A stretch of 64,000 bases of DNA from a bacterium. Lineage in GTDB: Bacteria > JAJRZV01. The notes beneath the pieces are model-generated. The model saw only the letters and a list, made by a program, of their open reading frames with translations, was not told where the DNA came from and ran no database searches. The DNA lies in contig JAJRZV010000047.1 of NCBI GenBank assembly GCA_024275095.1, positions 159 through 64,158 on the forward strand, given 5' to 3'. The position numbers were made by a program, and so were the translations under genes. Below, piece after piece: positions 1-64,000 of the stretch. How positions within the stretch are numbered: the first letter of the stretch is position 1; the number at the start of each line of letters is the position of its first letter.

Positions 1-243
1 GAAAAGAAAAGCGATCTCAAAGACACGCGTGGTTACTGGTACATCCACAGGTGGGACAATAACAAAACACTGCTCATTTATTCATCATTCGTTGATTCGG
101 GCAAAAAAATGCCCGAGATAATAGAAAAGCTTGTCATGTCTTTTACTTTACCCCGAGTAATAAAAGGTGTCCGTAAATACGTAGAAAAAGAATCAGTCAA
201 CTCTACGAAATCATCTCCGCCGGCTGATGATTTTGGATTCTAA
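1..243 (+). CDS. 3'-terminal fragment of a CDS running in from upstream of the window (hypothetical protein; stop TAA 241-243)
   Basis: Frame 1 is open from position 1 (…EKKSDLKDTRGYWYIHRWDNNKTLL…ADDFGF*). No start lies inside the window, and I recognise no family. Confidence 0.3.
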   Translation, partial: EKKSDLKDTRGYWYIHRWDNNKTLLIYSSFVDSGKKMPEIIEKLVMSFTLPRVIKGVRKYVEKESVNSTKSSPPADDFGF

Positions 244-264
244 TTTCACCCTTTCGATCAGAAG

Positions 265-2055
265 CTATACATTGCTATTGTTGTAACTGCTTACGGCCCT
301 TTCATAGGCAGCAATCAATTCTGAATGGCTGATAGTACCCAAAAAATCACCTTCATCGGAAAGTACCGGAAGTTCTTCTACACCCGAGCGGATAAAATAA
401 GTTAATGCTTTGTGAAGGGTATCAGAAGGTTTCAAAACCGGCACATCATCACGAACAAGATCATTAACCATTACAATTTCGTGCATCTCTTTACGGGTTC
501 CAGGGTGCATAATCGCTCGTAAATCATCCATATACACCAATCCAAGAAAATTTCCTTCAATATCCATTACAGGAAAACTCTGGCGACCAGTAGATGTGGC
601 CAGGCGGAACACGTCTTCGATGGTCATATCAGGACGTAATGTGATGCGATCCTGCGGAAGATGCGTGGCTCCCATAACGGTAATGCTATCCAAGACATCC
701 ACCATAAAATCCTGTCGGTGCGACTGCGAATCCTTTTTGGAATACACCTGAGCCTCGTATATGGTCCAGTTCCCGGAAAAGAAAAAACTGAAAAAGCTGG
801 CCGCGGTTATCGGTACAAGAAGGTCATAGTTTCCTGTAAGTTCGGCAATCATGATAATGGTAGCAAGTGGTACCTTTGCCACACATGCAAAAAAGCTCCC
901 CATGCCCACCAGCACGAAAGCACCTGTACTGATTTGAATGTTGGGTAAAATAATCTTCAATAAATGTCCATAAACGCCACCCAGCGCAGCACCAATGGCA
1001 AACGAAGGAGCATACAGCCCACCTGACGCTCCCGCACCGAGTGTGAACGAGGTTGCCACAATCTTTAAAAGCGCAAAAACAATGAGCATCTTTAAACCAA
1101 GATGTTCATTGAGCATTTCCTGAACCCATCCGTAACCATCTGATGAAACAGCAGGTATTACCGCTATGCAAAATCCAACCACGATGGCTCCCAAAAACGG
1201 TGTAAGAAATCTGGGTATCATGCTGCGCGTGAACACTGTGTGCACACTACGCAGCAAGCGCGAATAGAAGTATCCAAAAGGAATCATGAAAAAGCCCATA
1301 AGTGCAAAAACAGGCACGTGGATAATGCTGAACTGGTAAGATGGTGTGGTAAAGATAGGACTCCAGGTATCAAACAGGCCATACACCACATAGGCTGCTA
1401 TGGAAGCGACAATAATGTGGGTAAGTGCTTCTGTTTCCAATTCCGCTGACCGGTAAAGAACCTCGGCGGCAAATATCGCACCTCCAATAGGAGCCTTAAA
1501 TATTGCACCCACACCTGCTCCCGCACCTGCCAGCGTAAACATGCGTTTTTCACGATCGGTCAATCTAAATACAGATGAAAGAACCCCTGCCACACCGGCA
1601 CCAATTTGGGAAATTGGACCTTCTTTCCCGGCTGAACCACCCGTCCCAATAACCAGAGCAGAGGCCAGGGCTTTAATAACAGGTGTCGTAATGGAACTTT
1701 TAATGCGACCGGTATGAAACGAATGAATCATGTAATCCGTGCCGTCTCCCATCGCCTCTGGAGCTGTAAGGTACACCACAATTCCAGATATAAGAGCACC
1801 TGCTGCCACAATTGCTATCAAGCCCCACATGGGCCCCCAAAAGGTAACGGTTGCACCCTTGATAATATGTGGTTCTGCATAACCACCAATGTCATAGAGG
1901 AGAGACTTCTTTGCCAGATGAACAACCTGGGCAAACACATAAGCCATAAAACCCGAAACCATACCCACAAACACAGCAAAGCCAGCTCCCCGCATCGAAA
2001 GGGACTTTCGCAGTTGTTTGAATGAAAAGCGGCCCGTCTTATTATCTTTCTTCAC
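265..2055 (-). CDS. ClC-family voltage-gated chloride channel / H+-Cl- antiporter with C-terminal CBS domain pair
   Basis: 596 aa with many TM helices. ClC selectivity-filter motifs GSAGKEGP and GxFxAP (KAPIGGAIFAAE) are present. The C-terminal ~150 aa look like a CBS pair (…IEDVFRLATSTGRQSFPVMD…). Confidence 0.88.
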   Translation of the reverse strand: MKKDNKTGRFSFKQLRKSLSMRGAGFAVFVGMVSGFMAYVFAQVVHLAKKSLLYDIGGYAEPHIIKGATVTFWGPMWGLIAIVAAGALISGIVVYLTAPEAMGDGTDYMIHSFHTGRIKSSITTPVIKALASALVIGTGGSAGKEGPISQIGAGVAGVLSSVFRLTDREKRMFTLAGAGAGVGAIFKAPIGGAIFAAEVLYRSAELETEALTHIIVASIAAYVVYGLFDTWSPIFTTPSYQFSIIHVPVFALMGFFMIPFGYFYSRLLRSVHTVFTRSMIPRFLTPFLGAIVVGFCIAVIPAVSSDGYGWVQEMLNEHLGLKMLIVFALLKIVATSFTLGAGASGGLYAPSFAIGAALGGVYGHLLKIILPNIQISTGAFVLVGMGSFFACVAKVPLATIIMIAELTGNYDLLVPITAASFFSFFFSGNWTIYEAQVYSKKDSQSHRQDFMVDVLDSITVMGATHLPQDRITLRPDMTIEDVFRLATSTGRQSFPVMDIEGNFLGLVYMDDLRAIMHPGTRKEMHEIVMVNDLVRDDVPVLKPSDTLHKALTYFIRSGVEELPVLSDEGDFLGTISHSELIAAYERAVSSYNNSNV

Positions 2056-2299
2056 TTCTCTTTATACACCGGAAGTTTTGTTTCCTTATTATTCTCCTCG
2101 CTGCCTCCAATTGCAAGAACCTCTACCCCCGTTTGCTTCGCCACCGCTCGCATGACGGGGTAAAAAAAGCGGGAGTCGCAATGACACTCCCCCAGTCGTT
2201 ACGAGTAAATCCCCTGCATCGCGGGAAACGACCGAAGCAATCTCTATGGATTGCACGGGAAACCTTAGTGTGAAAAATCGAGACCAGCCCCCGGGGAAT

Positions 2300-5200
2300 T
2301 TACTCGGCTGTACTTTCCATTTTCAAAAGAATTTCCTGTAAAGCCTCCACTCTTTCCGGAGAAGCAGACCAGTAACCACGATGTTGAGCCTCAACAAGCA
2401 ACTCTACAAGCCGGATTGCCGCGTAAATGTTATTAGCCTGTAATCTCTTACGCACATCTTCATTAAAAACAAACGTTTCAGCTACTTCATCAAATATCCA
2501 TTCTTTTACATGCCCTGTAGTCGCGGCAAAACCCAGGAGGTATTCCATCCTATCCTTGATCTTCTTTGCACCGTGAAAATCATGCTCCAGCAACCCTTCT
2601 ATCCACAGTGGATTGAATATGCGTGTTCTTGCTGCTCTATCTATCGCTTCAGAAAGAGTAAGTACTTCGACGTCTTCAGTAGTATCAATAACCATCACAT
2701 CTGCCCGTTCACTCTTGCGTACTTCTACAGCCTTGGCAAGTCCTCCAAGAAATTCGTAGTAATGGTCAAGATCAGTAATGTCATATTCCACGTTGTCTCT
2801 CTCCTGCGTTACAACATCAACATTCGTGAGCACCATATTGAAAGCTTCATTCTGTTTTTCCACGCGTCCTCTGAAATAAGCATGATTCATACTCTCTTCA
2901 TAGCTACGTGCAAGTTCGTCTTCACTTTTCCAGCAACCCGTCTCCACGAGTGTACGCATCGAGGTTGCATATTCAGATGGAGAGGGGCCGAAAACGCGTG
3001 CCAGCGCGAAATCTCCTAACTTTTCTTTTGCTTGGAAATAATGCTTTTTTACAAAATTCATCTCCGGCGGTTCGTCAAGAAAGGCTACAATCTCCACCGC
3101 CCGGTTGATAAGGTCAACATGAGTGTGAAAGGTGTCTCTGAATATACCGCATATAGTTACAGCCACATCTATACGCGGCCTGCCGAGTTTCTCCAAAGGA
3201 ATCACCTCTAACTCCTTGAACCACGGGCTCTTTTTATGTATGAGTCTCACTCCCAGAAGTGCCAGTATCATTGCAATGGTATCTCCACCCGTCTTCATGG
3301 TTTCAAAACCCCAAAGGACAACACCCACGGTTTCCGGCCACCTTCCCTCCCGCTTCCGGTATGCATTCAACAACATCTCTGCAGCCTGCCTCCCCCGGGC
3401 TTCGGCTGTTACAGTTGGAACGAGTCGTGGATCAAAAGCATACATGGCTCTTCCGGCAGGATATACTTCCGGGTCGCGTACAGGGTCACCTCCTCGAGCC
3501 GGCATAACAAATCGCCCACACAGCGCGTCGAGCAATGCCCTGCTTTCACAAAAATCCCGGGTTGCAGCGGCTACTTGATTAATGAAAGCAACGTAATCCT
3601 TCGGTAGCCATTCTGGGGCACGGCCATTGAGCACGGCGGTAATTACTTTTCTTGCCGTATTTTCCAGTTCATGTTCCGCGTGCGTATTTTTGATTTTTCC
3701 CCACTCCGTTCCCTTGCGTTCAGCCAAAAACCTGAATAATGACGGGACATCACGGTCTATGCGTAATACCGCAAGAAGGAACTCCTCCAGATCCTCGCTC
3801 GAAGGTTTCCTATCCATTATGTGAAGTCCTCGAGTAATAAGCGTGCGCTTCATTTTGAAGAGCCTCTTTCTCAAAGTTTCCACGTCTGGTTCCATGTGCA
3901 AGTGGTTGACCACATCCTTTATTTCCTGGAGCACTTTTTCATCACGGGTGGTGTCATACTCATTTAACAAATTCTCCAGGACTAAATACTCGCCATAAAG
4001 ACCGGCACATCTCATGGGCGGGGAGGCATGTGAAACACACAGTGCGAGCGAACGTCTCTTGGCAATGGTTGACTCCGATGTGTTGCCTATCCAGTAGTAG
4101 TAAATATGAGGCATGCTTCCAATGAGAAGTGCTGGATAACACTCTCTCGAAAGAGCTGCTTCCTTACCTTTGGTAAACTCCAGTGTCCCGTGCATACCAA
4201 AATGTATAATTGCATCCGCTCTGAACTCCCTTTCCAGGAACATATAATAGGCAAGGTACTGATGGTGTGGAGGAAGTTCCCTGTCATGATATGCTTTTTC
4301 CGGATCCTCATGTACGCCCCTGGCAGGCTGTACCCCCAGGAAAATATTGCCAAGAACAACTCCTGGAATAAGGATATCTGTACCATCAACCATTATATCT
4401 CCTGGCGGAGGTCCCCAGTGGCTTACTACTTCTTTTTGAACCTTCACCGGCAGAGCCCTGAACCACTGAAGATATTTATCCAGTGGGACGCGAAGACGGG
4501 ACTTTCTAACATACGCAGGACTATTTACAATGCCTTCGGCCAGGAAAAGCTCCTCTAACGGCCTATCTGGTAAATCAACTTTGTATCCTTCCTCTCCCAG
4601 CTTCTCCAGAAACACCCGAAGACTTTTGAACACATCAAGGTATCCCGCTTCTCCTATACTGTACTCGCCGGGAGGATAATCGTAAGTGATAACAGCAATA
4701 CGCTTTTCACTGTTGGATGCAAAACGTAAATGCAACCACCGTTTGATACGTGCGGCCAAAGCGCGAACTCCGTCCTCCAGCACCTTCACTTTCTTAACCT
4801 TACCCAACAATTCATCATCTTCGCTCTCCAGACACGCAACAAATACGGGCTCAATGGCCCCGTCAATTTCTGGAAGCGTCATGTTAAGCACTATTTCCAG
4901 AGGGCTCATCCCGGCCGGTTCCTCTTCCCACTTTTTCCTGTCTGTTTCATAGGTTCTTACAGGTACAATATAAGGAGCATTTAACTTTGAAAGAAATTCA
5001 TACGTGGGTTCCGGTTCTCCTCCATAGGGCCCTCCGTGCAGGCGAAAATACTGCATATTTACAAACAGATCCACATCCTTCAGGTACTTGTTCACTGCTT
5101 CGATATTGTGTTCTACCTTGGAAAAAGCAAAAATCAGGTTCACATCTTCCTTCAACTCCGCGTACAGAGCCTCTGCAACAGGCCGTGTATCATCAAAATG

Positions 5201-5917
5201 CATTCCACCGTAAAGTAACACGCCCACCGTGGGTTTGTGTGATGAAAAACCGATCCGGTGTTTATAAACGTCCAGATTTTCACACACACCTTCACCAGGA
5301 ACGTACAACCCTATGGCCGGACGCCGCACAGGGGCTGGAACTTTGCCAATCTGTTTCACGCACGCATAATGCTTCAGCAAAAACAATATGAGATTCTTCA
5401 GATTTTCTGCATCACCCTCGGTGTAATACTCCTGAGCCAGCACCCAGTTACGCATATCTTTCAGCATGCCAACAGGTACAATTGCTCCGAGCCTTCTTAC
5501 AATCGCTGAAAACTTCCTGGCTTTCATATAAGAATGTATATCGAATTCTTTTTCACGTTCTGGAGTAAACACTCTACTTCCGTCAAACCTACCCATGCGT
5601 GTCAGTGCGAAAATATGACTGCTGCCTCCTATCAAGGTAACAATGGTTTTATTCTTACTTCCCGCAAGCATCCGAGGAAGTTCCCGACCCACCCGCGTTT
5701 CACCCCTCACATCGACAAGGATAATATCTGAGCCGGATATTGCTCTCTCCAGCGGTTCCAACGAAACATCACCTTTCTCGTAATCATCGAAATACACCTT
5801 TTGAACACGCACGATATCCCCGTATTCACGGCGTACCATACCTACTGCCTCACGCAGGCTCAATGTATTGTTGATGGTACTCAGCAAAAGGATTCGACAC
5901 ACACGCGAAGCCATCAC
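2300..5917 (-). CDS. cobN: CobN / Mg-chelatase H-subunit family (class I chelatase large subunit)
   Basis: 1205 aa with CobN/ChlH-like blocks (…[10 protein letters not shown]…, …YDYPPGEY…). Its start overlaps the stop of the downstream ChlI/D gene (ATGA), suggesting translational coupling. Confidence 0.82.
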
Positions 5918-7716
5918 ATCAGTTCATCAATATACCACAATGGTGCATCCAGCACTTTTGCCATTTTTTCCAGAGTACCGACACTCCGGGCACGAGGTTC
6001 CGTATTAATAATAATAAATTCTGTCTCTCCTCTCGCAGCAGCAATAATTTCCAGGTCTTCATCTAAACTGCTCTTCATAAACACATTACACCTGCCATCA
6101 GAAATAAGGATAACCTTAACACTGTCTCCTCTTTCCTTCCTTGCTTCCTGAAACGCTGCATAAATAGCGGGAGTAAGCGGAGTTTTACCACCTGTAGGTA
6201 CACTTTCAAGCATTTCTTCTATCTTCAGCATGTCCGTCGTGGGAGCAACAAGCAACTCAGGAGTCTCTCTCCGGAAAACCATAAGAGCGACTCTGCTCTT
6301 TTTCTCATAAGATCGCCTCAATAATTGCCAGGCCAGTGATTTTGCAAGTTTCACCTTTCGGTCCATTCGCATGGATGAAGAACAGTCAAGCAAAATGAAG
6401 TAGAGACTTCTGCCGCGACCTTTTCTTATTTTTTCCATTAAATGTTCAGGTAACACATTCAGGGTTCCTGTTTCCCTCACCGCCCTTTTTACCGTAGCAT
6501 CCAGCGCCACGTTCCCGGTGTTTTCATTTGCGCGTGCTTTAACGTATAAACCCCGTCTCCCTTCGGTGGGGTGCTTATCCCAACCCTCTTTTTCTCCACG
6601 CATTCCTTGAATGAGCGGGTCCACTTTAAATTTCCTATTCTTCTGAAAATCGAAAATCTCTTCTGTATAAGTATTATTTTGATTCTCCTCCTTCAGGAGC
6701 TGACGAATTGCATCACGTGAAAGCGATCTTTCTCTTTCAAAAGGTTGCTGACGCATCCGGTGAGGAAGAGCAAGAAGCGCTGCCTCCTCCACGTCTTCCT
6801 CTGTTACAAAATTTCTTCCGTTTAGAGCTGCAAGCGCTCTCGCAGTTTTTTCCATTACAATGTCTGCTCTGTGAGTGCGTACACCAAGGGCCGAGGTAAT
6901 CCGTACAATGCGCTCAAGAAGCGGAACCGGAATATCAACATCAGGTAGCAATTCGCGTGCTCTTATGATAGTGTCCCTCAGCAGTTCCTCTTCGTGGGCA
7001 AATTCCTCATTAAACCGCCATGGATCTTCATCAAATCGTCTTCTATACTCCATAACTCTCAGTCTTTCTTCCGGAGAGGATAAAGCCTCAACTTCCACAC
7101 ACAGGCCAAAACGGTCCAGTATCTGAGGTCGCAGGTTCCCCTCTTCAGGATTCATGGTGCCTACCAGTATAAAACGTGATGGATGATAAAAGGAGACGCC
7201 TTCCCGCTCCACAATGTTCACCCCCATAGCAGCGGCATCGAGCAGAATATTTACCAGGTGATCATCGAGCAGATTCACTTCATCGATGTAAAGGATATTC
7301 CTGTTTGCCCTTGCAAGAAGGCCGGGCTCGAAGGCTTTGATACCATCTTTGAGTACACGCTTGATATCCAGCATACCTACCACCATGTCCTCAGTAGCCG
7401 AAAGAGGCATATCAACCACTTCCATTTTCTTCTCAATCTCCGGAAGAGACCCTTCCTCCCTGTAACGCTCCTGGCACCGCATGCACATAAACTGGACATT
7501 TGACGGATGACAGTTAAAAGAACATCCCTGGACAACCTTGATGGGAGGAAGAAGCCGGGCCAGTGCACGCACAGCAGTGGATTTACCTGTACCTTTATCT
7601 CCCTTGATGAGCACTCCTGCAATGGTCGAGTCTACCGCATTGAGAAGCAGAGCCTGCTTCATCCGCTCCTGCCCCACTATGGCAGGAAAGGGAAACACGG
7701 GGAATTTGTGATACAC
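5914..7716 (-). CDS. ChlI/BchI-type AAA+ ATPase fused to a C-terminal ChlD-like vWA domain (class I chelatase ATPase subunit)
   Basis: Walker [10 protein letters not shown] and the ChlI signature …[25 protein letters not shown]…[16 protein letters not shown] are present. The C-terminus has a vWA MIDAS motif LLDCSSSM…ILISDGRCN. Confidence 0.85.
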
Positions 7717-7752
7717 GCGCAGACCTCCTGATTACCAAATGATCACACGAAT

Positions 7753-9132
7753 ATGATTTACAGTAATACTGATCACTTTATCAATCAAGAAGCTCGCCAC
7801 AGAATATTCATGAATCACTTACTACCCATCCTTGTAATATCAATACCGTCTTTATTACCATTAAATCACAGAAAAAAATTGATTAACTTCCAGACCATGC
7901 TCAAACCAAAGTTGAGACCACTGGACGTGAGGCCTGTTTTTCAGGGCAAACAGCGTCTTCTTATGCTGCGTGACCCTCTGGGAATTGCCAGCAGAGAAAT
8001 TTTTCTGCCTGCGGAAATAGGACCCCTCTTGCATTTGATGGACGGGACAAGGGACGCGCGAGACCTTTCGATTTCGCTCTCGCTTCGGTTTGGACAGCAC
8101 ATATCCCCTGCAGATATTCAGCAACTTATCAACGTGCTTGACCGTGAACTTCTCCTGGACAATGATAATTTTCGAACTCAGCAGCAGAAAATCCTGGAAG
8201 AATTTCGTCAGGCCCCTTTTCGTCCCATGAACTGTGCAGGGAGTTCCTATCCTGAAAATCCTGACACCCTCGCGAAAACCCTTCAGAATTACGTAGAAAA
8301 AGCCTGCAGTGATACACCCAGCATTCCCGAAATTTCCCCCACCAAAAAGATCCTCGGACTCATCTGTCCACACATCGACTTCCAGAGAGGCTGGCGAGTT
8401 TATGCGCGTGTATGGCACCAGGCCAAACAGGCTTTTATCAACGCAGATACAGTCATCATTATAGGCACTGATCACTACGGCACTGATGAGTCAGGAGTAA
8501 CTCTTACGTACCAGTCATATGCCACACCATGGGGAGTACTCCCCACCCACAGGGATGCAGTTGAATACATAGCGCATACAGTAGGTGAAGATACTGCATT
8601 TGCCGGTGAACTTCGACACAAGGGAGAGCACTCTATCGAGCTTGCTGCTGTGTGGCTTCACTTTATCCGGGAGGGTAAAGCCTGTCACCTTATACCTATT
8701 CTTACAGGTACATTCCAAATCGAAAAAAATAAAGATCCACACACCGAGTCTTTAATCAATCCGATTGTGGAAAAAACGTGTCAGGTTATTTCAAAAATTG
8801 CCGAAGACCTCCAGGCACCAATTGTCTCAGCAGCGGACCTCTCCCATGTCGGCCCTGCATTTGGAGGGCCTCCACTCGACCTCAGAGAAAGCGCCCGGCT
8901 GAAAGACACAGATGCACGGCTCCTTGAGTACATTACCAGGTGTGATGCTACAGGTTTTTTCGCAGAAATATGCCGCACACAGAATGAAACTCATGTGTGT
9001 GGTGTCTCTGCCATTTTCACGCTCATGAGAGCGTTGAAATCTGCAAGGGGAACTGTAATTGACTATCAGCGATGTCCAGCGGATGAAAACGGCCTGTCCG
9101 CAGTGACAATTTGCGGCGCCATTTTTTCATAA
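7753..9132 (+). CDS. MEMO1-family (Memo-like) protein with ~130 aa N-terminal extension
   Basis: Memo blocks: CAGSSYP (cf. AGSWY), ICPHIDFQRG (cf. APHAGYTY), IIIGTDHYG, HSIELAAVWLHF (cf. HSIEMHLPY), AADLSHVGPAFG, VCGVSAIF. The start is uncertain, with in-frame Met candidates at 7753, ~7813 and ~7897. Confidence 0.65.
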   Translation: MIYSNTDHFINQEARHRIFMNHLLPILVISIPSLLPLNHRKKLINFQTMLKPKLRPLDVRPVFQGKQRLLMLRDPLGIASREIFLPAEIGPLLHLMDGTRDARDLSISLSLRFGQHISPADIQQLINVLDRELLLDNDNFRTQQQKILEEFRQAPFRPMNCAGSSYPENPDTLAKTLQNYVEKACSDTPSIPEISPTKKILGLICPHIDFQRGWRVYARVWHQAKQAFINADTVIIIGTDHYGTDESGVTLTYQSYATPWGVLPTHRDAVEYIAHTVGEDTAFAGELRHKGEHSIELAAVWLHFIREGKACHLIPILTGTFQIEKNKDPHTESLINPIVEKTCQVISKIAEDLQAPIVSAADLSHVGPAFGGPPLDLRESARLKDTDARLLEYITRCDATGFFAEICRTQNETHVCGVSAIFTLMRALKSARGTVIDYQRCPADENGLSAVTICGAIFS

Positions 9133-9294
9133 AACACGGCGTCAAATTCGGCTTCTCTACTTCTTTTTACTACCCAACTCCTCAAAAAAATACTCTGGCG
9201 CAACTTAGCACATGCGTCAAAAAAGCGTTTTTGAACAAAAATTATTCGAAACAAATACCAACAAGCGGGGTGAATTGAAATAGATTCGATATTA

Positions 9295-9311
9295 TTGACA
9301 CATTGTGTCAA
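9295..9311 (+). promoter_or_regulatory. Perfect 7-3-7 palindrome TTGACACATTGTGTCAA (candidate operator) immediately upstream of a sigma-70 promoter
   Basis: Read directly from sequence. It lies 9 bp upstream of the -35 box. Confidence 0.45.
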
Positions 9312-9319
9312 ACAATGGG

Positions 9320-9348
9320 TTGACATTTTTGACGCACTGCATTATATT
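9320..9348 (+). promoter_or_regulatory. Sigma-70-type promoter: -35 TTGACA (9320-9325), 17-nt spacer, -10 TATATT (9343-9348)
   Basis: Near-consensus hexamers with optimal spacing. GGAGGT RBS at 9365-9370 and ATG at 9377. Confidence 0.6.
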
Positions 9349-9376
9349 TAAAGTGAAAAATATAGGAGGTGCTGAA

Positions 9377-9724
9377 ATGGCTAAGGCACTGGCATACCGA
9401 TTGGAAAAAGCAGCAAAAAGGATGTGGGTTCATGGAGAGCAGCTGGGTAATGTGGCAATATCCCTGGGGGGTGTTGCTCTTGCATTAACCTTCATTGTAA
9501 TCACGCTCACACTTACAGATGGCGCCTCCGTGGTTCTGAAAAACGCGTTTGTGTTCGCCATGACGCTGGTATCTGGAACCTTCGCAGCGCTGGGCCTCAT
9601 CCTCGCTGACCGTACAAGCAGTGACTACAAGAAACGGGTTGCTCGGATTATCAACATCATCGCAGGTGCACCCATGTGGTACATTATCGCGGGCGTCACC
9701 TATGCTCTGAGCATAATTCACTGA
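9377..9724 (+). CDS. Small hypothetical integral membrane protein (115 aa, ~3 TM)
   Basis: ATG is preceded by GGAGGT at 7-nt spacing. The hydrophobic segments are predicted TM. The ORF-track start at 9305 lacks an RBS and would lie upstream of the predicted promoter. Confidence 0.5.
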   Translation: MAKALAYRLEKAAKRMWVHGEQLGNVAISLGGVALALTFIVITLTLTDGASVVLKNAFVFAMTLVSGTFAALGLILADRTSSDYKKRVARIINIIAGAPMWYIIAGVTYALSIIH

Positions 9725-9757
9725 GCCATGCTGTGCGTCTGTCACCCGGGGAGGACT

Positions 9758-10810
9758 TCACTCCTGCAACTGGTCCAAAAAGGTGCGGAGATACCGCTGC
9801 CAGTCATCGAAGTTTATGACGGACTTTTTGAATCCTTTCTCGTACACAACTACTTTGCCGGAAGATCCAACAAACCCGAGATCGGCGTGAAGGGCCTCCC
9901 CAGGACCATTCACCACGCATCCCATTACTGCTATCTTAACGGGCACCCTGAAGCCCGAAATCATCTCTTCCACTTCTTCGGCCATTTTTACCACATCGAA
10001 CTCAGCTCGAGCACAGGTAGGACATGCGATAACAGTGGGACCAGGCTCCCTGAGACCCAGTGACCTCAAAATTTCAAAACCCGCAATCACCTCAAGTACC
10101 GGGTCTGCTGCTAAAGACACACGCAGGGTGTCACCGATTCCCTCGGAGAGAAGTATTCCAAGGGCAACGGCGGACCTGATTCCTCCGCTGAAGCGTGTCC
10201 CGGCTTCGGTTACCCCAAGATGCAATGGATAATCAACTTTTTCTGAAAGTTTTCTATAAACCTCTATTGTATCCATCACACCACTGGCTTTGGCCGAAAT
10301 CTTCACGTTGGTAAGACCCAGGGACGTAATGAGTTCAAGTGAAGATTCCACGCTTGCAAGCATTCCCTCTACAATACCAAGATTTCTATAGCGTTTTTCT
10401 ACAGACCCTGAATTTACCCCAATACGAAGACACGCTCCGGCATCCATAACAGCCAATACCACTTCTTTCAGCTTTTTCTTGCCACCAATGTTCCCGGGAT
10501 TAATGCGAATACCATGAGCACCGGCTTTCACAGCGTCAATAGCAAGACGATAGTGAAAATGAATATCTGCAACCACAGGAACACGAAGGGACGATACGAG
10601 AACCTTTATTGTCTCAACGCTCATCTCATCAGGTATAGAAACACGAACGACTTCACAACCTGCGCTTTCAAGCCGTTTCGCCTGACGAAGGGTGGAATTT
10701 ATATCTGAAGTGACCGTATTGGTCATGGACTGCACCGAAATGGGCGCTCTGCCACCCACTTTCAGGGAACCGAGAGTGACCTCCCGGGTATGTTTACGCT
10801 GAACCTTCAC
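9758..10810 (-). CDS. ispG: 4-hydroxy-3-methylbut-2-enyl diphosphate synthase (IspG/GcpE)
   Basis: …RKHTREVTLGSLKVGGRAPISVQSMTNT… and the C-terminal Cys-rich cluster ligands (CPTCAR…AVMGCVVNGPGE) are present. I prefer a GTG start at 10810 (AGGA 4 nt upstream, N-terminal length matches IspG). The alternative ATG at 10867 would overlap murJ. Confidence 0.85.
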   Translation of the reverse strand: MKVQRKHTREVTLGSLKVGGRAPISVQSMTNTVTSDINSTLRQAKRLESAGCEVVRVSIPDEMSVETIKVLVSSLRVPVVADIHFHYRLAIDAVKAGAHGIRINPGNIGGKKKLKEVVLAVMDAGACLRIGVNSGSVEKRYRNLGIVEGMLASVESSLELITSLGLTNVKISAKASGVMDTIEVYRKLSEKVDYPLHLGVTEAGTRFSGGIRSAVALGILLSEGIGDTLRVSLAADPVLEVIAGFEILRSLGLREPGPTVIACPTCARAEFDVVKMAEEVEEMISGFRVPVKIAVMGCVVNGPGEALHADLGFVGSSGKVVVYEKGFKKSVINFDDWQRYLRTFLDQLQE

Positions 10811-10823
10811 AGGTCCTATTTTC

Positions 10824-12464
10824 TCATTTTTTCGCACGCTGGAATACCGTCCGCATGAGCTGTACAAATACAGGTTCCCTGGTCACCGCCAGTACAGCGA
10901 AATATATCAAAGCTCCTGCCACCACTTCCACAGCCAGTAAAGCCACCCCGTACATTCCTCTTCCACCCCATGTATTCAGGAATTCAAGAGTCTCCAGAGC
11001 GAGCATCATTATAACTGCGGCAATTATATAAAGGACAAAACTCTTTGTTACAGAGCGAAAAATTTCGGTAATCTTGATACCTGATCGAGGGGCAACTTTG
11101 ACAAGATACGCAAGTTGAGCGTACGCGGCGATTCCCGTAGCAAGTGCAAGACCTGCATGGGCCATTACCCTCATCAGTAGAATACTTACAATCACATTTA
11201 CCGCAAGAGCAATATATGCACTTTTAAGAGGCGAAGAAGCATCCTTAACAGAATAAAAAGCCTGCACCAGCATCCTCACCATCCCAACTCCAACCATCCC
11301 CAGGGCATACATTTTTACTGCTATCGCCGTCTGATGTGCCTCATAAAGAGTAAAATTTCCTCTCATGAAAAACACTTTTACCAGTGGCTCTCCAAGAGCA
11401 ATGAGGGCCAGCGTTGCAGGTACGGTGAACAAAAGCACCCCTGCTATTCCGTCAGAAAGTCTGCTTATGTATTCTTTATTTTTATTGGCCGAGCTCAGTT
11501 CTGAAAGAACGGGCAGTATAGCAACTGATATGGCGAATACAAAAAGCCCAAGCGGCAGTTCCAGAAACCGGACTCCATAGTATAAATACGCGATGCTCCC
11601 TCTTGGAAGAAACGACGCGATAATGTTGGTAATCAGAATGTTAATTTGATAAGCAGAAACAGCGAGAACAGAAGGGCCAAGAAGACGCGCCACTTCCTTC
11701 ACACCAGGATGAAATATGCACGAAGAAGTCATGGTCAACGGGAAAGGGAACCCGCGTTTTATCGCAGGTGGAATTTGAAGTAACAGCTGTACCACCCCGG
11801 AGCCCGCCACACCCGCAGCAATAAAAAACACAGCTCTGTCTGGACGCAGCGACATCCCAAGCAATGCTCCCGCAATCATAAAGAGGTTGAGAAAAATGGG
11901 AGCAGCGGCAGGCGCAGCAAAGTGACCATGCGAGTTCAGATAGCCCATGAAATATGCAACCAGCCCGATAAAAAACAAATAGGGAAAAGTAATACGTAAC
12001 AGTGTGACCGAGAGCGCGTTTACTTCTCCTTGAAATCCCGGAGCAAAAATGCAAATCAGCCCAGGAGCTATCAAAATTCCCAGGCAGGTCATTACCAGAA
12101 GCACACCGAAAGACGCGGAAAAAGAGCCCCTGAGGAATCTCCGGCGCTCTTCCTCATCTCCTGTTGCGAGGATTCTTTTATATATAGGAACAAAAGAAAC
12201 TGTAAGGCTTCCCTCTCCTACAAACCGTCTGAACACGTTAGGGATCCTGAATGCTACCACAAATGCATCTGCCACAGGACCAGCACCCAGTACATAAGCG
12301 AGGGCCATATCTCTAAGTAGTCCCGATATTCGAGACAGGAGGGTAAAAAATGCAATCACTCCAGCTGAACCGAAAAATGAAGAACCTTCCAACGACTCGT
12401 TTTTCTTGTCTTCAAAACTCATGGCCCAGTCTTTTTTATCTGAATACAAGCTCCAGCAGGACAT
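10824..12464 (-). CDS. murJ: Lipid II flippase MurJ (MviN family)
   Basis: 546 aa, ~14 TM. N-terminal MurJ signature …TLLSRISGLLRDMALAYVLGAGPVADAF…. Confidence 0.85.
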   Translation of the reverse strand: MSCWSLYSDKKDWAMSFEDKKNESLEGSSFFGSAGVIAFFTLLSRISGLLRDMALAYVLGAGPVADAFVVAFRIPNVFRRFVGEGSLTVSFVPIYKRILATGDEEERRRFLRGSFSASFGVLLVMTCLGILIAPGLICIFAPGFQGEVNALSVTLLRITFPYLFFIGLVAYFMGYLNSHGHFAAPAAAPIFLNLFMIAGALLGMSLRPDRAVFFIAAGVAGSGVVQLLLQIPPAIKRGFPFPLTMTSSCIFHPGVKEVARLLGPSVLAVSAYQINILITNIIASFLPRGSIAYLYYGVRFLELPLGLFVFAISVAILPVLSELSSANKNKEYISRLSDGIAGVLLFTVPATLALIALGEPLVKVFFMRGNFTLYEAHQTAIAVKMYALGMVGVGMVRMLVQAFYSVKDASSPLKSAYIALAVNVIVSILLMRVMAHAGLALATGIAAYAQLAYLVKVAPRSGIKITEIFRSVTKSFVLYIIAAVIMMLALETLEFLNTWGGRGMYGVALLAVEVVAGALIYFAVLAVTREPVFVQLMRTVFQRAKK

Positions 12465-12569
12465 AAAATTTCATTAAAACTTACCACAATCTTATTGGGA
12501 ACTCACTTATATATTTACATTTCTCTATCAGGTTGAGAATTTTTAAAGCTCCATGGTATAAACCATTCT

Positions 12570-12962
12570 ATGGAAAAATACATCAGAGTAACACCTCAGG
12601 AAGGCTTCAGGCTGGAAATCACCAACGGTAAACACGTGATTATTTCTGACCAGCCCTCGGGGAGAGGTTCAGATAAAGGCATGCAACCAGTGGAGCTGTT
12701 TGTTGCCTCTCTCGCCGCATGTATTGCTGTATATGCAATACCGTTTTTAAAACGGCGCGGCGTGGATGAAAAAAACTTAGAGGTGGAGGCCTCCTATGAA
12801 TACGGAGATCATCCTCCCCGCATAAAAAAAATTTTTGTACGGATAAAAGCACCCTATCGTCTGGAAGACAAGGAAAAAAAAGCACTTCAACGGGTGGTCA
12901 ACCATTGTACTGTTCATAATTCCATCGTACATACTCCTGACATTGCCATTCACATTGAATAA
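12570..12962 (+). CDS. OsmC/Ohr-family peroxiredoxin-like protein
   Basis: 130 aa. OsmC motif …QPVELFVASLAACI… with the second conserved Cys region. Confidence 0.75.
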   Translation: MEKYIRVTPQEGFRLEITNGKHVIISDQPSGRGSDKGMQPVELFVASLAACIAVYAIPFLKRRGVDEKNLEVEASYEYGDHPPRIKKIFVRIKAPYRLEDKEKKALQRVVNHCTVHNSIVHTPDIAIHIE

Positions 12963-13244
12963 CTGGAGTCTAAAACACCCTGCCCGGACAAGCGAGAGAG
13001 TTTAATACGTCATTACTTTACATGAATAATAAACTAATTCCCTCCAACAAATAACACTTTCTTAAAAGTTCACGTTTATTTAAATTCGAAGAGAGTCGTA
13101 TTGCTCTCCAAATTGACATAAGCCCACTACTCTTCCTTTTTTACTCTTCTTAAAGAACGCATCCTTTTTGTAACAATGTAATTGTTTATATTGTCTGATA
13201 TTCGTCAATGTGCAAAGGAGATGTGTTACTTCCAAAAAATTTTC

Positions 13245-13271
13245 TTGACAGGTGACGTTGGTTAATATACA
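13245..13271 (+). promoter_or_regulatory. Sigma-70-like promoter (-35 TTGACA 13245-13250; -10-like TATACA/TACATA ~13266-13274) for the K/A-repeat gene
   Basis: Consensus -35 box. The -10 is ambiguous within an AT-rich TATATATAGTAAAAT stretch. AAGGAGG RBS lies 6 nt before the ATG at 13303. Confidence 0.45.
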
Positions 13272-13302
13272 TATATAGTAAAATACGTTTAAGGAGGGCA
13301 CC

Positions 13303-13650
13303 ATGGCCACCAAAGGCAAGAGCTCAAAGAAATCTGCGGCGGCAAAGAAAACCTCCGCCAAAAAAGCGAGCGGATCAAAATCCACAACAAAGGCAAAAAA
13401 AACGGCGGCCAAAAAAACAACAGCGAAGAAGAAAACCGCGGCTAAGAAATCAACAGCAAAGAAAACAGCCACAAAGAAAAAAGCAACGAAAAAAGCCACA
13501 GCGAAGAAAAAAACGACAGCAAGTGCCAAAAAGAAAACAGCGGCCAAAAAAACAGGAGCCAAAAAGGTAAGAAGTAAATCCCCTCCTCTCATACTCCACC
13601 CCGGAGGGTACACCCACCTCCTCTCCTCCGGGGTGGCCAACAGGAGGTGA
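13303..13650 (+). CDS. Histone H1-like / Hc1-AlgP-like lysine-alanine repeat DNA-binding protein
   Basis: ~90 aa of AKKT/AKKK repeats (MATKGKSSKKSAAAKKTSAKKA…) behind a consensus RBS. The last 27 codons are not repeat-like and contain a 12-bp perfect hairpin (13596-13636), so the true stop may be earlier if there is a frameshift. Confidence 0.7.
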   Translation: MATKGKSSKKSAAAKKTSAKKASGSKSTTKAKKTAAKKTTAKKKTAAKKSTAKKTATKKKATKKATAKKKTTASAKKKTAAKKTGAKKVRSKSPPLILHPGGYTHLLSSGVANRR

Positions 13651-14019
13651 AAGAGTATTACTATTTTACAGGGAAAGGTGTACAAGCTTCAAGTCATCTT
13701 TTATTAATATATTTTTACCGAAAAGTTCATTAAGTGTGAGGGCAGGTGGAGTTTCAGGATCGCTCGAAGCATTGAAAACAGTGAAAAATGAAGCATACCA
13801 ATTATTGCTCAACTCCATTCCCGACACCATGAGATCGCCTTGCCTTCGGCTCGCAATGAAAGCTCCGACACACTCACTGCAAGGAGTCCTGCCTTCGGCA
13901 GACGAAGCAGTCCCAGAGATTGCTTCGCTTTCGCTCGCAACGCGTGGGATGAGCAAAGCAAGCCCCATCCCACATACCCCACCGCCCGTAAAGCCTGAGC
14001 ATCGAACCCCGAATGTCCA

Positions 14020-14469
14020 ATGTTGAGACCAGACCCCGAAATTCCGCCTGGCTGGTTGTTCGTTTATGGCACATTGAAAAAAGGTGAAGTTGCACACCAT
14101 CTTATAGAAAGGTTCATTGCCCGTATTGTTCCCGCCACTGTCAGAGGTACACTTTACCATCTCCCCTACGGTTATCCAGTCATAGTGCCTGAAAATCGTG
14201 GTATTGTACACGGCGAGCTCTTTTTCATACCCAATCTTTCACAAATCATTGAACTTCTGGATGATTACGAGGATTACAATTCAGAAAATTCTGCAGAAAG
14301 CCTTTTCATTCGGGTCATGGTTGAAGCAAAAGGAAGTGACGGACGTTACTATTACGCTTGGACATATGCAGCCGGAGAAAAGCTGAAGAAGGTTCTGCAA
14401 AAAAGAGCTATCCCTGTAACCGGGGGTGTATGGACATCCCAAAGATTTGCACCTGCAACGAAATTCTAA
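14020..14469 (+). CDS. Gamma-glutamyl cyclotransferase-like (GGCT/AIG2 family) protein
   Basis: N-terminal signature WLFVYGTLKKGE and conserved downstream Glu (GELF). Confidence 0.72.
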   Translation: MLRPDPEIPPGWLFVYGTLKKGEVAHHLIERFIARIVPATVRGTLYHLPYGYPVIVPENRGIVHGELFFIPNLSQIIELLDDYEDYNSENSAESLFIRVMVEAKGSDGRYYYAWTYAAGEKLKKVLQKRAIPVTGGVWTSQRFAPATKF

Positions 14470-15855
14470 TCACTGCCGATTAACCGCAGGAGGATACTTG
14501 ATAAAAGCAATGGAAGCGTCTTTGCCATGCTGTTCAAAGGCTTTCTCAAGCGCTTCTTCCACACTTTCAGCAGGCACAAAACCTATGTGGCGGGCCAGTT
14601 CAGGTTTTTCAATCCCTGCCACGTAAACAGTAGATGCGTGCCTCAGGCGTTTGAGCGGATGCAAAGCCATTAAACCGTGAAGGGGATGAAAACCATACCT
14701 GAACCTGTATTTTTCTATGTAATCCTCTCTCGTAGCAAATTCATCTTCAAACTGCTTCATGATCTGATACGGGTCACGCGTGACTGGTACCACTGTCTCC
14801 CATATCTCCCGATAAGAAGGATGATGCACTTCGTCCCACCTTTCCGGGCAGGGTGTAACGAGAATAACAGAGCAGCCGGGTTTTCCCAGAGCCTCGATGT
14901 ATCCGCCCAGATATCCAAGTCCTGTAGATGAAAGAGTCAAAATGGGGTTTGTAAAGGAAAAAACAGCGTATGGACTCCAATCAGGTACTCCGTATATGAC
15001 AATGTCGACCTTTTCAGAGAGCATTTTTCGTCGTGCAACCTGGTGCTTCCTCATGAGCTCCAACACCCTTGCACGGGTTCCGTTTATACTCCCTCCCCAC
15101 ATACGGGCGACCTGAATGGGACTGGCCAGCACTGTCTCTATTTTGAAAAACTTCTTATCGCCGACCTTTTCCTCAACAAGTTGTCCCATTTCGTCAAGAA
15201 TTTCATGCATACGGTTCTTTTCTATAGACATACTCATGATGTCCGGGGTGTGGTGCCACCGGATAGAACGCCAGGTACTTAAACCCACACAGATAGACTT
15301 CCAGCCGCCGTTAAATCCCATGGTACACGCGGCATTGAGGTACACGGTCAAGTCTGACTCCACCGTCAGTCTGTTGAGTTCGACATCGTACCCGTTCTTT
15401 GTTTTGCCGAGATAAACAAGATTATCCTTATCTTCAGCATCATGACACAGAAGACGGTGCCCAAAACGTTTCACCAGTTCCTTACCCATAATCTTTGCAA
15501 GTTCCTCATGCCTGAATTTCCGGTGAAGTGCATTGGCACAAAGAAGTGTCATTCGCTCTTCTTTCACACCTGCATCCATCAGTTCAGAAATAATGGTCGT
15601 AAGTCCCACGTACCATACAGGAGCAAAACACATAACCGTGGGATCATCAAAAGCAATGGTTACTTTTGAACGGGAGTTTACCAGTTCTTTGAGTGGCGGC
15701 ATATCCACAGGATTTTTTAAAGCGGAAAGAACCAGCGCCTGCAGGTCTTCTGCCGGCTCAAGCGGAAGCAAAACCCCTCCAGGAGATACCACATGAGTAC
15801 GATCCGGGAGTGTGGCCTCAACAACCCTCTCACCATAGACAACTTCTACCCGCAT
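14470..15855 (-). CDS. LarA-family (DUF2088, nickel-pincer lactate racemase-like) protein
   Basis: LarA-type N-terminus MRVEVVYGERVVEATLPDRTHVV… (cf. M-KI-L-YGK--LE--IPD). …VTIAFDDPT… block, 461 aa. No larB/C/E genes are nearby. Confidence 0.5.
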   Translation of the reverse strand: MRVEVVYGERVVEATLPDRTHVVSPGGVLLPLEPAEDLQALVLSALKNPVDMPPLKELVNSRSKVTIAFDDPTVMCFAPVWYVGLTTIISELMDAGVKEERMTLLCANALHRKFRHEELAKIMGKELVKRFGHRLLCHDAEDKDNLVYLGKTKNGYDVELNRLTVESDLTVYLNAACTMGFNGGWKSICVGLSTWRSIRWHHTPDIMSMSIEKNRMHEILDEMGQLVEEKVGDKKFFKIETVLASPIQVARMWGGSINGTRARVLELMRKHQVARRKMLSEKVDIVIYGVPDWSPYAVFSFTNPILTLSSTGLGYLGGYIEALGKPGCSVILVTPCPERWDEVHHPSYREIWETVVPVTRDPYQIMKQFEDEFATREDYIEKYRFRYGFHPLHGLMALHPLKRLRHASTVYVAGIEKPELARHIGFVPAESVEEALEKAFEQHGKDASIAFIKYPPAVNRQ

Positions 15856-15954
15856 ATTGACATTCTACTCAACAAAGCTCATTCACAAAATGGTTTTGGA
15901 TGCAGAATTTTGATTGCACAGCAAGGGACAAAATAAAATAATGAGTGCACCTAT

Positions 15955-16596
15955 GTGAATAGAGCAAAAATGAGCTTTTTATTTTTTCTTTTGCAAGCAG
16001 TGGTAATTTCACTTTCAGGCATAATGATGCCAGGCCCGATAACAGCTGCGAGTATAGGTGAAGGTACTCGAAGGTCATGGGCAGGTGTTGCCATCTCAAT
16101 AGGTCACGGTCTCGTAGAATTTCCACTTATCGGTGCCCTGTATGCCGGGGTTATTGTTTTTGCGGATATAACTTCTCAACTAAAAAGCTATATATTCATC
16201 ATTGGTGCTTTCGTTCTCATTCTAATGGGGGCGGATTTCCTGCGTCGGGCACGAAATACGACCCAGCGAGAAAGATATTTCCCTCAAACCTCTCTTCTCC
16301 TCGCGGGAGCAGGACTTACAGCTGCAAATCCATACTTTCTTATCTGGTGGCTTACCATAGGGGCGGCACTTATAACAGAAGCAGGGAAATTCGGAACAGC
16401 AGGCCTGCTAACCTTCGTTATCGTACACTGGCTGTGTGATGTTTCATGGTACTGGTTTCTCTCCGGCCTTGCATTCAGGGGTGTGAATTTCTTTGGAACA
16501 ACCTTTCAAAAATGGCTCTTCATTTTTACAGGAATTGTACTTCTCGGTCTTGGCGGAATATTCGGAGTCTCGGGCGTCTCTGCTCTCGTCAAGTAA
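15955..16596 (+). CDS. LysE/RhtB-family amino-acid exporter
   Basis: 213 aa, 6 TM. N-terminal …ISLSGIMMPGPITAASI… is typical of LysE-type translocators. Confidence 0.7.
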   Translation: MNRAKMSFLFFLLQAVVISLSGIMMPGPITAASIGEGTRRSWAGVAISIGHGLVEFPLIGALYAGVIVFADITSQLKSYIFIIGAFVLILMGADFLRRARNTTQRERYFPQTSLLLAGAGLTAANPYFLIWWLTIGAALITEAGKFGTAGLLTFVIVHWLCDVSWYWFLSGLAFRGVNFFGTTFQKWLFIFTGIVLLGLGGIFGVSGVSALVK

Positions 16597-16613
16597 TACC
16601 GGACCAACCGGTA
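16597..16613 (+). promoter_or_regulatory. Palindrome TACCGGaccaACCGGTA (candidate TetR-type operator or terminator stem) between lysE-like stop and tetR promoter
   Basis: Inverted repeat read from sequence. It is followed by -35 TTGACA (16635-16640), a 17-nt spacer and -10 TATCTT (16658-16663). Confidence 0.35.
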
Positions 16614-16685
16614 CACAAACCACACAAAATTTTCTTGACAGAGCGCGTTGCTACCAATATCTTACCTGACTGACTGGTCAATCAA

Positions 16686-17291
16686 ATGAAGGTAGTTCAA
16701 ACGAAAGAGCGAATTCTCGATGCGGCTGTGAAGGTGTTCGCGCGGCAGGGTTTTCACCGCTCCCGTGTAGCCGATGTCGCCCGCGAAGCCAATGTTGCAT
16801 ATGGGCTTGTATATCACTACTTTAAGAGCAAAGAGGAACTTCTTGAGCATATCTTTCAAACCAAATGGTCACTTTTTTTAGCCGCACTCCAGAACATTCG
16901 AGACGACAGTGGCTCTACTCGTGAAAAACTCCACAAAGTTCTGTGTTTTCTCTTTGAAACATACCGTCAATTTCCCGAACTCATTCAGCTCATAATCCTC
17001 GAAATCACACGCGACTCGCGATTTATGAAGCAAGAACATCTTGCTCAGTTCAAGCGGGCCTTTGAAATTATCAGGGAAATTCTTGAAGACGGAAAAAAAC
17101 GCGGGGAGGTTGACGAAAAAGCTGATCTCAACCTTTCAGCTTTTGTATTCGGAGGGAGCATCGAGGTGCTTCTGACCACCTTTGTGCTCGGAATTTTTCC
17201 ATGGGGTGAAGGCATTGAAGACAATATGCCCCGCTTAATTGTGGATATGTTCATGGATGGTATTGGTCCCAAAAATCGTCAAGGAGGGTGA
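16686..17291 (+). CDS. TetR/AcrR-family transcriptional regulator
   Basis: N-terminal HTH …GFHRSRVADVAREANVAYGLVYHYFKSKEEL… Stop overlaps the start of the next gene. Confidence 0.85.
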   Translation: MKVVQTKERILDAAVKVFARQGFHRSRVADVAREANVAYGLVYHYFKSKEELLEHIFQTKWSLFLAALQNIRDDSGSTREKLHKVLCFLFETYRQFPELIQLIILEITRDSRFMKQEHLAQFKRAFEIIREILEDGKKRGEVDEKADLNLSAFVFGGSIEVLLTTFVLGIFPWGEGIEDNMPRLIVDMFMDGIGPKNRQGG

Positions 17292-18469
17292 AAATGGAAT
17301 TTGAACTTACTGAAGAGCAAAAAATGCTTCGTGAAACCATTTACCAGTTCTCCAAGAATGAAATTTATCCCAACTCCAAGAACGTAGAATACGACACCAA
17401 AGGAGAATTCATCTGGGACAACTGGAAAAAAATGGCAAAGATGGGATTACTCGGTTTCCCTTTTCCACAGGAATACGGTGGTCAGGGCGCGTCAGTCATG
17501 GATACCGTAATCGCCAAGGAAGCATTCGCTATGGGCGGTGCAGATGCAGGAACCTGTCTCTCATGGGGTGCTCATACCATTCTCTGCGGTGTGCCCATCT
17601 GGCAGCTTGGCACCAAAGAACAGAAGGAAAAATACCTCACCAAAATAGCCACGGGGGAATGGATCGGTGGGTTCGCCCTTACCGAGCCCGGTGCAGGTTC
17701 CGACGCTGCCTCTATCCGAACTCGCGCAGAAAAAAAAGGAGACCGCTGGATTCTCAATGGCAGCAAAATGTTCATCACAAACGGTCCCATCGGCGATGTA
17801 TTCGTCGTGATCGCCGTGACGGATAAAAACAAAAAAGCCTTTGGTATCAGCGCGTTTATCGTTGAGAAGAACTTCAAGGGATTTGGTGTAGCACGCGAGC
17901 TTGACAAGCTCGGCAACCGAACCTCTCCCACAGCGGAACTGTATTTTGAAGACTGCGAGGTGCCCGAGGAAAACCTGCTCGGTCCCCTGGATCTCGGGTT
18001 CGTAGAAGTCGCAAAACTCATACTTGAATGGGAGCGTTCGTGCCTGCTGGCTCCTGCTGTAGGTGCCATGCAGCTCGGGTTGAAAAGGGCCGTGGATTAC
18101 GCGAAGGAGCGCGTGCAGTTCGGCAGGCCCATCATTCAGTTCCAGGCGATCAAGCACAAACTCGCTGATATGTACGTCGCCATAGAGGCATGTCGCCAGC
18201 TTATCTACCGGGTCGCATGGATGAAAGACCAGGGAATGAGTGCTTATCTCGAAGCCTCCATCGCCAAGTATTTTGTTTCAGAAATGGTGGTCAAGATGGC
18301 TTATGAGGAAGTTCAGATACTCGGTGGATACGGGTACATCAAGGAGTACCTCGTGGAAAGGGGCTACAGGGACGCCAGGCTTTCCACCATCGGCGGCGGC
18401 ACGTCGGAAGTGCAGAAAAGCATTATCGCTCGTGCGGTTCTGGGCCTGTCAGGCCGTGAGATTACATAA
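17288..18469 (+). CDS. Acyl-CoA dehydrogenase
   Basis: 393 aa. ACAD N-terminal, middle and C-terminal domain blocks (…GFALTEPGAGSDAASI…, …YGGYGYIKEY…ERGYRDARLSTIGGGTSEVQ…). Confidence 0.9.
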   Translation: MKMEFELTEEQKMLRETIYQFSKNEIYPNSKNVEYDTKGEFIWDNWKKMAKMGLLGFPFPQEYGGQGASVMDTVIAKEAFAMGGADAGTCLSWGAHTILCGVPIWQLGTKEQKEKYLTKIATGEWIGGFALTEPGAGSDAASIRTRAEKKGDRWILNGSKMFITNGPIGDVFVVIAVTDKNKKAFGISAFIVEKNFKGFGVARELDKLGNRTSPTAELYFEDCEVPEENLLGPLDLGFVEVAKLILEWERSCLLAPAVGAMQLGLKRAVDYAKERVQFGRPIIQFQAIKHKLADMYVAIEACRQLIYRVAWMKDQGMSAYLEASIAKYFVSEMVVKMAYEEVQILGGYGYIKEYLVERGYRDARLSTIGGGTSEVQKSIIARAVLGLSGREIT

Positions 18470-18484
18470 GTATGGGAGGGTGCC

Positions 18485-19642
18485 ATGAACTTTGCGTTTA
18501 CCGATGAAGAGCGTCAAATCATAGAAGCCTTTGCGGACCTGTGCAAAAAGGAAGTTGAACCCCGGGCAGCTGAGGTTGACCGGGAAATGAAATTTTCCTG
18601 GGAAAACCTGAAAGCTCTTGCTGAATTCGGATATCTCGGTGCCACATGGGATGAAAAGTACGGTGGCAAGGGCATTTCTCTACCGGTATTTCAGGCCATG
18701 AACATCGAGCTGGCCAAGGCGTGTGCTTCGACATATCTCTCTGTATCAGCGAACCTATCACTCTTCGGACACACCATTTACAAATACGGCAGCGACGAAC
18801 AGAAAGAAAAACTCCTGCCAGCTATGACCAGGGGAGAATTTGTGGGGGCTCTGTGTTCTACTGAACCTTCGGCCGGCTCAGATGTTCCGGCCATCAAAAC
18901 AAAGGCAGAAAAGAAGAATGGAAAATACATTATCAACGGGACAAAAACCTTCGTTACAAACGGACCCATAGCCGAATGGTTTGTCGTACTTGCAAAGACG
19001 GAACCGGAAAAAGGACGTGACGGCATGACCATGTTCCTCATTCACAAGGACACACCGGGATTCTCCGTCGGCAAACCATTTCACAAACTGGGAGTGAGGG
19101 GATCACCTACCAGTGAGGTTTACCTGGACGATGTCGAGGTTGATGAAAGTGCAGTTATCGGTGAGGTTAACAAAGGGTACTGGCAGTTGATGAACGTGTT
19201 CACATTTGGCCGGATTGGCATTGCCTCTTTTTCAACAGGTATCGCGGAAGCATGCCTGGAAGAGTGTATAAAATATTCAACCGAAAGAGAGGCGTTTGGC
19301 AAAAGAATTGCCGCTTACGAAGAAGTAAACTTCAAAATTGCGGATATGAAAGTTTACACGGACGTGGCCAGGCAGCTCATTTACCGTGCAGCGTGGGCTT
19401 ACGAAAACGACAAACCAGACGCAAAGGCTCTTGCCTCTGCCGCAAAGCTGTTTGCCTCAGAAATGGCCACAAAAATTGCATCTGATGCCGTACAGATACA
19501 CGGAGGTTATGGATACATCAGTGAATTTCGCGTGGAACGGCTTTACAGAGATGCAAAGCTGGGAGAAATTGGTGAAGGTACATCGGAAATTCAGCGTCTT
19601 CTTCTGGCGAGATACGTGGAAAAAGTTTATGGGGAGGGGTGA
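18485..19642 (+). CDS. Acyl-CoA dehydrogenase (paralog)
   Basis: 385 aa. …CSTEPSAGSDVPAI…, …IHGGYGYISEFRVERLYRDAKLGEIGEGTSEIQ…. Confidence 0.9.
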   Translation: MNFAFTDEERQIIEAFADLCKKEVEPRAAEVDREMKFSWENLKALAEFGYLGATWDEKYGGKGISLPVFQAMNIELAKACASTYLSVSANLSLFGHTIYKYGSDEQKEKLLPAMTRGEFVGALCSTEPSAGSDVPAIKTKAEKKNGKYIINGTKTFVTNGPIAEWFVVLAKTEPEKGRDGMTMFLIHKDTPGFSVGKPFHKLGVRGSPTSEVYLDDVEVDESAVIGEVNKGYWQLMNVFTFGRIGIASFSTGIAEACLEECIKYSTEREAFGKRIAAYEEVNFKIADMKVYTDVARQLIYRAAWAYENDKPDAKALASAAKLFASEMATKIASDAVQIHGGYGYISEFRVERLYRDAKLGEIGEGTSEIQRLLLARYVEKVYGEG

Positions 19643-20796
19643 TCATGAAGAAAATCGCCATAGTTGGGTACGCAACATCTCCTTTCAAACCAGGGATACG
19701 TGACATACACCTGGGAGAACTTGTCTTCAACACAGTGCAGGAAGCGCTGAAAAACACAGGTATGAGTATAGAAGATATTGAAACTGTGGTGGATGCTTCA
19801 TGCGATATTATTGACGGACGCAGTATCAGTAATACCTTCATGATCGAACCAATGGGAGCGTTCCTCAAGGAAGAAGCCAAGGTTGAAGAAGACGGGGCAT
19901 ATGCAACCATATACGCCTACATGAGACTGCTCACCGGAAAATTCAAAACCGCCATGGTTGTCTCCCACGGCAAAATCTCTGAATCTTCACCTGATACGTA
20001 TTCAGGTACTATTGCTGATCCGTTTTTCATGCGGCCGATGGGTATTACCGCTCTCACGTCAACCGCTCTTCACGTCTCAACCTACTACGGCCACTACGGC
20101 ATTGATGAAAAATACGCGGCGATGGTTGCTGTCAAAAACCTGGGCAATGCGAAGCTCAACCCTCGGGCCCACAACAAAGGTGACTATACTGTAGAGGATG
20201 TGTTGAACTCGGAGGTTCTCGCTACTCCCATTAAAAAGCTGGACTCTCCTCCAGTTACCGATGGAGCTGCCGTGATTATTCTTGCCGTAGAAGGAGAAGC
20301 AGAGAAAATTACTGACACGCCTGTATGGATAAGGGGTGTGGGATTTATCAACGATGGCTTTTATCTTGGCCATCGCGACCTGATAGAACTACCGTCTCTG
20401 AGAGAAGCCGCCAGGCGGGCATATGCCGCCGCGGGCATCAAAAATCCTGCCGAAGAAATTGATATCGCTGAGGTGTACGAGTCTTACTCGTTCAACGAGC
20501 TCATGCTTTACGACGGCCTGGGATTCTGCGAAAAAGGTGAAGGATGGAAACTTATCGAAGAAGGCACCACTTGCCGGGATGGTAAACTTCCTGTCAATGT
20601 TTCAGGCGGTGCACTTGGAGCCAACCCGTTAATGGCCCGTGGACTTGTAAACATGATTGAAGTGGCGACTCAGCTTACAGGAAAAGCCGGGGAACACCAG
20701 GTAAAAAAAGATCTGAAAACGGGACTTGTGCACTCCACCAGCGGTTTCTGCTTTCAATCCAATGTTGTATGGATACTCTCCAACGAGAAAGGTTGA
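19639..20796 (+). CDS. SCP-x/nsLTP-type thiolase-like protein (archaeal-type thiolase family that pairs with DUF35 proteins)
   Basis: 385 aa. Thiolase fold with the active-site Cys region …VDASCDII… Start overlaps the ACAD stop. Confidence 0.75.
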   Translation: MIMKKIAIVGYATSPFKPGIRDIHLGELVFNTVQEALKNTGMSIEDIETVVDASCDIIDGRSISNTFMIEPMGAFLKEEAKVEEDGAYATIYAYMRLLTGKFKTAMVVSHGKISESSPDTYSGTIADPFFMRPMGITALTSTALHVSTYYGHYGIDEKYAAMVAVKNLGNAKLNPRAHNKGDYTVEDVLNSEVLATPIKKLDSPPVTDGAAVIILAVEGEAEKITDTPVWIRGVGFINDGFYLGHRDLIELPSLREAARRAYAAAGIKNPAEEIDIAEVYESYSFNELMLYDGLGFCEKGEGWKLIEEGTTCRDGKLPVNVSGGALGANPLMARGLVNMIEVATQLTGKAGEHQVKKDLKTGLVHSTSGFCFQSNVVWILSNEKG

Positions 20797-20824
20797 GGTG
20801 AAAGACAGGATAAAATGTTTGCAC

Positions 20825-20920
20825 AGAAACCAGGGATAGGGCGGGTGGGAAACATAAATAAGGCGCGCGTGCTGCCTGCGCGCCAGAAACCAGGGATAGG
20901 GCGGGTGGGAAATATAAAGT
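20825..20920 (+). repeat. Intergenic leader module: G-rich 35-nt box (20825-20859) – GC hairpin GGCGCGCGTGCTGCCTGCGCGCC (20862-20884) – second box (20885-20920), then RBS AAGGAGGTGCCAcCATG
   Basis: Box AGAAACCAGGGATAGGGCGGGTGGGAAAYATAAA occurs twice. A near-identical module recurs at 22314-22410. Each box carries a G3-N3-G3-N1-G3-N1-G3 G-quadruplex-type motif. Confidence 0.8.
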
Positions 20921-20934
20921 AAGGAGGTGCCACC

Positions 20935-22128
20935 ATGAGGCGTGTTGCCGTTGTTGGAACAGGATATCCCAAACATAAATCGCGCTGGGAGGAGGAGGGC
21001 CTTACGGGACTGGTTTACCTTGCTGCAACAGAAGCCCTTGAAGATGCAGGACTGGAACCTGCTGACATAGAAGCGGTTGTATACGGCAGTTCACCCGAGC
21101 TGTTAACAGGGATCAATCATCCTGAAAAATGGTGTTCAGAAGCATCCTTCTCCGTGGGCAAACCTCAATTTCGAATTCACACCGGAGGAACAGTCGGTGC
21201 TTCAACTGGAATTGCCGCTTTTTATTTTGTGGCATCCGGCATGTTTGACATCGTCCTTGCTGTTACAGGGGATAAAAATTCGGAATCTCCGGTGCAGTAT
21301 GGTTTATCCACTGTGTACGATCCCATTATCGGACGTCAATTTGCGTGCGGGGCACCGTCAGCGGTTGCTCTTCAAGCTCTGGAGTACATGTACAAATTTG
21401 GTGCCACTGAAGAACACGGTGCCAAAATTGCTGTAAAAAATCGCATCAACGCGCTTCGCAACCCCAAGGCGCACCTTCATATAGAAGGAATTAATTTGGA
21501 GATGGTACGCAATTCGCCCATGATCGCATCTCCCATCCGGCTGCTCGATGCATGTCCGGCATCGGATGGTGCTGCTGCCATGATATTCGTCAGTGAAGAA
21601 GTAGCAAAGAAACTCAGCGCTCCCAAGGCATGGGTAAACGGAGTTTCTGCTGTAACAGAAGGGGTCATGTATGTGGACCGTGACATGACAGACCCCATCG
21701 CGCTCAAGAAGGCGGCAAAGACAGCTTACACTCAAGCCGGCGTCACAAATCCATTTAAGGAAATTGATGTTGCGGAACTATACGAAGCATTTTCTTATCA
21801 GGAAATGATCTGGTACGAAGGCCTGGGGTTCTGTGAAAGGGGTGAGGGGATGAAACTCATTGATGAAGGCTCAACGTTCATGAAAGGTATTGACTACGGA
21901 TTTGAAACACCAAGGGCTGGAGAACTGCCGGTTAACCCATCTGGAGGAGTTCTATCATCCAACAACATTGGTTCAACTGCCATGATCCGTCAAATAGAAG
22001 CTTCCATGCAGGTGAGAGACAAAGCAGGCGAACATCAGGTTGACGGAGCCAGAGTGGCTCTTGCACACGGATGGGGTGGAGGCATTCAGTTTCACACGGT
22101 AATGATACTCGGTCGCGAACCGGCATAG
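20935..22128 (+). CDS. SCP-x/nsLTP-type thiolase-like protein (paralog)
   Basis: 397 aa. Thiolase fold with Cys near residue 80-90 and C-terminal …HGWGGG… RBS and ATG sit inside the repeated leader module. Confidence 0.75.
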   Translation: MRRVAVVGTGYPKHKSRWEEEGLTGLVYLAATEALEDAGLEPADIEAVVYGSSPELLTGINHPEKWCSEASFSVGKPQFRIHTGGTVGASTGIAAFYFVASGMFDIVLAVTGDKNSESPVQYGLSTVYDPIIGRQFACGAPSAVALQALEYMYKFGATEEHGAKIAVKNRINALRNPKAHLHIEGINLEMVRNSPMIASPIRLLDACPASDGAAAMIFVSEEVAKKLSAPKAWVNGVSAVTEGVMYVDRDMTDPIALKKAAKTAYTQAGVTNPFKEIDVAELYEAFSYQEMIWYEGLGFCERGEGMKLIDEGSTFMKGIDYGFETPRAGELPVNPSGGVLSSNNIGSTAMIRQIEASMQVRDKAGEHQVDGARVALAHGWGGGIQFHTVMILGREPA

Positions 22129-22313
22129 TGGGGAGTGCTCGATCATTGATGACACTGGTGCAAGTACCGTGAGCACGCTAAGAAGAAATTATTACAGGTG
22201 TATGTGTCGGGATGGAAAGTAGCAGGTGCCTTAACATTCGTGCTTACCACGCACCAGAAAGACTCAGGCTCGGGTGGGTCGGGGAATATAAGAATTGCAG
22301 GGTGCGCCGGGAA

Positions 22314-22410
22314 AGAACCAGGGATAGGGCGGGCGGGAAATATAAAGTAAGGCGCGCGTGCTGCCTGCGCGCCAGAAATCAGGGATAGGGCGGGCGGGAA
22401 ATATAAAGTT
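22314..22410 (+). repeat. Second copy of the box–hairpin–box leader module (boxes 22314-22348 and 22374-22410; hairpin 22351-22373); partial third box at 22273-22293
   Basis: ~95% identical to 20825-20920, including an identical hairpin and identical RBS context AAGGAGGTGCCAtCATG. Confidence 0.8.
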
Positions 22411-22424
22411 AAGGAGGTGCCATC

Positions 22425-22889
22425 ATGAGTACTGATAAAATCAGCTTCGAACCCAAAGTACTCGAAGGTGAAATAAACATTCCCTATAAATGGACCACAG
22501 GTCCAGCAGCGGGAAAATTTTTGACAACTCTACGTGATGAAAGAAAAATTATAGGTCTTAAATGCTCGTCATGTGGGCGCGTCAGTGTACCTCCAGAAGA
22601 AATCTGCGGAAAGTGCCGTAAAAGGAATTCTGAATTTGTGGATATCAGTGACGAAGGCGAACTTGTCTCCTTTACTGAAGTACGCGTTCCCGTGTTCTGG
22701 CAACCGGCTGAACCTCCGTTTGTAATAGGATTCATCAAACTTGACGGTGCAGATACACTGCTTATTCACAGAATTCTCGCATCTGCTTCCTCTTTGAAAA
22801 AAGGTCTTCGTGTAAAGGCTCGCTGGAAGGAAGAGCGTGAAGGCCATATTCTCGACATAGAAGGATTTGAAATCATTCAGGAGGGGTAA
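22425..22889 (+). CDS. DUF35-family Zn-ribbon + OB-fold protein (thiolase-associated acyl-CoA-binding scaffold)
   Basis: 154 aa. CxxC…CxxC rubredoxin-like knuckle (CSSCGRV…CGKCRK) followed by an OB-fold. Confidence 0.72.
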   Translation: MSTDKISFEPKVLEGEINIPYKWTTGPAAGKFLTTLRDERKIIGLKCSSCGRVSVPPEEICGKCRKRNSEFVDISDEGELVSFTEVRVPVFWQPAEPPFVIGFIKLDGADTLLIHRILASASSLKKGLRVKARWKEEREGHILDIEGFEIIQEG

Positions 22890-22891
22890 AA

Positions 22892-23344
22892 ATGGCTGAG
22901 CCTGTGAAAGAAATCAAAGGTCGTTTGATTATTCCCTACAGGTGGTCTTACGGGCGTTCTCTTAGCCTGTTCTTCGAACACACACGCGTTGAAAAAAAGA
23001 TCTACGGGGCACGATGCACCAAATGTAAGAGAGTTCTTGTTCCTCCTGTGGTGGTATGCGGTAGATGTTTCGCCCCCACAGAGGAAGAATGGGTAGAAGT
23101 TGCTGACAGAGGAGAACTGATCGCGTGGACAACGGTTTATTATCCCTTTCCCGGCCAGCCCACACAGCCGCCTTACACTTATGGATATGTATTGCTTGAC
23201 GGTGCAAATACCAAATTCCCTCACCTCATCATGGAAATTGAACCGGAAAAGTTGAAACCCGGAATGCGTATGGAAGCAGTATGGAATGAGGATAGAAAGG
23301 GCGACCTTTATGATATAAAATACTTCCGACCGGAACAGAAATAA
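22892..23344 (+). CDS. DUF35-family Zn-ribbon + OB-fold protein (paralog)
   Basis: 150 aa. CTKCKRV…CGRC knuckle. It is tightly coupled to the upstream paralog, with a 2-nt gap. Confidence 0.72.
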   Translation: MAEPVKEIKGRLIIPYRWSYGRSLSLFFEHTRVEKKIYGARCTKCKRVLVPPVVVCGRCFAPTEEEWVEVADRGELIAWTTVYYPFPGQPTQPPYTYGYVLLDGANTKFPHLIMEIEPEKLKPGMRMEAVWNEDRKGDLYDIKYFRPEQK

Positions 23345-23418
23345 CCCACAGAGGCATAACGGTTAGAAAAAGTTCCAAACTTTACTGGTTACGTTTTGTA
23401 CTTTCTCCATTTATTTGT

Positions 23419-24120
23419 ATGTTTACGTATGCATGTGCTGTTCAATCGGTCTACATGCATCATACCGCCAGGCCCCTGGGAAAAGGTAAGGTCTCAGGGG
23501 GACTCGCTGTGGGTCTCAGCAGAGACATCACTGCTGGTTATCCCACTGACCAGGACTTTGTCCCTGACAAAAACAGTTTTCAGGCCCCGCTTATAGAAGG
23601 TTACTTTAACAAAGGTATAATATCTGCTTTTACACTCACAATGCAGATGGGTACGAGTTTGTTCGGCAGTGTCGAACTCGAAGTTGGTGGATACTATACT
23701 TTCTTGAACAGGGATCCTTATTATCTTGCAGCAGGGACCAGGCTACTCTTTGTAAGGGGAGAAAGCTCTTACACCATTAATCTCTTCGGTTCCTCCAGCA
23801 GCGAAGATAATCTCTACTACATCTATGGTGTGCGCATTCCTCTGATTTTTACAGTAGTACCTTTTTCGTGGCTTGAGTTCACTGCAGGGATACCATTTTA
23901 CCTCGACTATCTGGACGTTTATATCCGGGAAAGTGAAAGCGAAAACAGGCGATACAGGGAATTCGACTTTGCTCCGTCTCTTTACTTTTCCGTCGCTTTC
24001 AACTTTCACATTTTCCAGATAATACCGCAGGTATCAATCTTGAATATCCGCAATCCTGTGTCTGATAAACGCATGTGGATTGCCTATCCTGCTCTTACAC
24101 TGGGGGTTCGTTCACGTTAA
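23419..24120 (+). CDS. Hypothetical protein, possibly beta-strand-rich outer-membrane protein
   Basis: Alternating aromatic/hydrophobic pattern. There is no clear signal peptide at the annotated start, and the true start may be internal. Confidence 0.3.
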   Translation: MFTYACAVQSVYMHHTARPLGKGKVSGGLAVGLSRDITAGYPTDQDFVPDKNSFQAPLIEGYFNKGIISAFTLTMQMGTSLFGSVELEVGGYYTFLNRDPYYLAAGTRLLFVRGESSYTINLFGSSSSEDNLYYIYGVRIPLIFTVVPFSWLEFTAGIPFYLDYLDVYIRESESENRRYREFDFAPSLYFSVAFNFHIFQIIPQVSILNIRNPVSDKRMWIAYPALTLGVRSR

Positions 24121-24333
24121 GGTAAAAAAGACAAGATTTCTGAGAGCTTCCATCCAGTTTGATGGACCCTCCATTACTCGAGACAGACAAAAGCATCAAT
24201 CAAGACACGGAAATAAACAAAACTTAAAAACCAACACAGGCTTCAGAGTTTCAAAAATACTTGACTCTTGACTTTTGCAAAACAAGGAACCAAAATATTT
24301 AGGACTTCAAACAAATTTTAAGGAGGTGTCAAG

Positions 24334-25602
24334 GTGAAAGGGAAATTGGAAATACTCGCTACCGCCGTTATCCTTTGCTTTACAGTCACAAGCAGTTCCG
24401 CCCACGCTGATAAATGCGTGAAATGTCATTCTAAAGTAACCCCCAAAATCGTATCTGACTGGAAACTCAGCAAACACTTTCAAAACGACGTCTCATGCAG
24501 TGAATGCCACGGTTCCAGGCACAAAAAAGGCAAAAAAGATGCCCACAAAGTTCGCATACCCACACCCGAGACATGCGCCTCCTGCCATGAAGAACGCGTT
24601 AAAGAATTCAAAGCAGGAAAACATGCGTATGCATGGGCAGCCATGAAAGCCATGCCCACAGCTCACCGGCAACCCATGGCACTCATGGACGGCATGAAGG
24701 GCTGTGGGGGATGCCACAAGATCGGTCTGAAAACAGAGAAAGAAATCAACGAACTCAAAAGGCAGGGCCAAAAATTCGGCATAGCATCATGCGATGCCTG
24801 CCACACGCGTCACCTTTTCAGCGTCAAAGAGGCAAAACAGCCTCAGGCCTGTCAGACGTGCCACATGGGCTTCGATCATCCTCAATGGGAAATGTATTCC
24901 TCATCCAAGCACGGTGTGCGTTATCTTCTGAAGCAGGATGGGATACTGCCTTCCGACGCAGCCGCCCCTACATGCCAGACATGCCACATGCAGGACGGTA
25001 ACCATGAAGTGCGCACCGCATGGGGATTCCTCGCTGTCAGGTTGCCACTTCCTGAAGATGAACAATGGAAGAAAGATCGAATCACAATCCTGCAGGCACT
25101 CGGCGTGCTTGATCCTCAGGGCAAACCCACAAAACGCCTGGAGGTGGTCAAAGCAGCAGACGTGGCTCGCCTCGACGAAGCCTCATGGCAGAAGGAACGT
25201 GACAAAATGATCAAAACGTGCAGTCAGTGCCATTCTCCTAAATTCGCCAGGAAAGAACTGGAAAAAGGCGACGAAATGATTAAACAGGCAGACCGGCTCA
25301 TGGCAGAAGCCATTCGCATAGTAGCCGATCTCTACCAGAAGGGCTATCTTAAGAAACCGGCCAGCTATCCTTACCCTTTTCCCGATATTCTTACCTTCCA
25401 CGATGCACCCACGGTCATTGAACAAAAGCTTTTCAAAATGTTCTTAAAACACCGCATGCGCACCTTCCAGGGAACATTCCACATGAATCCCGACTACGCC
25501 CTGTGGTACGGATGGAGTGAAATGAAACAGGACCTCACGGAAATCAAGGAACTTGCCGAAGAAATCAAAGCCAGAGCGAAACACGAGAAACATCACAAGT
25601 AA
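24334..25602 (+). CDS. Periplasmic octaheme c-type cytochrome (HAO / octaheme-reductase-like multiheme family)
   Basis: GTG start with AAGGAGGT 6 nt upstream. Sec signal MKGKLEILATAVILCFTVTSSSAHA. Eight CxxCH motifs (CVKCH, CSECH, CASCH, CGGCH, CDACH, CQTCH x2, CSQCH). Confidence 0.85.
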   Translation: MKGKLEILATAVILCFTVTSSSAHADKCVKCHSKVTPKIVSDWKLSKHFQNDVSCSECHGSRHKKGKKDAHKVRIPTPETCASCHEERVKEFKAGKHAYAWAAMKAMPTAHRQPMALMDGMKGCGGCHKIGLKTEKEINELKRQGQKFGIASCDACHTRHLFSVKEAKQPQACQTCHMGFDHPQWEMYSSSKHGVRYLLKQDGILPSDAAAPTCQTCHMQDGNHEVRTAWGFLAVRLPLPEDEQWKKDRITILQALGVLDPQGKPTKRLEVVKAADVARLDEASWQKERDKMIKTCSQCHSPKFARKELEKGDEMIKQADRLMAEAIRIVADLYQKGYLKKPASYPYPFPDILTFHDAPTVIEQKLFKMFLKHRMRTFQGTFHMNPDYALWYGWSEMKQDLTEIKELAEEIKARAKHEKHHK

Positions 25603-25647
25603 TCAGGTACAAGCTACCCCAGAGGGGGCACATGCCCCCTCTTTTCC

Positions 25648-26721
25648 TTACAAACCGTGATAACGCGCCAGCCTGCGCAGGGCCTGGAGCTTTTCACTCT
25701 GTCCCAGTCGTGCCAGCTTTACAGCACGCTCCAACGCCTCGATGGTTCCGTCATAAGTCTTGCGATCTACCGGATAAGGCGTACCATCCTTGCCTCCATG
25801 AGCAAACGAGTAAAGAAACGGATCTTTGTAGGCTGGCTCTGCTCCGTAAATTATCTCTGCCCCAAGTGTCAGTGCACGTAATGATTTCGCTCCCAATCCG
25901 GGAGTCAGCAAAAGGTCTTCAAAAGTCGTGGGCGGCCTCTCATAGGTGCGCTCCAGAATTCTAACCACGTTCTTTTTCTGCACATCCCTTGCTATTTGAA
26001 GTGTATGACGTCCTGGAAGTGTCAAAACTTCCCGAACGATCCTTGAGGGATGCTCACGTACAATTTCCATTACAGCATCACGGGCATCACGGGATTCTCT
26101 ATGAACCAGATTGAGCGGTCTTTGTGCCGGTGCTTCCGCTACAACACCAGCGTGAGGCTCATTGCTGAAGTCTTCGAGTTCACAGGAGAGCCAGTGATAG
26201 CGGCGTGCATAACGTGTTCGAGGATTCATGCCCTGCTGCACCACCGCCCAATGCCCGCTCGTCGTCACCCAGAAGGTGTGATGGTAAATCTGATATCCGT
26301 CTTGAAGTGCATTGTTATCTATACGGGCAGTCAGCCTGCTAATACGAACGAACTTTTCAGCATTTAATCCGGTCTTCTCCCCGATCCTGAAAAGTTCCTC
26401 CGGCGTCCGCCTGGAAGCAGCACCCTTGCCCCCGGCACAAAAAAGACCGAGAAAGGGCCTTTTCCTGAGAGCCTCTTTCAGAGCCCCTGTTGTGGTTGTT
26501 GTAACACCTGACGAATGCCAGTCAAAACCCAGCACACATCCCAGGGACTGGAACCATACAGGATGAGCAATCCGGCGCAGGCATTCCTCCGGCCCAAACT
26601 CATCTACCAGCACCTCCAGTACGGCCCCGGCCAGCTTCACCATTCGCTCCCACAACCAGCGAGGTGCATGGCCGGTATGAAGCGGGAGTTCAACAGCGCG
26701 CCTGGAAAAATCAACACTCAT
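25648..26721 (-). CDS. Conserved hypothetical protein (DUF763-like, by recollection only)
   Basis: 357 aa soluble protein. Conserved-looking blocks HTGHAPRWLWERM and FDWHSSGVTTT. I could not assign a function. Confidence 0.35.
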   Translation of the reverse strand: MSVDFSRRAVELPLHTGHAPRWLWERMVKLAGAVLEVLVDEFGPEECLRRIAHPVWFQSLGCVLGFDWHSSGVTTTTTGALKEALRKRPFLGLFCAGGKGAASRRTPEELFRIGEKTGLNAEKFVRISRLTARIDNNALQDGYQIYHHTFWVTTSGHWAVVQQGMNPRTRYARRYHWLSCELEDFSNEPHAGVVAEAPAQRPLNLVHRESRDARDAVMEIVREHPSRIVREVLTLPGRHTLQIARDVQKKNVVRILERTYERPPTTFEDLLLTPGLGAKSLRALTLGAEIIYGAEPAYKDPFLYSFAHGGKDGTPYPVDRKTYDGTIEALERAVKLARLGQSEKLQALRRLARYHGL

Positions 26722-27316
26722 CGTACTATTGCAATATTAATTCACACACTCTTCATTTTAAAGCATTCGCTCCTTCTTTGAACCGCGATCACTGTGAAAA
26801 AAATAGCCACGCAGAGGCCTCGGATTCTCGAGTATTTGTTGGTATATAAAACAAAAATCTTTTTCTATCCGTTCAGAACAAAAAAGATGAACTAAATGCT
26901 TGTGCTTCAATGCAAATTACGATATATTAAGTTTGTAATATTAAGAAATGATCTAATGAGAGGTGCACTTCGGATCCAAGCGGGGGAGTTAACTTCTATG
27001 GAACGCGAACCGTTAACGTATAAAAAATCTCTGTGGAGCAAATCTTTATCCGAACCAGAACATTGGCTGCCCCCCTCCTTACGTGGCGCCCGCACAGGCC
27101 GGCAAACGCATCCCGGTATGTCGTCCCTCCAAATTACCGGGCCCCTACCTTCCGCAGCCCCTGATATGCCGGCCTGGGCGCCTTTAAAGCCGAGCCGTCA
27201 AACCAGACTCTTTCCCCTTCATTACATTGACATGGTGTGCCCACTTCCACGATTGTCATTGGTCCTGTCTCAGGACTTATCTGCAACAGCAAACACTTCC
27301 ACACAATTACAGGGAA

Positions 27317-28134
27317 TCAGGCTTTTATAATACACAGGACACCTGCGAAGATAAGGACGCCTGCTATTAAGCGGCGCATTGCGTTTTCCTTTTCTCCGGC
27401 AATAAAGTAGCTGAACACAAAACCGAAGAGAAGATTTGTTCTGATAAGTGGATTGACCTTGGTGATAGGAGCCAGCGAGATGGCAGTGTAGTTGAGCACA
27501 CTGGCAGCAAACGATAGAAAAGATAAGGGTGCAGTTGCAAAAACTTTATCGCGGGAAAAAGGCGGTTCTTCTACCATACCTCTCAATCTCATGATAACGT
27601 AAATAAAAGTACTCGCTGTGACAAAAGAAATAAGGGGATACACCAGCGGAGAACCCATCCTCAGCGCGCTTTTGGCAATAATGCCACTCAATGCCGAAGC
27701 AAAAGCACAGTAGAGGCCGTGAGGCATGAACCGGCCCAGGCGGTAAAAAATCACTCCACCTGCAGACGTAAGGAATATTCCAGCGACGAGCAAAAAATTT
27801 ACTTTTTCCTGAAGTATCCCTGGAGCCATCAAAAGAACAAAAAGAGGCGAAAGTCCGGTCAGGCTGTAGGTGGAATAATAATCACGACGTACCCCGGCAA
27901 AGAAGACAAAAATGCGTATTCCTTCGTTCAATCCAGCGATTACACCCAGTAAATAAAACTGTACAGGCACCCTGGAGTCGAAGGCATATATTGCCAATGG
28001 TACAAAAAAAGCGCTACCATCCCTCGGAAAAGGAGCGTGAGGTTGAGAGGATGAATCCACTCCAGGCGCGACTTGCTCATGGAAGACCACATGGCATTGA
28101 AAAACGCTGCCGTTAGAACAAGTCCCGCCCACAT
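27317..28134 (-). pseudogene. EamA/DMT-family transporter interrupted by a frameshift near 27940-27965
   Basis: The N-terminal 64 aa EamA-like segment (MWAGLVLTAAFFNAMWSSMSKSRLEWIHPLNLTLLFRGMVALFL…) is in one frame and stops at 27940. The remaining ~215 aa of TM helices continue in the adjacent frame (…YLLGVIAGLNEGIRIF…LIAGVLIFAGVLCIIKA). Together they give ~280 aa, the normal EamA size. Confidence 0.5.
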
Positions 28135-28339
28135 GGAAAAACATTTTGGTATCAGCAGTGTGGCCTAAGCAAACAAAAGAAGCACCGGGACTCACGTCGA
28201 ATTTCACGTTCCACGCAAACTTCATGTACGCATTTGCTCACGGGTGTTTGACACAGAGACCGTGATTTGAAATGCAAAACCTTTACTACCCGAGAAAAAA
28301 AAAGGGTGATAAACTTAAAACGTTTTCTCAGGAGGAAAA

Positions 28340-29563
28340 ATGACAGGCAAAAGCAACAGGCTGTTAAAAATCAGTATTAAGACGTTTATTTTTGTAATTG
28401 CCGCAGCGTGTTCCTCACAGAAAGAGATTTCTGCTGTACGCATCACAATAAAGCCTGCTGAAAAAAAAGAAGTAACGCTTCGTATTCCCGGGTATGCAAC
28501 AGCCCGTATCATCTTTCCCGAAGGCACGGTGGAAAAAGACACGGTCCTTAACGTAGAACTGAATGACACGAAAATTACTGTGCCAGGATTCAAAGTGTAT
28601 CCCGTGTCTTTGTCGATCAGTCCTCATATGTACAGTCCTCTCGGATTTATTAAACCTTTTTCCGTAACCCTTAATATAAATGGGTCAGAAGCACCCTCCT
28701 CAGTTACGGGTGTACTTGGTATTGTTTTAGAATCCAGTAATATAGTTGTGCCATTTGCCTATTTTCCAGGAGAGAGAGAAGGCACCACGATTTCATGGTC
28801 TTCTCATGTGCCGGGGCGCTATTACCCGGTAGAAAAAGCTTTCAGCGGAAATATCCGGTGCGTTGCAGGAGTTACGCAAAAGGAAGATTACAAATGGTCT
28901 GTAAAGGATACCTCCGGCGCAACCCAGATGACACTTGAATCTTTACCGTTCGCTGCACCTGTAACCGGAATATTCTGTGGAGCACCACCCACTTCCGAAC
29001 CTTTCTCTACTACATACCAACTACTTTACTACCTCTCACCCCTCATACCTTACGCCAACGTCATGTACGTGGGCTTTCAAAATGCACTCACATACCGATT
29101 CACCGCAGGAATTACCGCCGCTGGCTTAGAAGACACAAGTTTACTTTTACAGGAATTGCTTAACGCCTCACCAACCATTTTTCCCGTATACCATACAACC
29201 GGCGAGAACTTCTGTAGTTCAATTACGTCATCAAGCGTGCAGGTAATTTTTGTAAGGTTTTACCACACCAACGGCATTGTCCAGATGCCGGTAATTGTAC
29301 ACAGGGATTTTGAAACGTGTTCTCAGCTACCCGGATACTCCCGGCTTATCGAAAAAGCCAACGCACTGTACCAGGCAGTACAGACGTCCCCTGCATGGAC
29401 CACAACATCTCCTGGATATTTAAAATGTACGGATGCATCTGCCTGCTCGGTTAAAGATAACCTGTGTATTGCAGGTGAAACAAACGGGCCGACTTTTGTC
29501 CCTGTGTCATGTCCAGACTGTACCTGTACCTGTATCATGGGCAGCTGTGACTGGAGTTTTTAA
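28340..29563 (+). CDS. Hypothetical secreted lipoprotein with Cys-rich C-terminus
   Basis: Lipobox …FVIAAAC|SSQ. 407 aa. The C-terminus is CPDCTCTCIMGSCDWSF. AGGAGG RBS upstream. Confidence 0.5.
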   Translation: MTGKSNRLLKISIKTFIFVIAAACSSQKEISAVRITIKPAEKKEVTLRIPGYATARIIFPEGTVEKDTVLNVELNDTKITVPGFKVYPVSLSISPHMYSPLGFIKPFSVTLNINGSEAPSSVTGVLGIVLESSNIVVPFAYFPGEREGTTISWSSHVPGRYYPVEKAFSGNIRCVAGVTQKEDYKWSVKDTSGATQMTLESLPFAAPVTGIFCGAPPTSEPFSTTYQLLYYLSPLIPYANVMYVGFQNALTYRFTAGITAAGLEDTSLLLQELLNASPTIFPVYHTTGENFCSSITSSSVQVIFVRFYHTNGIVQMPVIVHRDFETCSQLPGYSRLIEKANALYQAVQTSPAWTTTSPGYLKCTDASACSVKDNLCIAGETNGPTFVPVSCPDCTCTCIMGSCDWSF

Positions 29564-29577
29564 AAACCGGGGGCGAG

Positions 29578-31275
29578 GTGAACGTTTCCCAGATCATCTC
29601 AAAGGTATTAACACAACATAAAGTTGAATATGTTTTCGGGATTCCCGGTGCACAGGTGCTCACGCTTTTCGATGCACTGGGTGAAGAAAAATCGATAAAG
29701 CTCATTAATCCCACAACAGAACTCAGTGCATCCTTCATGGCCGATGGATACGCAAGAGCCTCGGGACGACCAGGGGTACTGGTTGTGGTCCCGGGTCCAG
29801 GGCTCGCGCTTGCCCTTTCAGGCATCGGAGAGGCACTGCTGGACCACGTACCCATGGTAATTCTCGCCGCAGATGTGGCAGATAACCTTCCGTATCAATT
29901 CCAGCTTCACCAGATTCCACAAACAGACATGGCCGCCCCGTTAGCCAAGTCTGTTTATCACATAAACAATACTGATACGGCACAGGAAATAATCATCCGG
30001 GCATTTGAGGATGCCGTGTGTCCCCCCCCGGGGCCGGTGATCGTGAACGTAGCATCGAACATATTGCAGGAGAAAGCATCTCCACCACAACCAGTAGCAA
30101 ATCGACAAACTCCAGCACCAGCAATTTCAGAAAGTATAGTGCTCCAAGCTGCTGAAATAATCCAGAAATCAAAACAACCGGGATTGCTGGTTGGGTGGGG
30201 ATGTATGGACTTCTCTGACAGGGTCCTTGAACTGGCCCAGCGCCTCCAGGCACCTGTAGCAACCACATTGTCCGGACGGGGGGTTGTTCCGGAGGATCAT
30301 CCCCTCTGTGTGGGTTATGGATTCGGTTCATTCGGGACACCCGTTGCCGAAAAAATCTTCCGCAAGTGCGATCTCGTAATCGCTCTTGCTGTCCGGTTCA
30401 GCGAAGTGGGAACAGGCTCATACGGTTTGCCGCGGGAAATCCCGTTATTGCATGTTGACGCAGACCCCGGGGCACTTGATGCGAACTGGCCATCCCGGTT
30501 ATCTGTTGTAAGCGATGTGGGAAAATTCCTAGATGCGGTACTGGAAAGAATTCAACCCAGGGAACCCAATCACAACCTGCTCAACAGAATAAAGCAGGAG
30601 AAAGAAAAATACCTGCAGAACAGAGAGCTAACCTTACATAACCATAAAAATGTAGACCCGGGCATGCTGGTGAGAACATGGAGAGCGCTTCTCCCACGCG
30701 ATGCAATAGTTACAACCGATGCGGGAGCCCATATGTTCTGGGTGCTTGAACATTTTGACGTGTTTACACCTCGCACGTTTCTTGCTCCCGTAGATTTTCA
30801 ATCCATGGGCTTTTCAGTTCCTGCTGCTATTGGGGCAGCACTGGCAAAGCCTGAAAAAGTGGTTTTATGCACTGTTGGCGACGGGGGTTTTATTTATACC
30901 GGTCTGGAACTGCTTACAGCAGTAAACCTCCAACTGAACGTGAAAATCCTTATATTCAACGACGGATATTTGGGGCTCATCAGACAATTTCAACAAAAAA
31001 TATTCAGGCACGAAGTAGCAGTAAAATTGAACAATCCTGATTTTAAATATGTTGCCCATGCTATAAATTCACATTATATTCTGGTAAAAGAAAACGAAGA
31101 CATAGCCCCAGCCGTTGCAGAAGCACTGGCCGTGGAGGGACCTGTAATTATGGAAGCACTTGTATCTTACGATCACGTAACGAGATACATTAAAAGTGCC
31201 ATGCGAACAAATATCAAACGAACCCCTTTAAGCATAAAGCTGGAGCTCTTAAAGAAACTCCTGGCGAGAATGTAA
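29578..31275 (+). CDS. Thiamine-diphosphate-dependent enzyme, acetolactate-synthase large-subunit-like
   Basis: 565 aa. N-terminal Pyr domain (…VFGIPGAQVLTLFDAL…GYARASGRPGVLVVVPGPGLA…). C-terminal TPP-binding GDGGF…NDGYLG motif. Confidence 0.8.
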   Translation: MNVSQIISKVLTQHKVEYVFGIPGAQVLTLFDALGEEKSIKLINPTTELSASFMADGYARASGRPGVLVVVPGPGLALALSGIGEALLDHVPMVILAADVADNLPYQFQLHQIPQTDMAAPLAKSVYHINNTDTAQEIIIRAFEDAVCPPPGPVIVNVASNILQEKASPPQPVANRQTPAPAISESIVLQAAEIIQKSKQPGLLVGWGCMDFSDRVLELAQRLQAPVATTLSGRGVVPEDHPLCVGYGFGSFGTPVAEKIFRKCDLVIALAVRFSEVGTGSYGLPREIPLLHVDADPGALDANWPSRLSVVSDVGKFLDAVLERIQPREPNHNLLNRIKQEKEKYLQNRELTLHNHKNVDPGMLVRTWRALLPRDAIVTTDAGAHMFWVLEHFDVFTPRTFLAPVDFQSMGFSVPAAIGAALAKPEKVVLCTVGDGGFIYTGLELLTAVNLQLNVKILIFNDGYLGLIRQFQQKIFRHEVAVKLNNPDFKYVAHAINSHYILVKENEDIAPAVAEALAVEGPVIMEALVSYDHVTRYIKSAMRTNIKRTPLSIKLELLKKLLARM

Positions 31276-32309
31276 TGGAAAAAAGTAAGGTTATAAAAGC
31301 TATCGTTGGAACAACCACACCTGAAATGAAACGCATGGTTGCGCTTTTAAAATGTTTTCCTCTCAATGTAATTGAATACTGTGGCGATTTAAAAAGGCTT
31401 GAATCGTCTTCTCTTGAGCATGCATGCGTATTCCTGCCCGAAGACTCTCCTGTCTCGCTTCTATTCAAGCTGGCAAAAATGAGTGAGTGGTGCCACGTGT
31501 GTATGGTTACATCGGGTAACACAGAAAAAAATGCTGATGAGTGGAGACACCACGGCATTCACTTTATCGAGCCTGAAATCTCTCCAGAACAATTGAGAGA
31601 GGATTTGAAATCGTGGGGGGTGCCGGTACCTTCCTTTGATTTCTCAGGCAAATGTACTGAAGAGACACTGCTGCAAATGGGAAGCGAAATATGGCGTGAA
31701 GGGCTTTCAGTTACCCTGCAACTGGAAAATAATGAAGGTACGAATCAGCAATTGCACCTCTACCGTGGACAGCTCGCCATTCAACAACCAGCCCTTTCGC
31801 GACCTGTCGACGCATTTAAAAATGCCTTTGCGGTACTGTCTCAGTTGCTCTCTTTTATCTCATCTGCAAAAGAGCTGAACTACCGGATCGAGCCTTTTGA
31901 ACCTCAACAATTTGTCATAATTGAGACATGGCCCTCCTTTGTACTCCGCCTCTCATGGTCGCAGGACAGAACCACCCAGATCCAGGAGGATGACAGATAT
32001 TATGAGGTAACCAATTACGAGTATCTGACACTTCTTCCCCTTCGGGATCAGGAGACGGCATTTTTAAGTGCCCTCACACCAGGCGTATCATTCAAGGAAA
32101 CAGCTGCAAGCAAGGGAATCAGTGAAAAAACGGCGGCACGTGTTTTATGGGCATGTATTCATCTGGGAGTGGTGCACAAACTCAGCCTTGAACAGGAGGA
32201 AAAAACCGCAGATAAGAAAGCAGCATTACCCGATATTGTACAAACCGAATCCAAAAAATCTACCGTCTCGAATGACTCTTTCGACATCTTAGACCTGGAC
32301 GAGGAGTAA
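31275..32309 (+). CDS. Hypothetical protein co-transcribed with TPP enzyme and DegT aminotransferase
   Basis: 344 aa. Start overlaps the upstream stop (ATGTAATGG). No recognisable motif. A possible HTH-like stretch lies near residue 270. Confidence 0.45.
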   Translation: MEKSKVIKAIVGTTTPEMKRMVALLKCFPLNVIEYCGDLKRLESSSLEHACVFLPEDSPVSLLFKLAKMSEWCHVCMVTSGNTEKNADEWRHHGIHFIEPEISPEQLREDLKSWGVPVPSFDFSGKCTEETLLQMGSEIWREGLSVTLQLENNEGTNQQLHLYRGQLAIQQPALSRPVDAFKNAFAVLSQLLSFISSAKELNYRIEPFEPQQFVIIETWPSFVLRLSWSQDRTTQIQEDDRYYEVTNYEYLTLLPLRDQETAFLSALTPGVSFKETAASKGISEKTAARVLWACIHLGVVHKLSLEQEEKTADKKAALPDIVQTESKKSTVSNDSFDILDLDEE

Positions 32310-32317
32310 GTTCAGCG

Positions 32318-33454
32318 GTGCAAATCCCTTTCTACCGGGTAAAGCTGGAAGAAGAGGACATCCAAAAAGTTGAGGAAGTACTTCGCTCCGGCTGGATAGG
32401 TCAAGGGCCTCAGGTAGAACAGTTTGAAAAAGAATTTGCAGAATATGTGGGCGCCAGTGAAGCCGTTGCACTTAGCTCGTGCACAGCAGGACTCTTCCTT
32501 GCCCTGAGAGCTCTTGGGATTGGACCTGGTGACGAAGTCATTACCTCGCCGCTTACTTTCGCCGCCACAGCCAATGTAATAGAAAACACCGGGGCCAAAC
32601 CTGTTTTCGTGGATGTTGATCCAGTCACGTGTAATATTGATCCGGTCTCAGTGAAAGCTGCTGTAACACCACGTACAAAAGCCATTATTCCTGTACACCT
32701 TTACGGCAGACCATGTGAAATGGACCGCATCATGGAAATCGCCAGCAAGCACAACCTTATGGTCATTGAAGATGCCGCTCACGCCCTTGGGGCAGCGTAC
32801 AAAGGCAAACCGATCGGCTCTATCGGCCACGTTACTTCCTTCAGCTTTTACGCCACGAAAAATCTCACAACCGCAGAGGGCGGGATGCTCACCACAGATG
32901 ATCCCGATCTTGCAAATAAAATCCGGATACTCCGTCTGCACGGTATCAGCCGGGATGCATGGAAACGGTACACACACTCCTCTCCCGTTCATTACCAGGT
33001 TGTAATGCCGGGGTTCAAATTCAACATGACCGACATCCAGGCTGCACTGGGACGCAATCAGCTCAAGCGTTTCCATGAAATTCAAACCCGTAGACGCAGG
33101 CTGTGGAATATGTACCGTGAAAGGCTCAAAAACATCAATGGAATCCGTCTGCCTCTTGAAGAAGAAAAAGGCATCGTTCACGCGTATCACCTCTTTGCCG
33201 TGCTCATCGAACACGAAAGAATTACCCGAGATGAAATAATGAATCAGCTGGCCGAAATGGGCGTGAGCACATCTGTACACTTCCACGCCCTTCACCTTCA
33301 GCCATATTATCGGGAAAAGTATGGATACAAGCCAGGCGATTTCCCACATGCGGAACACATATCTACAAGAACACTATCACTTCCCTTCTTCCCTTCCATG
33401 AGCGAAGACGAACTTGAGTACGTATGTGAATGCCTGAAAAAAATTCTTACCTGA
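32318..33454 (+). CDS. DegT/DnrJ/EryC1/StrS-family PLP-dependent sugar aminotransferase
   Basis: 378 aa. …GWIGQGPQVEQFEKEFAEYVGA…, PLP-Lys region …SFSFYATKNLTTAEGGML…. Confidence 0.88.
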   Translation: MQIPFYRVKLEEEDIQKVEEVLRSGWIGQGPQVEQFEKEFAEYVGASEAVALSSCTAGLFLALRALGIGPGDEVITSPLTFAATANVIENTGAKPVFVDVDPVTCNIDPVSVKAAVTPRTKAIIPVHLYGRPCEMDRIMEIASKHNLMVIEDAAHALGAAYKGKPIGSIGHVTSFSFYATKNLTTAEGGMLTTDDPDLANKIRILRLHGISRDAWKRYTHSSPVHYQVVMPGFKFNMTDIQAALGRNQLKRFHEIQTRRRRLWNMYRERLKNINGIRLPLEEEKGIVHAYHLFAVLIEHERITRDEIMNQLAEMGVSTSVHFHALHLQPYYREKYGYKPGDFPHAEHISTRTLSLPFFPSMSEDELEYVCECLKKILT

Positions 33455-33456
33455 CT

Positions 33457-35112
33457 TCAGTCAATATATCCTAAATCTCGCAATCTCTCCTCTACGCTCT
33501 GAAGCGCGTCTTCACTCCACCATTGAGACGGAACCGCCTTTTTCAATATCTCGTCTGCCATATTTTTTAATGGGATTACCTGTGAAGAAACTCTACTCAT
33601 AAATTTTCTGGAAACCTCTTCCCCATCAGGTTTTACCTGGAAATATACATATCGGTGTGCTGTTTCACGAATGCCGGGAATATGTGTTACAACAAACAGC
33701 CCGATTTTTTCAGCCAGCCTTCCGAGCAAAGGTAATTGACTGATGTAATAAAGAAATACACCTATCTTTGCGATTATCCTGTGTTTTAACCTGGTCGGAA
33801 CGTACGGCTCTTTAAACATCTCTTCCACAAAGGCTGAAACATAAAAGTGCTTACCTCTCTCCTTATCCTGAGAAGAAAAAAATGAATTCTCCAACAGACC
33901 GTTAATCCACAATTTTTCAGTAGGAGTGCGAACGCACACCTGTGTGAGCTTATTGATGATGCTGTATTTTTTCTTTTGTGCAAACGATTTTAAAAGTTCA
34001 TCAGATGTGAGATTGTGAGACCAGAATTCAGCATATACATACGAATTTTTCCTTTCGTCATCAAGTAACGATCGCCCACGTGCAACATGTGCATGCTCTT
34101 TTTTCCATTCATCAAGGAAACCCGCCAGCTGCGCGATCGTGGGTCCTACATCCGTAATTGAAGAAATTTCTTCCTTCATCCCCGGAGAAAGTCCTGCACC
34201 TCCAATAGCAAGCGGGACACGAAGAACTCCGTCTGTAAGAAGGTTGATATGCCCCAGCATGCCTGACTGTACATCTTCACCATGATCAGCCGTAACAATC
34301 ACTGCTCCGTGGGCATCCATAAATCCTGCTGACTCAAGAAAATCCATATATTCCTTAAACCTTCCTCTATCGAAAAACTCCACACCCCTCGCGTACAGAT
34401 GGACAGCCTGGGAAATAAGGCCTTCCGTCCTTAATCCAACCATCTCGAGCAACCTTTTCACACGTTGCTCCTTAAAAATAAATTCATAAGCTTCTTTGAA
34501 CCGGCCAGCACTGACAAGGGCCTCCACGCGTTTTTTCTGACCCAGTTTCTCCGCCGTCGATAATATTTGAGTTTTAAAAAATGATTGGTCATCTCCGTAA
34601 TCCCGCCTCAAACAATATGGAGAATGCACATCTGAAAAATGCAAAAAAAGGAACACCGGTACATTCCTTTCATGGTTGATATGGTTGAAAAGCGAATCCC
34701 GTGCATCCAGAGATGTTATATCAAAAACAAGGTCAGCATCGTCCAGTAGACCCCAGGCCTGGAACATCGTCAAAAAATCTACTCCAAATATTATTCTGTA
34801 ACCTTTCTCCCTCAAAAATTTCACCACGGATTTTACATTTGAAGAAAGTCGCTCCCCTACAAATGACCTCAACCCGTGCGATGGTGGATAAAGCCCGGTA
34901 AGCATGGATGCATGTGCAGTGGAGGTATAAGAAGCAGTGGAAAACGCGTTCACAAACACGAGAGCTTTTTCAAAAAATGCATCCAGCACGGGGGTGTCAG
35001 GTGGAGGCACTCGATGGCGGTCGTAAAAATCGGAAACGCGATAAAACGAAACAGCATCTCGCCTCAATGTATCAATCGAAAGAAGAGCAATTCTGTGTAC
35101 GGGCATGTTCAT
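33457..35112 (-). CDS. Sulfatase-like / alkaline-phosphatase-superfamily hydrolase or transferase
   Basis: 551 aa. N-terminal metal/nucleophile motif LLSIDTLRRDA. Downstream VTADHGE is typical of the sulfatase/phosphotransferase branch. Confidence 0.6.
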   Translation of the reverse strand: MNMPVHRIALLSIDTLRRDAVSFYRVSDFYDRHRVPPPDTPVLDAFFEKALVFVNAFSTASYTSTAHASMLTGLYPPSHGLRSFVGERLSSNVKSVVKFLREKGYRIIFGVDFLTMFQAWGLLDDADLVFDITSLDARDSLFNHINHERNVPVFLFLHFSDVHSPYCLRRDYGDDQSFFKTQILSTAEKLGQKKRVEALVSAGRFKEAYEFIFKEQRVKRLLEMVGLRTEGLISQAVHLYARGVEFFDRGRFKEYMDFLESAGFMDAHGAVIVTADHGEDVQSGMLGHINLLTDGVLRVPLAIGGAGLSPGMKEEISSITDVGPTIAQLAGFLDEWKKEHAHVARGRSLLDDERKNSYVYAEFWSHNLTSDELLKSFAQKKKYSIINKLTQVCVRTPTEKLWINGLLENSFFSSQDKERGKHFYVSAFVEEMFKEPYVPTRLKHRIIAKIGVFLYYISQLPLLGRLAEKIGLFVVTHIPGIRETAHRYVYFQVKPDGEEVSRKFMSRVSSQVIPLKNMADEILKKAVPSQWWSEDALQSVEERLRDLGYID

Positions 35113-36549
35113 TTACTCCAGGTATCCCAAGTCCCTGAGTCGTTCGATCACCTTCTCCTCGTCCACATTCACTGAATAAGCCACATTTCTCTCCGTAGTT
35201 TCAGAAGAAATTTTAACCTCGCGCATATAAGTAACGGAATCGGGTCTGAAAATATCCCGGAGTACCTTACCATCCAGTTCAGAAGGTACTGCGCAGCCCA
35301 TTAAATGCAAAATAGTAGGTGCCACATCCACGATGGAAAATGCTTCACACACACCTTTCTTAAAATATTCTCCAGCTGCAATAAGAAAACCTGTCTGTGC
35401 GTTGTCGGCCTTTACATCACGTACAGAACGTACAATCCCCCCTGCTCCAGAAGATATCAACCTCACTTTCTTTTCAGGCATTACAATCAGATCAGGAGCA
35501 TCGTCAACATAAGGACCAGAGTAAAGTTCTCTGCCTTTACACACTTTTTCCACACAATCTGCGAGTTCCTCTTCCAGCACCGAGCACAGCTCGTCAATCA
35601 ACTCTGCTGCATCAAGAACAAATACCACCCCATGAGTAAAAGGAACCAGCCGTGAGTTGGCTATATCCACGGCTGTTGTCAAACGAGGTAAAACCATGGA
35701 TGCACGGGGCACCTGGGACAGAGATTCTACCAGTTCTTTTATGTACCGGCGCCAGCCACGGGATTTTACGGTGGTCCACCCTTTCTGAATGCACAATGTC
35801 AAAAGGTCTGCCTCTTTTTCGATCCTTCTCAGGCCATGATCTGATACCACCATCACTGTTTCGCCTGCCTCTAGCCATTTACGGACATACCTGTCCACAC
35901 GCTGCCATACACGCAAAGTTTCATCCCCGTTAAAATAAAAATGCCCAAGTGCAACCATGTGATAAAGGACCAGGAAACCCACTGAAGGCGTGCGTTCATA
36001 AAAAAGCGTGTCAAAAGTTCGCAGATGGTTTTCTGTAAGTTCTTCGATAACTCTCACGCCTGACTCGCCGCGTAAAGACACATCTGGCCAGTGCGGGGGA
36101 TGCACGCGGAAATTAAAATGTTCTTTCAGCTCACTCTCAAGTTCGTGCGGATATGTGTACCCCACATCCTGGGTAAACGGTCCACCCGAGATAAGGATAC
36201 CCTTTACAGGCCGTGGAGGATATGTGAGAGGTGTACCCATTATAAGTACTTCAAGATCGTTTTCACCCATGTAATCCCAGAAGTCCTTACTCCGCCCGGC
36301 GAGATATCCTGCATGTACCACCGCTCCAGTCCGCTTGTTCAACTGTAACCACCAGTACAAACCAAGTTGCCCGGGATTTTTACCTGAATACAAGCTCTTC
36401 CAGGCCGGTGCTGTTACGGGCGGAACAGTACTGAGAAGCGGAGCATACACGCCATTCTCCAGCAATTCAGAAAAACCCGGCAACTCCCTCTCCTCAATCC
36501 AGGGAGCCAGCATTTCCATGCAACCGCCGTCTATGCCCAGAACAATCAT
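35113..36549 (-). CDS. Alkaline-phosphatase-superfamily enzyme, type I phosphodiesterase / nucleotide pyrophosphatase-like
   Basis: 478 aa. VLGIDGG…TVPPVTAPAWKSLYSGKNPGQLG…VVSDHG are the core motifs of the PF01663-like family. Confidence 0.62.
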   Translation of the reverse strand: MIVLGIDGGCMEMLAPWIEERELPGFSELLENGVYAPLLSTVPPVTAPAWKSLYSGKNPGQLGLYWWLQLNKRTGAVVHAGYLAGRSKDFWDYMGENDLEVLIMGTPLTYPPRPVKGILISGGPFTQDVGYTYPHELESELKEHFNFRVHPPHWPDVSLRGESGVRVIEELTENHLRTFDTLFYERTPSVGFLVLYHMVALGHFYFNGDETLRVWQRVDRYVRKWLEAGETVMVVSDHGLRRIEKEADLLTLCIQKGWTTVKSRGWRRYIKELVESLSQVPRASMVLPRLTTAVDIANSRLVPFTHGVVFVLDAAELIDELCSVLEEELADCVEKVCKGRELYSGPYVDDAPDLIVMPEKKVRLISSGAGGIVRSVRDVKADNAQTGFLIAAGEYFKKGVCEAFSIVDVAPTILHLMGCAVPSELDGKVLRDIFRPDSVTYMREVKISSETTERNVAYSVNVDEEKVIERLRDLGYLE

Positions 36550-36783
36550 TTCACCAAAATATATGAAACAAGCATCGTGTTCAATATCCGATCCATTAAA
36601 TACATCAACTCCTGATATGTTTTGTTATTCTCGTACAAAGTTCCATGTTTTGAAAACAGGGTTAATTTTTATATTTCATCTTTAACTCAACCATTACTCC
36701 GAGACTTTTTAAGAATGCTTTGCTTCTATCATGGGCGTCTTTTGAGGCAAAAGTGTCAAAGAACTGTTATATTTTACTACGTA

Positions 36784-38403
36784 ATGAAATACCCACGAGA
36801 CCATAAAAACACTGAAAATACTCTCAAAATTAAATGGTACCAGAGTATCAGTTTTAAGCTTACATTTGTGGTGGGTTTTGTTGTTACGTGCATATTTGGC
36901 TTCTTCATGTACGTGGTTATGAAAACCAGCCAGGATTCCCTTTTGCGCGAACTTCTCAGAAGTGCCACCCAGCTCAGCGAAACGGTCAGAAGGAGTACTC
37001 ATTACGATATGCTCGAAAATCGTCGCGAAAACATATATCGCATTATACGTACCATTGCTTCGCAGAAAGGGATAGAAAAAATCCGCATTTTCAATAAAGA
37101 AGGTCGCATCATGTTTTCTACTGCTGAAGAAGAAGCAGGAAAGATGGTGGATAAAAAAGCCGAGGAATGCTATGCGTGCCATGCACGTGAGCGACCACTT
37201 GAAAGGCTGGACATTAAAAAACGAAGTCGAATATTCCGCTGGGGTGAAGATAAGCACCGCGTATTCGGAATGATTACCCCCATATACAACGAAGAAAGTT
37301 GCTATACTGCTGCATGCCATTATCATCCACCCGAACAGAAAATTCTTGGGGTACTGGATATCGTTATCTCCCTGAAAGATGTGGATCAACGTCGCGAAGC
37401 CATGCTCAAGCGATTTCTCATCACAGCCGCTCTGGCCATCCTCTCGACATGCCTGCTCATTATCGTATTTATGCAGAAAGCCCTCATCACCCCTGTGCGA
37501 AAATTAGTGGAAGGAACAGAAAAAATCGCTGAGGGCAAACTAGAGCACCGAATCGACGTGGATACCGAGGACGAAATTGGAATACTTGCGAGGTCCTTCA
37601 ACGTGATGGCTGAAAACCTGAAAAAAGCGGAAGAGGAGATTCAGGAATGGATAAGAACGCTGGAAGAAAAAGTTAAGAGAAGAACCCGGGAGCTGGAAGC
37701 CACGCAAAAGCAGCTCATCCAGTCTGAAAAAATGGTGTCCCTGGGCAAACTTGCAGCCACCGTTGCGCACGAAATCAACAACCCATTAACAGGAGTGCTC
37801 ACCTACCTCAGGCTTATTTCCAGGAAACTTTCAGAATCAGAAGGAGAAATGAAAAAAGAAGATCTGCTCAGGTACCTCTGGATCATAGAAGCTGAAATTA
37901 AAAGAGCTTCTGTCATAGTAAAAGAGCTCCTTGATTTCGCCCGCCAGAGAGAACCCATACTGAAAGAGGTGGACATCAACAAGGTCCTGGAGGGGGCACT
38001 TTCCATTCTTTCCAACGAGGTCGCTCTGAGAAACATTACAGTAAAAAAATACCTGTCCAGGGTGCCCATCATCAAAGCCGATCCCAATCAGCTCAAACAG
38101 GTGTTTATCAACATTGTTATGAATGCCTGCGAAGCCATAAAAGAAAAGGGTGAGATTACCATTACAACACGGTATGATGAAAATGCAGGAGAGGTGGAAA
38201 TTCAAGTTACAGATACAGGGATCGGTATTCCCGAAGAAAATCTTTCGCGCATATTTGATCCGTTTTTTACAACCAAAGAAAAAGGTACTGGTTTAGGATT
38301 GTCGGTGGCGTACAATATTATCACGAATCACAAAGGCAAAATCCAAATCACAAGCAAAGAAGGAGAAGGCACCACTGTAACTATTCGACTCCCTGTATCA
38401 TAA
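36784..38403 (+). CDS. Sensor histidine kinase (TM – periplasmic domain with c-heme-binding motifs – TM – HAMP – HisKA – HATPase)
   Basis: HisKA H-box VAHEINNPLT and the HATPase G-boxes are present. The periplasmic segment between two TM helices contains CYACH (CxxCH) and CYTAACH (Cx4CH). I prefer the ATG at 36784; the ORF-track start at 36622 has no RBS or TM logic. Confidence 0.82.
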   Translation: MKYPRDHKNTENTLKIKWYQSISFKLTFVVGFVVTCIFGFFMYVVMKTSQDSLLRELLRSATQLSETVRRSTHYDMLENRRENIYRIIRTIASQKGIEKIRIFNKEGRIMFSTAEEEAGKMVDKKAEECYACHARERPLERLDIKKRSRIFRWGEDKHRVFGMITPIYNEESCYTAACHYHPPEQKILGVLDIVISLKDVDQRREAMLKRFLITAALAILSTCLLIIVFMQKALITPVRKLVEGTEKIAEGKLEHRIDVDTEDEIGILARSFNVMAENLKKAEEEIQEWIRTLEEKVKRRTRELEATQKQLIQSEKMVSLGKLAATVAHEINNPLTGVLTYLRLISRKLSESEGEMKKEDLLRYLWIIEAEIKRASVIVKELLDFARQREPILKEVDINKVLEGALSILSNEVALRNITVKKYLSRVPIIKADPNQLKQVFINIVMNACEAIKEKGEITITTRYDENAGEVEIQVTDTGIGIPEENLSRIFDPFFTTKEKGTGLGLSVAYNIITNHKGKIQITSKEGEGTTVTIRLPVS

Positions 38404-38413
38404 CCTGTTTTGG

Positions 38414-38965
38414 ATGAAAAGAATTCACATCATCCCTGTTGGGAAAACGAATGTTTCCATGCTCGAGAGGATATCGAAAAAAGTGGAACATTTGTTAAAT
38501 GTACCCTCCGAGGTATTGAAACCTGTAAGTGTGCCCAAAGAAGCTTACGACTACGTGCGAAAGCAATATAACTCCACCGTAATTCTTAAAAACCTGCTGG
38601 AAAAGGTAACCCCTGACTCTCTCAAAGTTATCGGTATTACTCATGTTGATCTTTTCATCCCTGTTCTAACTTTTGTATTTGGAGAAGCCCAGTTGGGAGG
38701 ACAGGTAGCCGTGGTATCCACTGCCCGTTTAAGGCAAGAATTTTACGGACTTCCAGCGGATGAATTTGTACTGGAAGAGAGGCTCTACAAAGAAGTCATC
38801 CATGAACTGGGACACACTTTCGGACTTGTACACTGTTCGCTCAACAAATGCGCTATGTATCTTTCCACCAGCATAAAATTCATTGACCTCAAAAGCAGTG
38901 GCTTCTGCAGGGAGTGCCAGAAACAGTTGAACAAAAGCCTCCAATTGCTTAAAACAGACAGGTAG
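38414..38965 (+). CDS. amzA: Archaemetzincin-like zinc metallopeptidase
   Basis: 183 aa. HELGHTFGLVHCSLNKCAMY matches the archaemetzincin HExxHxxGxxHCxxxxCxM zinc site. Confidence 0.65.
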   Translation: MKRIHIIPVGKTNVSMLERISKKVEHLLNVPSEVLKPVSVPKEAYDYVRKQYNSTVILKNLLEKVTPDSLKVIGITHVDLFIPVLTFVFGEAQLGGQVAVVSTARLRQEFYGLPADEFVLEERLYKEVIHELGHTFGLVHCSLNKCAMYLSTSIKFIDLKSSGFCRECQKQLNKSLQLLKTDR

Positions 38966-38967
38966 CC

Positions 38968-40332
38968 ATGAATAGTAAAGTTAAAGTACTCATTGTAGAC
39001 GACGAGCAGGTGGTGAGAGATTCTCTCTCCGAATGGCTCCGAGAGGACGGTTATGAAGTGGGAGCTGTAGAAAGTGGCAAAAAAGCTCTTGAAGAACTGG
39101 GCAAAAGCAACTGGGACATACTTCTGGTAGACCTCAAGATGCCGGAAATGGACGGTCTGGAACTTCTCCAGAAAGTAAAGGAAATTTCTCCTTCCATACC
39201 CGTCATCATTATCACCGCATACGCCACAGTGGACACTGCCGTTAAAGCCATGAAAGAAGGTGCATATGACTATCTTGTAAAACCTTTCGATCCGGAAGAA
39301 ATTTCCCTCCTCATGAAAAGACTCACAGAGCACATTAAACTGACCCGCGAAAATATTTACCTTCGACAGCAGCTGAAGAAACAATACACGCTTCACGACA
39401 TTATCAGCAGAAATCCCAAAATGCAGGAACTGATGGAACTGGTCAAAATGGTGGGACCAACAGATTCAACCGTGCTTCTTCAGGGCGAAAGCGGCACCGG
39501 CAAGGAACTGTTCGCCCGCGCACTCCACAAAGAAAGTCTCAGAGCAGACAAGCCCTTTATCGCGGTCTCCTGCGGTGCGCTCAGTGACAGCCTGTTAGAG
39601 TCGGAACTCTTTGGCTACGAAAAAGGGGCATTTACAGGTGCTACATCTCGCAGAAAAGGGAAATTCGAACTCGCCAATGGAGGAACTATTTTTCTCGATG
39701 AAATAGGAGACATAAGTCCAAAACTCCAGCTTGACCTTTTAAGAGTACTTGAACAGAAAGAGTTCTACCGGATTGGCGGCTCAGAAGTCATCAAAATAGA
39801 TGTCCGGGTCATCGCCGCCACGAACAGAGATCTCGAAAAAATGGTGAGAGAAGGACAATTCAGGGAAGACCTTTTCTACAGGCTCAACGTTGTCCCCATT
39901 CACATCCCTCCTCTCCGGGAGAGAAAAGAAGACATACCCCTTCTGGTTGACCACTTTCTCGAAATTTTCAGGTTGGAAACAGGCAAAAACATAGAGCGTG
40001 TAAGTGAAGATGCCATGAAGGTGCTGCTCGATTACGACTACCCAGGAAATGTTAGAGAGTTGAGAAACATCATAGAAAGAGCCGTTATTGTGGCAAAAGG
40101 TGACGAAATTACTGTTGAAGACCTTCGCTTCGGGCTCAAATCACCGCCTGCACCTTCGACGGAAGCGGAAGATGAAGCGCTTGAATCGGTAGAACGAGCT
40201 CATATATTGAAAGTGCTTAATAAATATGACTGGAACGTAAGTAAGGCCGCATCCGCTTTAGGAATTGACCGCACCACCCTTTACAACAAAATGAAAAAAT
40301 ACGGCCTTACGCGCCGGGGGAACGACGCGTAA
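38968..40332 (+). CDS. Sigma-54-dependent response regulator (NtrC family: REC–AAA+–Fis-type HTH)
   Basis: REC Asp (LLVDLKMPEMDG). AAA+ GESGTGKE Walker A. GAFTGA sigma-54 contact loop. C-terminal HTH. Confidence 0.9.
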   Translation: MNSKVKVLIVDDEQVVRDSLSEWLREDGYEVGAVESGKKALEELGKSNWDILLVDLKMPEMDGLELLQKVKEISPSIPVIIITAYATVDTAVKAMKEGAYDYLVKPFDPEEISLLMKRLTEHIKLTRENIYLRQQLKKQYTLHDIISRNPKMQELMELVKMVGPTDSTVLLQGESGTGKELFARALHKESLRADKPFIAVSCGALSDSLLESELFGYEKGAFTGATSRRKGKFELANGGTIFLDEIGDISPKLQLDLLRVLEQKEFYRIGGSEVIKIDVRVIAATNRDLEKMVREGQFREDLFYRLNVVPIHIPPLRERKEDIPLLVDHFLEIFRLETGKNIERVSEDAMKVLLDYDYPGNVRELRNIIERAVIVAKGDEITVEDLRFGLKSPPAPSTEAEDEALESVERAHILKVLNKYDWNVSKAASALGIDRTTLYNKMKKYGLTRRGNDA

Positions 40333-40357
40333 GGCCTGCTTCTACTGCGGGTGCAGG

Positions 40358-41062
40358 TCAGGAGGTAAGGAAGAACCTCCTTGTGATCTCGTCCCAACGA
40401 TCCGGATCAAGGGCACGTGCCAATCCCTTTACAGGTAAACCGCCGTCCTGATACACAAGACCAAGATCCTGTCCCGTAAGCCTGCGAAGTTCATCTGTAG
40501 AATGTTCTATCCACTTTTTCACCACATGGCCTTTTAATAAATTCCTGAGTGCAGAAGGTCTTGAGAGCTTCACCTTTAGAAGCCAACCCTTTTCGTAAGG
40601 GTCCTGTTCCATGGTCTCGGGGGAAGTGAGCACGTCATTGTTAACACCTACAACCTCACCGTCCACAGGAGAAAGCATATCTATCTTTTTTGAATCTACA
40701 ACAAGAGCCCATCCTTTCTCTCCCTGTTCAAGCCTTGTACCTTCACGTGGTAAATCCAGTGAATTGACTTTACCAACGAGCTTTTGAGCAAAATCGTCAA
40801 GACCCACCTGAACCACGTCTCCCGAGAGTACTTTGACCCAGGTATGTCCGGGATGGAAATAATAGGGCGCTTCTGGAGGTGGGACGCGGAACCACTCCAC
40901 AATGTCATAAAGCCAACCGTGGGAGACCTCTGCTTCAGCCTCTACAGCGGGAGTGGTCAGGTAAGACCAAAAGGCAACCAGCAAAAGGAGGAAACCTATT
41001 ACCAGAAGATATTCAACGCCTTTTGTTGCGTATATGTCTATCATGGCCAGCGTCTCCATCAT
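40358..41062 (-). CDS. Membrane-anchored glycine-cleavage H-protein-like (lipoyl-carrier-fold) protein, paralog 1
   Basis: One N-terminal TM helix. H-protein core …YFHPGHTWVKVLSGDVVQVGLDDFAQKLVGKVNSLDLPREGT…VVDSKKIDMLSPVDGEVVGVN… aligns with E. coli GcvH, with a Lys at the lipoyl-attachment position. Start overlaps the NrfD stop (ATGA). Confidence 0.68.
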   Translation of the reverse strand: MMETLAMIDIYATKGVEYLLVIGFLLLLVAFWSYLTTPAVEAEAEVSHGWLYDIVEWFRVPPPEAPYYFHPGHTWVKVLSGDVVQVGLDDFAQKLVGKVNSLDLPREGTRLEQGEKGWALVVDSKKIDMLSPVDGEVVGVNNDVLTSPETMEQDPYEKGWLLKVKLSRPSALRNLLKGHVVKKWIEHSTDELRRLTGQDLGLVYQDGGLPVKGLARALDPDRWDEITRRFFLTS

Positions 41063-42303
41063 GCCACCTCCTTTTTCATCTGGACTACATTATCCTCTTC
41101 CTCCCAGCCCTTGTGTTCGGTCAACACAGGCATTCTGTTCACCACCCACCTGAAAGCCCACATTTCTGCACAAATAACTGCCAGTGTAATCACTATTTCC
41201 ATCCAGGAAGGCACGTACCTGTTGGCAGCGTCCCATTTAAAAGCGATGATAGAAACGTTCAATCTGTTGAGAAGCACACCAACAACCGTAAAGAAGGCAA
41301 CAGTTTGAATCAACTTCACATTGCGAGTTCTTACACCGTAAGTGAAAAGCAGACACGGTATTACAACAAAGCCTATGAGTTCCACCAGATACCAGTGCCC
41401 CATCGAGGTGTTCAGCAGGTGCCAGTGATTACCGTGAGCAATACTTATGATTTTTAATGTGAAGTAGAGAAACAGTGTACCTGCAGCAGCTTTTCCGAGT
41501 CCCACTACAATATCATCAAAGGAGGCATGGTGCTCCGGGTCCACCTGAAACACTTTATGCGAGATGGAACTTTCCACAATGACCATGGAAAGTCCTCCAA
41601 AAATGCTGGACACAAAGAAAAGAACCGGAAGATTGGTATACCAGAGAGGATGAACTTTTGTGGGAGCCATGAGGAATAAAGCCCCAAGAGCCGACTGGTG
41701 CAACGTGGACAACGTGATCCCAAAAATCACCGCTCCCACCGTAAGTCCTCCAACGATCTGTCGAATTCTTTTCCACCCGAGCCATTCGGTAATAGCAGGA
41801 CTGAATTCCACAAATTCACAAATGGTGTAGAGAAAAAAATGCCACGCGATGAGAAATAACACCGAACTGAGTCCAAAGGAGTTACCAATCAGAGGATTAA
41901 TGACGTGCCATGGGCGGCCAAGATCCAGTAAAAGGGCACCACCATAAAAGCAATACCCCAGAAACCCTGTAAGAACCGCCGGTCTTACGATTGGATGGTA
42001 TTTTTCAAGTCCCAGTATATACACCATAAAAGGAATTACATATCCACCAGCAGCAATAGCCACACCCCCCATTACGTCGAACCCGATCCATATCCCCCAT
42101 GGAAAATCCTGTGACAGGTTGGTGGTAGCGCCCAGGCCTTTTACAAATCGAATCACAATAAGTACGCCACCAGCGAGGATAATTGCTCCGGTGATGACAT
42201 TAAAAGGAGTGAGTATCTTCCCCTTTGGTTTCAACTCGCTAATGATGAACCTGACAAAGTTTCCGACTTCGGACATGAGATTTTTCCTTTCGGCAGTGTT
42301 CAT
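41059..42303 (-). CDS. NrfD/PsrC-family quinone-interacting integral membrane subunit
   Basis: 414 aa, ~10 TM. NrfD-like topology and size. Sits immediately downstream of the FeS subunit. Confidence 0.82.
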   Translation of the reverse strand: MNTAERKNLMSEVGNFVRFIISELKPKGKILTPFNVITGAIILAGGVLIVIRFVKGLGATTNLSQDFPWGIWIGFDVMGGVAIAAGGYVIPFMVYILGLEKYHPIVRPAVLTGFLGYCFYGGALLLDLGRPWHVINPLIGNSFGLSSVLFLIAWHFFLYTICEFVEFSPAITEWLGWKRIRQIVGGLTVGAVIFGITLSTLHQSALGALFLMAPTKVHPLWYTNLPVLFFVSSIFGGLSMVIVESSISHKVFQVDPEHHASFDDIVVGLGKAAAGTLFLYFTLKIISIAHGNHWHLLNTSMGHWYLVELIGFVVIPCLLFTYGVRTRNVKLIQTVAFFTVVGVLLNRLNVSIIAFKWDAANRYVPSWMEIVITLAVICAEMWAFRWVVNRMPVLTEHKGWEEEDNVVQMKKEVA

Positions 42304-42316
42304 TTTGTCCCCTCCT

Positions 42317-43195
42317 TCATTTAGCTTTTTTCACTTCTTCTTTTTTCACCTCTTCCCTGCGAGCATGGCTGATGCCCAGCAGAAAAGCAGGCCATATAAG
42401 AAGGACAAGAGAAACCCCGTAAAGGAATTCCTTTGTCAGTTCAGGATATGGTCTTGTGCCTACATTCGTGGGGAATCCAAGCTGTTCGAAGGGGACAGCA
42501 GCAAGGTACAACCATCCGGTGCCACCAACTTCGTGTTCGCCATAAACATGATGGACGTATTTATCAGGATTGTTATAAATACGCCTCTTTGCTTCTTCAA
42601 GAAGTTCACCCCTTTTACCAAAGACGATCGCTTCCTCAGGACATGCCTCCACGCACGCCGGCTGTTCTCCTTTCTCCAGCCTTTCGTAACACATGATGCA
42701 TTTGCGGATGCGGGGGTTAGGGCTGTCGTATTCAAACTTCGGAATATCGAAAGGACACGAAATCATACAATAACGACAGCCCATGCATTTATTCCCCCGC
42801 CAGATCACAGGACCTTCTGGTGTTTTATACATGGCCTTAACCAGACACGCCGATGCACAGGCAGGTTGATTACAGTGCATGCACTGTTTCTTCGCGTATA
42901 CCGTGCCCTTTTCTGTTTCATACCGATTTACCACGGTCCAGTGGTTCGGGTCAGTTTTACGATGCCTCTCGAACACAGATTCATCATCAATATCAGGCAC
43001 CGGAAGACCGTGAGCTTCTGCACACGCCTCTTCACAACTTCGACAACCAATGCACCGTGTGGTATCCACCAGTACAGAAGCCATTTCATTGAACACATCC
43101 TGGGCTGACTTCAAAGTACCGGCAGATGCAAGACCCCCGGTAAGGAGGGCTCCACCTGAAATCGCCGCAGTTTTGAGGAAGTCTCTTCGTCTCAT
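42317..43195 (-). CDS. Tat-exported 4x[4Fe-4S] ferredoxin subunit (NrfC/PsrB/HybA/DsrO-like)
   Basis: Twin-arginine signal MRRRDFLKTAAISGGALL. Four Cys clusters (CIGCRSCEEAC, CMHCNQPACASAC, CMGCRYCMISCP, CIMC…CVEACP). C-terminal hydrophobic helix. Confidence 0.85.
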   Translation of the reverse strand: MRRRDFLKTAAISGGALLTGGLASAGTLKSAQDVFNEMASVLVDTTRCIGCRSCEEACAEAHGLPVPDIDDESVFERHRKTDPNHWTVVNRYETEKGTVYAKKQCMHCNQPACASACLVKAMYKTPEGPVIWRGNKCMGCRYCMISCPFDIPKFEYDSPNPRIRKCIMCYERLEKGEQPACVEACPEEAIVFGKRGELLEEAKRRIYNNPDKYVHHVYGEHEVGGTGWLYLAAVPFEQLGFPTNVGTRPYPELTKEFLYGVSLVLLIWPAFLLGISHARREEVKKEEVKKAK

Positions 43196-43212
43196 TTCCG
43201 TTTACCTCCTTA

Positions 43213-43845
43213 TCAGGCTTTCTCTAAAAACTCTTTCACAATTGCCTGCCAGTGCTCTTTGTCTATTTTCTCGGAAAGTCCTTTAGGCACCTCTCCTCCA
43301 TCTGCTACAGTCACTCCAACTTCGGCGCTGAGGAAGTGATGGAGTCGATCTGATTCTCTCAACAGCCACTCTTTCGCCTTTTCACCGGAATAGAGGTCTT
43401 TCAAACCTCTCTTTTGTACCTTCATTTTGAGTATCCACCCTTCGCCGTAAGGGTCTTCTGAAACCACTTCCGGACGATGCAAGACAGTGGAGTTCACCTC
43501 CACTACCGTTCCATCAATGGGCCCAGGAACATTTACTTCTCCAGCATGGGCAGCGATCCTTATTGACGGCTTCCCTCTTCTCACCTCTCTTTTGGGCGGA
43601 ATTATCTCGCGAATGCGTCCAATAAGACGGACAGCAAAATCATCCAGACCGACCCTTGCAACCTCCTTCTCTTCAGGCTGAATCCACGTATGTACTGGTG
43701 AATAGAACCGGTCACCCGCAAAAACGAAACCGTGAACCTTCTCTATCCCCTCTGTTTTCACCCGCTGGCTCAACATCTGAGCCACCGCTATGGCACCCAT
43801 AACCACGAAAATCAAAAAAATCGCCACGTAACCCATAACGTTCAC
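43213..43845 (-). CDS. Membrane-anchored glycine-cleavage H-protein-like protein, paralog 2 (lipoyl-Lys position not conserved)
   Basis: N-terminal TM helix, then …SPVHTWIQPEEKEVARVGLDDFAVRLIGRI…PIDGTVVEVN… An Ala/His sits at the position aligning to the GcvH lipoyl-Lys. Confidence 0.66.
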   Translation of the reverse strand: MNVMGYVAIFLIFVVMGAIAVAQMLSQRVKTEGIEKVHGFVFAGDRFYSPVHTWIQPEEKEVARVGLDDFAVRLIGRIREIIPPKREVRRGKPSIRIAAHAGEVNVPGPIDGTVVEVNSTVLHRPEVVSEDPYGEGWILKMKVQKRGLKDLYSGEKAKEWLLRESDRLHHFLSAEVGVTVADGGEVPKGLSEKIDKEHWQAIVKEFLEKA

Positions 43846-44600
43846 CTCCTTTTCCTTTTTTTAAAAAAGCTTCTTGCCACCATCCCCCATTCCACCTGGT
43901 CGAGCTGCTTGTGCAAGCCAGGCATAATCTCTCCCCCGTCAGCAACAACCACGCCCAGTCTTTCCTCGAGAATTCTGTGCAGCTTATCAACTTCCTTTTC
44001 TATCCAATTTTTCACGCTCTCTCCGTGCAAGAGATTTTCGAGTGCATTTTGATCTTCAGGTTCTATCTCGCAGATCCAGCCCTCGAGATAGGGATCTCTC
44101 GTGAGGAGGCCGGGGTCTGCCTTTAAAGACTCATTTATTCCCACGACTGTACCGCTTACCGGGGAAAGCAGGCGTACTGATTTATCCCCGCACTTCACTT
44201 CACAAAGCACCTCCCCCTCTTTAACGAGACTTCCAGGCTCCGGGAGTTGAAGAGAAGAGACTCCATCCAGCAATCTGCTCCCAAAATGATCAAGTCCCAC
44301 TGACACGCGATTACGACCAGGCTTTACCCACAGGTGAGCAGGGTGATAGTAGAGATTCTTCATGAAGTAATAACCTCTTACCTTCTCGAGAAATGGCCTT
44401 ATGAGAGACTCCCTGTAAAACGGACACAAATGATACTCACCGGACGTGCACAGCGAAGGCTCCTTTTCAATGGACTCCAGGGGAATGGGTTTGCGCGTGG
44501 GAGCTTCACGACAGAATCCCACTGTTACAATCTCCAGGTGAGGACACTTGCCTCTTGTTTTCCTTTTTCGAGACTTTTTGAGGGTTACCTTTTTTCTCAT
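43842..44600 (-). CDS. Glycine-cleavage H-protein-like protein, paralog 3, with basic/Cys-rich N-terminal region
   Basis: …HPAHLWVKPGRNRVSVGLDHFGSRLL…EVKCGDKSVRLLSPVSGTVVGIN… The N-terminus is MRKKVTLKKSRKRKTRGKCPHLE…C…C…C. I prefer the ATG at 44600 (AGGAGG 8 nt upstream, downstream of the sigma-54 promoter) over the ORF-track start at 44669. Confidence 0.62.
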   Translation of the reverse strand: MRKKVTLKKSRKRKTRGKCPHLEIVTVGFCREAPTRKPIPLESIEKEPSLCTSGEYHLCPFYRESLIRPFLEKVRGYYFMKNLYYHPAHLWVKPGRNRVSVGLDHFGSRLLDGVSSLQLPEPGSLVKEGEVLCEVKCGDKSVRLLSPVSGTVVGINESLKADPGLLTRDPYLEGWICEIEPEDQNALENLLHGESVKNWIEKEVDKLHRILEERLGVVVADGGEIMPGLHKQLDQVEWGMVARSFFKKRKRR

Positions 44601-44627
44601 TTTATCGCCTCCTGGACATGCCAATGT

Positions 44628-44643
44628 AGCAAATGCCATGCCA
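44628..44643 (-). promoter_or_regulatory. Sigma-54 (-24/-12) promoter TGGCAT-N5-TTGCT for the H-like/FeS/NrfD operon
   Basis: The minus strand reads 5'-TGGCATggcatTTGCTa-3' (consensus TGGCAC-N5-TTGCW). AGGAGG and ATG follow ~25 nt downstream. An NtrC-type activator gene lies adjacent. Confidence 0.6.
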
Positions 44644-44840
44644 CCATGGGCAATGGTCTCCAAAAGCACTACAGTAAAGGATTCTGAGAGACTCGCTATT
44701 TCTTCAGCGACCCTCAGAGTGTAGAAAAATTCATCTGTCGTGTTGCATTCTTCGACACACTTCTAAGACACACTGCGTCAACAATTCCGGTTTGCGTCAA
44801 AATGATAAAATGGGAACAAAAATTTAGTTTTTAGAGATAG

Positions 44841-45128
44841 GGTACGGATAAAAAGCAAGTCCATTGTGAATATTTGATAAACCCGAACTCGGGCATCCCT
44901 CACGAACTCACAAAACCCAGATGCCCACAACAAAATGCTTTCGTCGAATCTTTCTTCAGCTCCTTTGAAAAAGAAGTACAGCAAAAAATGACTTTTGAAA
45001 ACTTTGAACACCTTAAAAAAAGCCCGCTCGGCTTTTATCGAATTCTATAATCGTGTCCAAAATATGAAAATATGGGGGTTACACCACCAGGGGCTATGGA
45101 CTGGTTCAATGAAATTTGAAACTCCATA
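44841..45128 (+). mobile_element. Decayed IS3-family transposase remnant (C-terminal rve-domain fragment, frameshifted)
   Basis: Frame 1 translates to …GIPHELTKPRCPQQNAFVESFFSSFEKE… (cf. IS3 OrfB GI..[24 protein letters not shown]). After an A7 homopolymer (45016-45022) the +1 frame gives …ARSAFIEFYNRVQ… (cf. …YI.FYNxxRxH). No intact ORF or inverted repeats were found. Confidence 0.6.
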
Positions 45129-45537
45129 GTGTTCAAAGTCACTGGCTTCGCCTCTGTATGGACTGCGGTGGGGAAAACGTCCCTGTTGATACTCAACGGA
45201 AGAATAAAAAAAGAATAAAAAACCCGGGATTTTCAAAATTCCCAACAGATTGCTCATCATGTCTGCGCTCAGCCTCGTCTGCGTGATAATTGAAATATAT
45301 CTCAACAGGGCTGGACTTCTGGTGTGGGAATATTCCTGGAGGAACGCCCGCTTTCCATTTCTCATTTTTCTGATAGGATGCATGCCGTTTTTTCTCATGT
45401 GTTTCTACGTTTATATAACCTCGATGACCTGAGAAAGCAGAGAAAGGCTCTGAACATAACCTTCGGCACCGACATTTCCCTCTTCATTAGTGCCTGGCTT
45501 ACTTAACTCTCAACACCTTTAAATCGGCACACACATG

Positions 45538-46950
45538 TTAAAACGTGAACTCTGCGAGAACATAAACCATATCAAATTTTTTGAACAGTCCAAATTTTGT
45601 GCTGGGTTTGCCGTCAACTATCATGGAACCTGCCTTGATGGAAAGACTGTCCACTGGATAATATTCAAGTTCAGGAAAAATTGCATAAGAATTGGAATCA
45701 AGAAAATCACTGTAATCAGATACATTGAGGAGAAAACTTAGCCCTACCTTCAGAACTTCGGATATTACCTGATATTCACCTCTCATAAGGTAATAATCCT
45801 CTATTTCGCTTTCAAATCCCGGACGTCCCAGACCAGAATTTTCTGCTCTTTGAGTAAAGTCCATTTCATCAAAAAATCCGTGTATGTACTGAAAGTTGGT
45901 GTAGATTCCGTTTCCCACGCTGAAGGTGTAATCAAGACCTGCTACGAATTTCACGTATGCTTTTTCAAAAGCACTGCAGGTCTCACTCGTGAGCAAGTTT
46001 TTAAATTTCCAGTCTTCGGGTATGAAAATGCCCAGTTCTCCCCACCACCCGATGCTGAAGAGTTCTCCTGAAAATTCCAGACCCACCACCTGCAGAGATG
46101 GATAACCATATGTTACGGAAACCGCCACAGGAAAGGTTTGAATATTGCCTGAAATTTCCGATATAACGGGCATGTCAAAAAAACCCCTAAAGTATGAAAG
46201 AGCATAATCAATGTTAAATACTGTTCCAAAAAGACGGATCCCCCAGGGATTGTTGTCAGGCCTCCACGCAGGCATTTCTAAGTTCTGAACCACATTGATA
46301 GAAGACCCTTCAAACAATGGGAATTCTTCGACAAGTTCTCTTCTCATCACCTCTCCTGCCATTTCCCAGAATCCCAGGGGAAAGGACGCAGGTTTAAAGG
46401 AAAAAGTATAATTAACCTCCAGATTCACATAATCTGAAAAGTAATAGGTGAGGGATAAAACGGGGGTAGGGATGCTCTCCCCAAAATAATCAGGGTCAAA
46501 CGTCACAAAATTCGCCCAGTCTGAAGGATTGATGTTATCAAGGACGTGAATTTTATCTGCCTTGCCCCATTTGAGTCTCTGCTTACCAAGTTTTAAATCA
46601 AGGTTCTCAAGTCCGAAGCCCTCCACCTTGAAATAAGCCTCATAGAGAACAAGATCAAAAGAATTTATCTTTCCCCACCCTATGCCCTCTGTATCTGAGA
46701 GTTTCTCTACAGAAGGAACGTCCATGTATATAAAGTCAGCTCGGATAAAGTAATCTATATTTTCTCCAACCGTGCCTTCCACGTGGATTCTCGCATCTCC
46801 TTTGTTCAGGTAAAACTTCCCTGCTCTGTGAGGATAAAAGAACTCCTGAGAATCGGTTGTGAAAATTGTCGTGTAATACCTGAGCTTCCCTCCCACGGAA
46901 GCGTTGAGAGAAAGGGGAAGTATTAACGCAAAGAGAATGCCATTCATCAC
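45538..46950 (-). CDS. Putative outer-membrane beta-barrel protein (partner of MMPL/LolA-like operon)
   Basis: 470 aa with an N-terminal signal-like segment. Alternating beta-strand pattern and C-terminal …LAEFTF (terminal aromatic). Start overlaps the upstream stop. Confidence 0.5.
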   Translation of the reverse strand: MMNGILFALILPLSLNASVGGKLRYYTTIFTTDSQEFFYPHRAGKFYLNKGDARIHVEGTVGENIDYFIRADFIYMDVPSVEKLSDTEGIGWGKINSFDLVLYEAYFKVEGFGLENLDLKLGKQRLKWGKADKIHVLDNINPSDWANFVTFDPDYFGESIPTPVLSLTYYFSDYVNLEVNYTFSFKPASFPLGFWEMAGEVMRRELVEEFPLFEGSSINVVQNLEMPAWRPDNNPWGIRLFGTVFNIDYALSYFRGFFDMPVISEISGNIQTFPVAVSVTYGYPSLQVVGLEFSGELFSIGWWGELGIFIPEDWKFKNLLTSETCSAFEKAYVKFVAGLDYTFSVGNGIYTNFQYIHGFFDEMDFTQRAENSGLGRPGFESEIEDYYLMRGEYQVISEVLKVGLSFLLNVSDYSDFLDSNSYAIFPELEYYPVDSLSIKAGSMIVDGKPSTKFGLFKKFDMVYVLAEFTF

Positions 46951-47711
46951 CTTACCCTCCTTTTTAGATTTCTCTGCGTGAAGAGTTTGTCCGGAAGTCC
47001 CGTGTCAAATTCAATGTTTTCCATCTTCAGGAGGGTCCTGTGCTCCTTTTTCACATCCTCCACCTCCATTTCAACCATTGCCCAGTATTTTCCAATTTTT
47101 CTATGCTTCGCCCTGAACACCTTCCAGAGATTTCCTCCTTCGTCATATTTTTTTATCTCCACAGGAAACCAGGATCTTTTATCTATCTTTAGGTCCATTG
47201 TGGGATAAGGTTTATCTGACCCCTTTTTCCTCTCCGCTTTCAAATAATAGAAATTTTCATCCTCTTTCACAATTTCAGCAGTGTAATGCTTTTCGTAATG
47301 AGATGTAGACATGTCATCATAAGACAGATCTGACCCCATGAAGCTTTCATTTTTCGTGTGCGATGCTATTCTCCTAACTTTTTTGAACGCTGGCATGTAG
47401 AGGTACATCCTGTCATCAGCCAGAACCAAAAAACCTACTCCCCTCACGTCAGGAGGTGAGATAAATTTTATCAGTCTCCAGTCATCCTTGCCGGGAATGG
47501 TTTTCTGCCATACCTTCATCTTTCTTACCTTTTTATTGCCTCGTTTATCCACTAAGGTCATCACCATTGTCATCTCCTGGTCCCGTGGTGCGGAGAAAGT
47601 TTCATCCACTTTTGTGAGTATTTCATCCCCTGTAATTGCCAAAGAACTCAGAGGAATTAACAATCCCGAAAACACTCCTGCAACCACCAAGTATTTGAAG
47701 CAGGTCTTCAT
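46947..47711 (-). CDS. Outer-membrane lipoprotein-sorting (LolA-like) family protein
   Basis: 254 aa with a signal peptide. It resembles the LolA-like proteins that accompany MMPL/RND exporters. Start overlaps the MMPL stop. Confidence 0.55.
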   Translation of the reverse strand: MKTCFKYLVVAGVFSGLLIPLSSLAITGDEILTKVDETFSAPRDQEMTMVMTLVDKRGNKKVRKMKVWQKTIPGKDDWRLIKFISPPDVRGVGFLVLADDRMYLYMPAFKKVRRIASHTKNESFMGSDLSYDDMSTSHYEKHYTAEIVKEDENFYYLKAERKKGSDKPYPTMDLKIDKRSWFPVEIKKYDEGGNLWKVFRAKHRKIGKYWAMVEMEVEDVKKEHRTLLKMENIEFDTGLPDKLFTQRNLKRRVR

Positions 47712-50560
47712 CTCGCACCTCCTTTTCTCAAACTTTTCTGTATAAAAGGACTGGCGCCCACAATCATGAGAAGGGGACCTATAAATCCCAGAACCACTGC
47801 TGCGGAGAGGAGGAGCATGGCTGACGTGAGCATACCGAACACCTTAAGGGGTTTAAGGGAAGATAGAAGAAGCACCAGGAACCCACCTCCAACAGATATT
47901 GCGTTGGCGAGAATCGCCCTGCCTGCAGTCCTGAAAACGTCCAATATGCTTTTTCTGATGTCACCTGTTTCCCTGAAGGCTTCCCTTAGCCTGTGAAGAA
48001 GGTGAATGGAATAGTCAATCCCTGCACCTATTGCAATTGAGCCCATCAGCATGGTCATGTAATCAAGAGGGGAAGAGGTGATGGGAAGAAGCGCGTAGGA
48101 TATTGCAATGGTGAGGAGAATGGGCAGTATACCAATCACCCCCAGCACAGGAGAGCGAAATTCAGCGCTTATGAGGAAAAACACCACAAAGAAGGAAAGC
48201 GCCATGGAAGTCCAAAAGGAGCGAACCATAAATTTATCCAGTTGATTGACCAGAGGAGGCATTCCCGTTTGAATAAAATTAACAGTTATTTTTTCACCGC
48301 TGTAATTGCCTTTCACTATCTGAAACCTGTCTGTTAAGCCATATAAAATGCCAGTGACTTTCTTCTTGAGTTCAGGGATTTTATCAATTTCAGGAACAGA
48401 GGATCTGAGCAATTCCGTGATTTTTTTCACCGTCATCTCCTGCAGGAGGAAACGTTCAATATCCCTGAGTTCCACAAAAAGGTCTTCTATCAGGTCAAAA
48501 TCCTTCGGAGGCACATACTCTTTCACTGCTTCAGCAAAAGTTTTTCTATCTTTAAGTGTAGCAAGTGCCTTTTTCGCAAACTCCGAAACCTTGCTCTCAT
48601 CAATTAACACAACTGATTCATCGCTCCGCAAGTATTTTTCTATTTGAGAGGTAAGTTTCGCCTTCAGAAACGAGTCATCTGGAGGTGAGAAAAGGGAGTT
48701 CAATGAGGAGACAATTTTTTCTTCAGATATTTTTCTGTTCGTATACTTCAAAATAAGTGTTGAGAGGAGTTCAGCCTTTTCGGGGAAAACGTGTTTCTTC
48801 ATTAAGGTAATCTTCTCTTCATCTGTCATGTTTTCTGTATCAATAATGGTGTAGGTGCCGTTTATATTGCGAAGTATTTTTTCTATTCGGACATCAATTT
48901 TTTTCATCAGCGCTGTGTCTATCTCCCTCACTCTACCCATTGCAAGGAGCTTCTTCTCATCCCCCGAGACAAGCTGTTCCATGATGTCCTGACCTTCAAG
49001 CATAAGCCAAAGGTTTGCCACCCCTTCATCCGTATCAGGAACTTTGAACCTCCCGTAAAGTTGATAGTTCATTTCAGCGAGCAGGTCCGCAACACTCTGG
49101 AAAGAACTCACGTCTTCAATTTCGTCCAGAAAAATTTCAACATCAAAAAGTTTTTTGAGAAGAGCAGAATTTTTAATCGTGCCTCCATCATCAGAAGAAT
49201 AGTAAATGAGCACGGGCATTGCTCCGTCAAAGTGTTCTTCCATGATGCGCGATGCTATGCGCGGAGCACTGTTCTCCGGGAAGAACGTGGTGAAATTCAC
49301 TTCCCTGCTTATGCGAGGTAATAAAAAAAGGGAACCAACCGCAAGGAACAGCCAGAAGAATATGAAAAATAAAGGTTTCTGTAATATGAATTCTCCTGCT
49401 TTCAAAAGCAGTCTGAACTCCCTGCGCTCACCCACAGTAACCAGAGATTTACGGGAAAGGGGAAATGTGCTCAGAAGAGCAGGGAAAAATGTGACCGACA
49501 GTATAAAGCACCAGAAAATCCCACCTGCTGTGAAAATTCCAAAGTGTTTTATTATGGTGAGCCTGGCAACTACGAAGGATGCAAAGCCGGCAAGGGTGGT
49601 AAAAGCAGCCATTGCCACTGGAGGAAGGATACTGTCCAGCCCTTCTGAACACGCCTGCTGAAAGTCTCTCTCACGGGCGTAAAGGGAAATTCTGTTGAAA
49701 ACGTGTATTCCGTAAGCACTTCCCATTGCTATGATGACCACGGGCATGATGGGAGAAATCATGGTCATGGGAACGTTGAAAACAGGAAGCAAAGCGAACA
49801 TGAGTACAGACCCAACGAACATTGACCCCAGAATGAAAAGCACAACCTTCACGCTTCTGAAGGTGACAAACAAAACAATCAAAATGAAAATAATCACCAC
49901 GGGCAGAAGTGTCTGCAGGTCCTTTACCGCAAACATATTGCCATAGAGAGCACTGACAGGCATCCCCCCGAAATACAACTTCACACTGTCTTTCCACTTT
50001 TCCGCTACGCGCTGGCTTTCCTTAATGACTCTCTCGCTCACTGCAATTTCATCATGCTGTCCGGAGAGAAATACGCTGATGGCAGTGAATTTCCCATCCT
50101 CTGAAACAATTGATTTTCTGAACATCTCCTTTGACAAGACATATTCACGGAGTTTTCTCAGTCCTTCTTCATCTGGGATATCCTTTATAAGTTCTGCAAC
50201 CTCCACTCCGCCCTCTATCTTCTTTATGTCGGTCATGTTTATGATGCTTATCACATTTCTCACGCCCTGAATCTTCTTGAGAGAAGAAGATATTTCCCTC
50301 ACGCACTCAAGGACATCCTTCTGGAAAACATCTCCTTTCAAACTCTCAACCACTATCATATCCATTTTGCTCGTTCCGAACTCCTTGCTCACGTGAATGA
50401 ACAATCCTGCAATGGGATCCTTTTTGGGCAAAAAGCTCTCAATACGGTTATCCATGTATATTCTGGTGAGCATGTAGCCTCCTGCAAGGAGAAACAGAGA
50501 GGTGAGTAAAATAATAAACTTTCTGTGTTTTACTACTTTATCTCCATAAACAACCTTCAC
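47708..50560 (-). CDS. MMPL/RND-superfamily exporter (two sterol-sensing-like 6-TM bundles)
   Basis: 950 aa. Two repeated 6-TM blocks, each preceded by a large periplasmic loop. MMPL-type N-terminus …RIYMDNRIESFLPKKDP…. Confidence 0.82.
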   Translation of the reverse strand: MKVVYGDKVVKHRKFIILLTSLFLLAGGYMLTRIYMDNRIESFLPKKDPIAGLFIHVSKEFGTSKMDMIVVESLKGDVFQKDVLECVREISSSLKKIQGVRNVISIINMTDIKKIEGGVEVAELIKDIPDEEGLRKLREYVLSKEMFRKSIVSEDGKFTAISVFLSGQHDEIAVSERVIKESQRVAEKWKDSVKLYFGGMPVSALYGNMFAVKDLQTLLPVVIIFILIVLFVTFRSVKVVLFILGSMFVGSVLMFALLPVFNVPMTMISPIMPVVIIAMGSAYGIHVFNRISLYARERDFQQACSEGLDSILPPVAMAAFTTLAGFASFVVARLTIIKHFGIFTAGGIFWCFILSVTFFPALLSTFPLSRKSLVTVGERREFRLLLKAGEFILQKPLFFIFFWLFLAVGSLFLLPRISREVNFTTFFPENSAPRIASRIMEEHFDGAMPVLIYYSSDDGGTIKNSALLKKLFDVEIFLDEIEDVSSFQSVADLLAEMNYQLYGRFKVPDTDEGVANLWLMLEGQDIMEQLVSGDEKKLLAMGRVREIDTALMKKIDVRIEKILRNINGTYTIIDTENMTDEEKITLMKKHVFPEKAELLSTLILKYTNRKISEEKIVSSLNSLFSPPDDSFLKAKLTSQIEKYLRSDESVVLIDESKVSEFAKKALATLKDRKTFAEAVKEYVPPKDFDLIEDLFVELRDIERFLLQEMTVKKITELLRSSVPEIDKIPELKKKVTGILYGLTDRFQIVKGNYSGEKITVNFIQTGMPPLVNQLDKFMVRSFWTSMALSFFVVFFLISAEFRSPVLGVIGILPILLTIAISYALLPITSSPLDYMTMLMGSIAIGAGIDYSIHLLHRLREAFRETGDIRKSILDVFRTAGRAILANAISVGGGFLVLLLSSLKPLKVFGMLTSAMLLLSAAVVLGFIGPLLMIVGASPFIQKSLRKGGAR

Positions 50561-51132
50561 TTTTTCATAATCCCTTCCAGAAGATATTTTGAAAGAGTGA
50601 GCATTCCTTTTTTGATCTTCTTGCTTCTCTTTGAGATTAAATACCTTATGGCAATCTCGTTTAAAGCGGTGATTATGGCAATGGATAGGAGGTCAATCTC
50701 TTCCACCTGAAAAATCCCTCTGTCTACACCTTTTAAGAACAATTGCCTGAGCATATTCACTTCTTCTTTTTCAAACACAGCCATCACGTCTCTGACGAAC
50801 TCAAGGCTTGACTCCAGCGCTGAGGAAGTAACGCCCCTGTGGGATAGATGTTTTTCAATTGTGTTCAGCATAATTTCTGGAAGTTTTTTTATCGCTTCAA
50901 CCGGGTCTTCAATTTCATTCAACATCCCCTTAATCTCTTTCAAAATTTCTTCGCCGTCTTTTTTCACAGCCTCACGGAACAATTCTTTTTTGTTTTTGAA
51001 ATAATAGAAAATGCCCGCATCCTTTATCCCTACTTCCTCAGCAACGTCTTTTAAAGTAACCCTCCGGTAACCGTGACGTGCGAGAAGTTTCGCAGCACTC
51101 TCCAGTATTACTTCTCTCGTGTTTTTACCCAT
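50557..51132 (-). CDS. TetR/AcrR-family transcriptional regulator
   Basis: N-terminal HTH …GYRRVTLKDVAEEVGIKDAGIFYYFKNKKELF… Stop overlaps the MMPL start. Confidence 0.8.
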   Translation of the reverse strand: MGKNTREVILESAAKLLARHGYRRVTLKDVAEEVGIKDAGIFYYFKNKKELFREAVKKDGEEILKEIKGMLNEIEDPVEAIKKLPEIMLNTIEKHLSHRGVTSSALESSLEFVRDVMAVFEKEEVNMLRQLFLKGVDRGIFQVEEIDLLSIAIITALNEIAIRYLISKRSKKIKKGMLTLSKYLLEGIMKK

Positions 51133-51706
51133 TTTAGGTTTCTAAAAATAAATTAAAAAATTAAAATTGTCAAGCTTTTCCCAATTCCCCTGGATTCCAC
51201 TATAAAAAATTTTTACCCGCGCAAGCAGATAAGCAGAAGAAAAAATAAATCTTCATCCCTTCATTTCTGTAAGCACCTCTCCTCCCCTTGCCTTTTTCAA
51301 ATTACCTGATTTAGTACCTCTCACAGATATGAATAAGAACTCTTTTCCTTATGACAGGATTTTGCCTTGTCCCAACAAAAAGCGAAACATTTTTTCTGAA
51401 AAATATGAAAGACCTTCTTCTCATGTGTGCATCTCCTGGATCGATATTTTATATCCCGTAACAGAGGTGATCTTCTATCTCTGCTTCGAGAGACCCTGAA
51501 CCTCATCGGAAAGTCTCACTTATCGAATGTTTCGGTTTGGGTGGGGCAATACATTCAATTGATATTACTTACAGAATTCTCTACAATTCTTTCCTGGCAA
51601 CTCGCTAAAAAACATAACCAAACAGGGCAATATCATTAATAAGGAACTTTTCAAAAAGACCGGTATACTTCTCATCGGTTCCTTCACGGCAGTCTCTACA
51701 CTTATT

Positions 51707-54589
51707 GTGGGAAGAATCGCCGGATATACACTCTTTCTCTCCAGATATAACATCGAAATGCTCCCCTATCTTTACCTTGGCATAGCCGTTTTAATGGGCA
51801 GCATATCTTATTTTTACTCTCACGCCATTAAGAAGTTTCGATTCAACGTCATCTTTGCTGTTATGGGAGTGGGTATTGCCGCTGTTACCTTGGGGTTGTA
51901 CTTCCTGGTGAACTCAGGAAAGTGGATATTTCCTGTTATTTATCTGTGGAATGAAATTGCCGGCGGATACCTGGTAATCCTTTTCTGGACCATCGCCAAC
52001 GACATGGTCACCTCACAGGAAGCAAAAAAAATTTTTCCTGTAGTCGCCGGTGGAGGTGTTATCGCGAATCTTTTCTGGGGTGGACTGATAAAAGCCTTTG
52101 CACACGAAATTGGTACTGAAAACCTGCTTTTTATCGTGGCAGCGAATGCTGTCGCATTTGTTACTATTATGGGCGGTAAAATACCACCTGCCGGTACAGG
52201 ACAAGTGTCAGCACCGGAAAAGGCTGAAAGTGAATCACCTGCTTTATATACGCTCCTGTTTCTGGGACTCGTTATATTAACAAACCTGCTTTCAACAACA
52301 ATCGACTATGAATTCAAGGTTGAAATCAGGAAAGTTTATACAGAAGCTGAGCTCGCGTCTTTCCTGGGCATGTATACACTCGGGCTTGGGATGGTCTCAT
52401 TTGTGCTCCAGTTTTTTATCGCGGGTAAAATCTTAAACAATCTTGGAATGTTTTTTTCTTTAATGATTCTTCCCGTATCACTTCTATCGGGAACGTTGCT
52501 ATATACCCTCATGCCTTCGCTTGCGATTATTGTGGGTTTAAAATTTAACGAACAGGCTTTCAGGTACAGCATCCACCAGCCATCATCACAGCTTTTATTT
52601 TTACCTTATAACCAGCAATTGAGAAGGCGTCTGATCGCCCTTATGGAAGGTTTCGTAAAACCTCTTGCTATTGGAGCCGGGGGTGTGCTTGCAATTTTCC
52701 TCAAGAGCAATGTTATTCCCGTGTCCATAGCTCTCTGCCTCATGTGGATATTTCTTACCATAATTATCAAAAAAGAATACGTTCAATTCCTTTATCTTCA
52801 GTTGCGCACCGGCAAACTCGATCTTGCTACTCCATTTACTGTGAACCTTGATCTATCCACCAAAATGTTTCTTGTGGATTCCATCTCTTCCATGAACGAA
52901 AAACAAAAAATCTATGTGCTTGAACTTCTCCAGAACACTGACAGAGAGTTGCTTGTTGAAGCCGTACAAAAGAGTGTTCCAGGTGCCTCTCCCGCATTGA
53001 AAGTAAAAATATTCTCTATTATTCGCAAAAACAAACTACACGAGTTTCTCAACATCGTAGAAGAGCACATTCACAGCGCTCATCCTGAATTGCAAAAAGA
53101 GGCGCTCATTTCACTCGCCATCCTGGATCCAGAAAAAGCGATGCCCCAAATAAAAGAAATGGTTCACTCAGATGAATATTACATAAAAAGTGCCGCAGTA
53201 GCTGGTCTCCTTTATCACAGGGCAGAAAAAGACGCCGAAAAAATTCTCAGCAAGATGCTTGCTTCAGATAACATCGAAGAAAAAATTGAAGGATTGGACG
53301 CAATTGAGAAAGCAGAAAGGAAAGACCTGTGGCAACACGTGAAAATGACTCTACATTCAGACTCCGTTGAAGTCTTGAAAAAGGCCGTCAGAACATCCGG
53401 AATCCTTAAAAGCAAAGAGCTCGTTCCTTTTCTTCTCAATTTTCTGGGAAACCGCAAATTGAGAACAGATGTAGTGGAAGCACTCGCTGCCTATGGAGAT
53501 GAAGTTATACCATTCCTCAAGGACAAGGTTTACGCTGCTCCTCACTCACGACTGTCTCTCACAGTACCCCGGGTTCTTAACAAAATCAAGACTCCCTACT
53601 CTGCTGACGCCCTGCTCTTCTGCCTGGAGCAACCTGAACACTATCTTCAGCTCAGGGCATCAAGAGTGCTGTCGAAATTACTTGTTAAATCCCTGGGAAA
53701 ATCTCTCGCAAGAGCAGACATAACAACCCTTCTGGAAAGAGAAATTCTATATCGCGAGAACCTTCGTAAAGTTCAAAAAGCAATTATTGAAAACGAAGAC
53801 AAATTTGTTTTTAAAAGCATTCAAGAAGTAATAGAAGAAATCGAGGAAAAAATTTTCAGAATCCTTGCTCTTGCATTTCCATATCATATAGTAATGACAT
53901 CCTTTAATCATTTAAAAAGCTGCAACAAACGCGTACGCTCGCATGCTTATGAAATGCTTGAGAGCATTCTGGATAGAAAAACAAAAAAGGTGCTCTCTCC
54001 TTTCCTCACAGAGACGCCTTATCGTTACCCGGCTCTTTCCTCAGATGAGATCGTTATTATTCTTTCAGGTAATGGAAATTACTGGTTGCAAAAAGTCTCT
54101 GATTATTATACCAATGAAAGAATCATGAAAAACAAAGATTCAAAAAAGCAAAACTCTCAGGAAGAAGTCCTGAATATCCTGGAAAAGGTGATGTATTTGA
54201 AAGGGGTGTCCATTTTTTCAGAAATTCACGGAGAGTCGCTGTACGAAATCGCCCAGGTCACCGAAGACGTTTATTTCAAAAAAGGGGAACTCATCTTTAA
54301 CGAAGGTGAACCCGGTGATTGTTTGTACCTGATAGTCAAAGGAAAAGTCAGGGTACACAAAGGCGACGTAGAACTTGCCATCCTCGGCGAAGGTGAATGT
54401 TTTGGTGAAATGGCGATCCTGGATAATGAGCCACGCTCGGCCTCTATCACAGCACTTGAAGATTTGCATTTACTGAAAATCAACCAGGATGATTTCTACG
54501 ATATTCTCTACGACCGCACGGAAATTGCACGCGGCATATTCAGGGTCTTAACCCAGAGGCTACGAAATGTCATTGGAACCAGAGCCTGA
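51707..54589 (+). CDS. Multidomain protein: MFS/NTT-like 12-TM transporter + HEAT/armadillo repeats + C-terminal cyclic-nucleotide-binding (CAP_ED) domain
   Basis: 960 aa. N-terminal ~430 aa are polytopic. The middle has HEAT-like repeats (…[18 protein letters not shown]…). C-terminal cNMP motif …[21 protein letters not shown]… The annotated start is GTG at 51707. The frame is open back to 51563 with TM-like sequence, so the true start is unclear. Confidence 0.72.
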
Positions 54590-54628
54590 ACTCTCCCACC
54601 CAGAGGAATCAACAATTGAATGGAACTT

Positions 54629-54703
54629 TGGAGCGGGAAACGGGATTCGAACCCGCGACTTCCGCCATGGCAAGGCGGCGCTCTACCGCTGAGCTATTCC
54701 CGC
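54629..54703 (-). tRNA. tRNA-Gly (anticodon GCC), CCA encoded
   Basis: Cloverleaf: acceptor GCGGGAA/UUCCCGC, D-arm GCUC-AGCGGUA-GAGC, anticodon arm CCGCC-UUGCCAU-GGCGG, T-arm GCGGG-UUCGAAU-CCCGU. Confidence 0.9.
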
Positions 54704-54775
54704 TCACCTTTCAGATCCAGCATTAGTATAATGAGACCTCTTGTTAAGTTCAACCCTTCAAATTTGCCTCAACAC

Positions 54776-55417
54776 TCAACCATCAGAAAACACGCGCCTG
54801 AGCACTTCGCGCCGTATGCGTGCATACTTGATGATGTAATCTGTACCAGAAATCCAGGTGAGCAAAAGTGCCACATACAGGCAAATGAGCCCTATCAAAT
54901 GGACAGGAATACCCCAGAGAGGATGGTGCATAATGAGCATAACAAACGCAACATTCTGAGTAACAGTTTTTGTCTTACCCAGTGAAGAAGCTGCTATTAC
55001 CACTCCTTGAGTGGTGGCAATACCGCGGATACCGGTAATAATAACTTCTCTCAACACTATAAGAGCAATAACCCAAGCAGGGGCACGGTCCAGGGGAATT
55101 AACATAATAGCCGTTGTTGTTACAAGGGCCTTATCAGCGATTGGATCCAGAAGCTTGCCCAGATCAGTAACAAGATTGTATCTTCGGGCTATAACGCCAT
55201 CCACTGTATCCGATACGGCCACTATAAAATAAATGAAAGCGGTTATATAGCTGAGCGTATAATCCGTTTTCTTTCCCGTGTAGTGATGAATAAGAATAAG
55301 CAATATCATAATTACAGCCACCGCTCCCATGCGAAACACCGTGATAATATTCGGCGCTGTCCAGAACTTTTGGGTCGATGTGTCAGACCTTTTATCAGGT
55401 GCTTCCATAAAATTCAC
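54776..55417 (-). CDS. pgsA: CDP-diacylglycerol–glycerol-3-phosphate 3-phosphatidyltransferase (CDP-alcohol phosphatidyltransferase family)
   Basis: Signature …DTVDGVIARRYNLVTDLGKLLDPIADKAL… matches D-x2-DG-x2-AR…G-x3-D-x3-D. 4-5 TM. Confidence 0.8.
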   Translation of the reverse strand: MNFMEAPDKRSDTSTQKFWTAPNIITVFRMGAVAVIMILLILIHHYTGKKTDYTLSYITAFIYFIVAVSDTVDGVIARRYNLVTDLGKLLDPIADKALVTTTAIMLIPLDRAPAWVIALIVLREVIITGIRGIATTQGVVIAASSLGKTKTVTQNVAFVMLIMHHPLWGIPVHLIGLICLYVALLLTWISGTDYIIKYARIRREVLRRVFSDG

Positions 55418-57147
55418 TTCTTGAGGAAAAGATAACCTTCACCCCTTAGAGAAATAAAAACCTTTTCTCCTTCTTTTGATAAAGATGGAACAAATCTGCC
55501 TTTCCACCCAATAATTCGTTCCAGCGGTACAGACATGGGGTCATCCGGATCAACATTTTCAATCTTGATGACACTGGATTTTTCCGCCCGGAATATTACG
55601 TAACCAAATCCCTGAAATCGAACCATGTTGATTTCCCGATCGCCGCCTGCGAGCTTACCATTCTCCCAGCCCAAAGTATCCGAGAAGCCAAGCACATAAT
55701 TTTCAATAATAAAAAGTTCATCGCCCTTTACCTCTACCTCGAAGGGTTCACTAATACCGACAAGGTCAACAGAGATGCTCCCTGTACCATAAAGCTTGCT
55801 GATGGGATCGTTTTTGGGTCCAAAAGAGGATTTGAGTTCTTTGCCACGGTACCTTTTACGCACATCTTCAAGCTTAACACTTCCCTTCATGAGTAAAATA
55901 TCGCGCGAGCGAATGTAAAAACCTCGATCAAGTAACTTCAAATGCATATTACCATCACGGTAAGTATGAACTTTTTCTATCTGCACAGGTGTTGAAGATA
56001 CGGGTACCTCGTGCTTTTCTTGGGTTTCAGCCTTTTCTTCCTGTTCAGCCTGTACGGTCTGGGTAGAAACAGGGGTCTCTTCGACTTTTTCCTCATGTTC
56101 AGCCCCTGTCGGTGTTTCCTGTGCGTACAATTCCTCTTCCCCTTTCTCCTCTTCTTCTTTTTCTTCTTCAGGTTTTTCTTTAATCTCTTCCTCTTCCCTT
56201 TCTACTTCTTCTTTCGCTTCTGCAGAAGGTTCACTCACCTGCTCCGCCTTCTCTTCACTTTCACCAACACGTTCTTCCACATCGGACCCTTCGGCAGGTG
56301 GAACTTCAGAAAGTGGTACAAAACCCGGAAGAACATCCTCCTGAACCGGCTCCTCTACCGCTTCAGATGGTTCCGAAACAGCTTTCTCTTTGTCCGTTTC
56401 TTCCACTCTTTCAGAATCTCCAGCGACTCCCTCTATTTCTTCTTCTGGTTTCACGTCCGCCCGAGCTTCTTCCTTCTCTGGCGAAGCCGCCTCCATTTCC
56501 TCTGATCTCTCCTCTTCACCACTCGCCTCTGGTGTCTGCTCAGGAGCCACAGGTCTCGAGGGTGCTTCTTCTTGTTCTTCAATTTCCTCTTCTTCCCGGG
56601 AAGCAGGAACCTCACCGGTCGATGTCTCACCAGGGGGCAACTCCTCCACCTCACCCTCAACAGAAGAAATTTTCGTTTCCTTACCTCCGAGTTCCTCCTC
56701 AATTTTATGGATCATTTTCTCAGCCCTTCCCTTTCTGAACTCCTCGAGAGCCTCCTCAAGTCTGCCAAGATTATAAAGAGCGTATCCAAGATAGTTGTGA
56801 GCCTTTTCGTTGCTTTCATCGAGGATAACAGCTTCACGAAGAACCTCTGTGGCTTCATCGTATTCGCCAAGTTTCAAATAAGCGAGTCCCAAATTGATGC
56901 GCAGGCTGTTAATATTGGGATTGCGACGTAACAGTTGCCTGAAAATTTTTACGGCTTTCTCATAATCTTCAATTTTGAAATATATCATCCCAAGAAGATT
57001 CAAAGCACGGTCATCTCCCGGCTTCACTTCAAGAGCCAGTTCCACCTCCTCCCGGGCAGAGATAAAGTCACCGTCTTTAAGGAAACCTCTTGCCCGTTCA
57101 AAGTGATACTGGAACTTTTCTTCCATTTCCTGAATAATATCAGCCAC
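55414..57147 (-). CDS. TPR-repeat protein with ~250 aa glutamate-rich acidic linker and conserved C-terminal beta-rich domain (possibly AIM24-like)
   Basis: The N-terminal ~160 aa form TPR repeats. Residues ~170-420 are low-complexity E/K/P-rich. The C-terminal ~180 aa are a globular domain, and its family assignment is tentative. Confidence 0.55.
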   Translation of the reverse strand: MADIIQEMEEKFQYHFERARGFLKDGDFISAREEVELALEVKPGDDRALNLLGMIYFKIEDYEKAVKIFRQLLRRNPNINSLRINLGLAYLKLGEYDEATEVLREAVILDESNEKAHNYLGYALYNLGRLEEALEEFRKGRAEKMIHKIEEELGGKETKISSVEGEVEELPPGETSTGEVPASREEEEIEEQEEAPSRPVAPEQTPEASGEEERSEEMEAASPEKEEARADVKPEEEIEGVAGDSERVEETDKEKAVSEPSEAVEEPVQEDVLPGFVPLSEVPPAEGSDVEERVGESEEKAEQVSEPSAEAKEEVEREEEEIKEKPEEEKEEEEKGEEELYAQETPTGAEHEEKVEETPVSTQTVQAEQEEKAETQEKHEVPVSSTPVQIEKVHTYRDGNMHLKLLDRGFYIRSRDILLMKGSVKLEDVRKRYRGKELKSSFGPKNDPISKLYGTGSISVDLVGISEPFEVEVKGDELFIIENYVLGFSDTLGWENGKLAGGDREINMVRFQGFGYVIFRAEKSSVIKIENVDPDDPMSVPLERIIGWKGRFVPSLSKEGEKVFISLRGEGYLFLKK

Positions 57148-57730
57148 CGCAAAAACCTCTCTTATGTTGTCTTTTCATTATCTTAAAACTCTCATATTTT
57201 TTCAAAATTTTCTTTATGTACATCTGCGTCGTCAAAATGTCAGGGACACCACCATTTTTCTGTACATTATATTCTCCTGCATGATAGGCAGCCAGTGCCA
57301 CCGTAAGTACCTGATACCGATCGATTAGTTGCCTCAAATATCGCGCACCATAATAAAGATTCTTGTAAGGATGAAAAGGGTCGTCAAGCCCGAGCTTTAC
57401 CGCTGTTGACGGCATAATCTGCATGAGCCCCATAGCACCCGCAGGTGATACTGCTCCGGGATCGTAAGCAGATTCTACCTCTACAACCGCGCGCAGGAGT
57501 AATGGATCAAGGCCTGTCTGGCGCGCCACCTTGCAAATAAGTTGAAGGATTACCTTCCGCTGGTAGTGTTTTTTGGATGACCGTGAGCGCCATCTCAACC
57601 ATCCACTGGAGTCGGGAATGTTCGTAAACACATATGTGCCATCTTTAGCTTTTTGAAAATAAATCTCGCCACTGTTTGCAGAAAATGCCAGAAGCAGACA
57701 AAATGCCCATATGAACTTAAAAAAACGAAG
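57140..57730 (-). CDS. Lytic transglycosylase (SLT domain) with N-terminal signal peptide
   Basis: SLT motif …ESAYDPGAVSPAGAMGLMQIMPSTA… The ORF-track N-terminus (to 57829) runs across tRNA-Leu, so the true start must lie before 57737. I see no canonical start there, so the start is uncertain. Confidence 0.7.
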   Translation of the reverse strand, partial: LRFFKFIWAFCLLLAFSANSGEIYFQKAKDGTYVFTNIPDSSGWLRWRSRSSKKHYQRKVILQLICKVARQTGLDPLLLRAVVEVESAYDPGAVSPAGAMGLMQIMPSTAVKLGLDDPFHPYKNLYYGARYLRQLIDRYQVLTVALAAYHAGEYNVQKNGGVPDILTTQMYIKKILKKYESFKIMKRQHKRGFCGG

Positions 57731-57736
57731 TAATAA

Positions 57737-57823
57737 TGCCCGGGGCCGGACTTGAACCGGCACTCCGCCAGGAGCGGAAGGGGATTTTAAGTCCCCTGCG
57801 TCTACCAATTCCGCCACCCGGGC
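57737..57823 (-). tRNA. tRNA-Leu (anticodon UAA), long variable arm, CCA not encoded
   Basis: Acceptor GCCCGGG/CCCGGGC+A, anticodon arm GGGGA-CUUAAAA-UCCCC, variable stem-loop CCGCUCCUGGCGG, T-arm GCCGG-UUCAAGU-CCGGC. Confidence 0.9.
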
Positions 57824-57972
57824 GCTCATAGACTAATTCTAACAGTGTCCAAACGCTCAGTGCCACAGTAAGACTCCAATTTTTCAAAAGGTCTGTGTAT
57901 TTTTTTACGCGACCTGAATACAAATCTCATTTTCCTGTTAAAATTTAGTTCTTAAAAAATTAATATAGACAC

Positions 57973-59121
57973 ATGGACATGCAGAAAAAGAGGATGTGTT
58001 ATATTGTTTTTTTGTTCTTACTCTCCACGTGTGCACCAGAAGAAGAGGTGCATCCGTTTACCAACGGCACGGATAACAGCCACATCTATTCGGTGAAGGC
58101 ACCTCAAGTGTTTCAACCACTGATAGAACAAAACGAAGATGGGTCATATACAGTGAGCGTGAGTCTGCCTTCTCCGGGCCTTGCATTCCCGGGGGCAAGC
58201 ACCAGGACACTCAGCGGGAAGGCTGAAATAAATGTGCTGTATCTACAAAGTGTCCAGCAACGTACACTTCGCCTCCCCGCCACCCAGATTGTTCACGGCA
58301 CGCTCCTCTATCCAGAAAACACGCGCGTGAGAATTTCAAATTCCGAATTCAGAATATGGGAAGGTAGCAACGAACCATTCCCTTATCTGCAGAAAGGCAA
58401 CTACAGTGTAAAAATCCTGGAGATCAGCAACCTGACCACCAACTCACCGGCTGCGTTAATAGGGTACTCCAGCGGAAGCCGGTATGTAGAATACCTGTGG
58501 ATCATGCGCGATGGTTTTGCGTACCCTGTAGCTCAAATACGACGTGCCAAGAAGCTCGACTTTCACCTTCCGCCCCTGAGGGGCCGATACATTCTCTTTT
58601 CTTCTTCCGACTTTCTCGTAAACTCCTACATCAGGCCTGATACCGTACGTGGTGTATCCAGTGAATTCATGCTGGACGAAGGAGAAAATCCCAAAATCAT
58701 GGTCGAACTTTTCTGGCTCAGACCAATTGACATGGACCTGCACATCCTTCCTTACGGTAACATGCCTTCGGGAGGAGCATACGACTGTTACTTCGGCAAC
58801 ACCCAGACATCATGGGGATGCCAATTTCTCAATATCAACGATGCAGGTTTTGGTGAGAACCGGGGTGGACGGGGCTTTGGTTCGCCCGAGGTAGCAGTAT
58901 TGAACAATACAGTTGATGGATGGTATGTAATTGTTGCCGACGTTTACAACATGCGTGATGCAGTATGGGATATATGTTTTGTCAGCTTAAAGCACCAACA
59001 TGGTCAAACAGTGATATTCTCGCCCGTAACAGCCAACCAGACAATCACAATGGCCAAATTTCATGTAAAAAATGGCCACATTGTAGAAATTATTCCTCTA
59101 AACTCTATTACTGAAGAATAA
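57973..59121 (+). CDS. Hypothetical secreted lipoprotein
   Basis: Signal plus lipobox …FLFLLSTC|APEE. 382 aa with no recognisable domain. Confidence 0.4.
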   Translation: MDMQKKRMCYIVFLFLLSTCAPEEEVHPFTNGTDNSHIYSVKAPQVFQPLIEQNEDGSYTVSVSLPSPGLAFPGASTRTLSGKAEINVLYLQSVQQRTLRLPATQIVHGTLLYPENTRVRISNSEFRIWEGSNEPFPYLQKGNYSVKILEISNLTTNSPAALIGYSSGSRYVEYLWIMRDGFAYPVAQIRRAKKLDFHLPPLRGRYILFSSSDFLVNSYIRPDTVRGVSSEFMLDEGENPKIMVELFWLRPIDMDLHILPYGNMPSGGAYDCYFGNTQTSWGCQFLNINDAGFGENRGGRGFGSPEVAVLNNTVDGWYVIVADVYNMRDAVWDICFVSLKHQHGQTVIFSPVTANQTITMAKFHVKNGHIVEIIPLNSITEE

Positions 59122-59124
59122 CCC

Positions 59125-59814
59125 GTGGCAGGCAAAGCACCTGTATTCGACCCTATCATCAGATGGTACGATACACTCAACTCTGTTTTTTCCTTCGGCA
59201 TAGACCGGCACTGGAGAATGCTCTGCGCGCGAAAAGCTGCAGCGGCAAATGGTCATCTCTTCGTAGATATCGCAAGTGGCACAGGTAAAATGGTACATGC
59301 TTTGAAACAGGCACTTCACCACAGAAGCATCATAGTGGGAGTAGATCCCAGCAGAGCAATGATCGAGTGGGGCATAAAGAAAATGCGTTATGAGACATGT
59401 ACTGAAACACGAGTATTTGCTGTTCAGGGCATTGCTGAAAAAATCCCTCTTGCTTCACACTCGGCTTCAGCGGTTACGTGTGCATTTGGCATGAGAAACT
59501 TTACCCATCTTCGAGGAGGATTGCAGGAGATATACCGAATACTGCGTCCCTGTGGAATATTCTCTGCTGTGGAAATAACATATCCTCACCGCATTTTCAC
59601 AAAAGTGTTTTTCGGGCCTTATTTCAAATATTTTATGCCGCTGGCGGGCAACTTTCTTTCTCAATCACGCTCCTACACATACCTGCGCAATTCTGTAATG
59701 AACTTTCCCTCGAGAGAAGCACTGACAGGAATTTTAAAAGAAGTTGGTTTTAGAAAGGCTGATTATCAGGAACTCACAGGGGGAATTGCCTGTTTGTATT
59801 TCGCAATAAAGTAA
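59125..59814 (+). CDS. Class I SAM-dependent methyltransferase, UbiE/MenG (demethylmenaquinone methyltransferase)-like
   Basis: UbiE N-terminal …VFDPIIRWYDTLNSVFSFGIDRHWR… and SAM motif I VDIASGTG. Confidence 0.75.
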   Translation: MAGKAPVFDPIIRWYDTLNSVFSFGIDRHWRMLCARKAAAANGHLFVDIASGTGKMVHALKQALHHRSIIVGVDPSRAMIEWGIKKMRYETCTETRVFAVQGIAEKIPLASHSASAVTCAFGMRNFTHLRGGLQEIYRILRPCGIFSAVEITYPHRIFTKVFFGPYFKYFMPLAGNFLSQSRSYTYLRNSVMNFPSREALTGILKEVGFRKADYQELTGGIACLYFAIK

Positions 59815-59815
59815 A

Positions 59816-60751
59816 TTACGATAAATCCTGTGCGGCTGTCTCATTCATCATGCGCGAAATCACCCGAACTTTTGCTTCCAGATTGAGCATGTAAGGGGTA
59901 CGTGGTTGGGTGGTCTTTTGAGGTGTGTACTCCTCGGCAGCGATAATTTCTACAACACGTTTTTCATCGCCGTAGCGACGCAATAATTTCTCGACCTTTT
60001 CGCGAAAAGCCTCTGTTGCACGAATGCTCTCATTCATATATTCCCGGGCCTTTTTATCACTGATAACACCTCCATGGGCCAGACAGATAAACCTGGGCTG
60101 TAAATCCCGCATGCGGTAAAGAGAGTGGAGATACGCATCATAGCTGGACAAGAACTCGGGCTGAACCTCACCCGTGAGAAAGGGCACACCAACAGCTTCA
60201 CCGGCTGAAAGTGCTTCCAATTCCTCGACAAAATAGGCAACAGAACATTTCGTATGTCCGGGCACATCAAGCACGCGAATGTGAAACCTGCCGGTATCAA
60301 TGATGTCTCCTTCTTTTATTGTTCTGGAGAAAGAAAACGGTTCAAATTGAATATCTGAAGGAAGCGAAATCCCGTAATTCTCCCGTGCCTGAAGAGCGAC
60401 CTCTTCGTTAAGACGGGTTAAAAGATTCACAACCTTTTCTCTTTTTATCAGTTCAGCAGCATATTCCGATCCTCCGGCTTTAAGAGAGGGGATGCGACGC
60501 TTGAAGTACGGAATGCCTCCGCAATGATCATAATGCAGGTGTGTAATGTACACCCATTCCAGAGCCGGAGGGATCCCTAAAAGTTCTTCAAGTTGTTGAA
60601 AAATAAAAGGAGCGGTAAAACTCATGCCGGCATCCAGTAATACCGTAGCATCACCCTGGAAAAGGTACACCGGGGCGAGCATGTTACCCACGGCACGGAA
60701 CCCGTCGGCAATTCGCTCGGGAGGCACGGTAATGTCCCATACATTCTGCAC
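59816..60751 (-). CDS. MBL-fold metallo-hydrolase
   Basis: HxHxDH motif (THLHYDHCGG) plus downstream His/Asp ligands. 311 aa. Confidence 0.78.
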   Translation of the reverse strand: MQNVWDITVPPERIADGFRAVGNMLAPVYLFQGDATVLLDAGMSFTAPFIFQQLEELLGIPPALEWVYITHLHYDHCGGIPYFKRRIPSLKAGGSEYAAELIKREKVVNLLTRLNEEVALQARENYGISLPSDIQFEPFSFSRTIKEGDIIDTGRFHIRVLDVPGHTKCSVAYFVEELEALSAGEAVGVPFLTGEVQPEFLSSYDAYLHSLYRMRDLQPRFICLAHGGVISDKKAREYMNESIRATEAFREKVEKLLRRYGDEKRVVEIIAAEEYTPQKTTQPRTPYMLNLEAKVRVISRMMNETAAQDLS

Positions 60752-60855
60752 GCTTCCTTATTACCAATCCCCCGTGAACTTATCAACAGAATCCCACATC
60801 AACGTTACGAATGAATTGCAACGATACGGCTGCCGGGTGTATATTCTTCAGTCCA

Positions 60856-61544
60856 TGAAATGCCGACGTCCTATATACGAGTGGCCGGAAACACAGAGAC
60901 CACGCGAACGTGCACTTGACGAAGGAGTTGAGTCTCTTTCAGATTCAGAATTACTCGCGCTTATCATCGCAAAAGGCACGGCAGAACACAGTGCCGTTCA
61001 ACTGGGTGAAGCACTGATCCAGCGTTTCGGGTCCCTCGGAGAAATTGCCCGTCGCAACCCTGTTGAATTCATGGAAATTCCCGGTATCGGAAAGGCAAAA
61101 GCAGCTGCCATATCAGCTGCTTTTGAGATGGGACGGCGTGCACACTTACCGGATAAAGAGAAGGTTATATTGATAGGAAAACCAAGCGATGTCCATGCAT
61201 ACATGGCTCCCCGCATAGCCCACCTTCCACAGGAGACCTTCTGGGTACTACTTCTCAACACGCGCGGACGCCTTTTGCGAGCTGTAAAAATTTCTGAAGG
61301 AACACTCAATGCCACAGTAGCCCACCCCAGAGATGTCTTCAGAACGGCAATTGCTGAAAATGCCGCTTCCATTGTTCTCGTGCACAATCATCCAGGAGGG
61401 GACTCTTCCCCTTCACCAGCAGATGTGGAATTAACGCACCAGCTGGTTAAGGCTGGGGATATATTTGACATCAAAGTAGTGGATCACGTAATTATCACCA
61501 CAAATGGATACTTCTCTACAGCAGAAAAAATGGGTATTCCCTGA
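60856..61544 (+). CDS. radC: RadC-family JAB/MPN-domain protein (UPF0758)
   Basis: HhH N-terminal (…LSDSELLALIIAKGT…IPGIGKAKAAAISAAFEMGRR). JAMM-like …LVHNHPGGDSSPSPADVELT… I chose the start at the Met clear of the convergent MBL gene; the ORF-track start at 60624 overlaps it. Confidence 0.8.
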
Positions 61545-61625
61545 CGATGTCTCTCTTGCTTGACCTGACGGAGACCTCACTGTAATGTAACATCCGTTAA
61601 CACACAAGAAGCTTGGAGGCGGGCC

Positions 61626-62765
61626 ATGAAAAAAATGATGTTGCTTTCTCCAGGGCCTACAGCTGTTCCTGATCGTGTGCTAAAAGCCATGAGCGAAGCC
61701 ACCATTCACCACCGTACAAGCGTGTTTGAAGAGGTTTTCGCTCAAGCGAGGGAAGGGCTCAAAAAGGTCTTTCAGGTAAGTAGCGATGTATTGATACTTG
61801 CTTCTTCAGGCACCGGGGCAATGGAAGCATCTGTGTCCAACTTCTTCCGCAAAACAGACACCTGTGTCTATATCAATGGTGGAAAATTCGGTGAGAGATG
61901 GGGCGAAATTTTGAGAGCTTATGGTGTTAACGCGATAGAAATTTCCGTAGAATGGGGACGAGCAGCGGTAGTCGAGGAAGTCGCGAGTATAGTTGAGAAG
62001 GAGAAGCCAGCAGGGCTCTTCTTCCAGGCATCTGAAACATCTACCGGTGTAAGGCACCCCACACAGGAAATTACAAAAGCGGTTAAAGAAGTTTCACCTG
62101 ACACTCTCATCGTTGTTGACGGTATTACAGGAGTGGGAGTGTTCGATATCCGGCCTGAAGAGTGGGGGCTTGACGTTCTTGTGTCGGGGTCACAAAAAGC
62201 TTTTATGCTGCCGCCGGGCTTGAGTTTTCTGTGGGCAAGTGAAAAGGCCTGGGAGAGAGCAAATGACTCCGACCTACCCTGTTATTACTTTGACCTGAAA
62301 AAAGAAAAGAAACAACAGGCGAAAAACCAGACCGCGTATACACCGGCCATAGGACTTGTTCTCGGATTAAAGGAATCCGTATCAATGATTCTTGAGGAAG
62401 GCCTGGAAAATGTGTTTAACAGACACGCAAAATTAGCCCGTGCTGCTCGCGAGTGCATGAAAGCGCTCAGCCTGGAACTTTTTTCAGAAGTTCCGGCAGA
62501 AGGTCTTACAGCGGTGAAAAGTCCTGCTGACATTGACGGGCAAAAGGTGGTTAAGCACATGCGTGAAACGTATGGAGTCGTTATTGCAGGGGGTCAGAGT
62601 CATCTCAAGGGCAAAATTTTCCGAGTCGCTCATATGGGCTATGTATTCGAATCTGACCTTCTGGCTGGGCTCGCTGCACTGGAACACACACTTCACGACC
62701 TCGGATATCCGGTGGAGTTCGGAAAAGGCGTTGGTGCCGCAGAAAAGTCCCTCGCGGAGGGTTAA
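61626..62765 (+). CDS. Class V (AGT/SerC-type) PLP-dependent aminotransferase, probably the phosphoserine aminotransferase of this organism
   Basis: 379 aa. Class V fold signatures (…SSGTGAMEA…, PLP-Lys region …LVSGSQKAFMLPPGLSFL…). Lies directly upstream of serA. Confidence 0.75.
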   Translation: MKKMMLLSPGPTAVPDRVLKAMSEATIHHRTSVFEEVFAQAREGLKKVFQVSSDVLILASSGTGAMEASVSNFFRKTDTCVYINGGKFGERWGEILRAYGVNAIEISVEWGRAAVVEEVASIVEKEKPAGLFFQASETSTGVRHPTQEITKAVKEVSPDTLIVVDGITGVGVFDIRPEEWGLDVLVSGSQKAFMLPPGLSFLWASEKAWERANDSDLPCYYFDLKKEKKQQAKNQTAYTPAIGLVLGLKESVSMILEEGLENVFNRHAKLARAARECMKALSLELFSEVPAEGLTAVKSPADIDGQKVVKHMRETYGVVIAGGQSHLKGKIFRVAHMGYVFESDLLAGLAALEHTLHDLGYPVEFGKGVGAAEKSLAEG

Positions 62766-62767
62766 AA

Positions 62768-64000
62768 CATGGGAGAAAAATACAGAATTTTTGTTGCCGA
62801 CAAACTCCACAAAAAAGGCGTGGAATTGCTGGAAGCACAATCGGATTTTGAAGTGGTTGTAAAACCGGGGCTTGGCGAAGACGAACTATGTGAAGCCATC
62901 AAGGGGATGCACGCTGTCATTGTGAGAAGCGGAGTCAAAATCACCGGGAAAGTTATTGAAGCTGCTGATGTACTGCGGGTTATCGGGCGTGCAGGGATAG
63001 GTGTTGACAATATAGATGTTGCAAAAGCTACTGAACGTGGCATCCTGGTAATGAACAATCCAAGTGGTAATGCTGTCACAACAGCAGAACACGCCATAGC
63101 ACTCATGTTCGCTCTTGCACGTCGCATCCCCCAGGCCCATGCCTCCGTCACATCAGGAAAATGGGAACGAAGCAAGTTTCAGGGTACAGAACTAAGCGGC
63201 AAAATACTGGGCATTGTAGGTCTGGGAAACATCGGCAGTATCGTCGCAGAAAAAGCCGTTGGACTGGGACTCACTGTTATTGCACATGATCCATATGCTT
63301 CAGAAGAGGCTGCCAGGCGTCTCGGGGTAAAACTGGTCAGTTTTGATGAACTTCTCGAGCAGGCCGATATCATCACGCTTCACGTACCTCTTACAGAAAA
63401 TACAAAAGGGCTCATCGGGTCAAAAGCTCTTTCAAAAATGAAAGAAAGAGCCCTTCTGATTAACTGTGCCCGAGGCGGGGTTGTAGATGAAGAAGCTCTT
63501 GTTGAAGCACTGAAAGGAGGACGCATTGCTGGTGCTGCTATTGACGTTTACAGTCAGGAGCCACCCTCGCCCGACCATCCGCTGTTTTCATTAGAGAATG
63601 TGGTGTGCACACCCCATCTTGGTGCCTCAACACGAGAGGCTCAGGAGAATGTGGCTATAGGCATCGTGCAACAGATTACAGATTTTCTGCGCAAGGGCAT
63701 AATACGTCATGCGGTCAACATGCCGTCCATATCGCCCGAGGCATTTGAAGCCATACGGCCCTACACGTTCCTGATCGAGAAACTGGGCCGATTTGTGGCT
63801 CTCATGAAGGAAGAAGGAATTACCGCCGTATCTGTAAAGTATGCAGGTGATGTGGCCAAACATGACTGTACACCTCTCAACTTCTACCTGATGAAAGGGA
63901 TCTTGCAGCCGGCACTGGGAGAAAAAGTGAGTTTAGTCAATGCACAGCAGTTGTTCCGCGAACGAAGCATCAGGTTTACAGAATCAAAAACCGAAGCTCA
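62768..64000 (+). CDS. serA: D-3-phosphoglycerate dehydrogenase (SerA), 3'-truncated by window end
   Basis: Not in the ORF track because it has no stop. ATG at 62768. 2-hydroxyacid DH NAD motif GIVGLGNIGSIVA. Catalytic …HVPLT…NCARGG…D…CTPHLGAST…. Confidence 0.85.

Follow-up and report, generated by a model that had tools for sequence, protein, structure and literature searches.

Pneumococcal BOX elements are composite intergenic elements assembled from boxes, and the number of their internal units varies; they adjoin genes, are transcribed and predicted to be structured, and are dispersed in more than 100 copies, hairpin-based and not rich in G-quadruplexes (G4s). In bacterial mRNAs, stable three-tetrad RNA G-quadruplexes are considered rare and even selected against. 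Guo and Bartel reportedly found in 2016 that bacterial transcriptomes are depleted of RNA G4 (rG4) regions and that introducing such regions into E. coli is harmful. Experimentally found bacterial rG4s are mostly two-tetrad and lie in coding sequence, and an rG4 at -20 from the ATG increased expression in E. coli and P. aeruginosa (PMC6974567). REPs number in the hundreds, their orientation often alternates, and they are associated with RAYT transposases (PMC2817692). REPs of the malE-malF type are documented as 3' protective structures shaping differential mRNA decay; the intergenic malE-malF structure shields the mRNA lying upstream of it against 3'-5' exonucleases, and downstream segments are protected by structured 5' ends (PMC5927463). 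The GGGNATC repeats of Xanthomonas and Nostoc lie near ORF ends, are transcribed and prefer four G-tracts (PMC4692102).

The locus described here was found in a window, that is, the whole 64-kb stretch of DNA that we analysed, from an uncultured anaerobe. Two modules of about 110 nt, 93.6% identical to each other, lie on the sense strand within a TetR–ACAD–ACAD–thiolase–thiolase–DUF35–DUF35 operon (fatty-acid-type degradation). Each consists of two G4 boxes around one GC hairpin and ends at its 3' side with AAGGAGGTGCCAYC-ATG, a strong ribosome-binding site (RBS); module A stands before a thiolase gene (20935) and module B before a DUF35 gene (22425). The initial annotation had noticed a duplicated leader of box, hairpin, box and RBS before two genes of the operon, in copies about 95% identical. 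Searches with the box, with the hairpin and by alignment all recovered this leader, and the measured identity is close to that figure. The remark that the genome is presumably thermophile-like found no support: the G+C content of the window is 40-50%, and nothing in the window bears on growth temperature. The features are as follows.

16635-16663, + strand: promoter-like site, TTGACA-17-TATCTT, before the TetR gene (16686)
19639-20796, + strand: thiolase-like gene 1, upstream of module A and beginning within the end of ACAD-2
20825-20860, + strand: box A1, with G4 core GGGATAGGGCGGGTGGG at 20833-20849, then A/U-rich linker AAACATAAATAA
20862-20884, + strand: GC hairpin A, stem GGCGCGCG/TGCGCGCC of 8 pairs (the last is G-U), 7-nt loop, -15.5 kcal/mol
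20885-20920, + strand: box A2, with G4 core at 20893-20909, then linker AAATATAAAGT
20921-20937, + strand: SD and start of module A, with SD AAGGAGGTG at 20921-20929, spacer CCACC and the thiolase-2 ATG (20935)
20935-22128, + strand: thiolase gene 2, between the two modules
22252-22311, + strand: decayed unit B0, with degenerate box GGCTCGGGTGGGTCGGGGAATATAAG and a degenerate 'hairpin' segment
22312-22349, + strand: box B1, with G4 core GGGATAGGGCGGGCGGG at 22321-22337
22351-22373, + strand: GC hairpin B, same sequence as hairpin A
22374-22410, + strand: box B2, with G4 core at 22382-22398
22411-22427, + strand: SD and start of module B, with SD AAGGAGGTG at 22411-22419, spacer CCATC and the DUF35-1 ATG (22425)
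22425-22889, + strand: DUF35-1, DUF35/ChsH2-type OB-fold protein
22892-23344, + strand: DUF35-2, 2 nt after DUF35-1

The consensus of the four boxes is CAGGGATAGGGCGGG[T/C]GGGAAA[Y]ATAAA. The boxes occupy 20831-20858, 20891-20918, 22319-22346 and 22380-22407, all on the + strand and with no more than one mismatch to the consensus, where none is expected by chance. No chance occurrence is expected either for the 23-nt hairpin GGCGCGCGTGCTGCCTGCGCGCC, which is identical at 20862-20884 and 22351-22373. On the sense strand hairpin A has no U-run after it; on the minus strand TTATTTATGTTT comes next. The units are spaced 60/61 nt from start to start, and TRF did not call them as a tandem array. Between CCAGGG of the first box and the ATG, modules A and B differ in 7 of 110 aligned columns, and upstream of the first box the similarity ends abruptly. 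The modules are 68-69% purine with a G:C ratio of about 2:1, and their G4 motifs lie 26-42 nt and 86-102 nt upstream of the ATG. Upstream of module B, unit B0 (about 22252-22311) aligns with the intact units, the five-unit alignment having a mean column identity of 70%. The degenerate third box reported earlier at 22273-22293 thus holds as an older, decayed 60-nt unit in the alignment but not as a match in its own right, since unit B0 alone gave no significant nhmmer match (E=18). B0 is decayed, whereas the two RBS-adjoining units are intact.

The seven-gene operon is present also in a relative, and its remaining junctions in the window are overlapping or 2-15 nt long. The thiolase-2 start, MRRVAVVGTG, agrees with the family consensus. 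An assembly artefact was ruled out by the thiolase gene between the copies, which is intact and syntenic, and the small ORFs in the 296-nt spacer are only SD-less ORFs running through the repeats. The promoter-like site at 16635-16663 is probably the start of the transcript that carries the modules. Since promoter and terminator scans reported no sigma-70-type promoter-like site on either strand and no terminator-like site inside the modules, these would be transcribed as intercistronic mRNA.

The SD AAGGAGGTG with its 5-nt spacer belongs to the strongest SD class in the window. This SD is common in the window, and ATGAG begins both orthologues in the relative too; the identity of the two modules at their RBS ends is partly generic. 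The spacer CCAYC is common to the two modules only, which shows that the RBS travelled with the repeat.

The segment GGGATAGGGCGGG[T/C]GGG fits the canonical G3+N1-7 motif, with loops ATA, C and then T or C (3-1-1), and the regular expression matched all four boxes, which bears out the earlier description of canonical four-tract G-quadruplex motifs on the mRNA-sense strand. Five canonical motifs, the four boxes included, occur on both strands of the 64-kb window, against a mean of 0.8 and a maximum of 4 in dinucleotide shuffles of the window; the four boxes, as mutual copies, represent one or two independent events in this comparison. None of the four boxes was among the 12 top-scoring 25-nt windows of G4Hunter (all of them at least 1.5). 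Folding in silico by ViennaRNA with the gquad option gave the order G4, hairpin, G4 for each module and used all four G4s; module A reached -72.7 kcal/mol with this option vs -36.3 without it, with about -22.8 kcal/mol per box and -15.5 for the hairpin. The ordinary secondary structure of the modules was no better than that of shuffled sequence (z about 0), and the computed accessibility of the SD was unchanged by G4 folding. Structure and G4 prediction, proposed in the initial annotation as a check, spoke for the element in the G4-aware fold and not in the canonical one. We infer that the boxes may fold as G4s in vivo. We also considered a G4/hairpin switch that sequesters CCACC beside the SD, as GGUGG of box 2 can pair with CCACC in module A. 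It was ruled out: in module B, the T-to-C change of the box and the C-to-T change of the spacer do not compensate for each other, and the SD is equally accessible with and without the G4.

The copies have diverged by 4-6% with no change at the 24 G-tract and 23 hairpin positions. None of the 7 differences between A and B falls in the G-tracts, the hairpin, the SD or the ATG, which would be significant under uniform mutation (p=0.011); all five substitutions between the modules are C/T transitions, so that the avoidance of structural positions loses its significance (p=0.19).

Further copies were searched for at several levels. In the 64-kb window, pattern searches and an nhmmer profile of the box brought up nothing beyond the four boxes and the decayed unit. 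The species genomes of GTDB gave no match to the module, and plasmids gave none. One match came from viral contigs, with a blastn alignment of 19 bases only at 95% identity, and one sub-significant match from phages (E = 0.4, 37% of the query). Four matches were obtained in JGI metagenomes, where about five are expected by chance for 19 fixed bases, and their similarity to the module is confined to the 20-22 matched bases; two of the four are the same sequence, whose matched bases read WDRAGGKYGNKG, which we take to be a lumazine-synthase-like motif. All 28 fetched loci were negative for the module. In protein space, five reading frames searched as pseudo-protein against 5.8 billion clusters gave nothing, and one minus-strand frame searched against 1.84 billion representatives gave only unrelated periodic repeat proteins of the MSHVSYEWV type (27-37% identity).

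The orthologous junctions in relatives, mostly shorter than 50 nt, are free of G4 motifs. In the only fully syntenic relative, all five intercistronic junctions carry a large hairpin, different at each of them, so structured inserts recur at these junctions. Its long palindromes are unrelated to the module, one of them recurs upstream of the TetR gene, and the spacers of the window showed no similarity to those of this relative. Absence from all related genomes had been named beforehand as an outcome that would speak against the element, and the module was absent from every searchable relative and collection; it is thus not a conserved regulator. By these comparisons the module is a lineage-specific insertion that was copied locally together with its RBS. 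Of the cis-acting RNA element postulated in the initial annotation, the sense-strand position in one transcription unit and the predicted fold of G4, hairpin and G4 stand, but conservation and a canonical fold better than shuffled sequence do not.

The module was also compared with known classes of elements. The REP/BIME palindrome, imperfect, GC-rich and 20-40 nt long, is matched by GGCGCGCGTGCTGCCTGCGCGCC with -15.5 kcal/mol; the copies in the 64 kb number two, both in one operon, and none was found in the public collections searched. A CRISPR mini-array was rejected, as both loci have one and the same palindrome for their 23-nt 'spacer', each locus has only two intact repeats, and the window has no cas domains. 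For a sense-strand intrinsic terminator, the hairpin is followed by AGAAAYCAGGG and not by a U-run, and the terminator scan did not call it. A sigma-70 internal promoter was discarded because TATAAA has no -35 partner, CCAGGG being 17 nt upstream. An operator of the TetR/FadR-type repressor of the operon was discarded too: the promoter-adjoining palindrome-like candidate TGACTGACTGGTCA (16667-16680) is unrelated to the boxes or the GC hairpin. With the Rfam covariance models (riboswitches, leaders, sRNAs) the modules had no match, whether the gathering threshold or E up to 10 was applied.

The explanation that we prefer, with a probability of roughly 0.4, sees the module as an intercistronic cassette that would be transcribed, rich in purines and resistant to nucleases, and that would provide both genes with one and the same strong translation start; every functional consequence given here for the module is one that we infer. 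A 60-nt unit, one G4 box plus one GC hairpin, may have been tandemly duplicated at the thiolase-2/DUF35-1 junction, and the module would later have been copied, RBS included, to the thiolase-1/thiolase-2 junction. It would most likely act at the RNA level, within the polycistronic mRNA. Two three-tetrad G4s (loops 3-1-1) and the GC hairpin of -15 kcal/mol would make a compact, purine-rich and C-poor spacer, which could resist 3'-5' exonucleases, be a poor loading site for Rho and uncouple the downstream cistron from the upstream one. Behind the spacer, an unstructured A/U-rich stretch would be followed by the perfect 9-nt SD 5 nt before the ATG. The two linkers would be the only single-stranded A/U-rich segments. 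If an endonuclease cut there, the 3' end of the upstream cistron would be capped by a G4, and the downstream cistron would begin with the hairpin, or with a G4 followed by the SD. Overall, segments of the mRNA would be stabilised, and thiolase-2 and DUF35-1 would have the same strong translation start. This explanation draws on the sense-strand position in a syntenic operon, the G4-aware fold, the share of the boxes among the G4 motifs of the window, the RBS copied with the repeat, the structured inserts of the relative, the intact units beside the RBS, and the malE-malF and -20 rG4 precedents. Against it stand the absence of the module from every relative and collection searched, the canonical fold, the unchanged SD accessibility, the C/T spectrum, the G4Hunter scores, and the two-tetrad nature, coding-sequence location and reported depletion of bacterial rG4s.

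The main rival takes the module for repeat DNA, neutral or selfish and under no selection for a function: either a 60-nt tandem repeat of minisatellite type or one of a low-copy family resembling REP or MITE elements. It would have been copied 1.5 kb away by gene conversion or by microhomology at ATGAG and be tolerated for its working SD, its effects on RNA being incidental. We consider this somewhat unlikely. Lineage specificity and absence from all relatives searched fit such a repeat, and so does the decayed unit B0; both A boxes have T as the third G4 loop and both B boxes have C, a sign that each locus has been homogenised internally. The unrelated palindromes of the syntenic relative at the same junctions, one of them also before TetR, would likewise be those of a repeat family colonising permissive sites, and the substitution pattern (not significant under the C/T spectrum) and the folding z of about 0 are as a neutral repeat would have them. 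Yet there are two loci only in 64 kb, in the same orientation and both fused exactly to the start codon, and neither RAYT (IS200/IS605-like tyrosine transposase) nor any other transposase was found among the window ORFs scanned against Pfam. The unchanged G-tract and hairpin positions, with hairpins 100% identical after that divergence, also tell against neutrality. It is improbable, at the other end, that the module is a selected G4-based cis-regulator in which two three-tetrad RNA G4s clamp the GC hairpin, control processing or translation at the two junctions and may respond to K+, temperature or heme.

An array of RNA sites for a protein, such as a CsrA-type regulator or another protein binding G-rich RNA, is a weak candidate. 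Each box contains CAGGGAU, identical to the SELEX core CARGGAU, and AAGGAGG is part of the SD; the GGA sites are about 60 and 30 nt apart, a spacing compatible with dimer bridging, and the last lies over the SD, where a dimer could occlude translation. Dubey et al. are said to have given, in 2005, RUACARGGAUGU as the CsrA consensus and to have dealt with bridging by the CsrA dimer. CAGGGAT is present in 4 of 4 boxes with GGA within the SD, and the boxes are identical within each locus, as expected of repeated sites for one protein. However, CARGGAT is a common heptamer, with 15 occurrences on the + strand of the window and 17 on the - strand vs roughly 8 expected per strand; the GGA lies inside the predicted G4 instead of a hairpin loop, the window shows no csrA gene, and the resemblance was noticed post hoc. 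The chances are slimmer for an action at the DNA level, in which G4s of the non-template strand, formed during transcription or replication, would favour R-loops, pausing, post-replication gaps or gene conversion. Such an element would be comparable to the pilE G4 of Neisseria or to the two RRS repeats of E. coli, and G4-stimulated recombination could have produced the duplication itself. A canonical short-loop motif does lie on the non-template strand in two near-identical copies with signs of gene conversion, and two-copy bacterial G4-containing repeats that act through DNA are documented (PMC11194060); but no recombination-related gene or silent-cassette system is nearby, the copies are 1.5 kb apart in a metabolic operon, and a DNA-topology element has no need of their precise fusion to an RBS. 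Very unlikely indeed is a barrier to antisense transcription that combines intrinsic and Rho-dependent termination of antisense RNA. Its tracts can be read directly from the sequence: on the minus strand the hairpin (-15.5 kcal/mol) is followed by a U-rich tract (UUAUUUAUGUUU or UUACUUUAUAUUU), and the flanking C-rich, G-poor tracts (CCCACCCGCCCUAUCCC) would be ideal for Rho. The sense strand has an A-tract before the hairpin and no U-tract after it, so the barrier would be unidirectional. No minus-strand promoter-like site was reported, though, in the modules or in the DUF35 genes just downstream, and those listed in 16-26 kb were no more numerous than in shuffled sequence. The minus-strand loop has 9 nt and was not called by the terminator scan, and the fusion to the SD would be left unexplained.

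Four three-tetrad G4 motifs stand in pairs directly before two RBSs of one operon, with G-tracts intact through about 5% divergence. If they fold and are active in vivo, the preferred cassette would be a natural 'insulator plus RBS' built from G4s rather than hairpins, with a bearing on differential expression within operons and possible use as a synthetic-biology part. A selected cis-regulator would amount to a natural bacterial class of regulatory RNA based on stable three-tetrad G4s and portable with its RBS. If the module is inert, it would mean that intergenic repeats can harmlessly replace the translation start region of a gene.

To our knowledge, the module has no sequence similarity to BOX elements. 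The box nearly equals the hemin-aptamer core GGGTAGGGCGGGTTGGG with its 3' AAA. Compared with CatG4, TGGGTAGGGCGGGTTGGGAAA, a hemin-binding DNAzyme (cf. PS2.M), the box AGGGATAGGGCGGGTGGGAAA has one mismatch and two single-base indels, and it too has 3' adenines, which enhance activity. CatG4 was selected in vitro as an artificial DNA aptamer, any parallel G4 stacks hemin, and the resemblance is post hoc. With REP/BIME of the E. coli malE-malF type the module has in common a GC-rich imperfect palindrome in an intercistronic gap, co-transcribed with the operon. Unlike REP, it occurs at two loci in 64 kb with no RAYT in the scanned ORFs, it has a direct organisation, and its main repeated part is the G4 boxes. 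Like E. coli RRS and the Neisseria pilE G4, it is a rare, specific G4-bearing sequence in one or two copies (per genome in those cases; PMC11194060); both of those elements have a structural G4 role, act as DNA through post-replication gaps and recombination, keep their position across related species and are joined to no RBS. The G4s of hemL and bswR mRNAs are on the sense strand, as here, and affect expression (PMC6974567); unlike this type, mostly two-tetrad and in coding sequence, the module has paired three-tetrad 3-1-1 motifs in intercistronic leaders. The GGGNATC repeats resemble it in being G4-capable and lying preferentially between co-oriented ORFs, but they are heptamer simple-sequence repeats, spread genome-wide and near ORF starts mostly on the antisense strand (PMC4692102). 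The module, by contrast, has a composite 60-nt unit that includes a hairpin; it lies on the sense strand, is joined directly to an SD and is known from one operon.

The duplicated leader that the initial annotation had reported at 20797-22424 is present as described, with four boxes, two identical hairpins and two ends made of a ribosome-binding site and ATG. By scanning the window with the 28-nt box consensus CAGGGATAGGGCGGGTGGGAAATATAAA, four copies with at most one mismatch were detected, whereas 0 are expected in shuffled sequence. The components of module A, the leader of about 110 nt before thiolase-2, and of module B, its counterpart before DUF35-1, are as follows.

Components of the two modules (start positions)
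20831, plus strand, box A1, match to the consensus
20862, 23-nt palindrome GGCGCGCGTGCTGCCTGCGCGCC, hairpin A
20891, plus strand, box A2, match to the consensus
22319, plus strand, box B1, match to the consensus
22351, identical copy of the 23-nt palindrome, hairpin B
22380, plus strand, box B2, match to the consensus

The repeat units are spaced 60/61 nt, and both modules terminate in TAAGGAGGTGCCAYC-ATG. The modules differ in 7 of 110 columns (93.6% identity), and their similarity breaks off just upstream of the first box. We concluded that the duplicated leader is genuine and not a chance event. The proposed degenerate third box stood in the unit alignment, which placed a far more diverged unit (B0) at about 22252-22311, upstream of module B, but not by nhmmer alone (E = 18). 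A profile of the boxes found no further copies in the 64 kb. A separate 25-nt direct repeat, CAGAAAACACGCGCCTGAGCACTTC, lies at 54784-54808, 58313-58337 and 60894-60918; the later copies are 88% and 72% identical to the first, and the chance expectation is borderline.

Genes of the operon (positions)
16686, TetR/FadR-like regulator, first gene
17288 and 18485, two acyl-CoA dehydrogenases
19639 and 20935, two SCP-x-type thiolase-like genes
22425 and 22892, two DUF35/ChsH2 OB-fold genes

Ahead of the TetR gene lies the promoter-like site TTGACA-17-TATCTT; promoter and terminator scans reported no such sites inside the modules. The module-bearing junctions are 138 and 296 nt long, while at the remaining ones the genes overlap or are 2-15 nt apart. 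This makes the modules sense-strand, intercistronic elements that are almost certainly transcribed. The N-terminus of thiolase-2, MRRVAVVGTG, fits the family consensus. The TetR gene has a leader of only about 20 nt without a recognisable Shine-Dalgarno (SD) sequence. Between its -10-like hexamer and ATG there is a partial palindrome, TGACTGACTGGTCA (16667-16680), a possible operator for the FadR-like repressor. The motif CA(A/C)AAAATTTTCTTGACAG occurs at both 13233-13260 and 16623-16650, ahead of a gene for a histone-like protein and of the TetR operon, respectively; it resembles an A/T-rich UP-like stretch joined to a consensus -35 and may be a strong-promoter signature of the organism. The histone-like gene (13303-13650) encodes a lysine/alanine-rich, H1/Hc2-like protein with weak NCBIfam matches to histone H1-like DNA-binding proteins, and its DNA carries a 15-nt periodic repeat of the AAAGAAAACAGC type. 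Downstream of the operon, a gene for a multihaem cytochrome (24334-25602) lies behind a promoter-like site of its own, TTGACT-17-CAAAAT (24268-24296), and ends ahead of a strong terminator-like hairpin, AGAGGGGGCACATGCCCCCTCT (25621-25642); it is thus probably a separate transcription unit.

Every box holds GGGATAGGGCGGG[T/C]GGG, with four G3 tracts and loops of 3, 1 and 1 nt, and prediction recovered a canonical G-quadruplex (G4) motif in all four, as the initial annotation had claimed. The boxes account for four of the five canonical motifs on both strands of the window, against an average of 0.8 in shuffles. The motif is thus shown to be out of the ordinary for this genome but, as the boxes are mutual copies, not to have arisen four times independently. 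The fifth motif, GGGCGGTGGGGTATGTGGGATGGGG (13963-13987, minus strand), lies inside a minus-strand ORF (13666-14211) without a Pfam match. When G-quadruplex energies are included, ViennaRNA predicts two G4s around the hairpin for module A, with -72.7 kcal/mol (each box about -22.8, the hairpin -15.5), against -36.3 kcal/mol when they are left out. If the G4 terms are omitted, the folds of the spacers are no better than those of shuffled sequence (z = 0.07 and 0.11), and the computed SD accessibility is independent of G4 formation. The 12 top-scoring 25-nt G4Hunter windows of the 64 kb include none of the boxes. Purines make up 68-69% of the modules, in which G:C is about 2:1, and Rfam gives no match to them even at E up to 10.

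From the decayed unit B0 it follows that the tandem array at the thiolase-2/DUF35-1 junction predates the A/B split, which makes locus B the likely origin of the module. Both A boxes have T as loop 3 and both B boxes have C, a pattern that indicates homogenisation within each locus. The SD AAGGAGGTG is common in the window (also at 24334, 40358 and 46947), and ATGAG starts both orthologues in the syntenic relative. The 5-nt spacer CCAYC is found in the two modules only; therefore the ribosome-binding site was part of the copied segment, whose junction lies at or beside the start codon. All seven A/B differences fall outside the 52 positions of G-tracts, hairpin stem, SD and ATG (p = 0.011 under uniform mutation), and all five substitutions are C/T transitions (p = 0.19 when only pyrimidines are at risk). 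Constraint on the structural positions is thus suggested, not decisively.

The best non-self homologues of thiolase-2 and IspG are 68% and 62% identical, respectively, and the named matches are Thermodesulfobacteriota and Desulfovibrionales-type MAGs, which points to a deep-branching lineage near Thermodesulfobacteriota without a sequenced close relative. All window proteins looked up fall in single-member clusters. An unusual arrangement was observed at 40358-44669 (minus strand): a cluster encodes three proteins in succession that each combine a long N-terminal extension with a glycine-cleavage H (lipoyl-carrier) domain, and interspersed among them are a 4Fe-4S dicluster protein and a protein of 414 aa for which Pfam gives no match.

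Among 17 genomes carrying thiolase-2 orthologues, the Blastocatellia, Actinomycetota, Planctomycetota and other loci have genes closely flanking the orthologue (gaps mostly 5-50 nt, a few 80-190 nt) and no G4 motif at these junctions. A single relative has the full seven-gene operon: an uncultured Thermodesulfobacteriota MAG of 63% G+C (loci L001, L002 and L010). All five of its intercistronic gaps are long (138-240 nt), and four contain a long inverted repeat, different in each, whose arms span about 19-33 nt and consist of short iterated words (CACAGAG, GTCGACAG, ATCGATA, CACAAAG).

Inverted-repeat intervals of the syntenic MAG
L002:5103-5186
L002:7207-7278
L002:8548-8616
L002:11216-11304
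L002:11896-11964

Its ACCACAGAGGACACAGAGGTCACAGAG hairpin occurs twice, once upstream of the TetR gene, which makes it a member of a dispersed palindromic family in that MAG. Long structured inserts thus recur at these operon junctions with unrelated sequences. The box pattern gave 0 matches in one genome per GTDB species, four in JGI metagenomes without module similarity outside the matched bases, and one in viral contigs whose blastn alignment spans just 19 bases. Plasmids gave no match and phages one sub-significant match (E = 0.4). Module translations, searched against predicted proteins as an indirect probe for uncalled copies, gave no real match. Absence from all relatives had been set beforehand as a refuting outcome, and the module was found in none of the genomes and collections searched; judged by this comparison, it is a lineage-specific acquisition.

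The best-supported reading, to which we assign a probability of roughly 0.4 and each functional step of which we infer, is an intercistronic cassette acting at the RNA level. The structured spacer would resist nucleases, disfavour Rho and supply a standard strong translation start at its end. Cleavage would be plausible in the A/U-rich linkers alone; it would leave a G4 at the end of the upstream cistron and, at the head of the downstream one, either the hairpin or a G4 and then the SD. The malE-malF and papBA protective structures are documented to work on this principle (PMC5927463), and the reading agrees with the positive effect of an RNA G4 positioned at -20 (PMC6974567).

The main rival is neutral repeat DNA that chanced to bring a usable ribosome-binding site; the complete lack of conservation of the module and the repeats colonising the relative's junctions both favour it, and we regard it as somewhat unlikely. 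The core CAGGGAU would suit a CsrA-type binding array, but this heptamer is common and the idea is improbable. A G4 effect at the DNA level, for which RRS elements are the comparison case (PMC11194060), is a still weaker candidate, and an antisense terminator, suggested by the hairpin followed by a U-rich tract on the minus strand, is very improbable.

The box AGGGATAGGGCGGGTGGGAAA differs by one mismatch and two single-base indels from CatG4 (TGGGTAGGGCGGGTTGGGAAA), the standard hemin-binding peroxidase DNAzyme, and shares its activity-enhancing 3' adenines, and the next transcription unit after the thiolase operon encodes the multihaem cytochrome; this post-hoc resemblance serves only as a lead. 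The module belongs to no described family. Its closest precedents are the REP-type intercistronic stabilisers and the G4-forming intergenic repeats of Xanthomonas and Nostoc (PMC4692102), from both of which it differs in architecture and in copy number (here two loci in 64 kb). Among known kinds, it is best called a structured intergenic repeat in operon junctions, with a putative function.

Follow-up and report, generated by a model that had tools for sequence, protein, structure and literature searches.

An archaemetzincin gene conserved beside a sigma-54 two-component system with a predicted heme-c sensor

Gene organization and the convergent sigma-54 operon

The locus consists of three genes in series on the forward strand of the window, the 64,000-nucleotide stretch of DNA that was analysed. 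The first (36784..38403) encodes a histidine kinase with two transmembrane helices (TM1 and TM2) flanking a periplasmic Cache-type sensor, followed by HAMP, HisKA and HATPase_c domains. The second (38414..38965) encodes a 183-residue archaemetzincin of MEROPS/Pfam family M54, and the third (38968..40332) an NtrC-type sigma-54 activator with REC, AAA+ and HTH_8 domains. The open reading frames are separated by 10 and 2 nt, respectively, so that both the gene order and the gaps given in the original prediction are confirmed. The longest open reading frame for the kinase begins at a TTG at 36622; the N-termini of its homologs agree with the ATG at 36784. In the kinase, HAMP (residues 232–280, 37477..37623; Pfam 6.6e-16) precedes HisKA (residues 320–390, with the H-box AHEINNP; 6.7e-13) and HATPase_c (residues 433–538; 4.9e-30), which together span 37741..38397. 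In the activator, Pfam places Response_reg at residues 7–113, Sigma54_activat at 145–312 and HTH_8 at 405–445. The receiver contains the Asp within VDLKMP, and the AAA+ domain contains GESGTGKE and GAFTGA. On the opposite strand, a GC-rich hairpin of 14 bp with a T-tract behind it (40303..40336) covers the final bases of the activator gene, and is likely the terminator of a convergent minus-strand operon.

This operon consists of five genes. The first (43842..44600) encodes a GcvH-like protein (Pfam GCV_H) with an N-terminal extension containing four cysteines, and starts at the ATG at 44600 rather than the GTG at 44669, as the promoter and an AGGAGG sequence precede that ATG. It is followed by a second GcvH-like protein with an N-terminal transmembrane helix (43213..43845; Pfam/NCBIfam), an HmcB/HybA-like 4Fe-4S protein exported by way of a Tat signal (42317..43195; NCBIfam HmcB 2.9e-107, under the equivalog cut-off, and HybA 2.4e-73), and an HmcC/HybB-like integral membrane subunit of the NrfD type (41059..42303; NCBIfam HmcC 4.6e-132, under cut-off). 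The last gene (40358..41062; Pfam/NCBIfam) encodes a third GcvH-like protein, again with an N-terminal transmembrane helix, whose ortholog in a related locus (L085) shows a weak match to the HmcD-like DVU_0533.

A sigma-54 promoter, TGGCATGGCATTTGCT (44628..44643, minus strand; -24 GG, -12 GC), lies 27 nt upstream of the ATG at 44600. It is the only exact match to TGGCAYN5TTGCW in the window, where 0.10 would be expected. The same hexamers (TGGCAT-N5-TTGCT) precede the orthologous gene in locus L091, and promoters like it stand in front of GcvH genes in L024, L048, L073, L091, L103/L104, L124 and L132. Approximately 105–130 nt upstream of the promoter is a tandem 13-nt repeat, TTCTTCGACACAC / TTCTAAGACACAC (44748..44773), which is a candidate activator-binding site. 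L091 and L085 do not have these repeats, and carry TGTTGA-N5-TCAACA palindromes instead. In 62 of 80 genome loci, and in 41 of the 80 from metagenomes, the system has HmcB/HmcC and GcvH genes as neighbours. Both the unique -24/-12 match and this co-location in many relatives support the earlier proposal that the two-component system regulates the neighbouring sigma-54 operon, and we infer that the promoter and the activator form a pair.

The periplasmic sensor of the kinase

The sensor loop (36922..37413), characterised by an AF2 model, Foldseek and profile searches, lies between TM1 (residues 24–46, 36853..36921) and TM2 (residues 211–230, 37414..37473). Both helices are hydrophobic segments supported by the model, in which TM1 falls within a long helix of residues 22–77, and the 22 residues at the N-terminus carry a net positive charge. 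Because the HAMP domain comes directly after TM2, the loop is extracytoplasmic. Both Cys/His motifs sit between the two hydrophobic segments, a topology that places them in the periplasm rather than the cytoplasm.

The model of the loop (pLDDT 88.9) shows a single Cache fold between the two transmembrane helices. Foldseek matches it to the WalK Cache domain (9e-9 to 1e-5) and to the Geobacter sensors GSU0935 (3b42, 1.9e-5) and GSU0582 (3b47, 1.4e-3), and a profile of the sensor searched against the PDB returns GSU0935 as its top match (E 6e-5). The Pfam model for this Geobacter sensor family, Mcp40H-20_sensor, scores 24.7 bits, under its cut-off of 27, and a domain search of the kinase sensor finds no match to Tll0287-like. 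Judged from sequence and predicted structure, the sensor is evidently homologous to the heme-c sensor GSU0935, which supports the Geobacter-like heme sensor that was originally proposed.

Conservation among 162 relatives separates the two Cys/His motifs. The core motif, CYTAACH (Cx4CH; residues 173–179, 37300..37320), is strictly conserved at Cys173, Cys178 and His179 in all 162, as is Met76 (37009..37011), which may serve the core heme as its distal axial ligand. His181, just beyond the motif, is retained in 161. The motif in the beta2-beta3 insertion, CYACH (CxxCH; residues 129–133, 37168..37182), is present in ~91%, with Cys129 and Cys132 kept in 147 and His133 in 153; it is truly missing from 15 relatives of Acidoferrales type. 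This pattern agrees with a heme reading and makes the Cx4CH the invariant site that defines the family, with the canonical CxxCH as an accessory one. Neither of the observations that the original prediction named as refuting it, loss of the motifs in orthologs or a cytoplasmic location, was made. In the profile alignment to 3b42, 'YNEpeCseaaCH' is set against 'NEQRCQSCH', which superimposes CYTAACH on Cys140, Cys143 and His144 (CQSCH) and pairs Met76 with Met60. In GSU0935 these residues are the heme-binding Cys140, Cys143 and His144 and the distal ligand Met60 (PMC8396549). Two CX2-4CH motifs each are present in the Geobacter two-component protein GSU0599 and in GSU0591 (PMC8396549; PMC3831638), and the CX2-4CH signature is already in use for Geobacter sensors (PMC8396549). 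The core motif here differs from the canonical CXXCH that defines sCache_heme.

Only five open reading frames of at least 100 residues in the window contain CxxCH; one encodes an octaheme cytochrome and three seem spurious. This rarity, together with the conservation across relatives, indicates that the motifs are unlikely to have arisen by chance. Since the octaheme cytochrome gene sits in the same window, the organism matures c-type hemes. The outward-facing sensor most likely carries two covalently bound hemes, as predicted by homology.

The signal may be redox potential, or it may be a gas. Sensing of NO or CO, with the ligand on ferrous heme displacing Met76 and thereby switching the kinase, is possible though unlikely. 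In GSU0582 and GSU0935, Met60 is reversibly displaced by NO and CO (PMC8396549), and heme-Cache domains fused to signalling modules spectroscopically resemble NO sensors (PMC12889525). However, in the closest characterised regulatory relative, the locus of GSU0599, the sigma-54 regulator BccR (GSU0598) adjoining GSU0599 switches on the quinone oxidoreductase CbcBA when the redox potential drops (bioRxiv 10.1101/2021.04.15.440034). The sensor also occurs persistently beside electron-carrier genes (HmcB/HmcC, cytochrome c3, CbcBA-like, MtrB-type porin-cytochrome), the carriers being periplasmic or membrane ones, and the output here is a redox module rather than an NO-detoxifying enzyme.

A thiol- or metal-based sensor, in which the motifs bind a metal ion or form disulfides, would suit a periplasmic loop with four Cys and at least three His, a core motif that is not canonical CXXCH and a Pfam score under threshold. 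It is nevertheless very improbable, given the position-by-position alignment with the crystallised heme sensor, the invariant Met, for which a disulfide or zinc site has no role, and the fact that CX4CH is an established heme-attachment motif, as in Desulfovibrio cytochrome c3.

The archaemetzincin and its genomic context

The product of the middle gene is well supported as an archaemetzincin (Pfam Peptidase_M54 6.2e-26, above cut-off; NCBIfam NF033823, 177.9 bits with the cut-off at 145), and its best structural matches are 2x7m (7e-28) and 3zvs (1e-26). Its zinc sites (38801..38917) comprise HELGHTFGLVHC (residues 130–141), the CAM Met-turn (146–148) and CREC (165–168). The catalytic and zinc-binding His, Glu, His, His and Met are conserved in 89 of 89 relatives, as are all but one of the four Cys; the exception, Cys168, is kept in 88, and a Gly of the motif is substituted in 38. 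Neither a signal peptide nor a transmembrane segment is found in the protein, so it is expected to be cytoplasmic. The original description as a zinc metallopeptidase holds, but the family, there called archaeal-type, is not specifically archaeal, as the nearest of more than 7,900 scored homologs come from bacterial assemblies. To our knowledge, archaeal members have acted on test substrates weakly if at all. Archaea do not have sigma-54 systems, and the ancestral role of the family must therefore lie elsewhere. In the searchable literature no physiological context has been reported for archaemetzincins, and a conserved gene neighbourhood offers the first testable clue to the role of this protease.

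The new element is this association, seen in the company that the gene keeps in ~90 other genomes and metagenome contigs. Among 80 genome loci selected by the archaemetzincin, mostly from Acidobacteriota, an NtrC gene adjoins it in every case, 33 in the order kinase–archaemetzincin–NtrC and 47 in the order (kinase–)NtrC–archaemetzincin. In L085 and L091 it instead heads the GcvH-GcvH-HmcB-HmcC genes, well away from both kinase and regulator. Thus the embedding between kinase and regulator noted at first is real here, but is one of three conserved arrangements. Among loci selected by the sensor, 9 of the 17 NtrC-type clusters include the protease gene, whereas none of the 30 clusters with a REC-GcvH fusion does (Fisher p = 1.8e-5). 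The association with the NtrC-type module, which underlies the earlier suggestion of proteolytic control, is real and strongly non-random. However, approximately half of the sampled NtrC-type clusters do not have the gene within the contig, including L132, where it is missing with 10 kb present on each side, so the circuit can do without the protease. No fusion of an archaemetzincin to a kinase or regulator was found.

On balance, and with moderate confidence, we favour a reading in which the trio is a regulatory unit governing the convergent sigma-54 operon for an Hmc-like membrane redox module, and the protease tunes the signalling pair. It is rather unlikely that the protease acts on the products of the operon instead, for example by removing the N-terminal anchor or the four-Cys extension of a GcvH-like protein, or by turning over these proteins after the signal has ended. 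The free-standing GcvH-like proteins do have N-terminal extensions, and the gene order in L085 and L091 fits a role on the products equally well. The gene is also missing from all 30 of the sister clusters with a REC-GcvH fusion, which would need no protease because GcvH there is fused to a receiver and would be controlled directly by phosphorylation. However, the absence of NtrC from the REC-GcvH clusters explains that pattern just as well, NtrC adjoins the protease gene in all 80 genome loci, and in L133 the kinase–archaemetzincin–NtrC trio stands alone beside tatC and lptCAB-rpoN, the flanking 10 kb on each side containing neither an Hmc nor a GcvH gene. That the protease is an unrelated passenger, held beside the regulator by inherited gene order in one lineage, is highly improbable: most positive loci come from one phylum, Acidobacteriota, and half of NtrC-type clusters do without it, but the linkage survives in each of the three gene orders with tight or overlapping spacing, the catalytic residues are invariant, the contrast with the REC-GcvH clusters is strong, and bearers include assemblies labelled Acidobacteriota, Deltaproteobacteria, Limnocylindrales and Eremiobacteraceae.

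Proposed circuit and comparison with known systems

We infer a redox- or gas-sensing circuit with the archaemetzincin as an accessory signalling protease. In the periplasmic single-Cache domain, the Cx4CH would bind a core c-type heme ligated by His179 on the proximal and by Met76 on the distal side, and the CxxCH of the inserted loop would bind a second heme. A change in the redox state of the heme, or NO or CO taking the place of Met76, would alter heme coordination and shift the N-terminal helix, which runs on into TM1. The signal would then reach the kinase core by way of TM2 and HAMP. The kinase would phosphorylate the NtrC-type regulator, which would activate sigma-54 RNA polymerase at the TGGCAT-N5-TTGCT promoter and thereby induce the five-gene operon, three of whose products are GcvH-like and two the HmcB/HmcC-like FeS and membrane pair. 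The archaemetzincin, a zinc peptidase of the cytoplasm that keeps its active site intact and belongs to the NtrC-type version of the module, most likely would cleave or trim the activator or the kinase, so that output is tuned or reset.

The core of the pair resembles NtrB/NtrC, AtoS/AtoC and ZraS/ZraR, with a REC, AAA+ (GAFTGA) and HTH_8 regulator and a HisKA and HATPase kinase core. In NCBIfam the pair comes closest to AtoS/AtoC and ZraS/ZraR, in each case under the equivalog cut-off. In contrast to these classical sigma-54 pairs, the sensor domain and target differ and an enzymatic third gene lies between kinase and regulator. The FeS and membrane subunits of the target operon resemble those of Desulfovibrio Hmc (HmcABCDEF) and E. 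coli hydrogenase-2 (HybA/HybB), with scores under equivalog cut-offs. However, the operon in the window has three GcvH-like proteins in place of cytochrome, hydrogenase, HmcE and HmcF genes. Sister clusters add a cytochrome c3-like gene.

The protease shares family M54 with AmzA (Methanopyrus kandleri 2X7M; Archaeoglobus fulgidus 3ZVS/4AXQ) and human AMZ1 and AMZ2. It carries the full extended motif HEXXHXXGXXHC-X4-CXM...CXXC (PMC3427221), and its alignment with 2x7m is gap-free across the zinc sites. Unlike those proteins, it is bacterial and encoded in or beside a sigma-54 two-component system.

The sensor shares with GSU0935 and GSU0582 (3B42, 3B47), Geobacter chemoreceptor sensors of the sCache_heme / DUF3365 / Tll0287 family, a Cache fold between two transmembrane helices, a heme motif before the last strand and a distal Met on the N-terminal helix. 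It differs in having Cx4CH in place of CXXCH, an extra CxxCH in the beta2-beta3 insertion, a histidine kinase rather than chemoreceptor output, and a Pfam score under the family cut-off.

Literature and a CbcBA/BccR-like metagenome locus (L082) link the system to GSU0599/BccR of Geobacter sulfurreducens. L082 carries the same sensor domain twice, in its kinase and in a 277-residue stand-alone protein. The G. sulfurreducens system also includes the stand-alone sensor GSU0591. Both systems combine a periplasmic sensor bearing two CX2-4CH heme motifs (PMC8396549, PMC3831638) with an adjoining gene for an NtrC-type sigma-54 response regulator and with a sigma-54 target operon, which in Geobacter encodes a quinone-linked inner-membrane redox complex (bioRxiv 10.1101/2021.04.15.440034). 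However, no archaemetzincin is described at the Geobacter locus, and the target there is the cytochrome bc pair CbcBA rather than HmcB/HmcC and GcvH-like proteins. BccR is transcribed divergently from its target, whereas the regulator and target units described here converge.

The archaemetzincin and its linkage to the two-component system

The unit consists of three plus-strand genes: a histidine kinase of 539 aa (36784-38403; HAMP, HisKA and HATPase_c domains), an archaemetzincin of 183 aa (38414-38965; Peptidase_M54) and a regulator of 454 aa (38968-40332; Response_reg, Sigma54_activat and HTH_8). The spacers measure 10 nt between kinase and archaemetzincin and 2 nt between archaemetzincin and regulator. 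Gene order and motifs are as the original prediction described them, according to both the open reading frames and the Pfam and NCBIfam domains. The regulator belongs to the NtrC family, with a phospho-acceptor Asp in its receiver domain (VDLKMP), an AAA+ domain carrying GAFTGA and the Walker A sequence GESGTGKE, and a Fis-type HTH. A 160-aa public gene call (P0077), 99% identical to the archaemetzincin, begins 23 codons past the ATG at 38414. The longer form is right, because the match to archaeal archaemetzincins and to the NCBIfam model starts at residue 3.

The archaemetzincin family was defined some twenty years ago and has crystal structures, yet we know of no physiological substrate in any organism. 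The protein in the window aligns over its full length with solved archaemetzincins (2x7m at 7e-28). The extended motif HEXXHXXGXXHC-X4-CXM...CXXC, with Met-turn and Cys4 site, is present as HELGHTFGLVHCSLNKCAM...CREC and is gapless against 2x7m; the zinc site reads HELGHTFGLVHC...CAM...CREC. Classification of the predicted zinc metallopeptidase by protease family (MEROPS-type) gives archaemetzincin, M54, with scores above the curated cut-offs of both PF07998 (92 bits vs 24.4) and NF033823 (177.9 vs 145). The non-proteolytic Myxococcus subfamily NF033824 is excluded by a score of 115 vs 250. The catalytic His, Glu, His and His, the Met-turn and three Cys are kept in 89 of 89 sequences and the fourth Cys in 88, and peptidase activity is predicted from this conservation. 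The motif HEXXHXXGXXH has N, R, D, E, H, P, S or A in place of its Gly in 38 of the 89 relatives, which is unusual for metzincins. These relatives (encoded at L003, L005-L007, L010, L012, L020-L023 and other loci) keep every metal ligand.

A scan with the archaemetzincin, using one genome per species, identified 210 relatives, and the best 80 were kept. These are mostly from Acidobacteriota and show 43-51% identity. When the proteins of the window were searched by tblastn against these best 80 of 210 loci, the NtrC-type regulator was found at all 80, the kinase at 76, its sensor at 75, HmcC at 62 and HmcB at 59. The archaemetzincin lies between kinase and regulator in 33 of the 80 and follows the regulator, (kinase-)regulator-archaemetzincin, in 47, on one strand throughout and with close spacing. 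At two related loci (L085, from a Deltaproteobacteria MAG, and L091) the archaemetzincin gene is instead the first of the GcvH-HmcB-HmcC cluster, and kinase and regulator lie at the opposite end. The proposed embedding of the protease is therefore upheld as a conserved association, with the embedded placement being only one of three gene orders seen. No fusions of the archaemetzincin to kinase or regulator were found.

An independent sample of 80 metagenome loci was picked through the sensor, not the protease, and shows the system in two versions. At 30 loci, none with an archaemetzincin, one or two receiver-GcvH fusions come after the kinase. A full NtrC regulator follows at 14 loci, to which can be added 3 ending at a contig end, and an archaemetzincin is present in 9 of these 17 (Fisher p = 1.8e-5 against 0 of 30). 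At one locus (L133, 9758-19157) the kinase-archaemetzincin-regulator trio stands alone, without GcvH genes nearby, and leads directly into tatC and, a few genes on, lptC-lptA-lptB-rpoN. This order places the system near the sigma-54 gene (rpoN) itself. In a literature search, nothing connected archaemetzincin or M54 to two-component or sigma-54 systems, and a conserved archaemetzincin in such a circuit has not been described previously.

The probable heme sensor of the kinase

The kinase carries two putative heme motifs, CYACH (residues 129-133) and CYTAACH (173-179), both between the hydrophobic segments 24-46 and 211-230. In the Pfam match the HAMP domain begins at residue 232, immediately after the second transmembrane segment. 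HAMP domains are cytoplasmic, so the loop bearing both motifs is periplasmic, as had been proposed.

A search with residues 1-241 gave 76 relatives, the best ~50% identical, and both motifs and Met76 are invariant in the 39 of them that were aligned with the query. An AlphaFold model built on the alignment of relatives (pLDDT 88.9) shows a long N-terminal helix that runs into the first transmembrane segment, a Cache-type sheet of five strands and, at the C-terminus, a helix into the second. Together with Foldseek and the HAMP position, the model describes an extracytoplasmic single Cache fold with a transmembrane helix on each side. Foldseek against the PDB returned the WalK Cache domain and two Geobacter heme-c sensors, GSU0935 (3b42, E 1.9e-5) and GSU0582 (3b47), and 3b42 was also the top match of a sensor-only profile (E 6e-5). 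The profile was required here, as a single-sequence PDB search gave only chance matches to ACE2. Homology in profile, fold and motif alignment thus supports the predicted likeness to Geobacter heme sensors.

The profile alignment sets 'YNE..C....CH' on 'NEQRCQSCH' of 3b42; the invariant Met falls opposite the first of the two in 'GYMMK'. In GSU0935 heme is bound by Cys140, Cys143 and His144, with Met60 as the distal ligand (PMC8396549). Met76 aligns to Met60 and is the candidate distal ligand on the N-terminal helix. Because it aligns onto the heme-binding residues of GSU0935, Cx4CH is predicted to be the heme site of the family, expanded by two residues. The canonical CxxCH sits elsewhere, on an inserted loop that joins strands 2 and 3. 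The claim of heme motifs stands with this refinement, that the core site is Cx4CH and not CxxCH.

Conservation follows the same division. Among 162 relatives from 160 loci, Met76, Cys173, Cys178 and His179 are kept in all, and His181 in 161. The homologous motif is Cx4CH in 161 and Cx3CH in one, and the canonical CxxCH is kept in ~91%. The latter is truly missing from 15 Acidoferrales-type sensors (L005, L015, L020-L023, L026, L031, L042, L055, L056, L058, L059, L064 and L071). This subclade, in which CxxCH has been lost and Cx4CH and the Met retained, amounts to a naturally occurring one-heme form of the sensor.

The sensor family comprises ~400 representatives at E<=1e-30 among 1.84 billion. 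Pfam PF21563 (Mcp40H-20_sensor) scores 24.7 bits, below its cut-off of 27, and precomputed PF21563 annotation is present on several homologs; PF11845 (Tll0287-like) gave no match to the sensor at E<=0.01. An octaheme c-type cytochrome (24334-25602, plus strand; 422-aa ORF with eight CxxCH, Pfam Multi-haem_cyto 1.9e-31) is encoded ~11 kb upstream of the system, and indicates that heme c maturation is available.

The convergent operon and its predicted promoter

Convergent to the unit lie five minus-strand genes (40358-44600), which by Pfam and NCBIfam encode, in order, two GcvH-like proteins (43842-44600 and 43213-43845), an HmcB-like and an HmcC-like subunit, and a third GcvH-like protein (40358-41062). 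The pattern TGGCAYN5TTGCW has a single exact match in the window, against 0.10 expected. This predicted sigma-54 promoter, TGGCATGGCATTTGCT (44643-44628, minus strand), matches the -24 GG/-12 GC elements exactly with TGGCAC-N5-TTGCW spacing, and is followed in the orientation of the operon by AGGAGG and the ATG at 44600. Allowing two mismatches gave 32 matches against 33.7 expected, which is uninformative; the exact pattern is the useful one. The unique match before the operon supports the original prediction that the system regulates its sigma-54 neighbour.

The longest ORF of the first gene (43842-44669, minus strand) starts at a GTG at 44669 and would engulf the promoter. The true start is the ATG at 44600, as supported by the promoter and AGGAGG. 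A strong hairpin (40303-40336) probably terminates the operon. The promoter is preceded, at ~105-130 nt, by a tandem 13-nt repeat, which is no more than a candidate binding site. Identical -24/-12 hexamers precede the orthologous gene at L091. Sigma-54 promoters before GcvH genes were seen at only ~9 related loci, many loci ending before the operon start, and are taken as supporting evidence rather than as a test. Comparison of the window with L091 and L085 revealed no conserved activator-binding site. Palindromes of the form TGTTGA-N5-TCAACA are common to L091 (1050-1160) and L085 (6060-6175), upstream of the sigma-54 promoter or GcvH genes, and are likely activator-binding sites there; the window has direct repeats instead.

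Compared with Desulfovibrio Hmc, the HmcB-like (358 vs 420) and HmcC-like (441 vs 550) proteins score below the NCBIfam equivalog cut-offs, and are relatives rather than equivalogs. In three sister clusters (L081, L084 and L085) a gene for a cytochrome c3-like protein lies between hmcC and that of the kinase; the operon in the window lacks one. As its periplasmic partner, the HmcB-like subunit would need either the heme domain of the kinase itself or an unlinked cytochrome. Two of the three GcvH-like proteins have an N-terminal transmembrane helix. One has an ortholog at L085 with a weak HmcD/DVU_0533 match, and one carries a conserved 4-Cys N-terminal extension also seen at L091. Alignments to solved GcvH are ambiguous on whether the lipoyl-lysine is retained: one puts a Lys at that position in the third protein, and in the first the Lys is displaced by one residue.

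Downstream of many diheme-sensor kinases, one or two receiver-GcvH fusion proteins replace the NtrC regulator (L081, 11985-13918; L084, 9871-11878; 30 of the metagenome loci L086-L165). This substitution suggests that the GcvH-like domain is the effector of the pathway. A literature search on GcvH-like proteins with response regulators was empty and no description of the fusions was found; the Hmc-like/GcvH-like output has not been described previously. The adjacent genes at 45538-51132 (minus strand; TetR regulator, MMPL/RND-like transporter, LolA-like protein and DUF1302 outer-membrane protein) look unrelated to the system, and indicate a diderm organism.

Proposed function and relation to known systems

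A circuit of heme sensor, sigma-54 regulator and operon is likely. If the sensor works as its homologue GSU0935 does, the coordination of Met76 would change when the core heme is reduced or binds a ligand. This change would move the N-terminal helix, which here leads straight into the first transmembrane segment. The main alternative for the input is a gas signal, NO or CO, acting at the same heme; the sensor's neighbours elsewhere are consistently genes for electron carriers (HmcB/HmcC, cytochrome c3, CbcBA-like and MtrB-type). With a redox input, and by analogy with the Geobacter BccR locus, a shift in periplasmic redox poise may switch on the membrane redox module. In Geobacter, falling potential leads a sigma-54 regulator, encoded next to the two-motif kinase GSU0599, to induce the quinone oxidoreductase CbcBA (bioRxiv 10.1101/2021.04.15.440034).

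A signalling role for the protease is possible, though the balance leans slightly against it. Since no pattern is stronger than its association with NtrC, the favoured substrate is one of the two signalling proteins. The main rival is that the archaemetzincin acts on the GcvH-like products, whose genes it heads at L085 and L091; it is absent from the loci with receiver-GcvH fusions. A lipoamidase acting on lipoyl-GcvH was set aside, given the ambiguous lipoyl-lysine and the trio that occurs without GcvH genes nearby. Returning to the signalling pair, the full proposal gives the archaemetzincin a dedicated signalling task in a heme-redox sigma-54 circuit: it would cleave the NtrC-type activator or the kinase to set or reset output. 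This is tentative and rather unlikely as it stands. If true, it would give the M54 family a physiological role for the first time, and would define a three-component kinase/protease/activator module across Acidobacteriota and other anaerobic lineages.

Tight linkage, in several lineages, to a single kind of sigma-54 two-component system gives an orphan protease family a context, and a short list of candidate substrates (activator, kinase and GcvH-like proteins). An uncharacterised redox module also emerges, in which the genes of diheme Cache kinases accompany those of HmcB/HmcC-like subunits and GcvH-like effectors, under either transcriptional control via NtrC or direct control via receiver-GcvH fusions. 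The module occurs in assemblies from peat, sediment and soil, settings in which it matters how electron flow is controlled close to thermodynamic limits.

The combination of heme kinase and sigma-54 logic is known in kind. Sensors with two CX2-4CH motifs were previously listed for Geobacter (GSU0599 and GSU0591) and Anaeromyxobacter (PMC8396549, PMC3831638), and heme-bearing Cache domains have recently been described as a family (PMC12889525). Going by published descriptions, the kinase shares with GSU0599 and GSU0591 the presence of two such motifs in one periplasmic transducer sensor. It is therefore a member of a recognised kind, though just below the Pfam cut-off. In the sCache_heme family the canonical CXXCH lies in a short helix before the last beta-strand and is 99% conserved (PMC12889525), whereas here that position holds Cx4CH instead. 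A literature search for CXXXXCH with histidine kinases found nothing. Stand-alone proteins of ~270-280 aa (P0046-P0073; L082, 8001-8834) consist of the diheme sensor between two transmembrane segments and a short tail, with no kinase. At L082 the gene follows multiheme cytochromes and cytochrome b and adjoins a kinase and a sigma-54 regulator, a layout similar to that of the Geobacter cbcBA/bccR region with GSU0591. Taken alone, the heme sensor is not novel and adds one more member to a family known from Geobacter.

Follow-up and report, generated by a model that had tools for sequence, protein, structure and literature searches.

Organization of the Operon

The window, that is, the whole 64 kb stretch of DNA analyzed here, carries five tightly packed, co-directional genes that its ORF list places on the minus strand within 40358-44643. 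In order of transcription they encode H3 (43842..44600, 252 aa), H2 (43213..43845), a Tat-exported FeS subunit resembling HmcB and HybA (42317..43195), an NrfD-type membrane subunit resembling HmcC and HybB (41059..42303), and H1 (40358..41062), which is the order given in a first-pass annotation of the sequence. That annotation also described starts and stops that overlap throughout; the shared direction stands, but the NrfD/H1 junction is the only overlap (ATGA), and the other spacers measure 5, 17, and 13 nt. Ribosome-binding-site and start-codon reasoning indicates that H2 most likely starts at the ATG at 43836, giving 207 aa.

A strict motif scan finds a sigma-54 (-24/-12) promoter, TGGCATGGCATTTGCT, at 44628..44643 on the minus strand, 28 nt upstream of the H3 ATG (a GGAGG-ATG start). 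It is the sole strict match on both strands of the 64 kb, where 0.10 would be expected, in agreement with the sigma-54 control proposed earlier. In 20 of 63 related loci a sigma-54-like motif also stands 5' of the gene that opens the operon, where the background rate is 0.022 per 380 nt. A strong intrinsic terminator (40303..40336, minus strand; 14-bp stem, 10 GC pairs, T-run) located 3' of the H1 stop closes the operon. As the annotation had noted, the ORF list and Pfam reveal no molybdopterin or other catalytic subunit in or adjoining the operon. The window's own operon also contains no cytochrome gene.

An Hmc/Nhc-Type Core

The FeS protein (Pfam Fer4_11 and TAT_signal) has its own Tat signal, as first described, with the motif RRRDFLK, 16 Cys residues arranged as four Cys4 groups, and a C-terminal tail anchor, a TM helix at residues 257-275. 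It scores 358 bits against NCBIfam HmcB (cut-off 420) and 247 against HybA, and is 36% identical to E. coli HybA over its full length. The membrane subunit contains about 9-10 hydrophobic spans, scores 441 bits against HmcC (cut-off 550) and 257 against HybB, and is 30% identical to E. coli HybB, again over its full length. Of the profiles suggested for these partner subunits, Fer4_11 matched as anticipated, but the NrfD profile did not match the membrane subunit in the Pfam copy searched; the HmcC and HybB profiles score instead. The HybB residues R89, Y99, E148, and H184 correspond to R107, Y117, E166, and H202 here and are invariant in 63-64 of 64 homologues. PMC8076601, citing Lubek et al. 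2019, relates that replacing these four residues in E. coli HybB lowered H2 oxidation.

The third part of the core is found in H1, in which an HmcD/NhcD-like TM helix is fused to a GcvH-fold domain and a QDGG tail. The AF2 model places the helix at residues 2-36 and the H domain at 70-170; residues 12-36 match NCBIfam HmcD (E 0.002). PF28260, named 'DVU_0533', is recorded for many H1 orthologues, and we take DVU_0533 to be the HmcD locus tag. Stand-alone versions of the helix, 45-54 aa in length, are encoded in two related loci (L113, L117). By sequence, then, H1 opens with a helix homologous to HmcD, and the FeS and membrane subunits are nearest HmcB/HmcC and next HybA/HybB, which together identify the core as an Hmc/Nhc "BCD" module. 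The resemblance to two-subunit quinone-reactive FeS/NrfD cores noted at the outset thus holds and can be refined to a BCD-like arrangement. The core is without the Hmc/Nhc cytochrome and the HmcEF arm and, since neither FeS nor NrfD reaches its NCBIfam equivalog cut-off, the module is not an Hmc orthologue.

Three GcvH-Fold Proteins with a DGG Tail

All three H genes match Pfam GCV_H with E values of 1e-20 to 1e-24 (H3, 8e-23; H2, 2.4e-20; H1, 1.2e-24). AlphaFold models of H3 (pLDDT >93 for residues 71-215) and H1 contain confident H-protein domains, for which the significant Foldseek matches are H-proteins only (TM-score ~0.9, rmsd 1.2-1.4 Å), and the fold-determining motifs HxW, GxDDFAQ, SPxxG, and PYxxGW are retained. 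The proposal of three H-protein-like paralogs is therefore confirmed, and assignment to an unrelated fold did not arise. The H domains have in common an "LGxTMADGG" tail, with the conserved form LGxxx(A/Q)DGG.

What precedes the domain differs among the proteins. H2 begins with a TM helix (residues 3-21) followed by a basic stretch, the GcvH-fold domain, and the DGG tail. H3, in which neither a TM helix nor a signal peptide was detected, consists of a basic N-terminus, a Cys4 module (C19, C30, C51, C59), the GcvH-fold domain, and the DGG tail. We refer to the H1, H2, and H3 classes as A, B, and C and to a fourth class as D. All of 16 class-C proteins retain the four Cys residues and DGG, class D has a second Cys4 module unrelated to the first, and Cys4 modules are also encoded as separate 72-112 aa proteins. 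Together with a ferredoxin-H domain fusion (P0149), these observations raise the question of whether the modules of H3 and class D bind Fe-S clusters or act as thiol switches, replacing HmcF/DsrK-type subunits, so that the H proteins would serve the complex as a redox or thiol-disulfide partner in the cytoplasm; the corresponding place in Hmc is taken by the redox subunits HmcE and HmcF. We consider this improbable. With no membrane-spanning haem b chain, periplasmic electrons would reach the cytoplasm only through quinone, and the quinone site of NrfD-type subunits is assigned to the P side (PMC8076601). The modules, moreover, match no Pfam family, that of H3 is modelled at low confidence by AF2, and they could equally be zinc sites. 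Even so, the invariant modules could bind Fe-S clusters and join cytoplasmic redox chemistry that our preferred model, described below, ignores.

Topology and the Lipoyl Position

The first-pass annotation placed a Lys at or near the lipoyl position in paralogs 1 and 3 but not 2. This is right for the window, where the hairpin reads KK in H1 and K in H3 and has no Lys in H2. Among H1 orthologues, ~70%, including the window's H1, have a Lys on the tip of the hairpin or beside it, and in about 30% it is replaced by R/T/Q/I/S; the position alternates between K and R in class B, R and G in class C, and G and Y in class D. The lipoate carrier LbpA, in contrast, keeps its hairpin Lys strictly (PMC6067878). 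We note that true H-proteins have two more residues in the hairpin than these H domains, which makes the alignment at the Lys ambiguous. The related loci surveyed showed no lipoate ligase or synthase within the cassette. From these sequence features H1-H3 probably carry no lipoate, while H1 may be lipoylated or otherwise acylated in some lineages.

The annotation further had paralog 1 facing outward. In the window's H1 the C-flank is acidic and lacks both K and R, a pattern that alone would suggest an outward domain. At the level of the family, however, 54 class-A and 60 class-B proteins show a clear positive-inside bias (in class B, K+R of 3.93 on the C-flank vs 1.48 on the N-flank), and 9 of 72 NrfD homologues carry the DGG tail at their cytoplasmic C-terminus; neither supports an outward H1. 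With H3 free of both a signal peptide and a TM helix, all H domains are accordingly predicted to be cytoplasmic and the FeS protein periplasmic. Because the two lie on opposite sides with no transmembrane cofactor path between them, there would be no electron route to the H domains; the operon encodes no cytochrome b or HdrD-like subunit. These results speak against the relay suggested initially, in which the H-like proteins are lipoylated or persulfide swinging arms of a membrane quinol:lipoyl-protein oxidoreductase. The H-protein fold is genuine, the Lys residues of H1 and H3 are suitably placed, and two loci (L013, L024) encode an H domain joined to an Acs-like adenylate-forming enzyme, but the variable hairpin residue (K/R/T/Q/G), the shortened hairpin, the cofactor-less NrfD-type subunit, and the lack of lipoate genes in the cassettes surveyed leave such a relay very unlikely.

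Neighbouring Regulators and the M54 Protease

Three plus-strand genes neighbour the operon. The first encodes a sensor histidine kinase (36622..38403; Pfam HAMP, HisKA, HATPase_c) whose true start is probably near 36784. Its TM helices (82-100 and 265-283) flank a periplasmic domain with the haem-c motifs CYACH and CYTAACH, and this CXXCH plus CX4CH pair is kept in 52 of 54 homologues, from which the kinase probably reads the periplasmic redox state. The last encodes an NtrC-type sigma-54 activator composed of REC, AAA+, and HTH_8 domains (38968..40332; Sigma54_activat E 5e-73, Response_reg, HTH_8), which is convergent with the operon and co-located with the cassette in related loci. Between them lies the gene for an M54 archaemetzincin-type zinc metalloprotease (38414..38965; Pfam Peptidase_M54 E 6e-26) with an intact active-site motif, HELGHTFGLVH.

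The protease occurs in 52 related loci, every time beside the kinase and activator, and is absent from receiver-type paralogous loci that do not have DGG tails. Hydrogenase endopeptidases trim large subunits, and by analogy M54 might trim C-terminal extensions after DGG, with the H proteins and small DGG peptides serving as assembly elements and the H domains as passive caps. M54 and DGG tails go together in 52/52 sigma-54-type loci with visible regulators, and both are missing from seven receiver-type loci (10-kb flanks) and from L086. Short charged extensions follow DGG on the nine tailed NrfD C-termini and on 68-104 aa TM peptides, and the DGG loop of H3 and H1 is modelled with low confidence, as for an exposed segment. 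The presence of M54 also tracks the sigma-54 regulatory type, however, so that the correlation is confounded, and a QDGG H protein is present in receiver-type systems adjoining sigma-54-type ones. In H1-H3 a conserved, confidently modelled helix (pLDDT ~93 in H3) follows DGG, unlike a disposable propeptide. We regard a maturation role of this kind as unlikely.

Distribution and Domain Fusions

H1 relatives are encoded in at least 484 species-level genomes of many phyla, and the same cassette is found in hundreds of species, where it travels with the haem-c-motif sensor kinase, the sigma-54 activator, and the M54 metalloprotease. Of 82 loci, 67 contain FeS, 73 NrfD, 52 the kinase, and 52 M54, so the co-occurrence for which a neighbourhood search had been recommended is borne out. 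In 24 of 73 loci a multihaem ORF is encoded no more than 2.5 kb from the cluster, and in at least 12 of these 73 a 3-4-haem gene is directly 3' of it; related loci encode tetrahaem c3-type proteins. We found no paper joining GcvH with NrfD, HmcC, or PsrC, and the words 'glycine' and 'lipo' are both absent from the text of a review of the NrfD family (PMC8076601), consistent with the initial view that the combination is not a described complex.

H domains are fused in relatives to receiver domains, where they are output-positioned (P0176, P0193, L083), to a periplasmic binding-protein-like domain with a TM helix (P0151), and to lone TM helices. Each of the fusion protein contexts examined, that of P0149 excluded, adjoins FeS and NrfD. 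From these fusions and contexts we infer that the H domains behave as effector or adaptor domains.

The same fusions could be read as signs of a redox-signalling rather than bioenergetic assembly, in which FeS, NrfD, and H proteins bring the periplasmic haems of the kinase into equilibrium with the quinone pool or with cytochromes of the periplasm, while the H domains pass the state of the assembly on to the kinase, activator, or protease. From phylum to phylum the complex is inseparably linked to its kinase and activator, the haem-c motifs of the kinase are conserved, receptor-like as well as receiver domains are joined to H domains, and the operon has no catalytic or cytochrome partner. Nevertheless, an operon behind a sigma-54 promoter looks like the output of the system and not its input, and the H domain takes the output position in the receiver fusions. 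The invariant HybB proton-path and quinone residues suggest real turnover, and many loci add a dedicated c3-type cytochrome. A mainly sensory device therefore seems to us unlikely.

Proposed Function

The explanation that we favor, with about half of our confidence, is that the operon encodes a cytochrome c:menaquinone module to which GcvH-fold proteins without lipoate are added as adaptors or regulators. The membrane complex would be built on the BCD core: a tail-anchored periplasmic Tat FeS protein predicted to hold four [4Fe-4S] clusters on its Cys4 groups, a cofactor-free 10-TM NrfD-type subunit providing a quinone site and a cytoplasm-facing proton path, and the HmcD/NhcD-like single helix. 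Judged from its homologues, such a core would most likely carry electrons from c-type cytochromes of the periplasm to the menaquinone pool or the other way round, with the tetrahaem c3-type proteins of related loci as partners. The H domains of H1-H3 would be adaptors or regulators seated on the cytoplasmic side of NrfD, presumably in physical contact with it, where they could govern how it is coupled or assembled, for instance by controlling entry to the proton half-channel on the N side. The adjacent NtrC-type activator would drive the operon through the sigma-54 promoter and would presumably be fed by the neighbouring kinase, a kinase-to-activator-to-promoter link suggested by the gene arrangement. 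What is new is that an HmcD-like helix, a second TM anchor, and a soluble Cys4 protein each bear a cytoplasmic GcvH-fold domain with a DGG tail.

Comparison with Known Systems

NhcABCD is described as a TpIc3:quinone oxidoreductase with an NhcD subunit (PMC8076601). Like it and HmcABCDEF of Desulfovibrio, the operon encodes a Tat-exported four-Cys4 FeS subunit, an NrfD-type subunit with 10 TM helices and no cofactor, and a small D component made of a single helix, in an identical B-C-D gene order; its best NCBIfam matches are HmcB, HmcC, and HmcD, and many relatives are accompanied by c3-type cytochrome genes. Unlike Nhc/Hmc, it has no 9- or 16-haem cytochrome A subunit, no HmcE (cytochrome b), and no HmcF (HdrD-like), and it scores below the equivalog cut-offs. 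A GcvH-fold domain is attached to its D helix, two more GcvH-fold proteins are added, the operon stands under a haem-c kinase and sigma-54 activator with an M54 protease, and the cassette occurs far beyond sulfate reducers. With HybA/HybB of E. coli hydrogenase-2 the operon shares a tail-anchored Tat-substrate FeS protein, the four key HybB residues, and the full-length identities given above, but it contains no hydrogenase subunits or maturation genes, adds cytoplasmic H-fold subunits, and scores below the HybA/HybB cut-offs.

GcvH and LbpA of the sHdr sulfur-oxidation system have the same fold and match Pfam GCV_H. H1-H3 differ from both in their length (207-252 aa), their TM anchors or Cys4 modules, a ~45-residue DGG tail, and the shorter hairpin with its nonconserved Lys; their NCBIfam GcvH scores of 74-91 are well under the cut-offs of ~116, and the operon has no gcvT/P or sHdr neighbours. 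QrcABCD, ActBC (alternative complex III), and other NrfD modules share the architecture of a periplasmic FeS protein with an NrfD-like subunit, the latter having its quinone site on the P side and a proton half-channel proposed on the N side (PMC8076601). Similarity to Qrc is much weaker (QrcD 60 bits, QrcC 59 bits), and no complex of the Qrc/ActBC type has been described with cytoplasmic H-fold subunits such as those encoded here.

Organization and Control of the Operon

Five minus-strand genes take up positions 40358–44600 of the window, each preceded by a GGAGG ribosome-binding site. In order of transcription, they encode H3 (43842–44600; 252 aa counted from the ATG after the GGAGG), with a basic N-terminus and four Cys residues ahead of its GCV_H domain; H2 (43213–43845, start most likely the ATG at 43836), with a TM helix followed by GCV_H; FeS, the Tat-exported iron-sulfur subunit (42317–43195), with the Tat motif RRRDFLK, 16 Cys in four Cys4 groups, a C-terminal TM anchor, and Pfam matches to Fer4_11 and TAT_signal; NrfD, the polytopic membrane subunit (41059–42303); and H1 (40358–41062), with a TM helix and GCV_H. 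The gene positions and the Pfam GCV_H and Fer4_11 matches bear out the first-pass annotation of five co-directional genes, comprising three H-like genes, an FeS gene, and an NrfD-type gene. The start/stop overlaps it described between genes hold at the NrfD/H1 junction and at none of the others.

Upstream of H3, TGGCATGGCATTTGCT (TGGCAT-N5-TTGCT, 44628–44643) is the sole strict −24/−12 sigma-54 match in the 64-kb window, where 0.10 would be expected. Placed 28 nt upstream of the H3 start, it shows the correct spacing of the −24 GG and −12 GC, and this spacing, taken with an adjoining NtrC-type activator, is that of a sigma-54-dependent operon. In 20 of 63 related loci, too, a sigma-54-type motif stands ahead of the first gene of the operon (background, 0.022 per 380 nt). 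The unique match, the activator, and the recurrence in relatives uphold the sigma-54 control proposed for the operon. We searched for a palindromic enhancer site upstream of the promoter and found none. A terminator with a 14-bp stem follows the H1 stop, and Rfam and tRNA scans returned nothing near the operon.

The ∼830 nt gap between the operon promoter and the DUF1302 gene (44700–45530) contains nothing but short ORFs of unusual appearance (77 and 117 aa), with no Rfam match and no enhancer-like palindrome. Upstream of the operon lies a minus-strand DUF1302/LolA-like/MMPL (RND-type) trio (45538–50560), probably serving the export of outer-membrane lipids or lipoproteins, which is not conserved with the cassette, that is, the five-gene module with its neighboring sensor kinase, M54 protease, and sigma-54 activator. 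Three further regions (2300–7716, minus; 14470–15855, minus; 17288–23344, plus) carry CobN-type and ChlI/D-type chelatase genes and a LarA-like gene, along with acyl-CoA dehydrogenases, a thiolase, and two ChsH2-type OB-fold proteins. Such genes would suit an anaerobe that degrades fatty or aromatic acids.

Identity of the FeS/NrfD Core

NrfD-type modules are the quinone-coupling unit in many anaerobic respiratory complexes. The best NCBIfam match of the FeS protein is HmcB (358 bits, cutoff 420), followed by HybA (247), and that of the NrfD-type subunit is HmcC (441 bits, cutoff 550), followed by HybB (257); both subunits are below the HmcB and HmcC equivalog cutoffs. QrcC and QrcD score only about 60. 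In pairwise alignments, E. coli HybA and HybB are 36% and 30% identical to the FeS and NrfD-type subunits over their full length. The NrfD-type subunit has no match in Pfam at E up to 10 and none among PDB sequences. Replacements of HybB R89, Y99, E148, and H184 lower H2 oxidation in E. coli, according to Lubek et al. 2019 as cited in PMC8076601. These residues align with R107, Y117, E166, and H202 of the window's subunit, all of which are unchanged in 63–64 of 64 NrfD-type family members. In keeping with this conservation, we predict a HybB/NrfD-type quinone-interacting, proton-conducting subunit. The Hmc/Hyb scores, the HybA/HybB identity, and the unchanged residues identify the core, with high confidence, as a working-looking NrfD-type quinone module of the Hmc/Nhc/Hyb branch. 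Its layout is B-C-D-like, without a cytochrome A subunit and without the HmcE/HmcF arm.

The putative D component is part of H1, in which residues 12–36 give a weak NCBIfam HmcD match (E 0.002; 17.9 bits, cutoff 34). PF28260 (DVU_0533, the HmcD locus tag) is precomputed on many H1 orthologues and is marked weak in one related locus, L001. In some related loci, the HmcD-like helix occurs as a lone 45–54 aa peptide directly 3′ of the NrfD-type gene.

Fold, Classes, and Tails of the H Proteins

Pfam GCV_H matches H1, H2, and H3 with E values of 1e-20 to 1e-24. The AlphaFold2 models of the H domain are confident for H3 (pLDDT >93, residues 71–215) and H1, and their significant Foldseek matches are H-proteins only, with a TM-score of about 0.9 to solved H-proteins. 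Both lines of evidence confirm the GcvH fold ascribed to these genes. The scores of H1, H2, and H3 against the H-protein families are all below the cutoff, at 91, 75, and 85 bits for PRK01202 (cutoff 117) and 75, 58, and 74 bits for TIGR00527 (cutoff 115.85). The database name "glycine cleavage system protein H" on such genes would falsely add glycine-cleavage components to the organisms that carry them.

Four classes can be told apart among the relatives. Class A (H1) combines an HmcD-like helix with the H domain, and class B (H2) has a TM helix, then basic residues and the H domain. Class C (H3) carries the invariant module CPFLE...C(K/R)A.P.KK.IP...C...C, once or twice, and this module is sometimes a separate small protein; class D, absent from the window, has a C.WM..G...YKLC.....C..C module. 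H3 alone gave only three matches in a word-indexed homologue search, and class C was collected with a profile of locus-derived class-C proteins. Class-C proteins and Cys4 proteins standing alone made up most of what a full-library phmmer search with the H3 N-terminus returned; the rest was a single receiver fusion and some low-complexity noise.

A C-terminal LGxxx(A/Q)DGG extension, the DGG tail, is common to all H classes. As LGLTMADGG plus a short charged tail, it also ends TM peptides of 68–104 aa (L001 9673–9939, L009 7461–7667, L011 7416–7730, and 16 others), and in 9 of 72 NrfD subunits it likewise closes the cytoplasmic C-terminus, in Syntrophus-type loci (L011, L012, L015, L033, L034, L037, L043, L057, and L063). 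The class C and D Cys modules and the DGG peptides match no Pfam family at E up to 10.

Topology and the Proposed Lipoyl Relay

The first-pass annotation read the operon as a possible quinol:lipoyl-protein relay with H1 facing outward. The hairpin that bears the lipoyl-lysine in true H-proteins is two residues shorter here. At its tip, class A has K in about 70% of proteins and otherwise R, T, Q, I, or S, and the H1 hairpin of the window reads KK; the residue is K/R in class B, R/G in class C, and G/Y in class D, and the H2 hairpin of the window is without Lys. The Lys is strictly kept in all 95 LbpA lipoate carriers of Cao et al. (PMC6067878). As to topology, the outward call for H1 is explained by its acidic C-flank, a feature in which the window's protein is atypical. 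Flanking charges across 54 class-A and 60 class-B proteins place the H domain inside the cell, and H3 has no export signal. This family charge bias speaks against a periplasmic H1, as do the HmcD-like peptides that stand alone and the DGG tails on the cytoplasmic side of NrfD, and we set that orientation aside. With FeS in the periplasm, cofactor-free NrfD-type subunits, and cytochrome b missing, electrons have no path to the H domains. The lipoyl relay is judged unlikely on this missing path together with the short hairpin, the variable Lys, and the predicted cytoplasmic location of the H domains. A cofactor on the H domains, if there is one, would make for a new membrane use of the lipoyl-domain fold.

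Conservation and Putative Regulatory Partners

A profile search found H1 relatives in at least 484 species-level genomes. Their lineages include Syntrophia and other Thermodesulfobacteriota, Calditrichota, Bacteroidota, Gemmatimonadota, Nitrospinota, Acidobacteriota, Rokubacteria, KSB1, and Schekmanbacteria, with several candidate phyla among them. In 82 loci, we called ORFs and searched them with the window proteins, which recovered FeS in 67 and NrfD in 73. H1 directly adjoins FeS/NrfD, and one to three more H-fold genes are present; the kinase and the M54 protease each occur in 52 of the 82, with the activator alongside. The parts list is constant across loci, and the gene order is variable. 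We hold the conservation of the cassette with high confidence.

In the window, the histidine kinase, M54 metalloprotease, and NtrC-type sigma-54 activator genes are convergent with the operon. The sensor kinase (36622–38403, plus) has CYACH and CYTAACH between two TM helices. Of 54 homologues, 52 retain the CXXCH and CX4CH motifs, which are separated by about 43 residues, so that the kinase is probably a haem-c redox sensor, and the motifs suggest a c3-like dihaem sensor as its periplasmic domain. The archaemetzincin-type M54 zinc protease (38414–38965, plus; HELGHTFGLVH and a C-terminal Cys cluster) lies between kinase and activator, a position held across phyla (52 loci). We know of no bacterial role assigned to this family. 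Every sigma-54-type locus with visible regulators has both M54 and DGG tails, and both are absent from seven stand-alone receiver-type loci and L086. This co-occurrence suggests that the protease acts on the tails, a correlation confounded with regulatory type. QDGG proteins are also present in receiver-type systems adjoining sigma-54-type ones, and on these two grounds we set aside a strict tracking of DGG tails by M54. The cassette touches three questions, namely, the role of HmcD/NhcD, that of bacterial archaemetzincins, and the haem-c sensor kinase family.

Possible Role of the H Domains

Among individual related proteins, the H domain is fused to receiver domains as TM-REC-H (P0176) and REC-H in a paralogous FeS-NrfD-cytochrome-kinase system and as REC-Cys4-H (P0193). 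Other fusions join it to a periplasmic binding-protein-like domain with a TM helix (P0151), to a ferredoxin (P0149), and to an Acs-like enzyme. FeS and NrfD are present in every genomic context examined, which covers the fusion proteins other than P0149. Judged from sequence, this pattern is that of a putative adaptor/effector domain with the FeS/NrfD module as its partner.

The Acs-like fusions (L013 6783–9425; L024 11581–14058) are acetyl-CoA-synthetase-like enzymes with a C-terminal H-fold domain. Their counterpart of what we take to be the Acs A10 motif, SGKIMRR, reads RSGRIMR and RSGRLMR, with Arg in place of the presumed catalytic Lys. The paralogous system (L083 2962–10155; also L091, L094, L097, L099, L101, and L103) consists, in this order, of FeS, NrfD, a multihaem cytochrome, a haem-c kinase, REC-H, and TM-REC-H. 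A sigma-54 activator, M54, and DGG tails are all missing from it, and it stands in tandem with the sigma-54-type cassette in Bacteroidota (L066, L067, and L081). Adjoining the L083 system is an HdrD-like protein (Fer4 and CCG) fused to a receiver domain (11750–13516, minus), with sulfite-reductase-like genes nearby.

We infer that H1–H3 sit on the cytoplasmic face of the complex, where they may control its assembly or coupling; our confidence in this role is moderate to low. A bolder reading, which we offer tentatively and regard as rather doubtful, is that the GcvH fold was recruited as a new cytoplasmic effector, one that would dock on an NrfD-type quinone module and act as a switch of its coupling or activity. 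The setting of this switch in the window would be transcriptional, by way of the haem-c kinase and the sigma-54 activator, and the M54 protease might add to it by processing the DGG tails; in the paralogues with receiver fusions, phosphorylation would set it directly. If this effector reading is true, a two-component system controls a respiratory quinone module post-translationally. Regulation or capping of the proton path by the H domains, if real, would be a new way of controlling energy coupling.

Comparison with Known Systems

To the best of our knowledge, no NrfD-type module has been described with cytoplasmic subunits of the GcvH-fold kind. Our literature searches, which covered GcvH/HmcD with NrfD-type terms, archaemetzincin with sigma-54, and GcvH-like proteins, returned no description of the cassette and no paper linking GcvH-like proteins to NrfD-type modules; the single candidate paper dealt with the ordinary gcv operon. 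The NrfD-family review makes no mention of GcvH-like proteins (PMC8076601). The earlier view that the combination is not a described module agrees with these results.

H1–H3 share the fold of GcvH but fall short of its NCBIfam family cutoffs, and their classes do not conserve its lipoyl-lysine. The marks of LbpA, the lipoate-binding protein of the sHdr system, are a Lys that is strictly conserved, a pair of conserved Cys, and genetic linkage to sHdr and lipoate ligase (PMC6067878). The H-fold proteins do not fit this description, as the Lys is variable, H1 and H2 are without Cys, and no Hdr-like or ligase genes were found in the cassette among the related loci examined.

Hmc has the 16-haem HmcA, the cytochrome b HmcE, and the HdrD-like HmcF, none of which is encoded in the operon or its flanks. 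We set aside the idea of a genuine Hmc or Hyd-2 operon because the defining partner subunits are missing. The window's only multihaem gene, 16 kb from the operon (24334–25602, plus), encodes an octahaem c-type cytochrome (eight CXXCH; Pfam Multi-haem_cyto), a possible candidate for the periplasmic partner of the FeS subunit. Nhc pairs the nine-haem NhcA with a B-C-D module; the window, in a comparison made without an Nhc-specific profile, has a B-C-D-like module but no cytochrome gene in the operon. Its relatives often have a 3–4-haem c3-type gene in place of the nine-haem NhcA. A multihaem gene lies within 2.5 kb of the cluster in 24 of 73 loci, and a small 3–4-haem c3-type gene lies directly 3′ of it in at least 12. 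NhcABCD has been assigned a TpIc3:quinone oxidoreductase role (PMC8076601), with which these c3-type neighbors agree. With scores under the cutoffs and no A, E, F, or hydrogenase subunits, the module falls outside Nhc, Hmc, and Hyd-2 as families, but it appears to resemble their quinone modules in its working.
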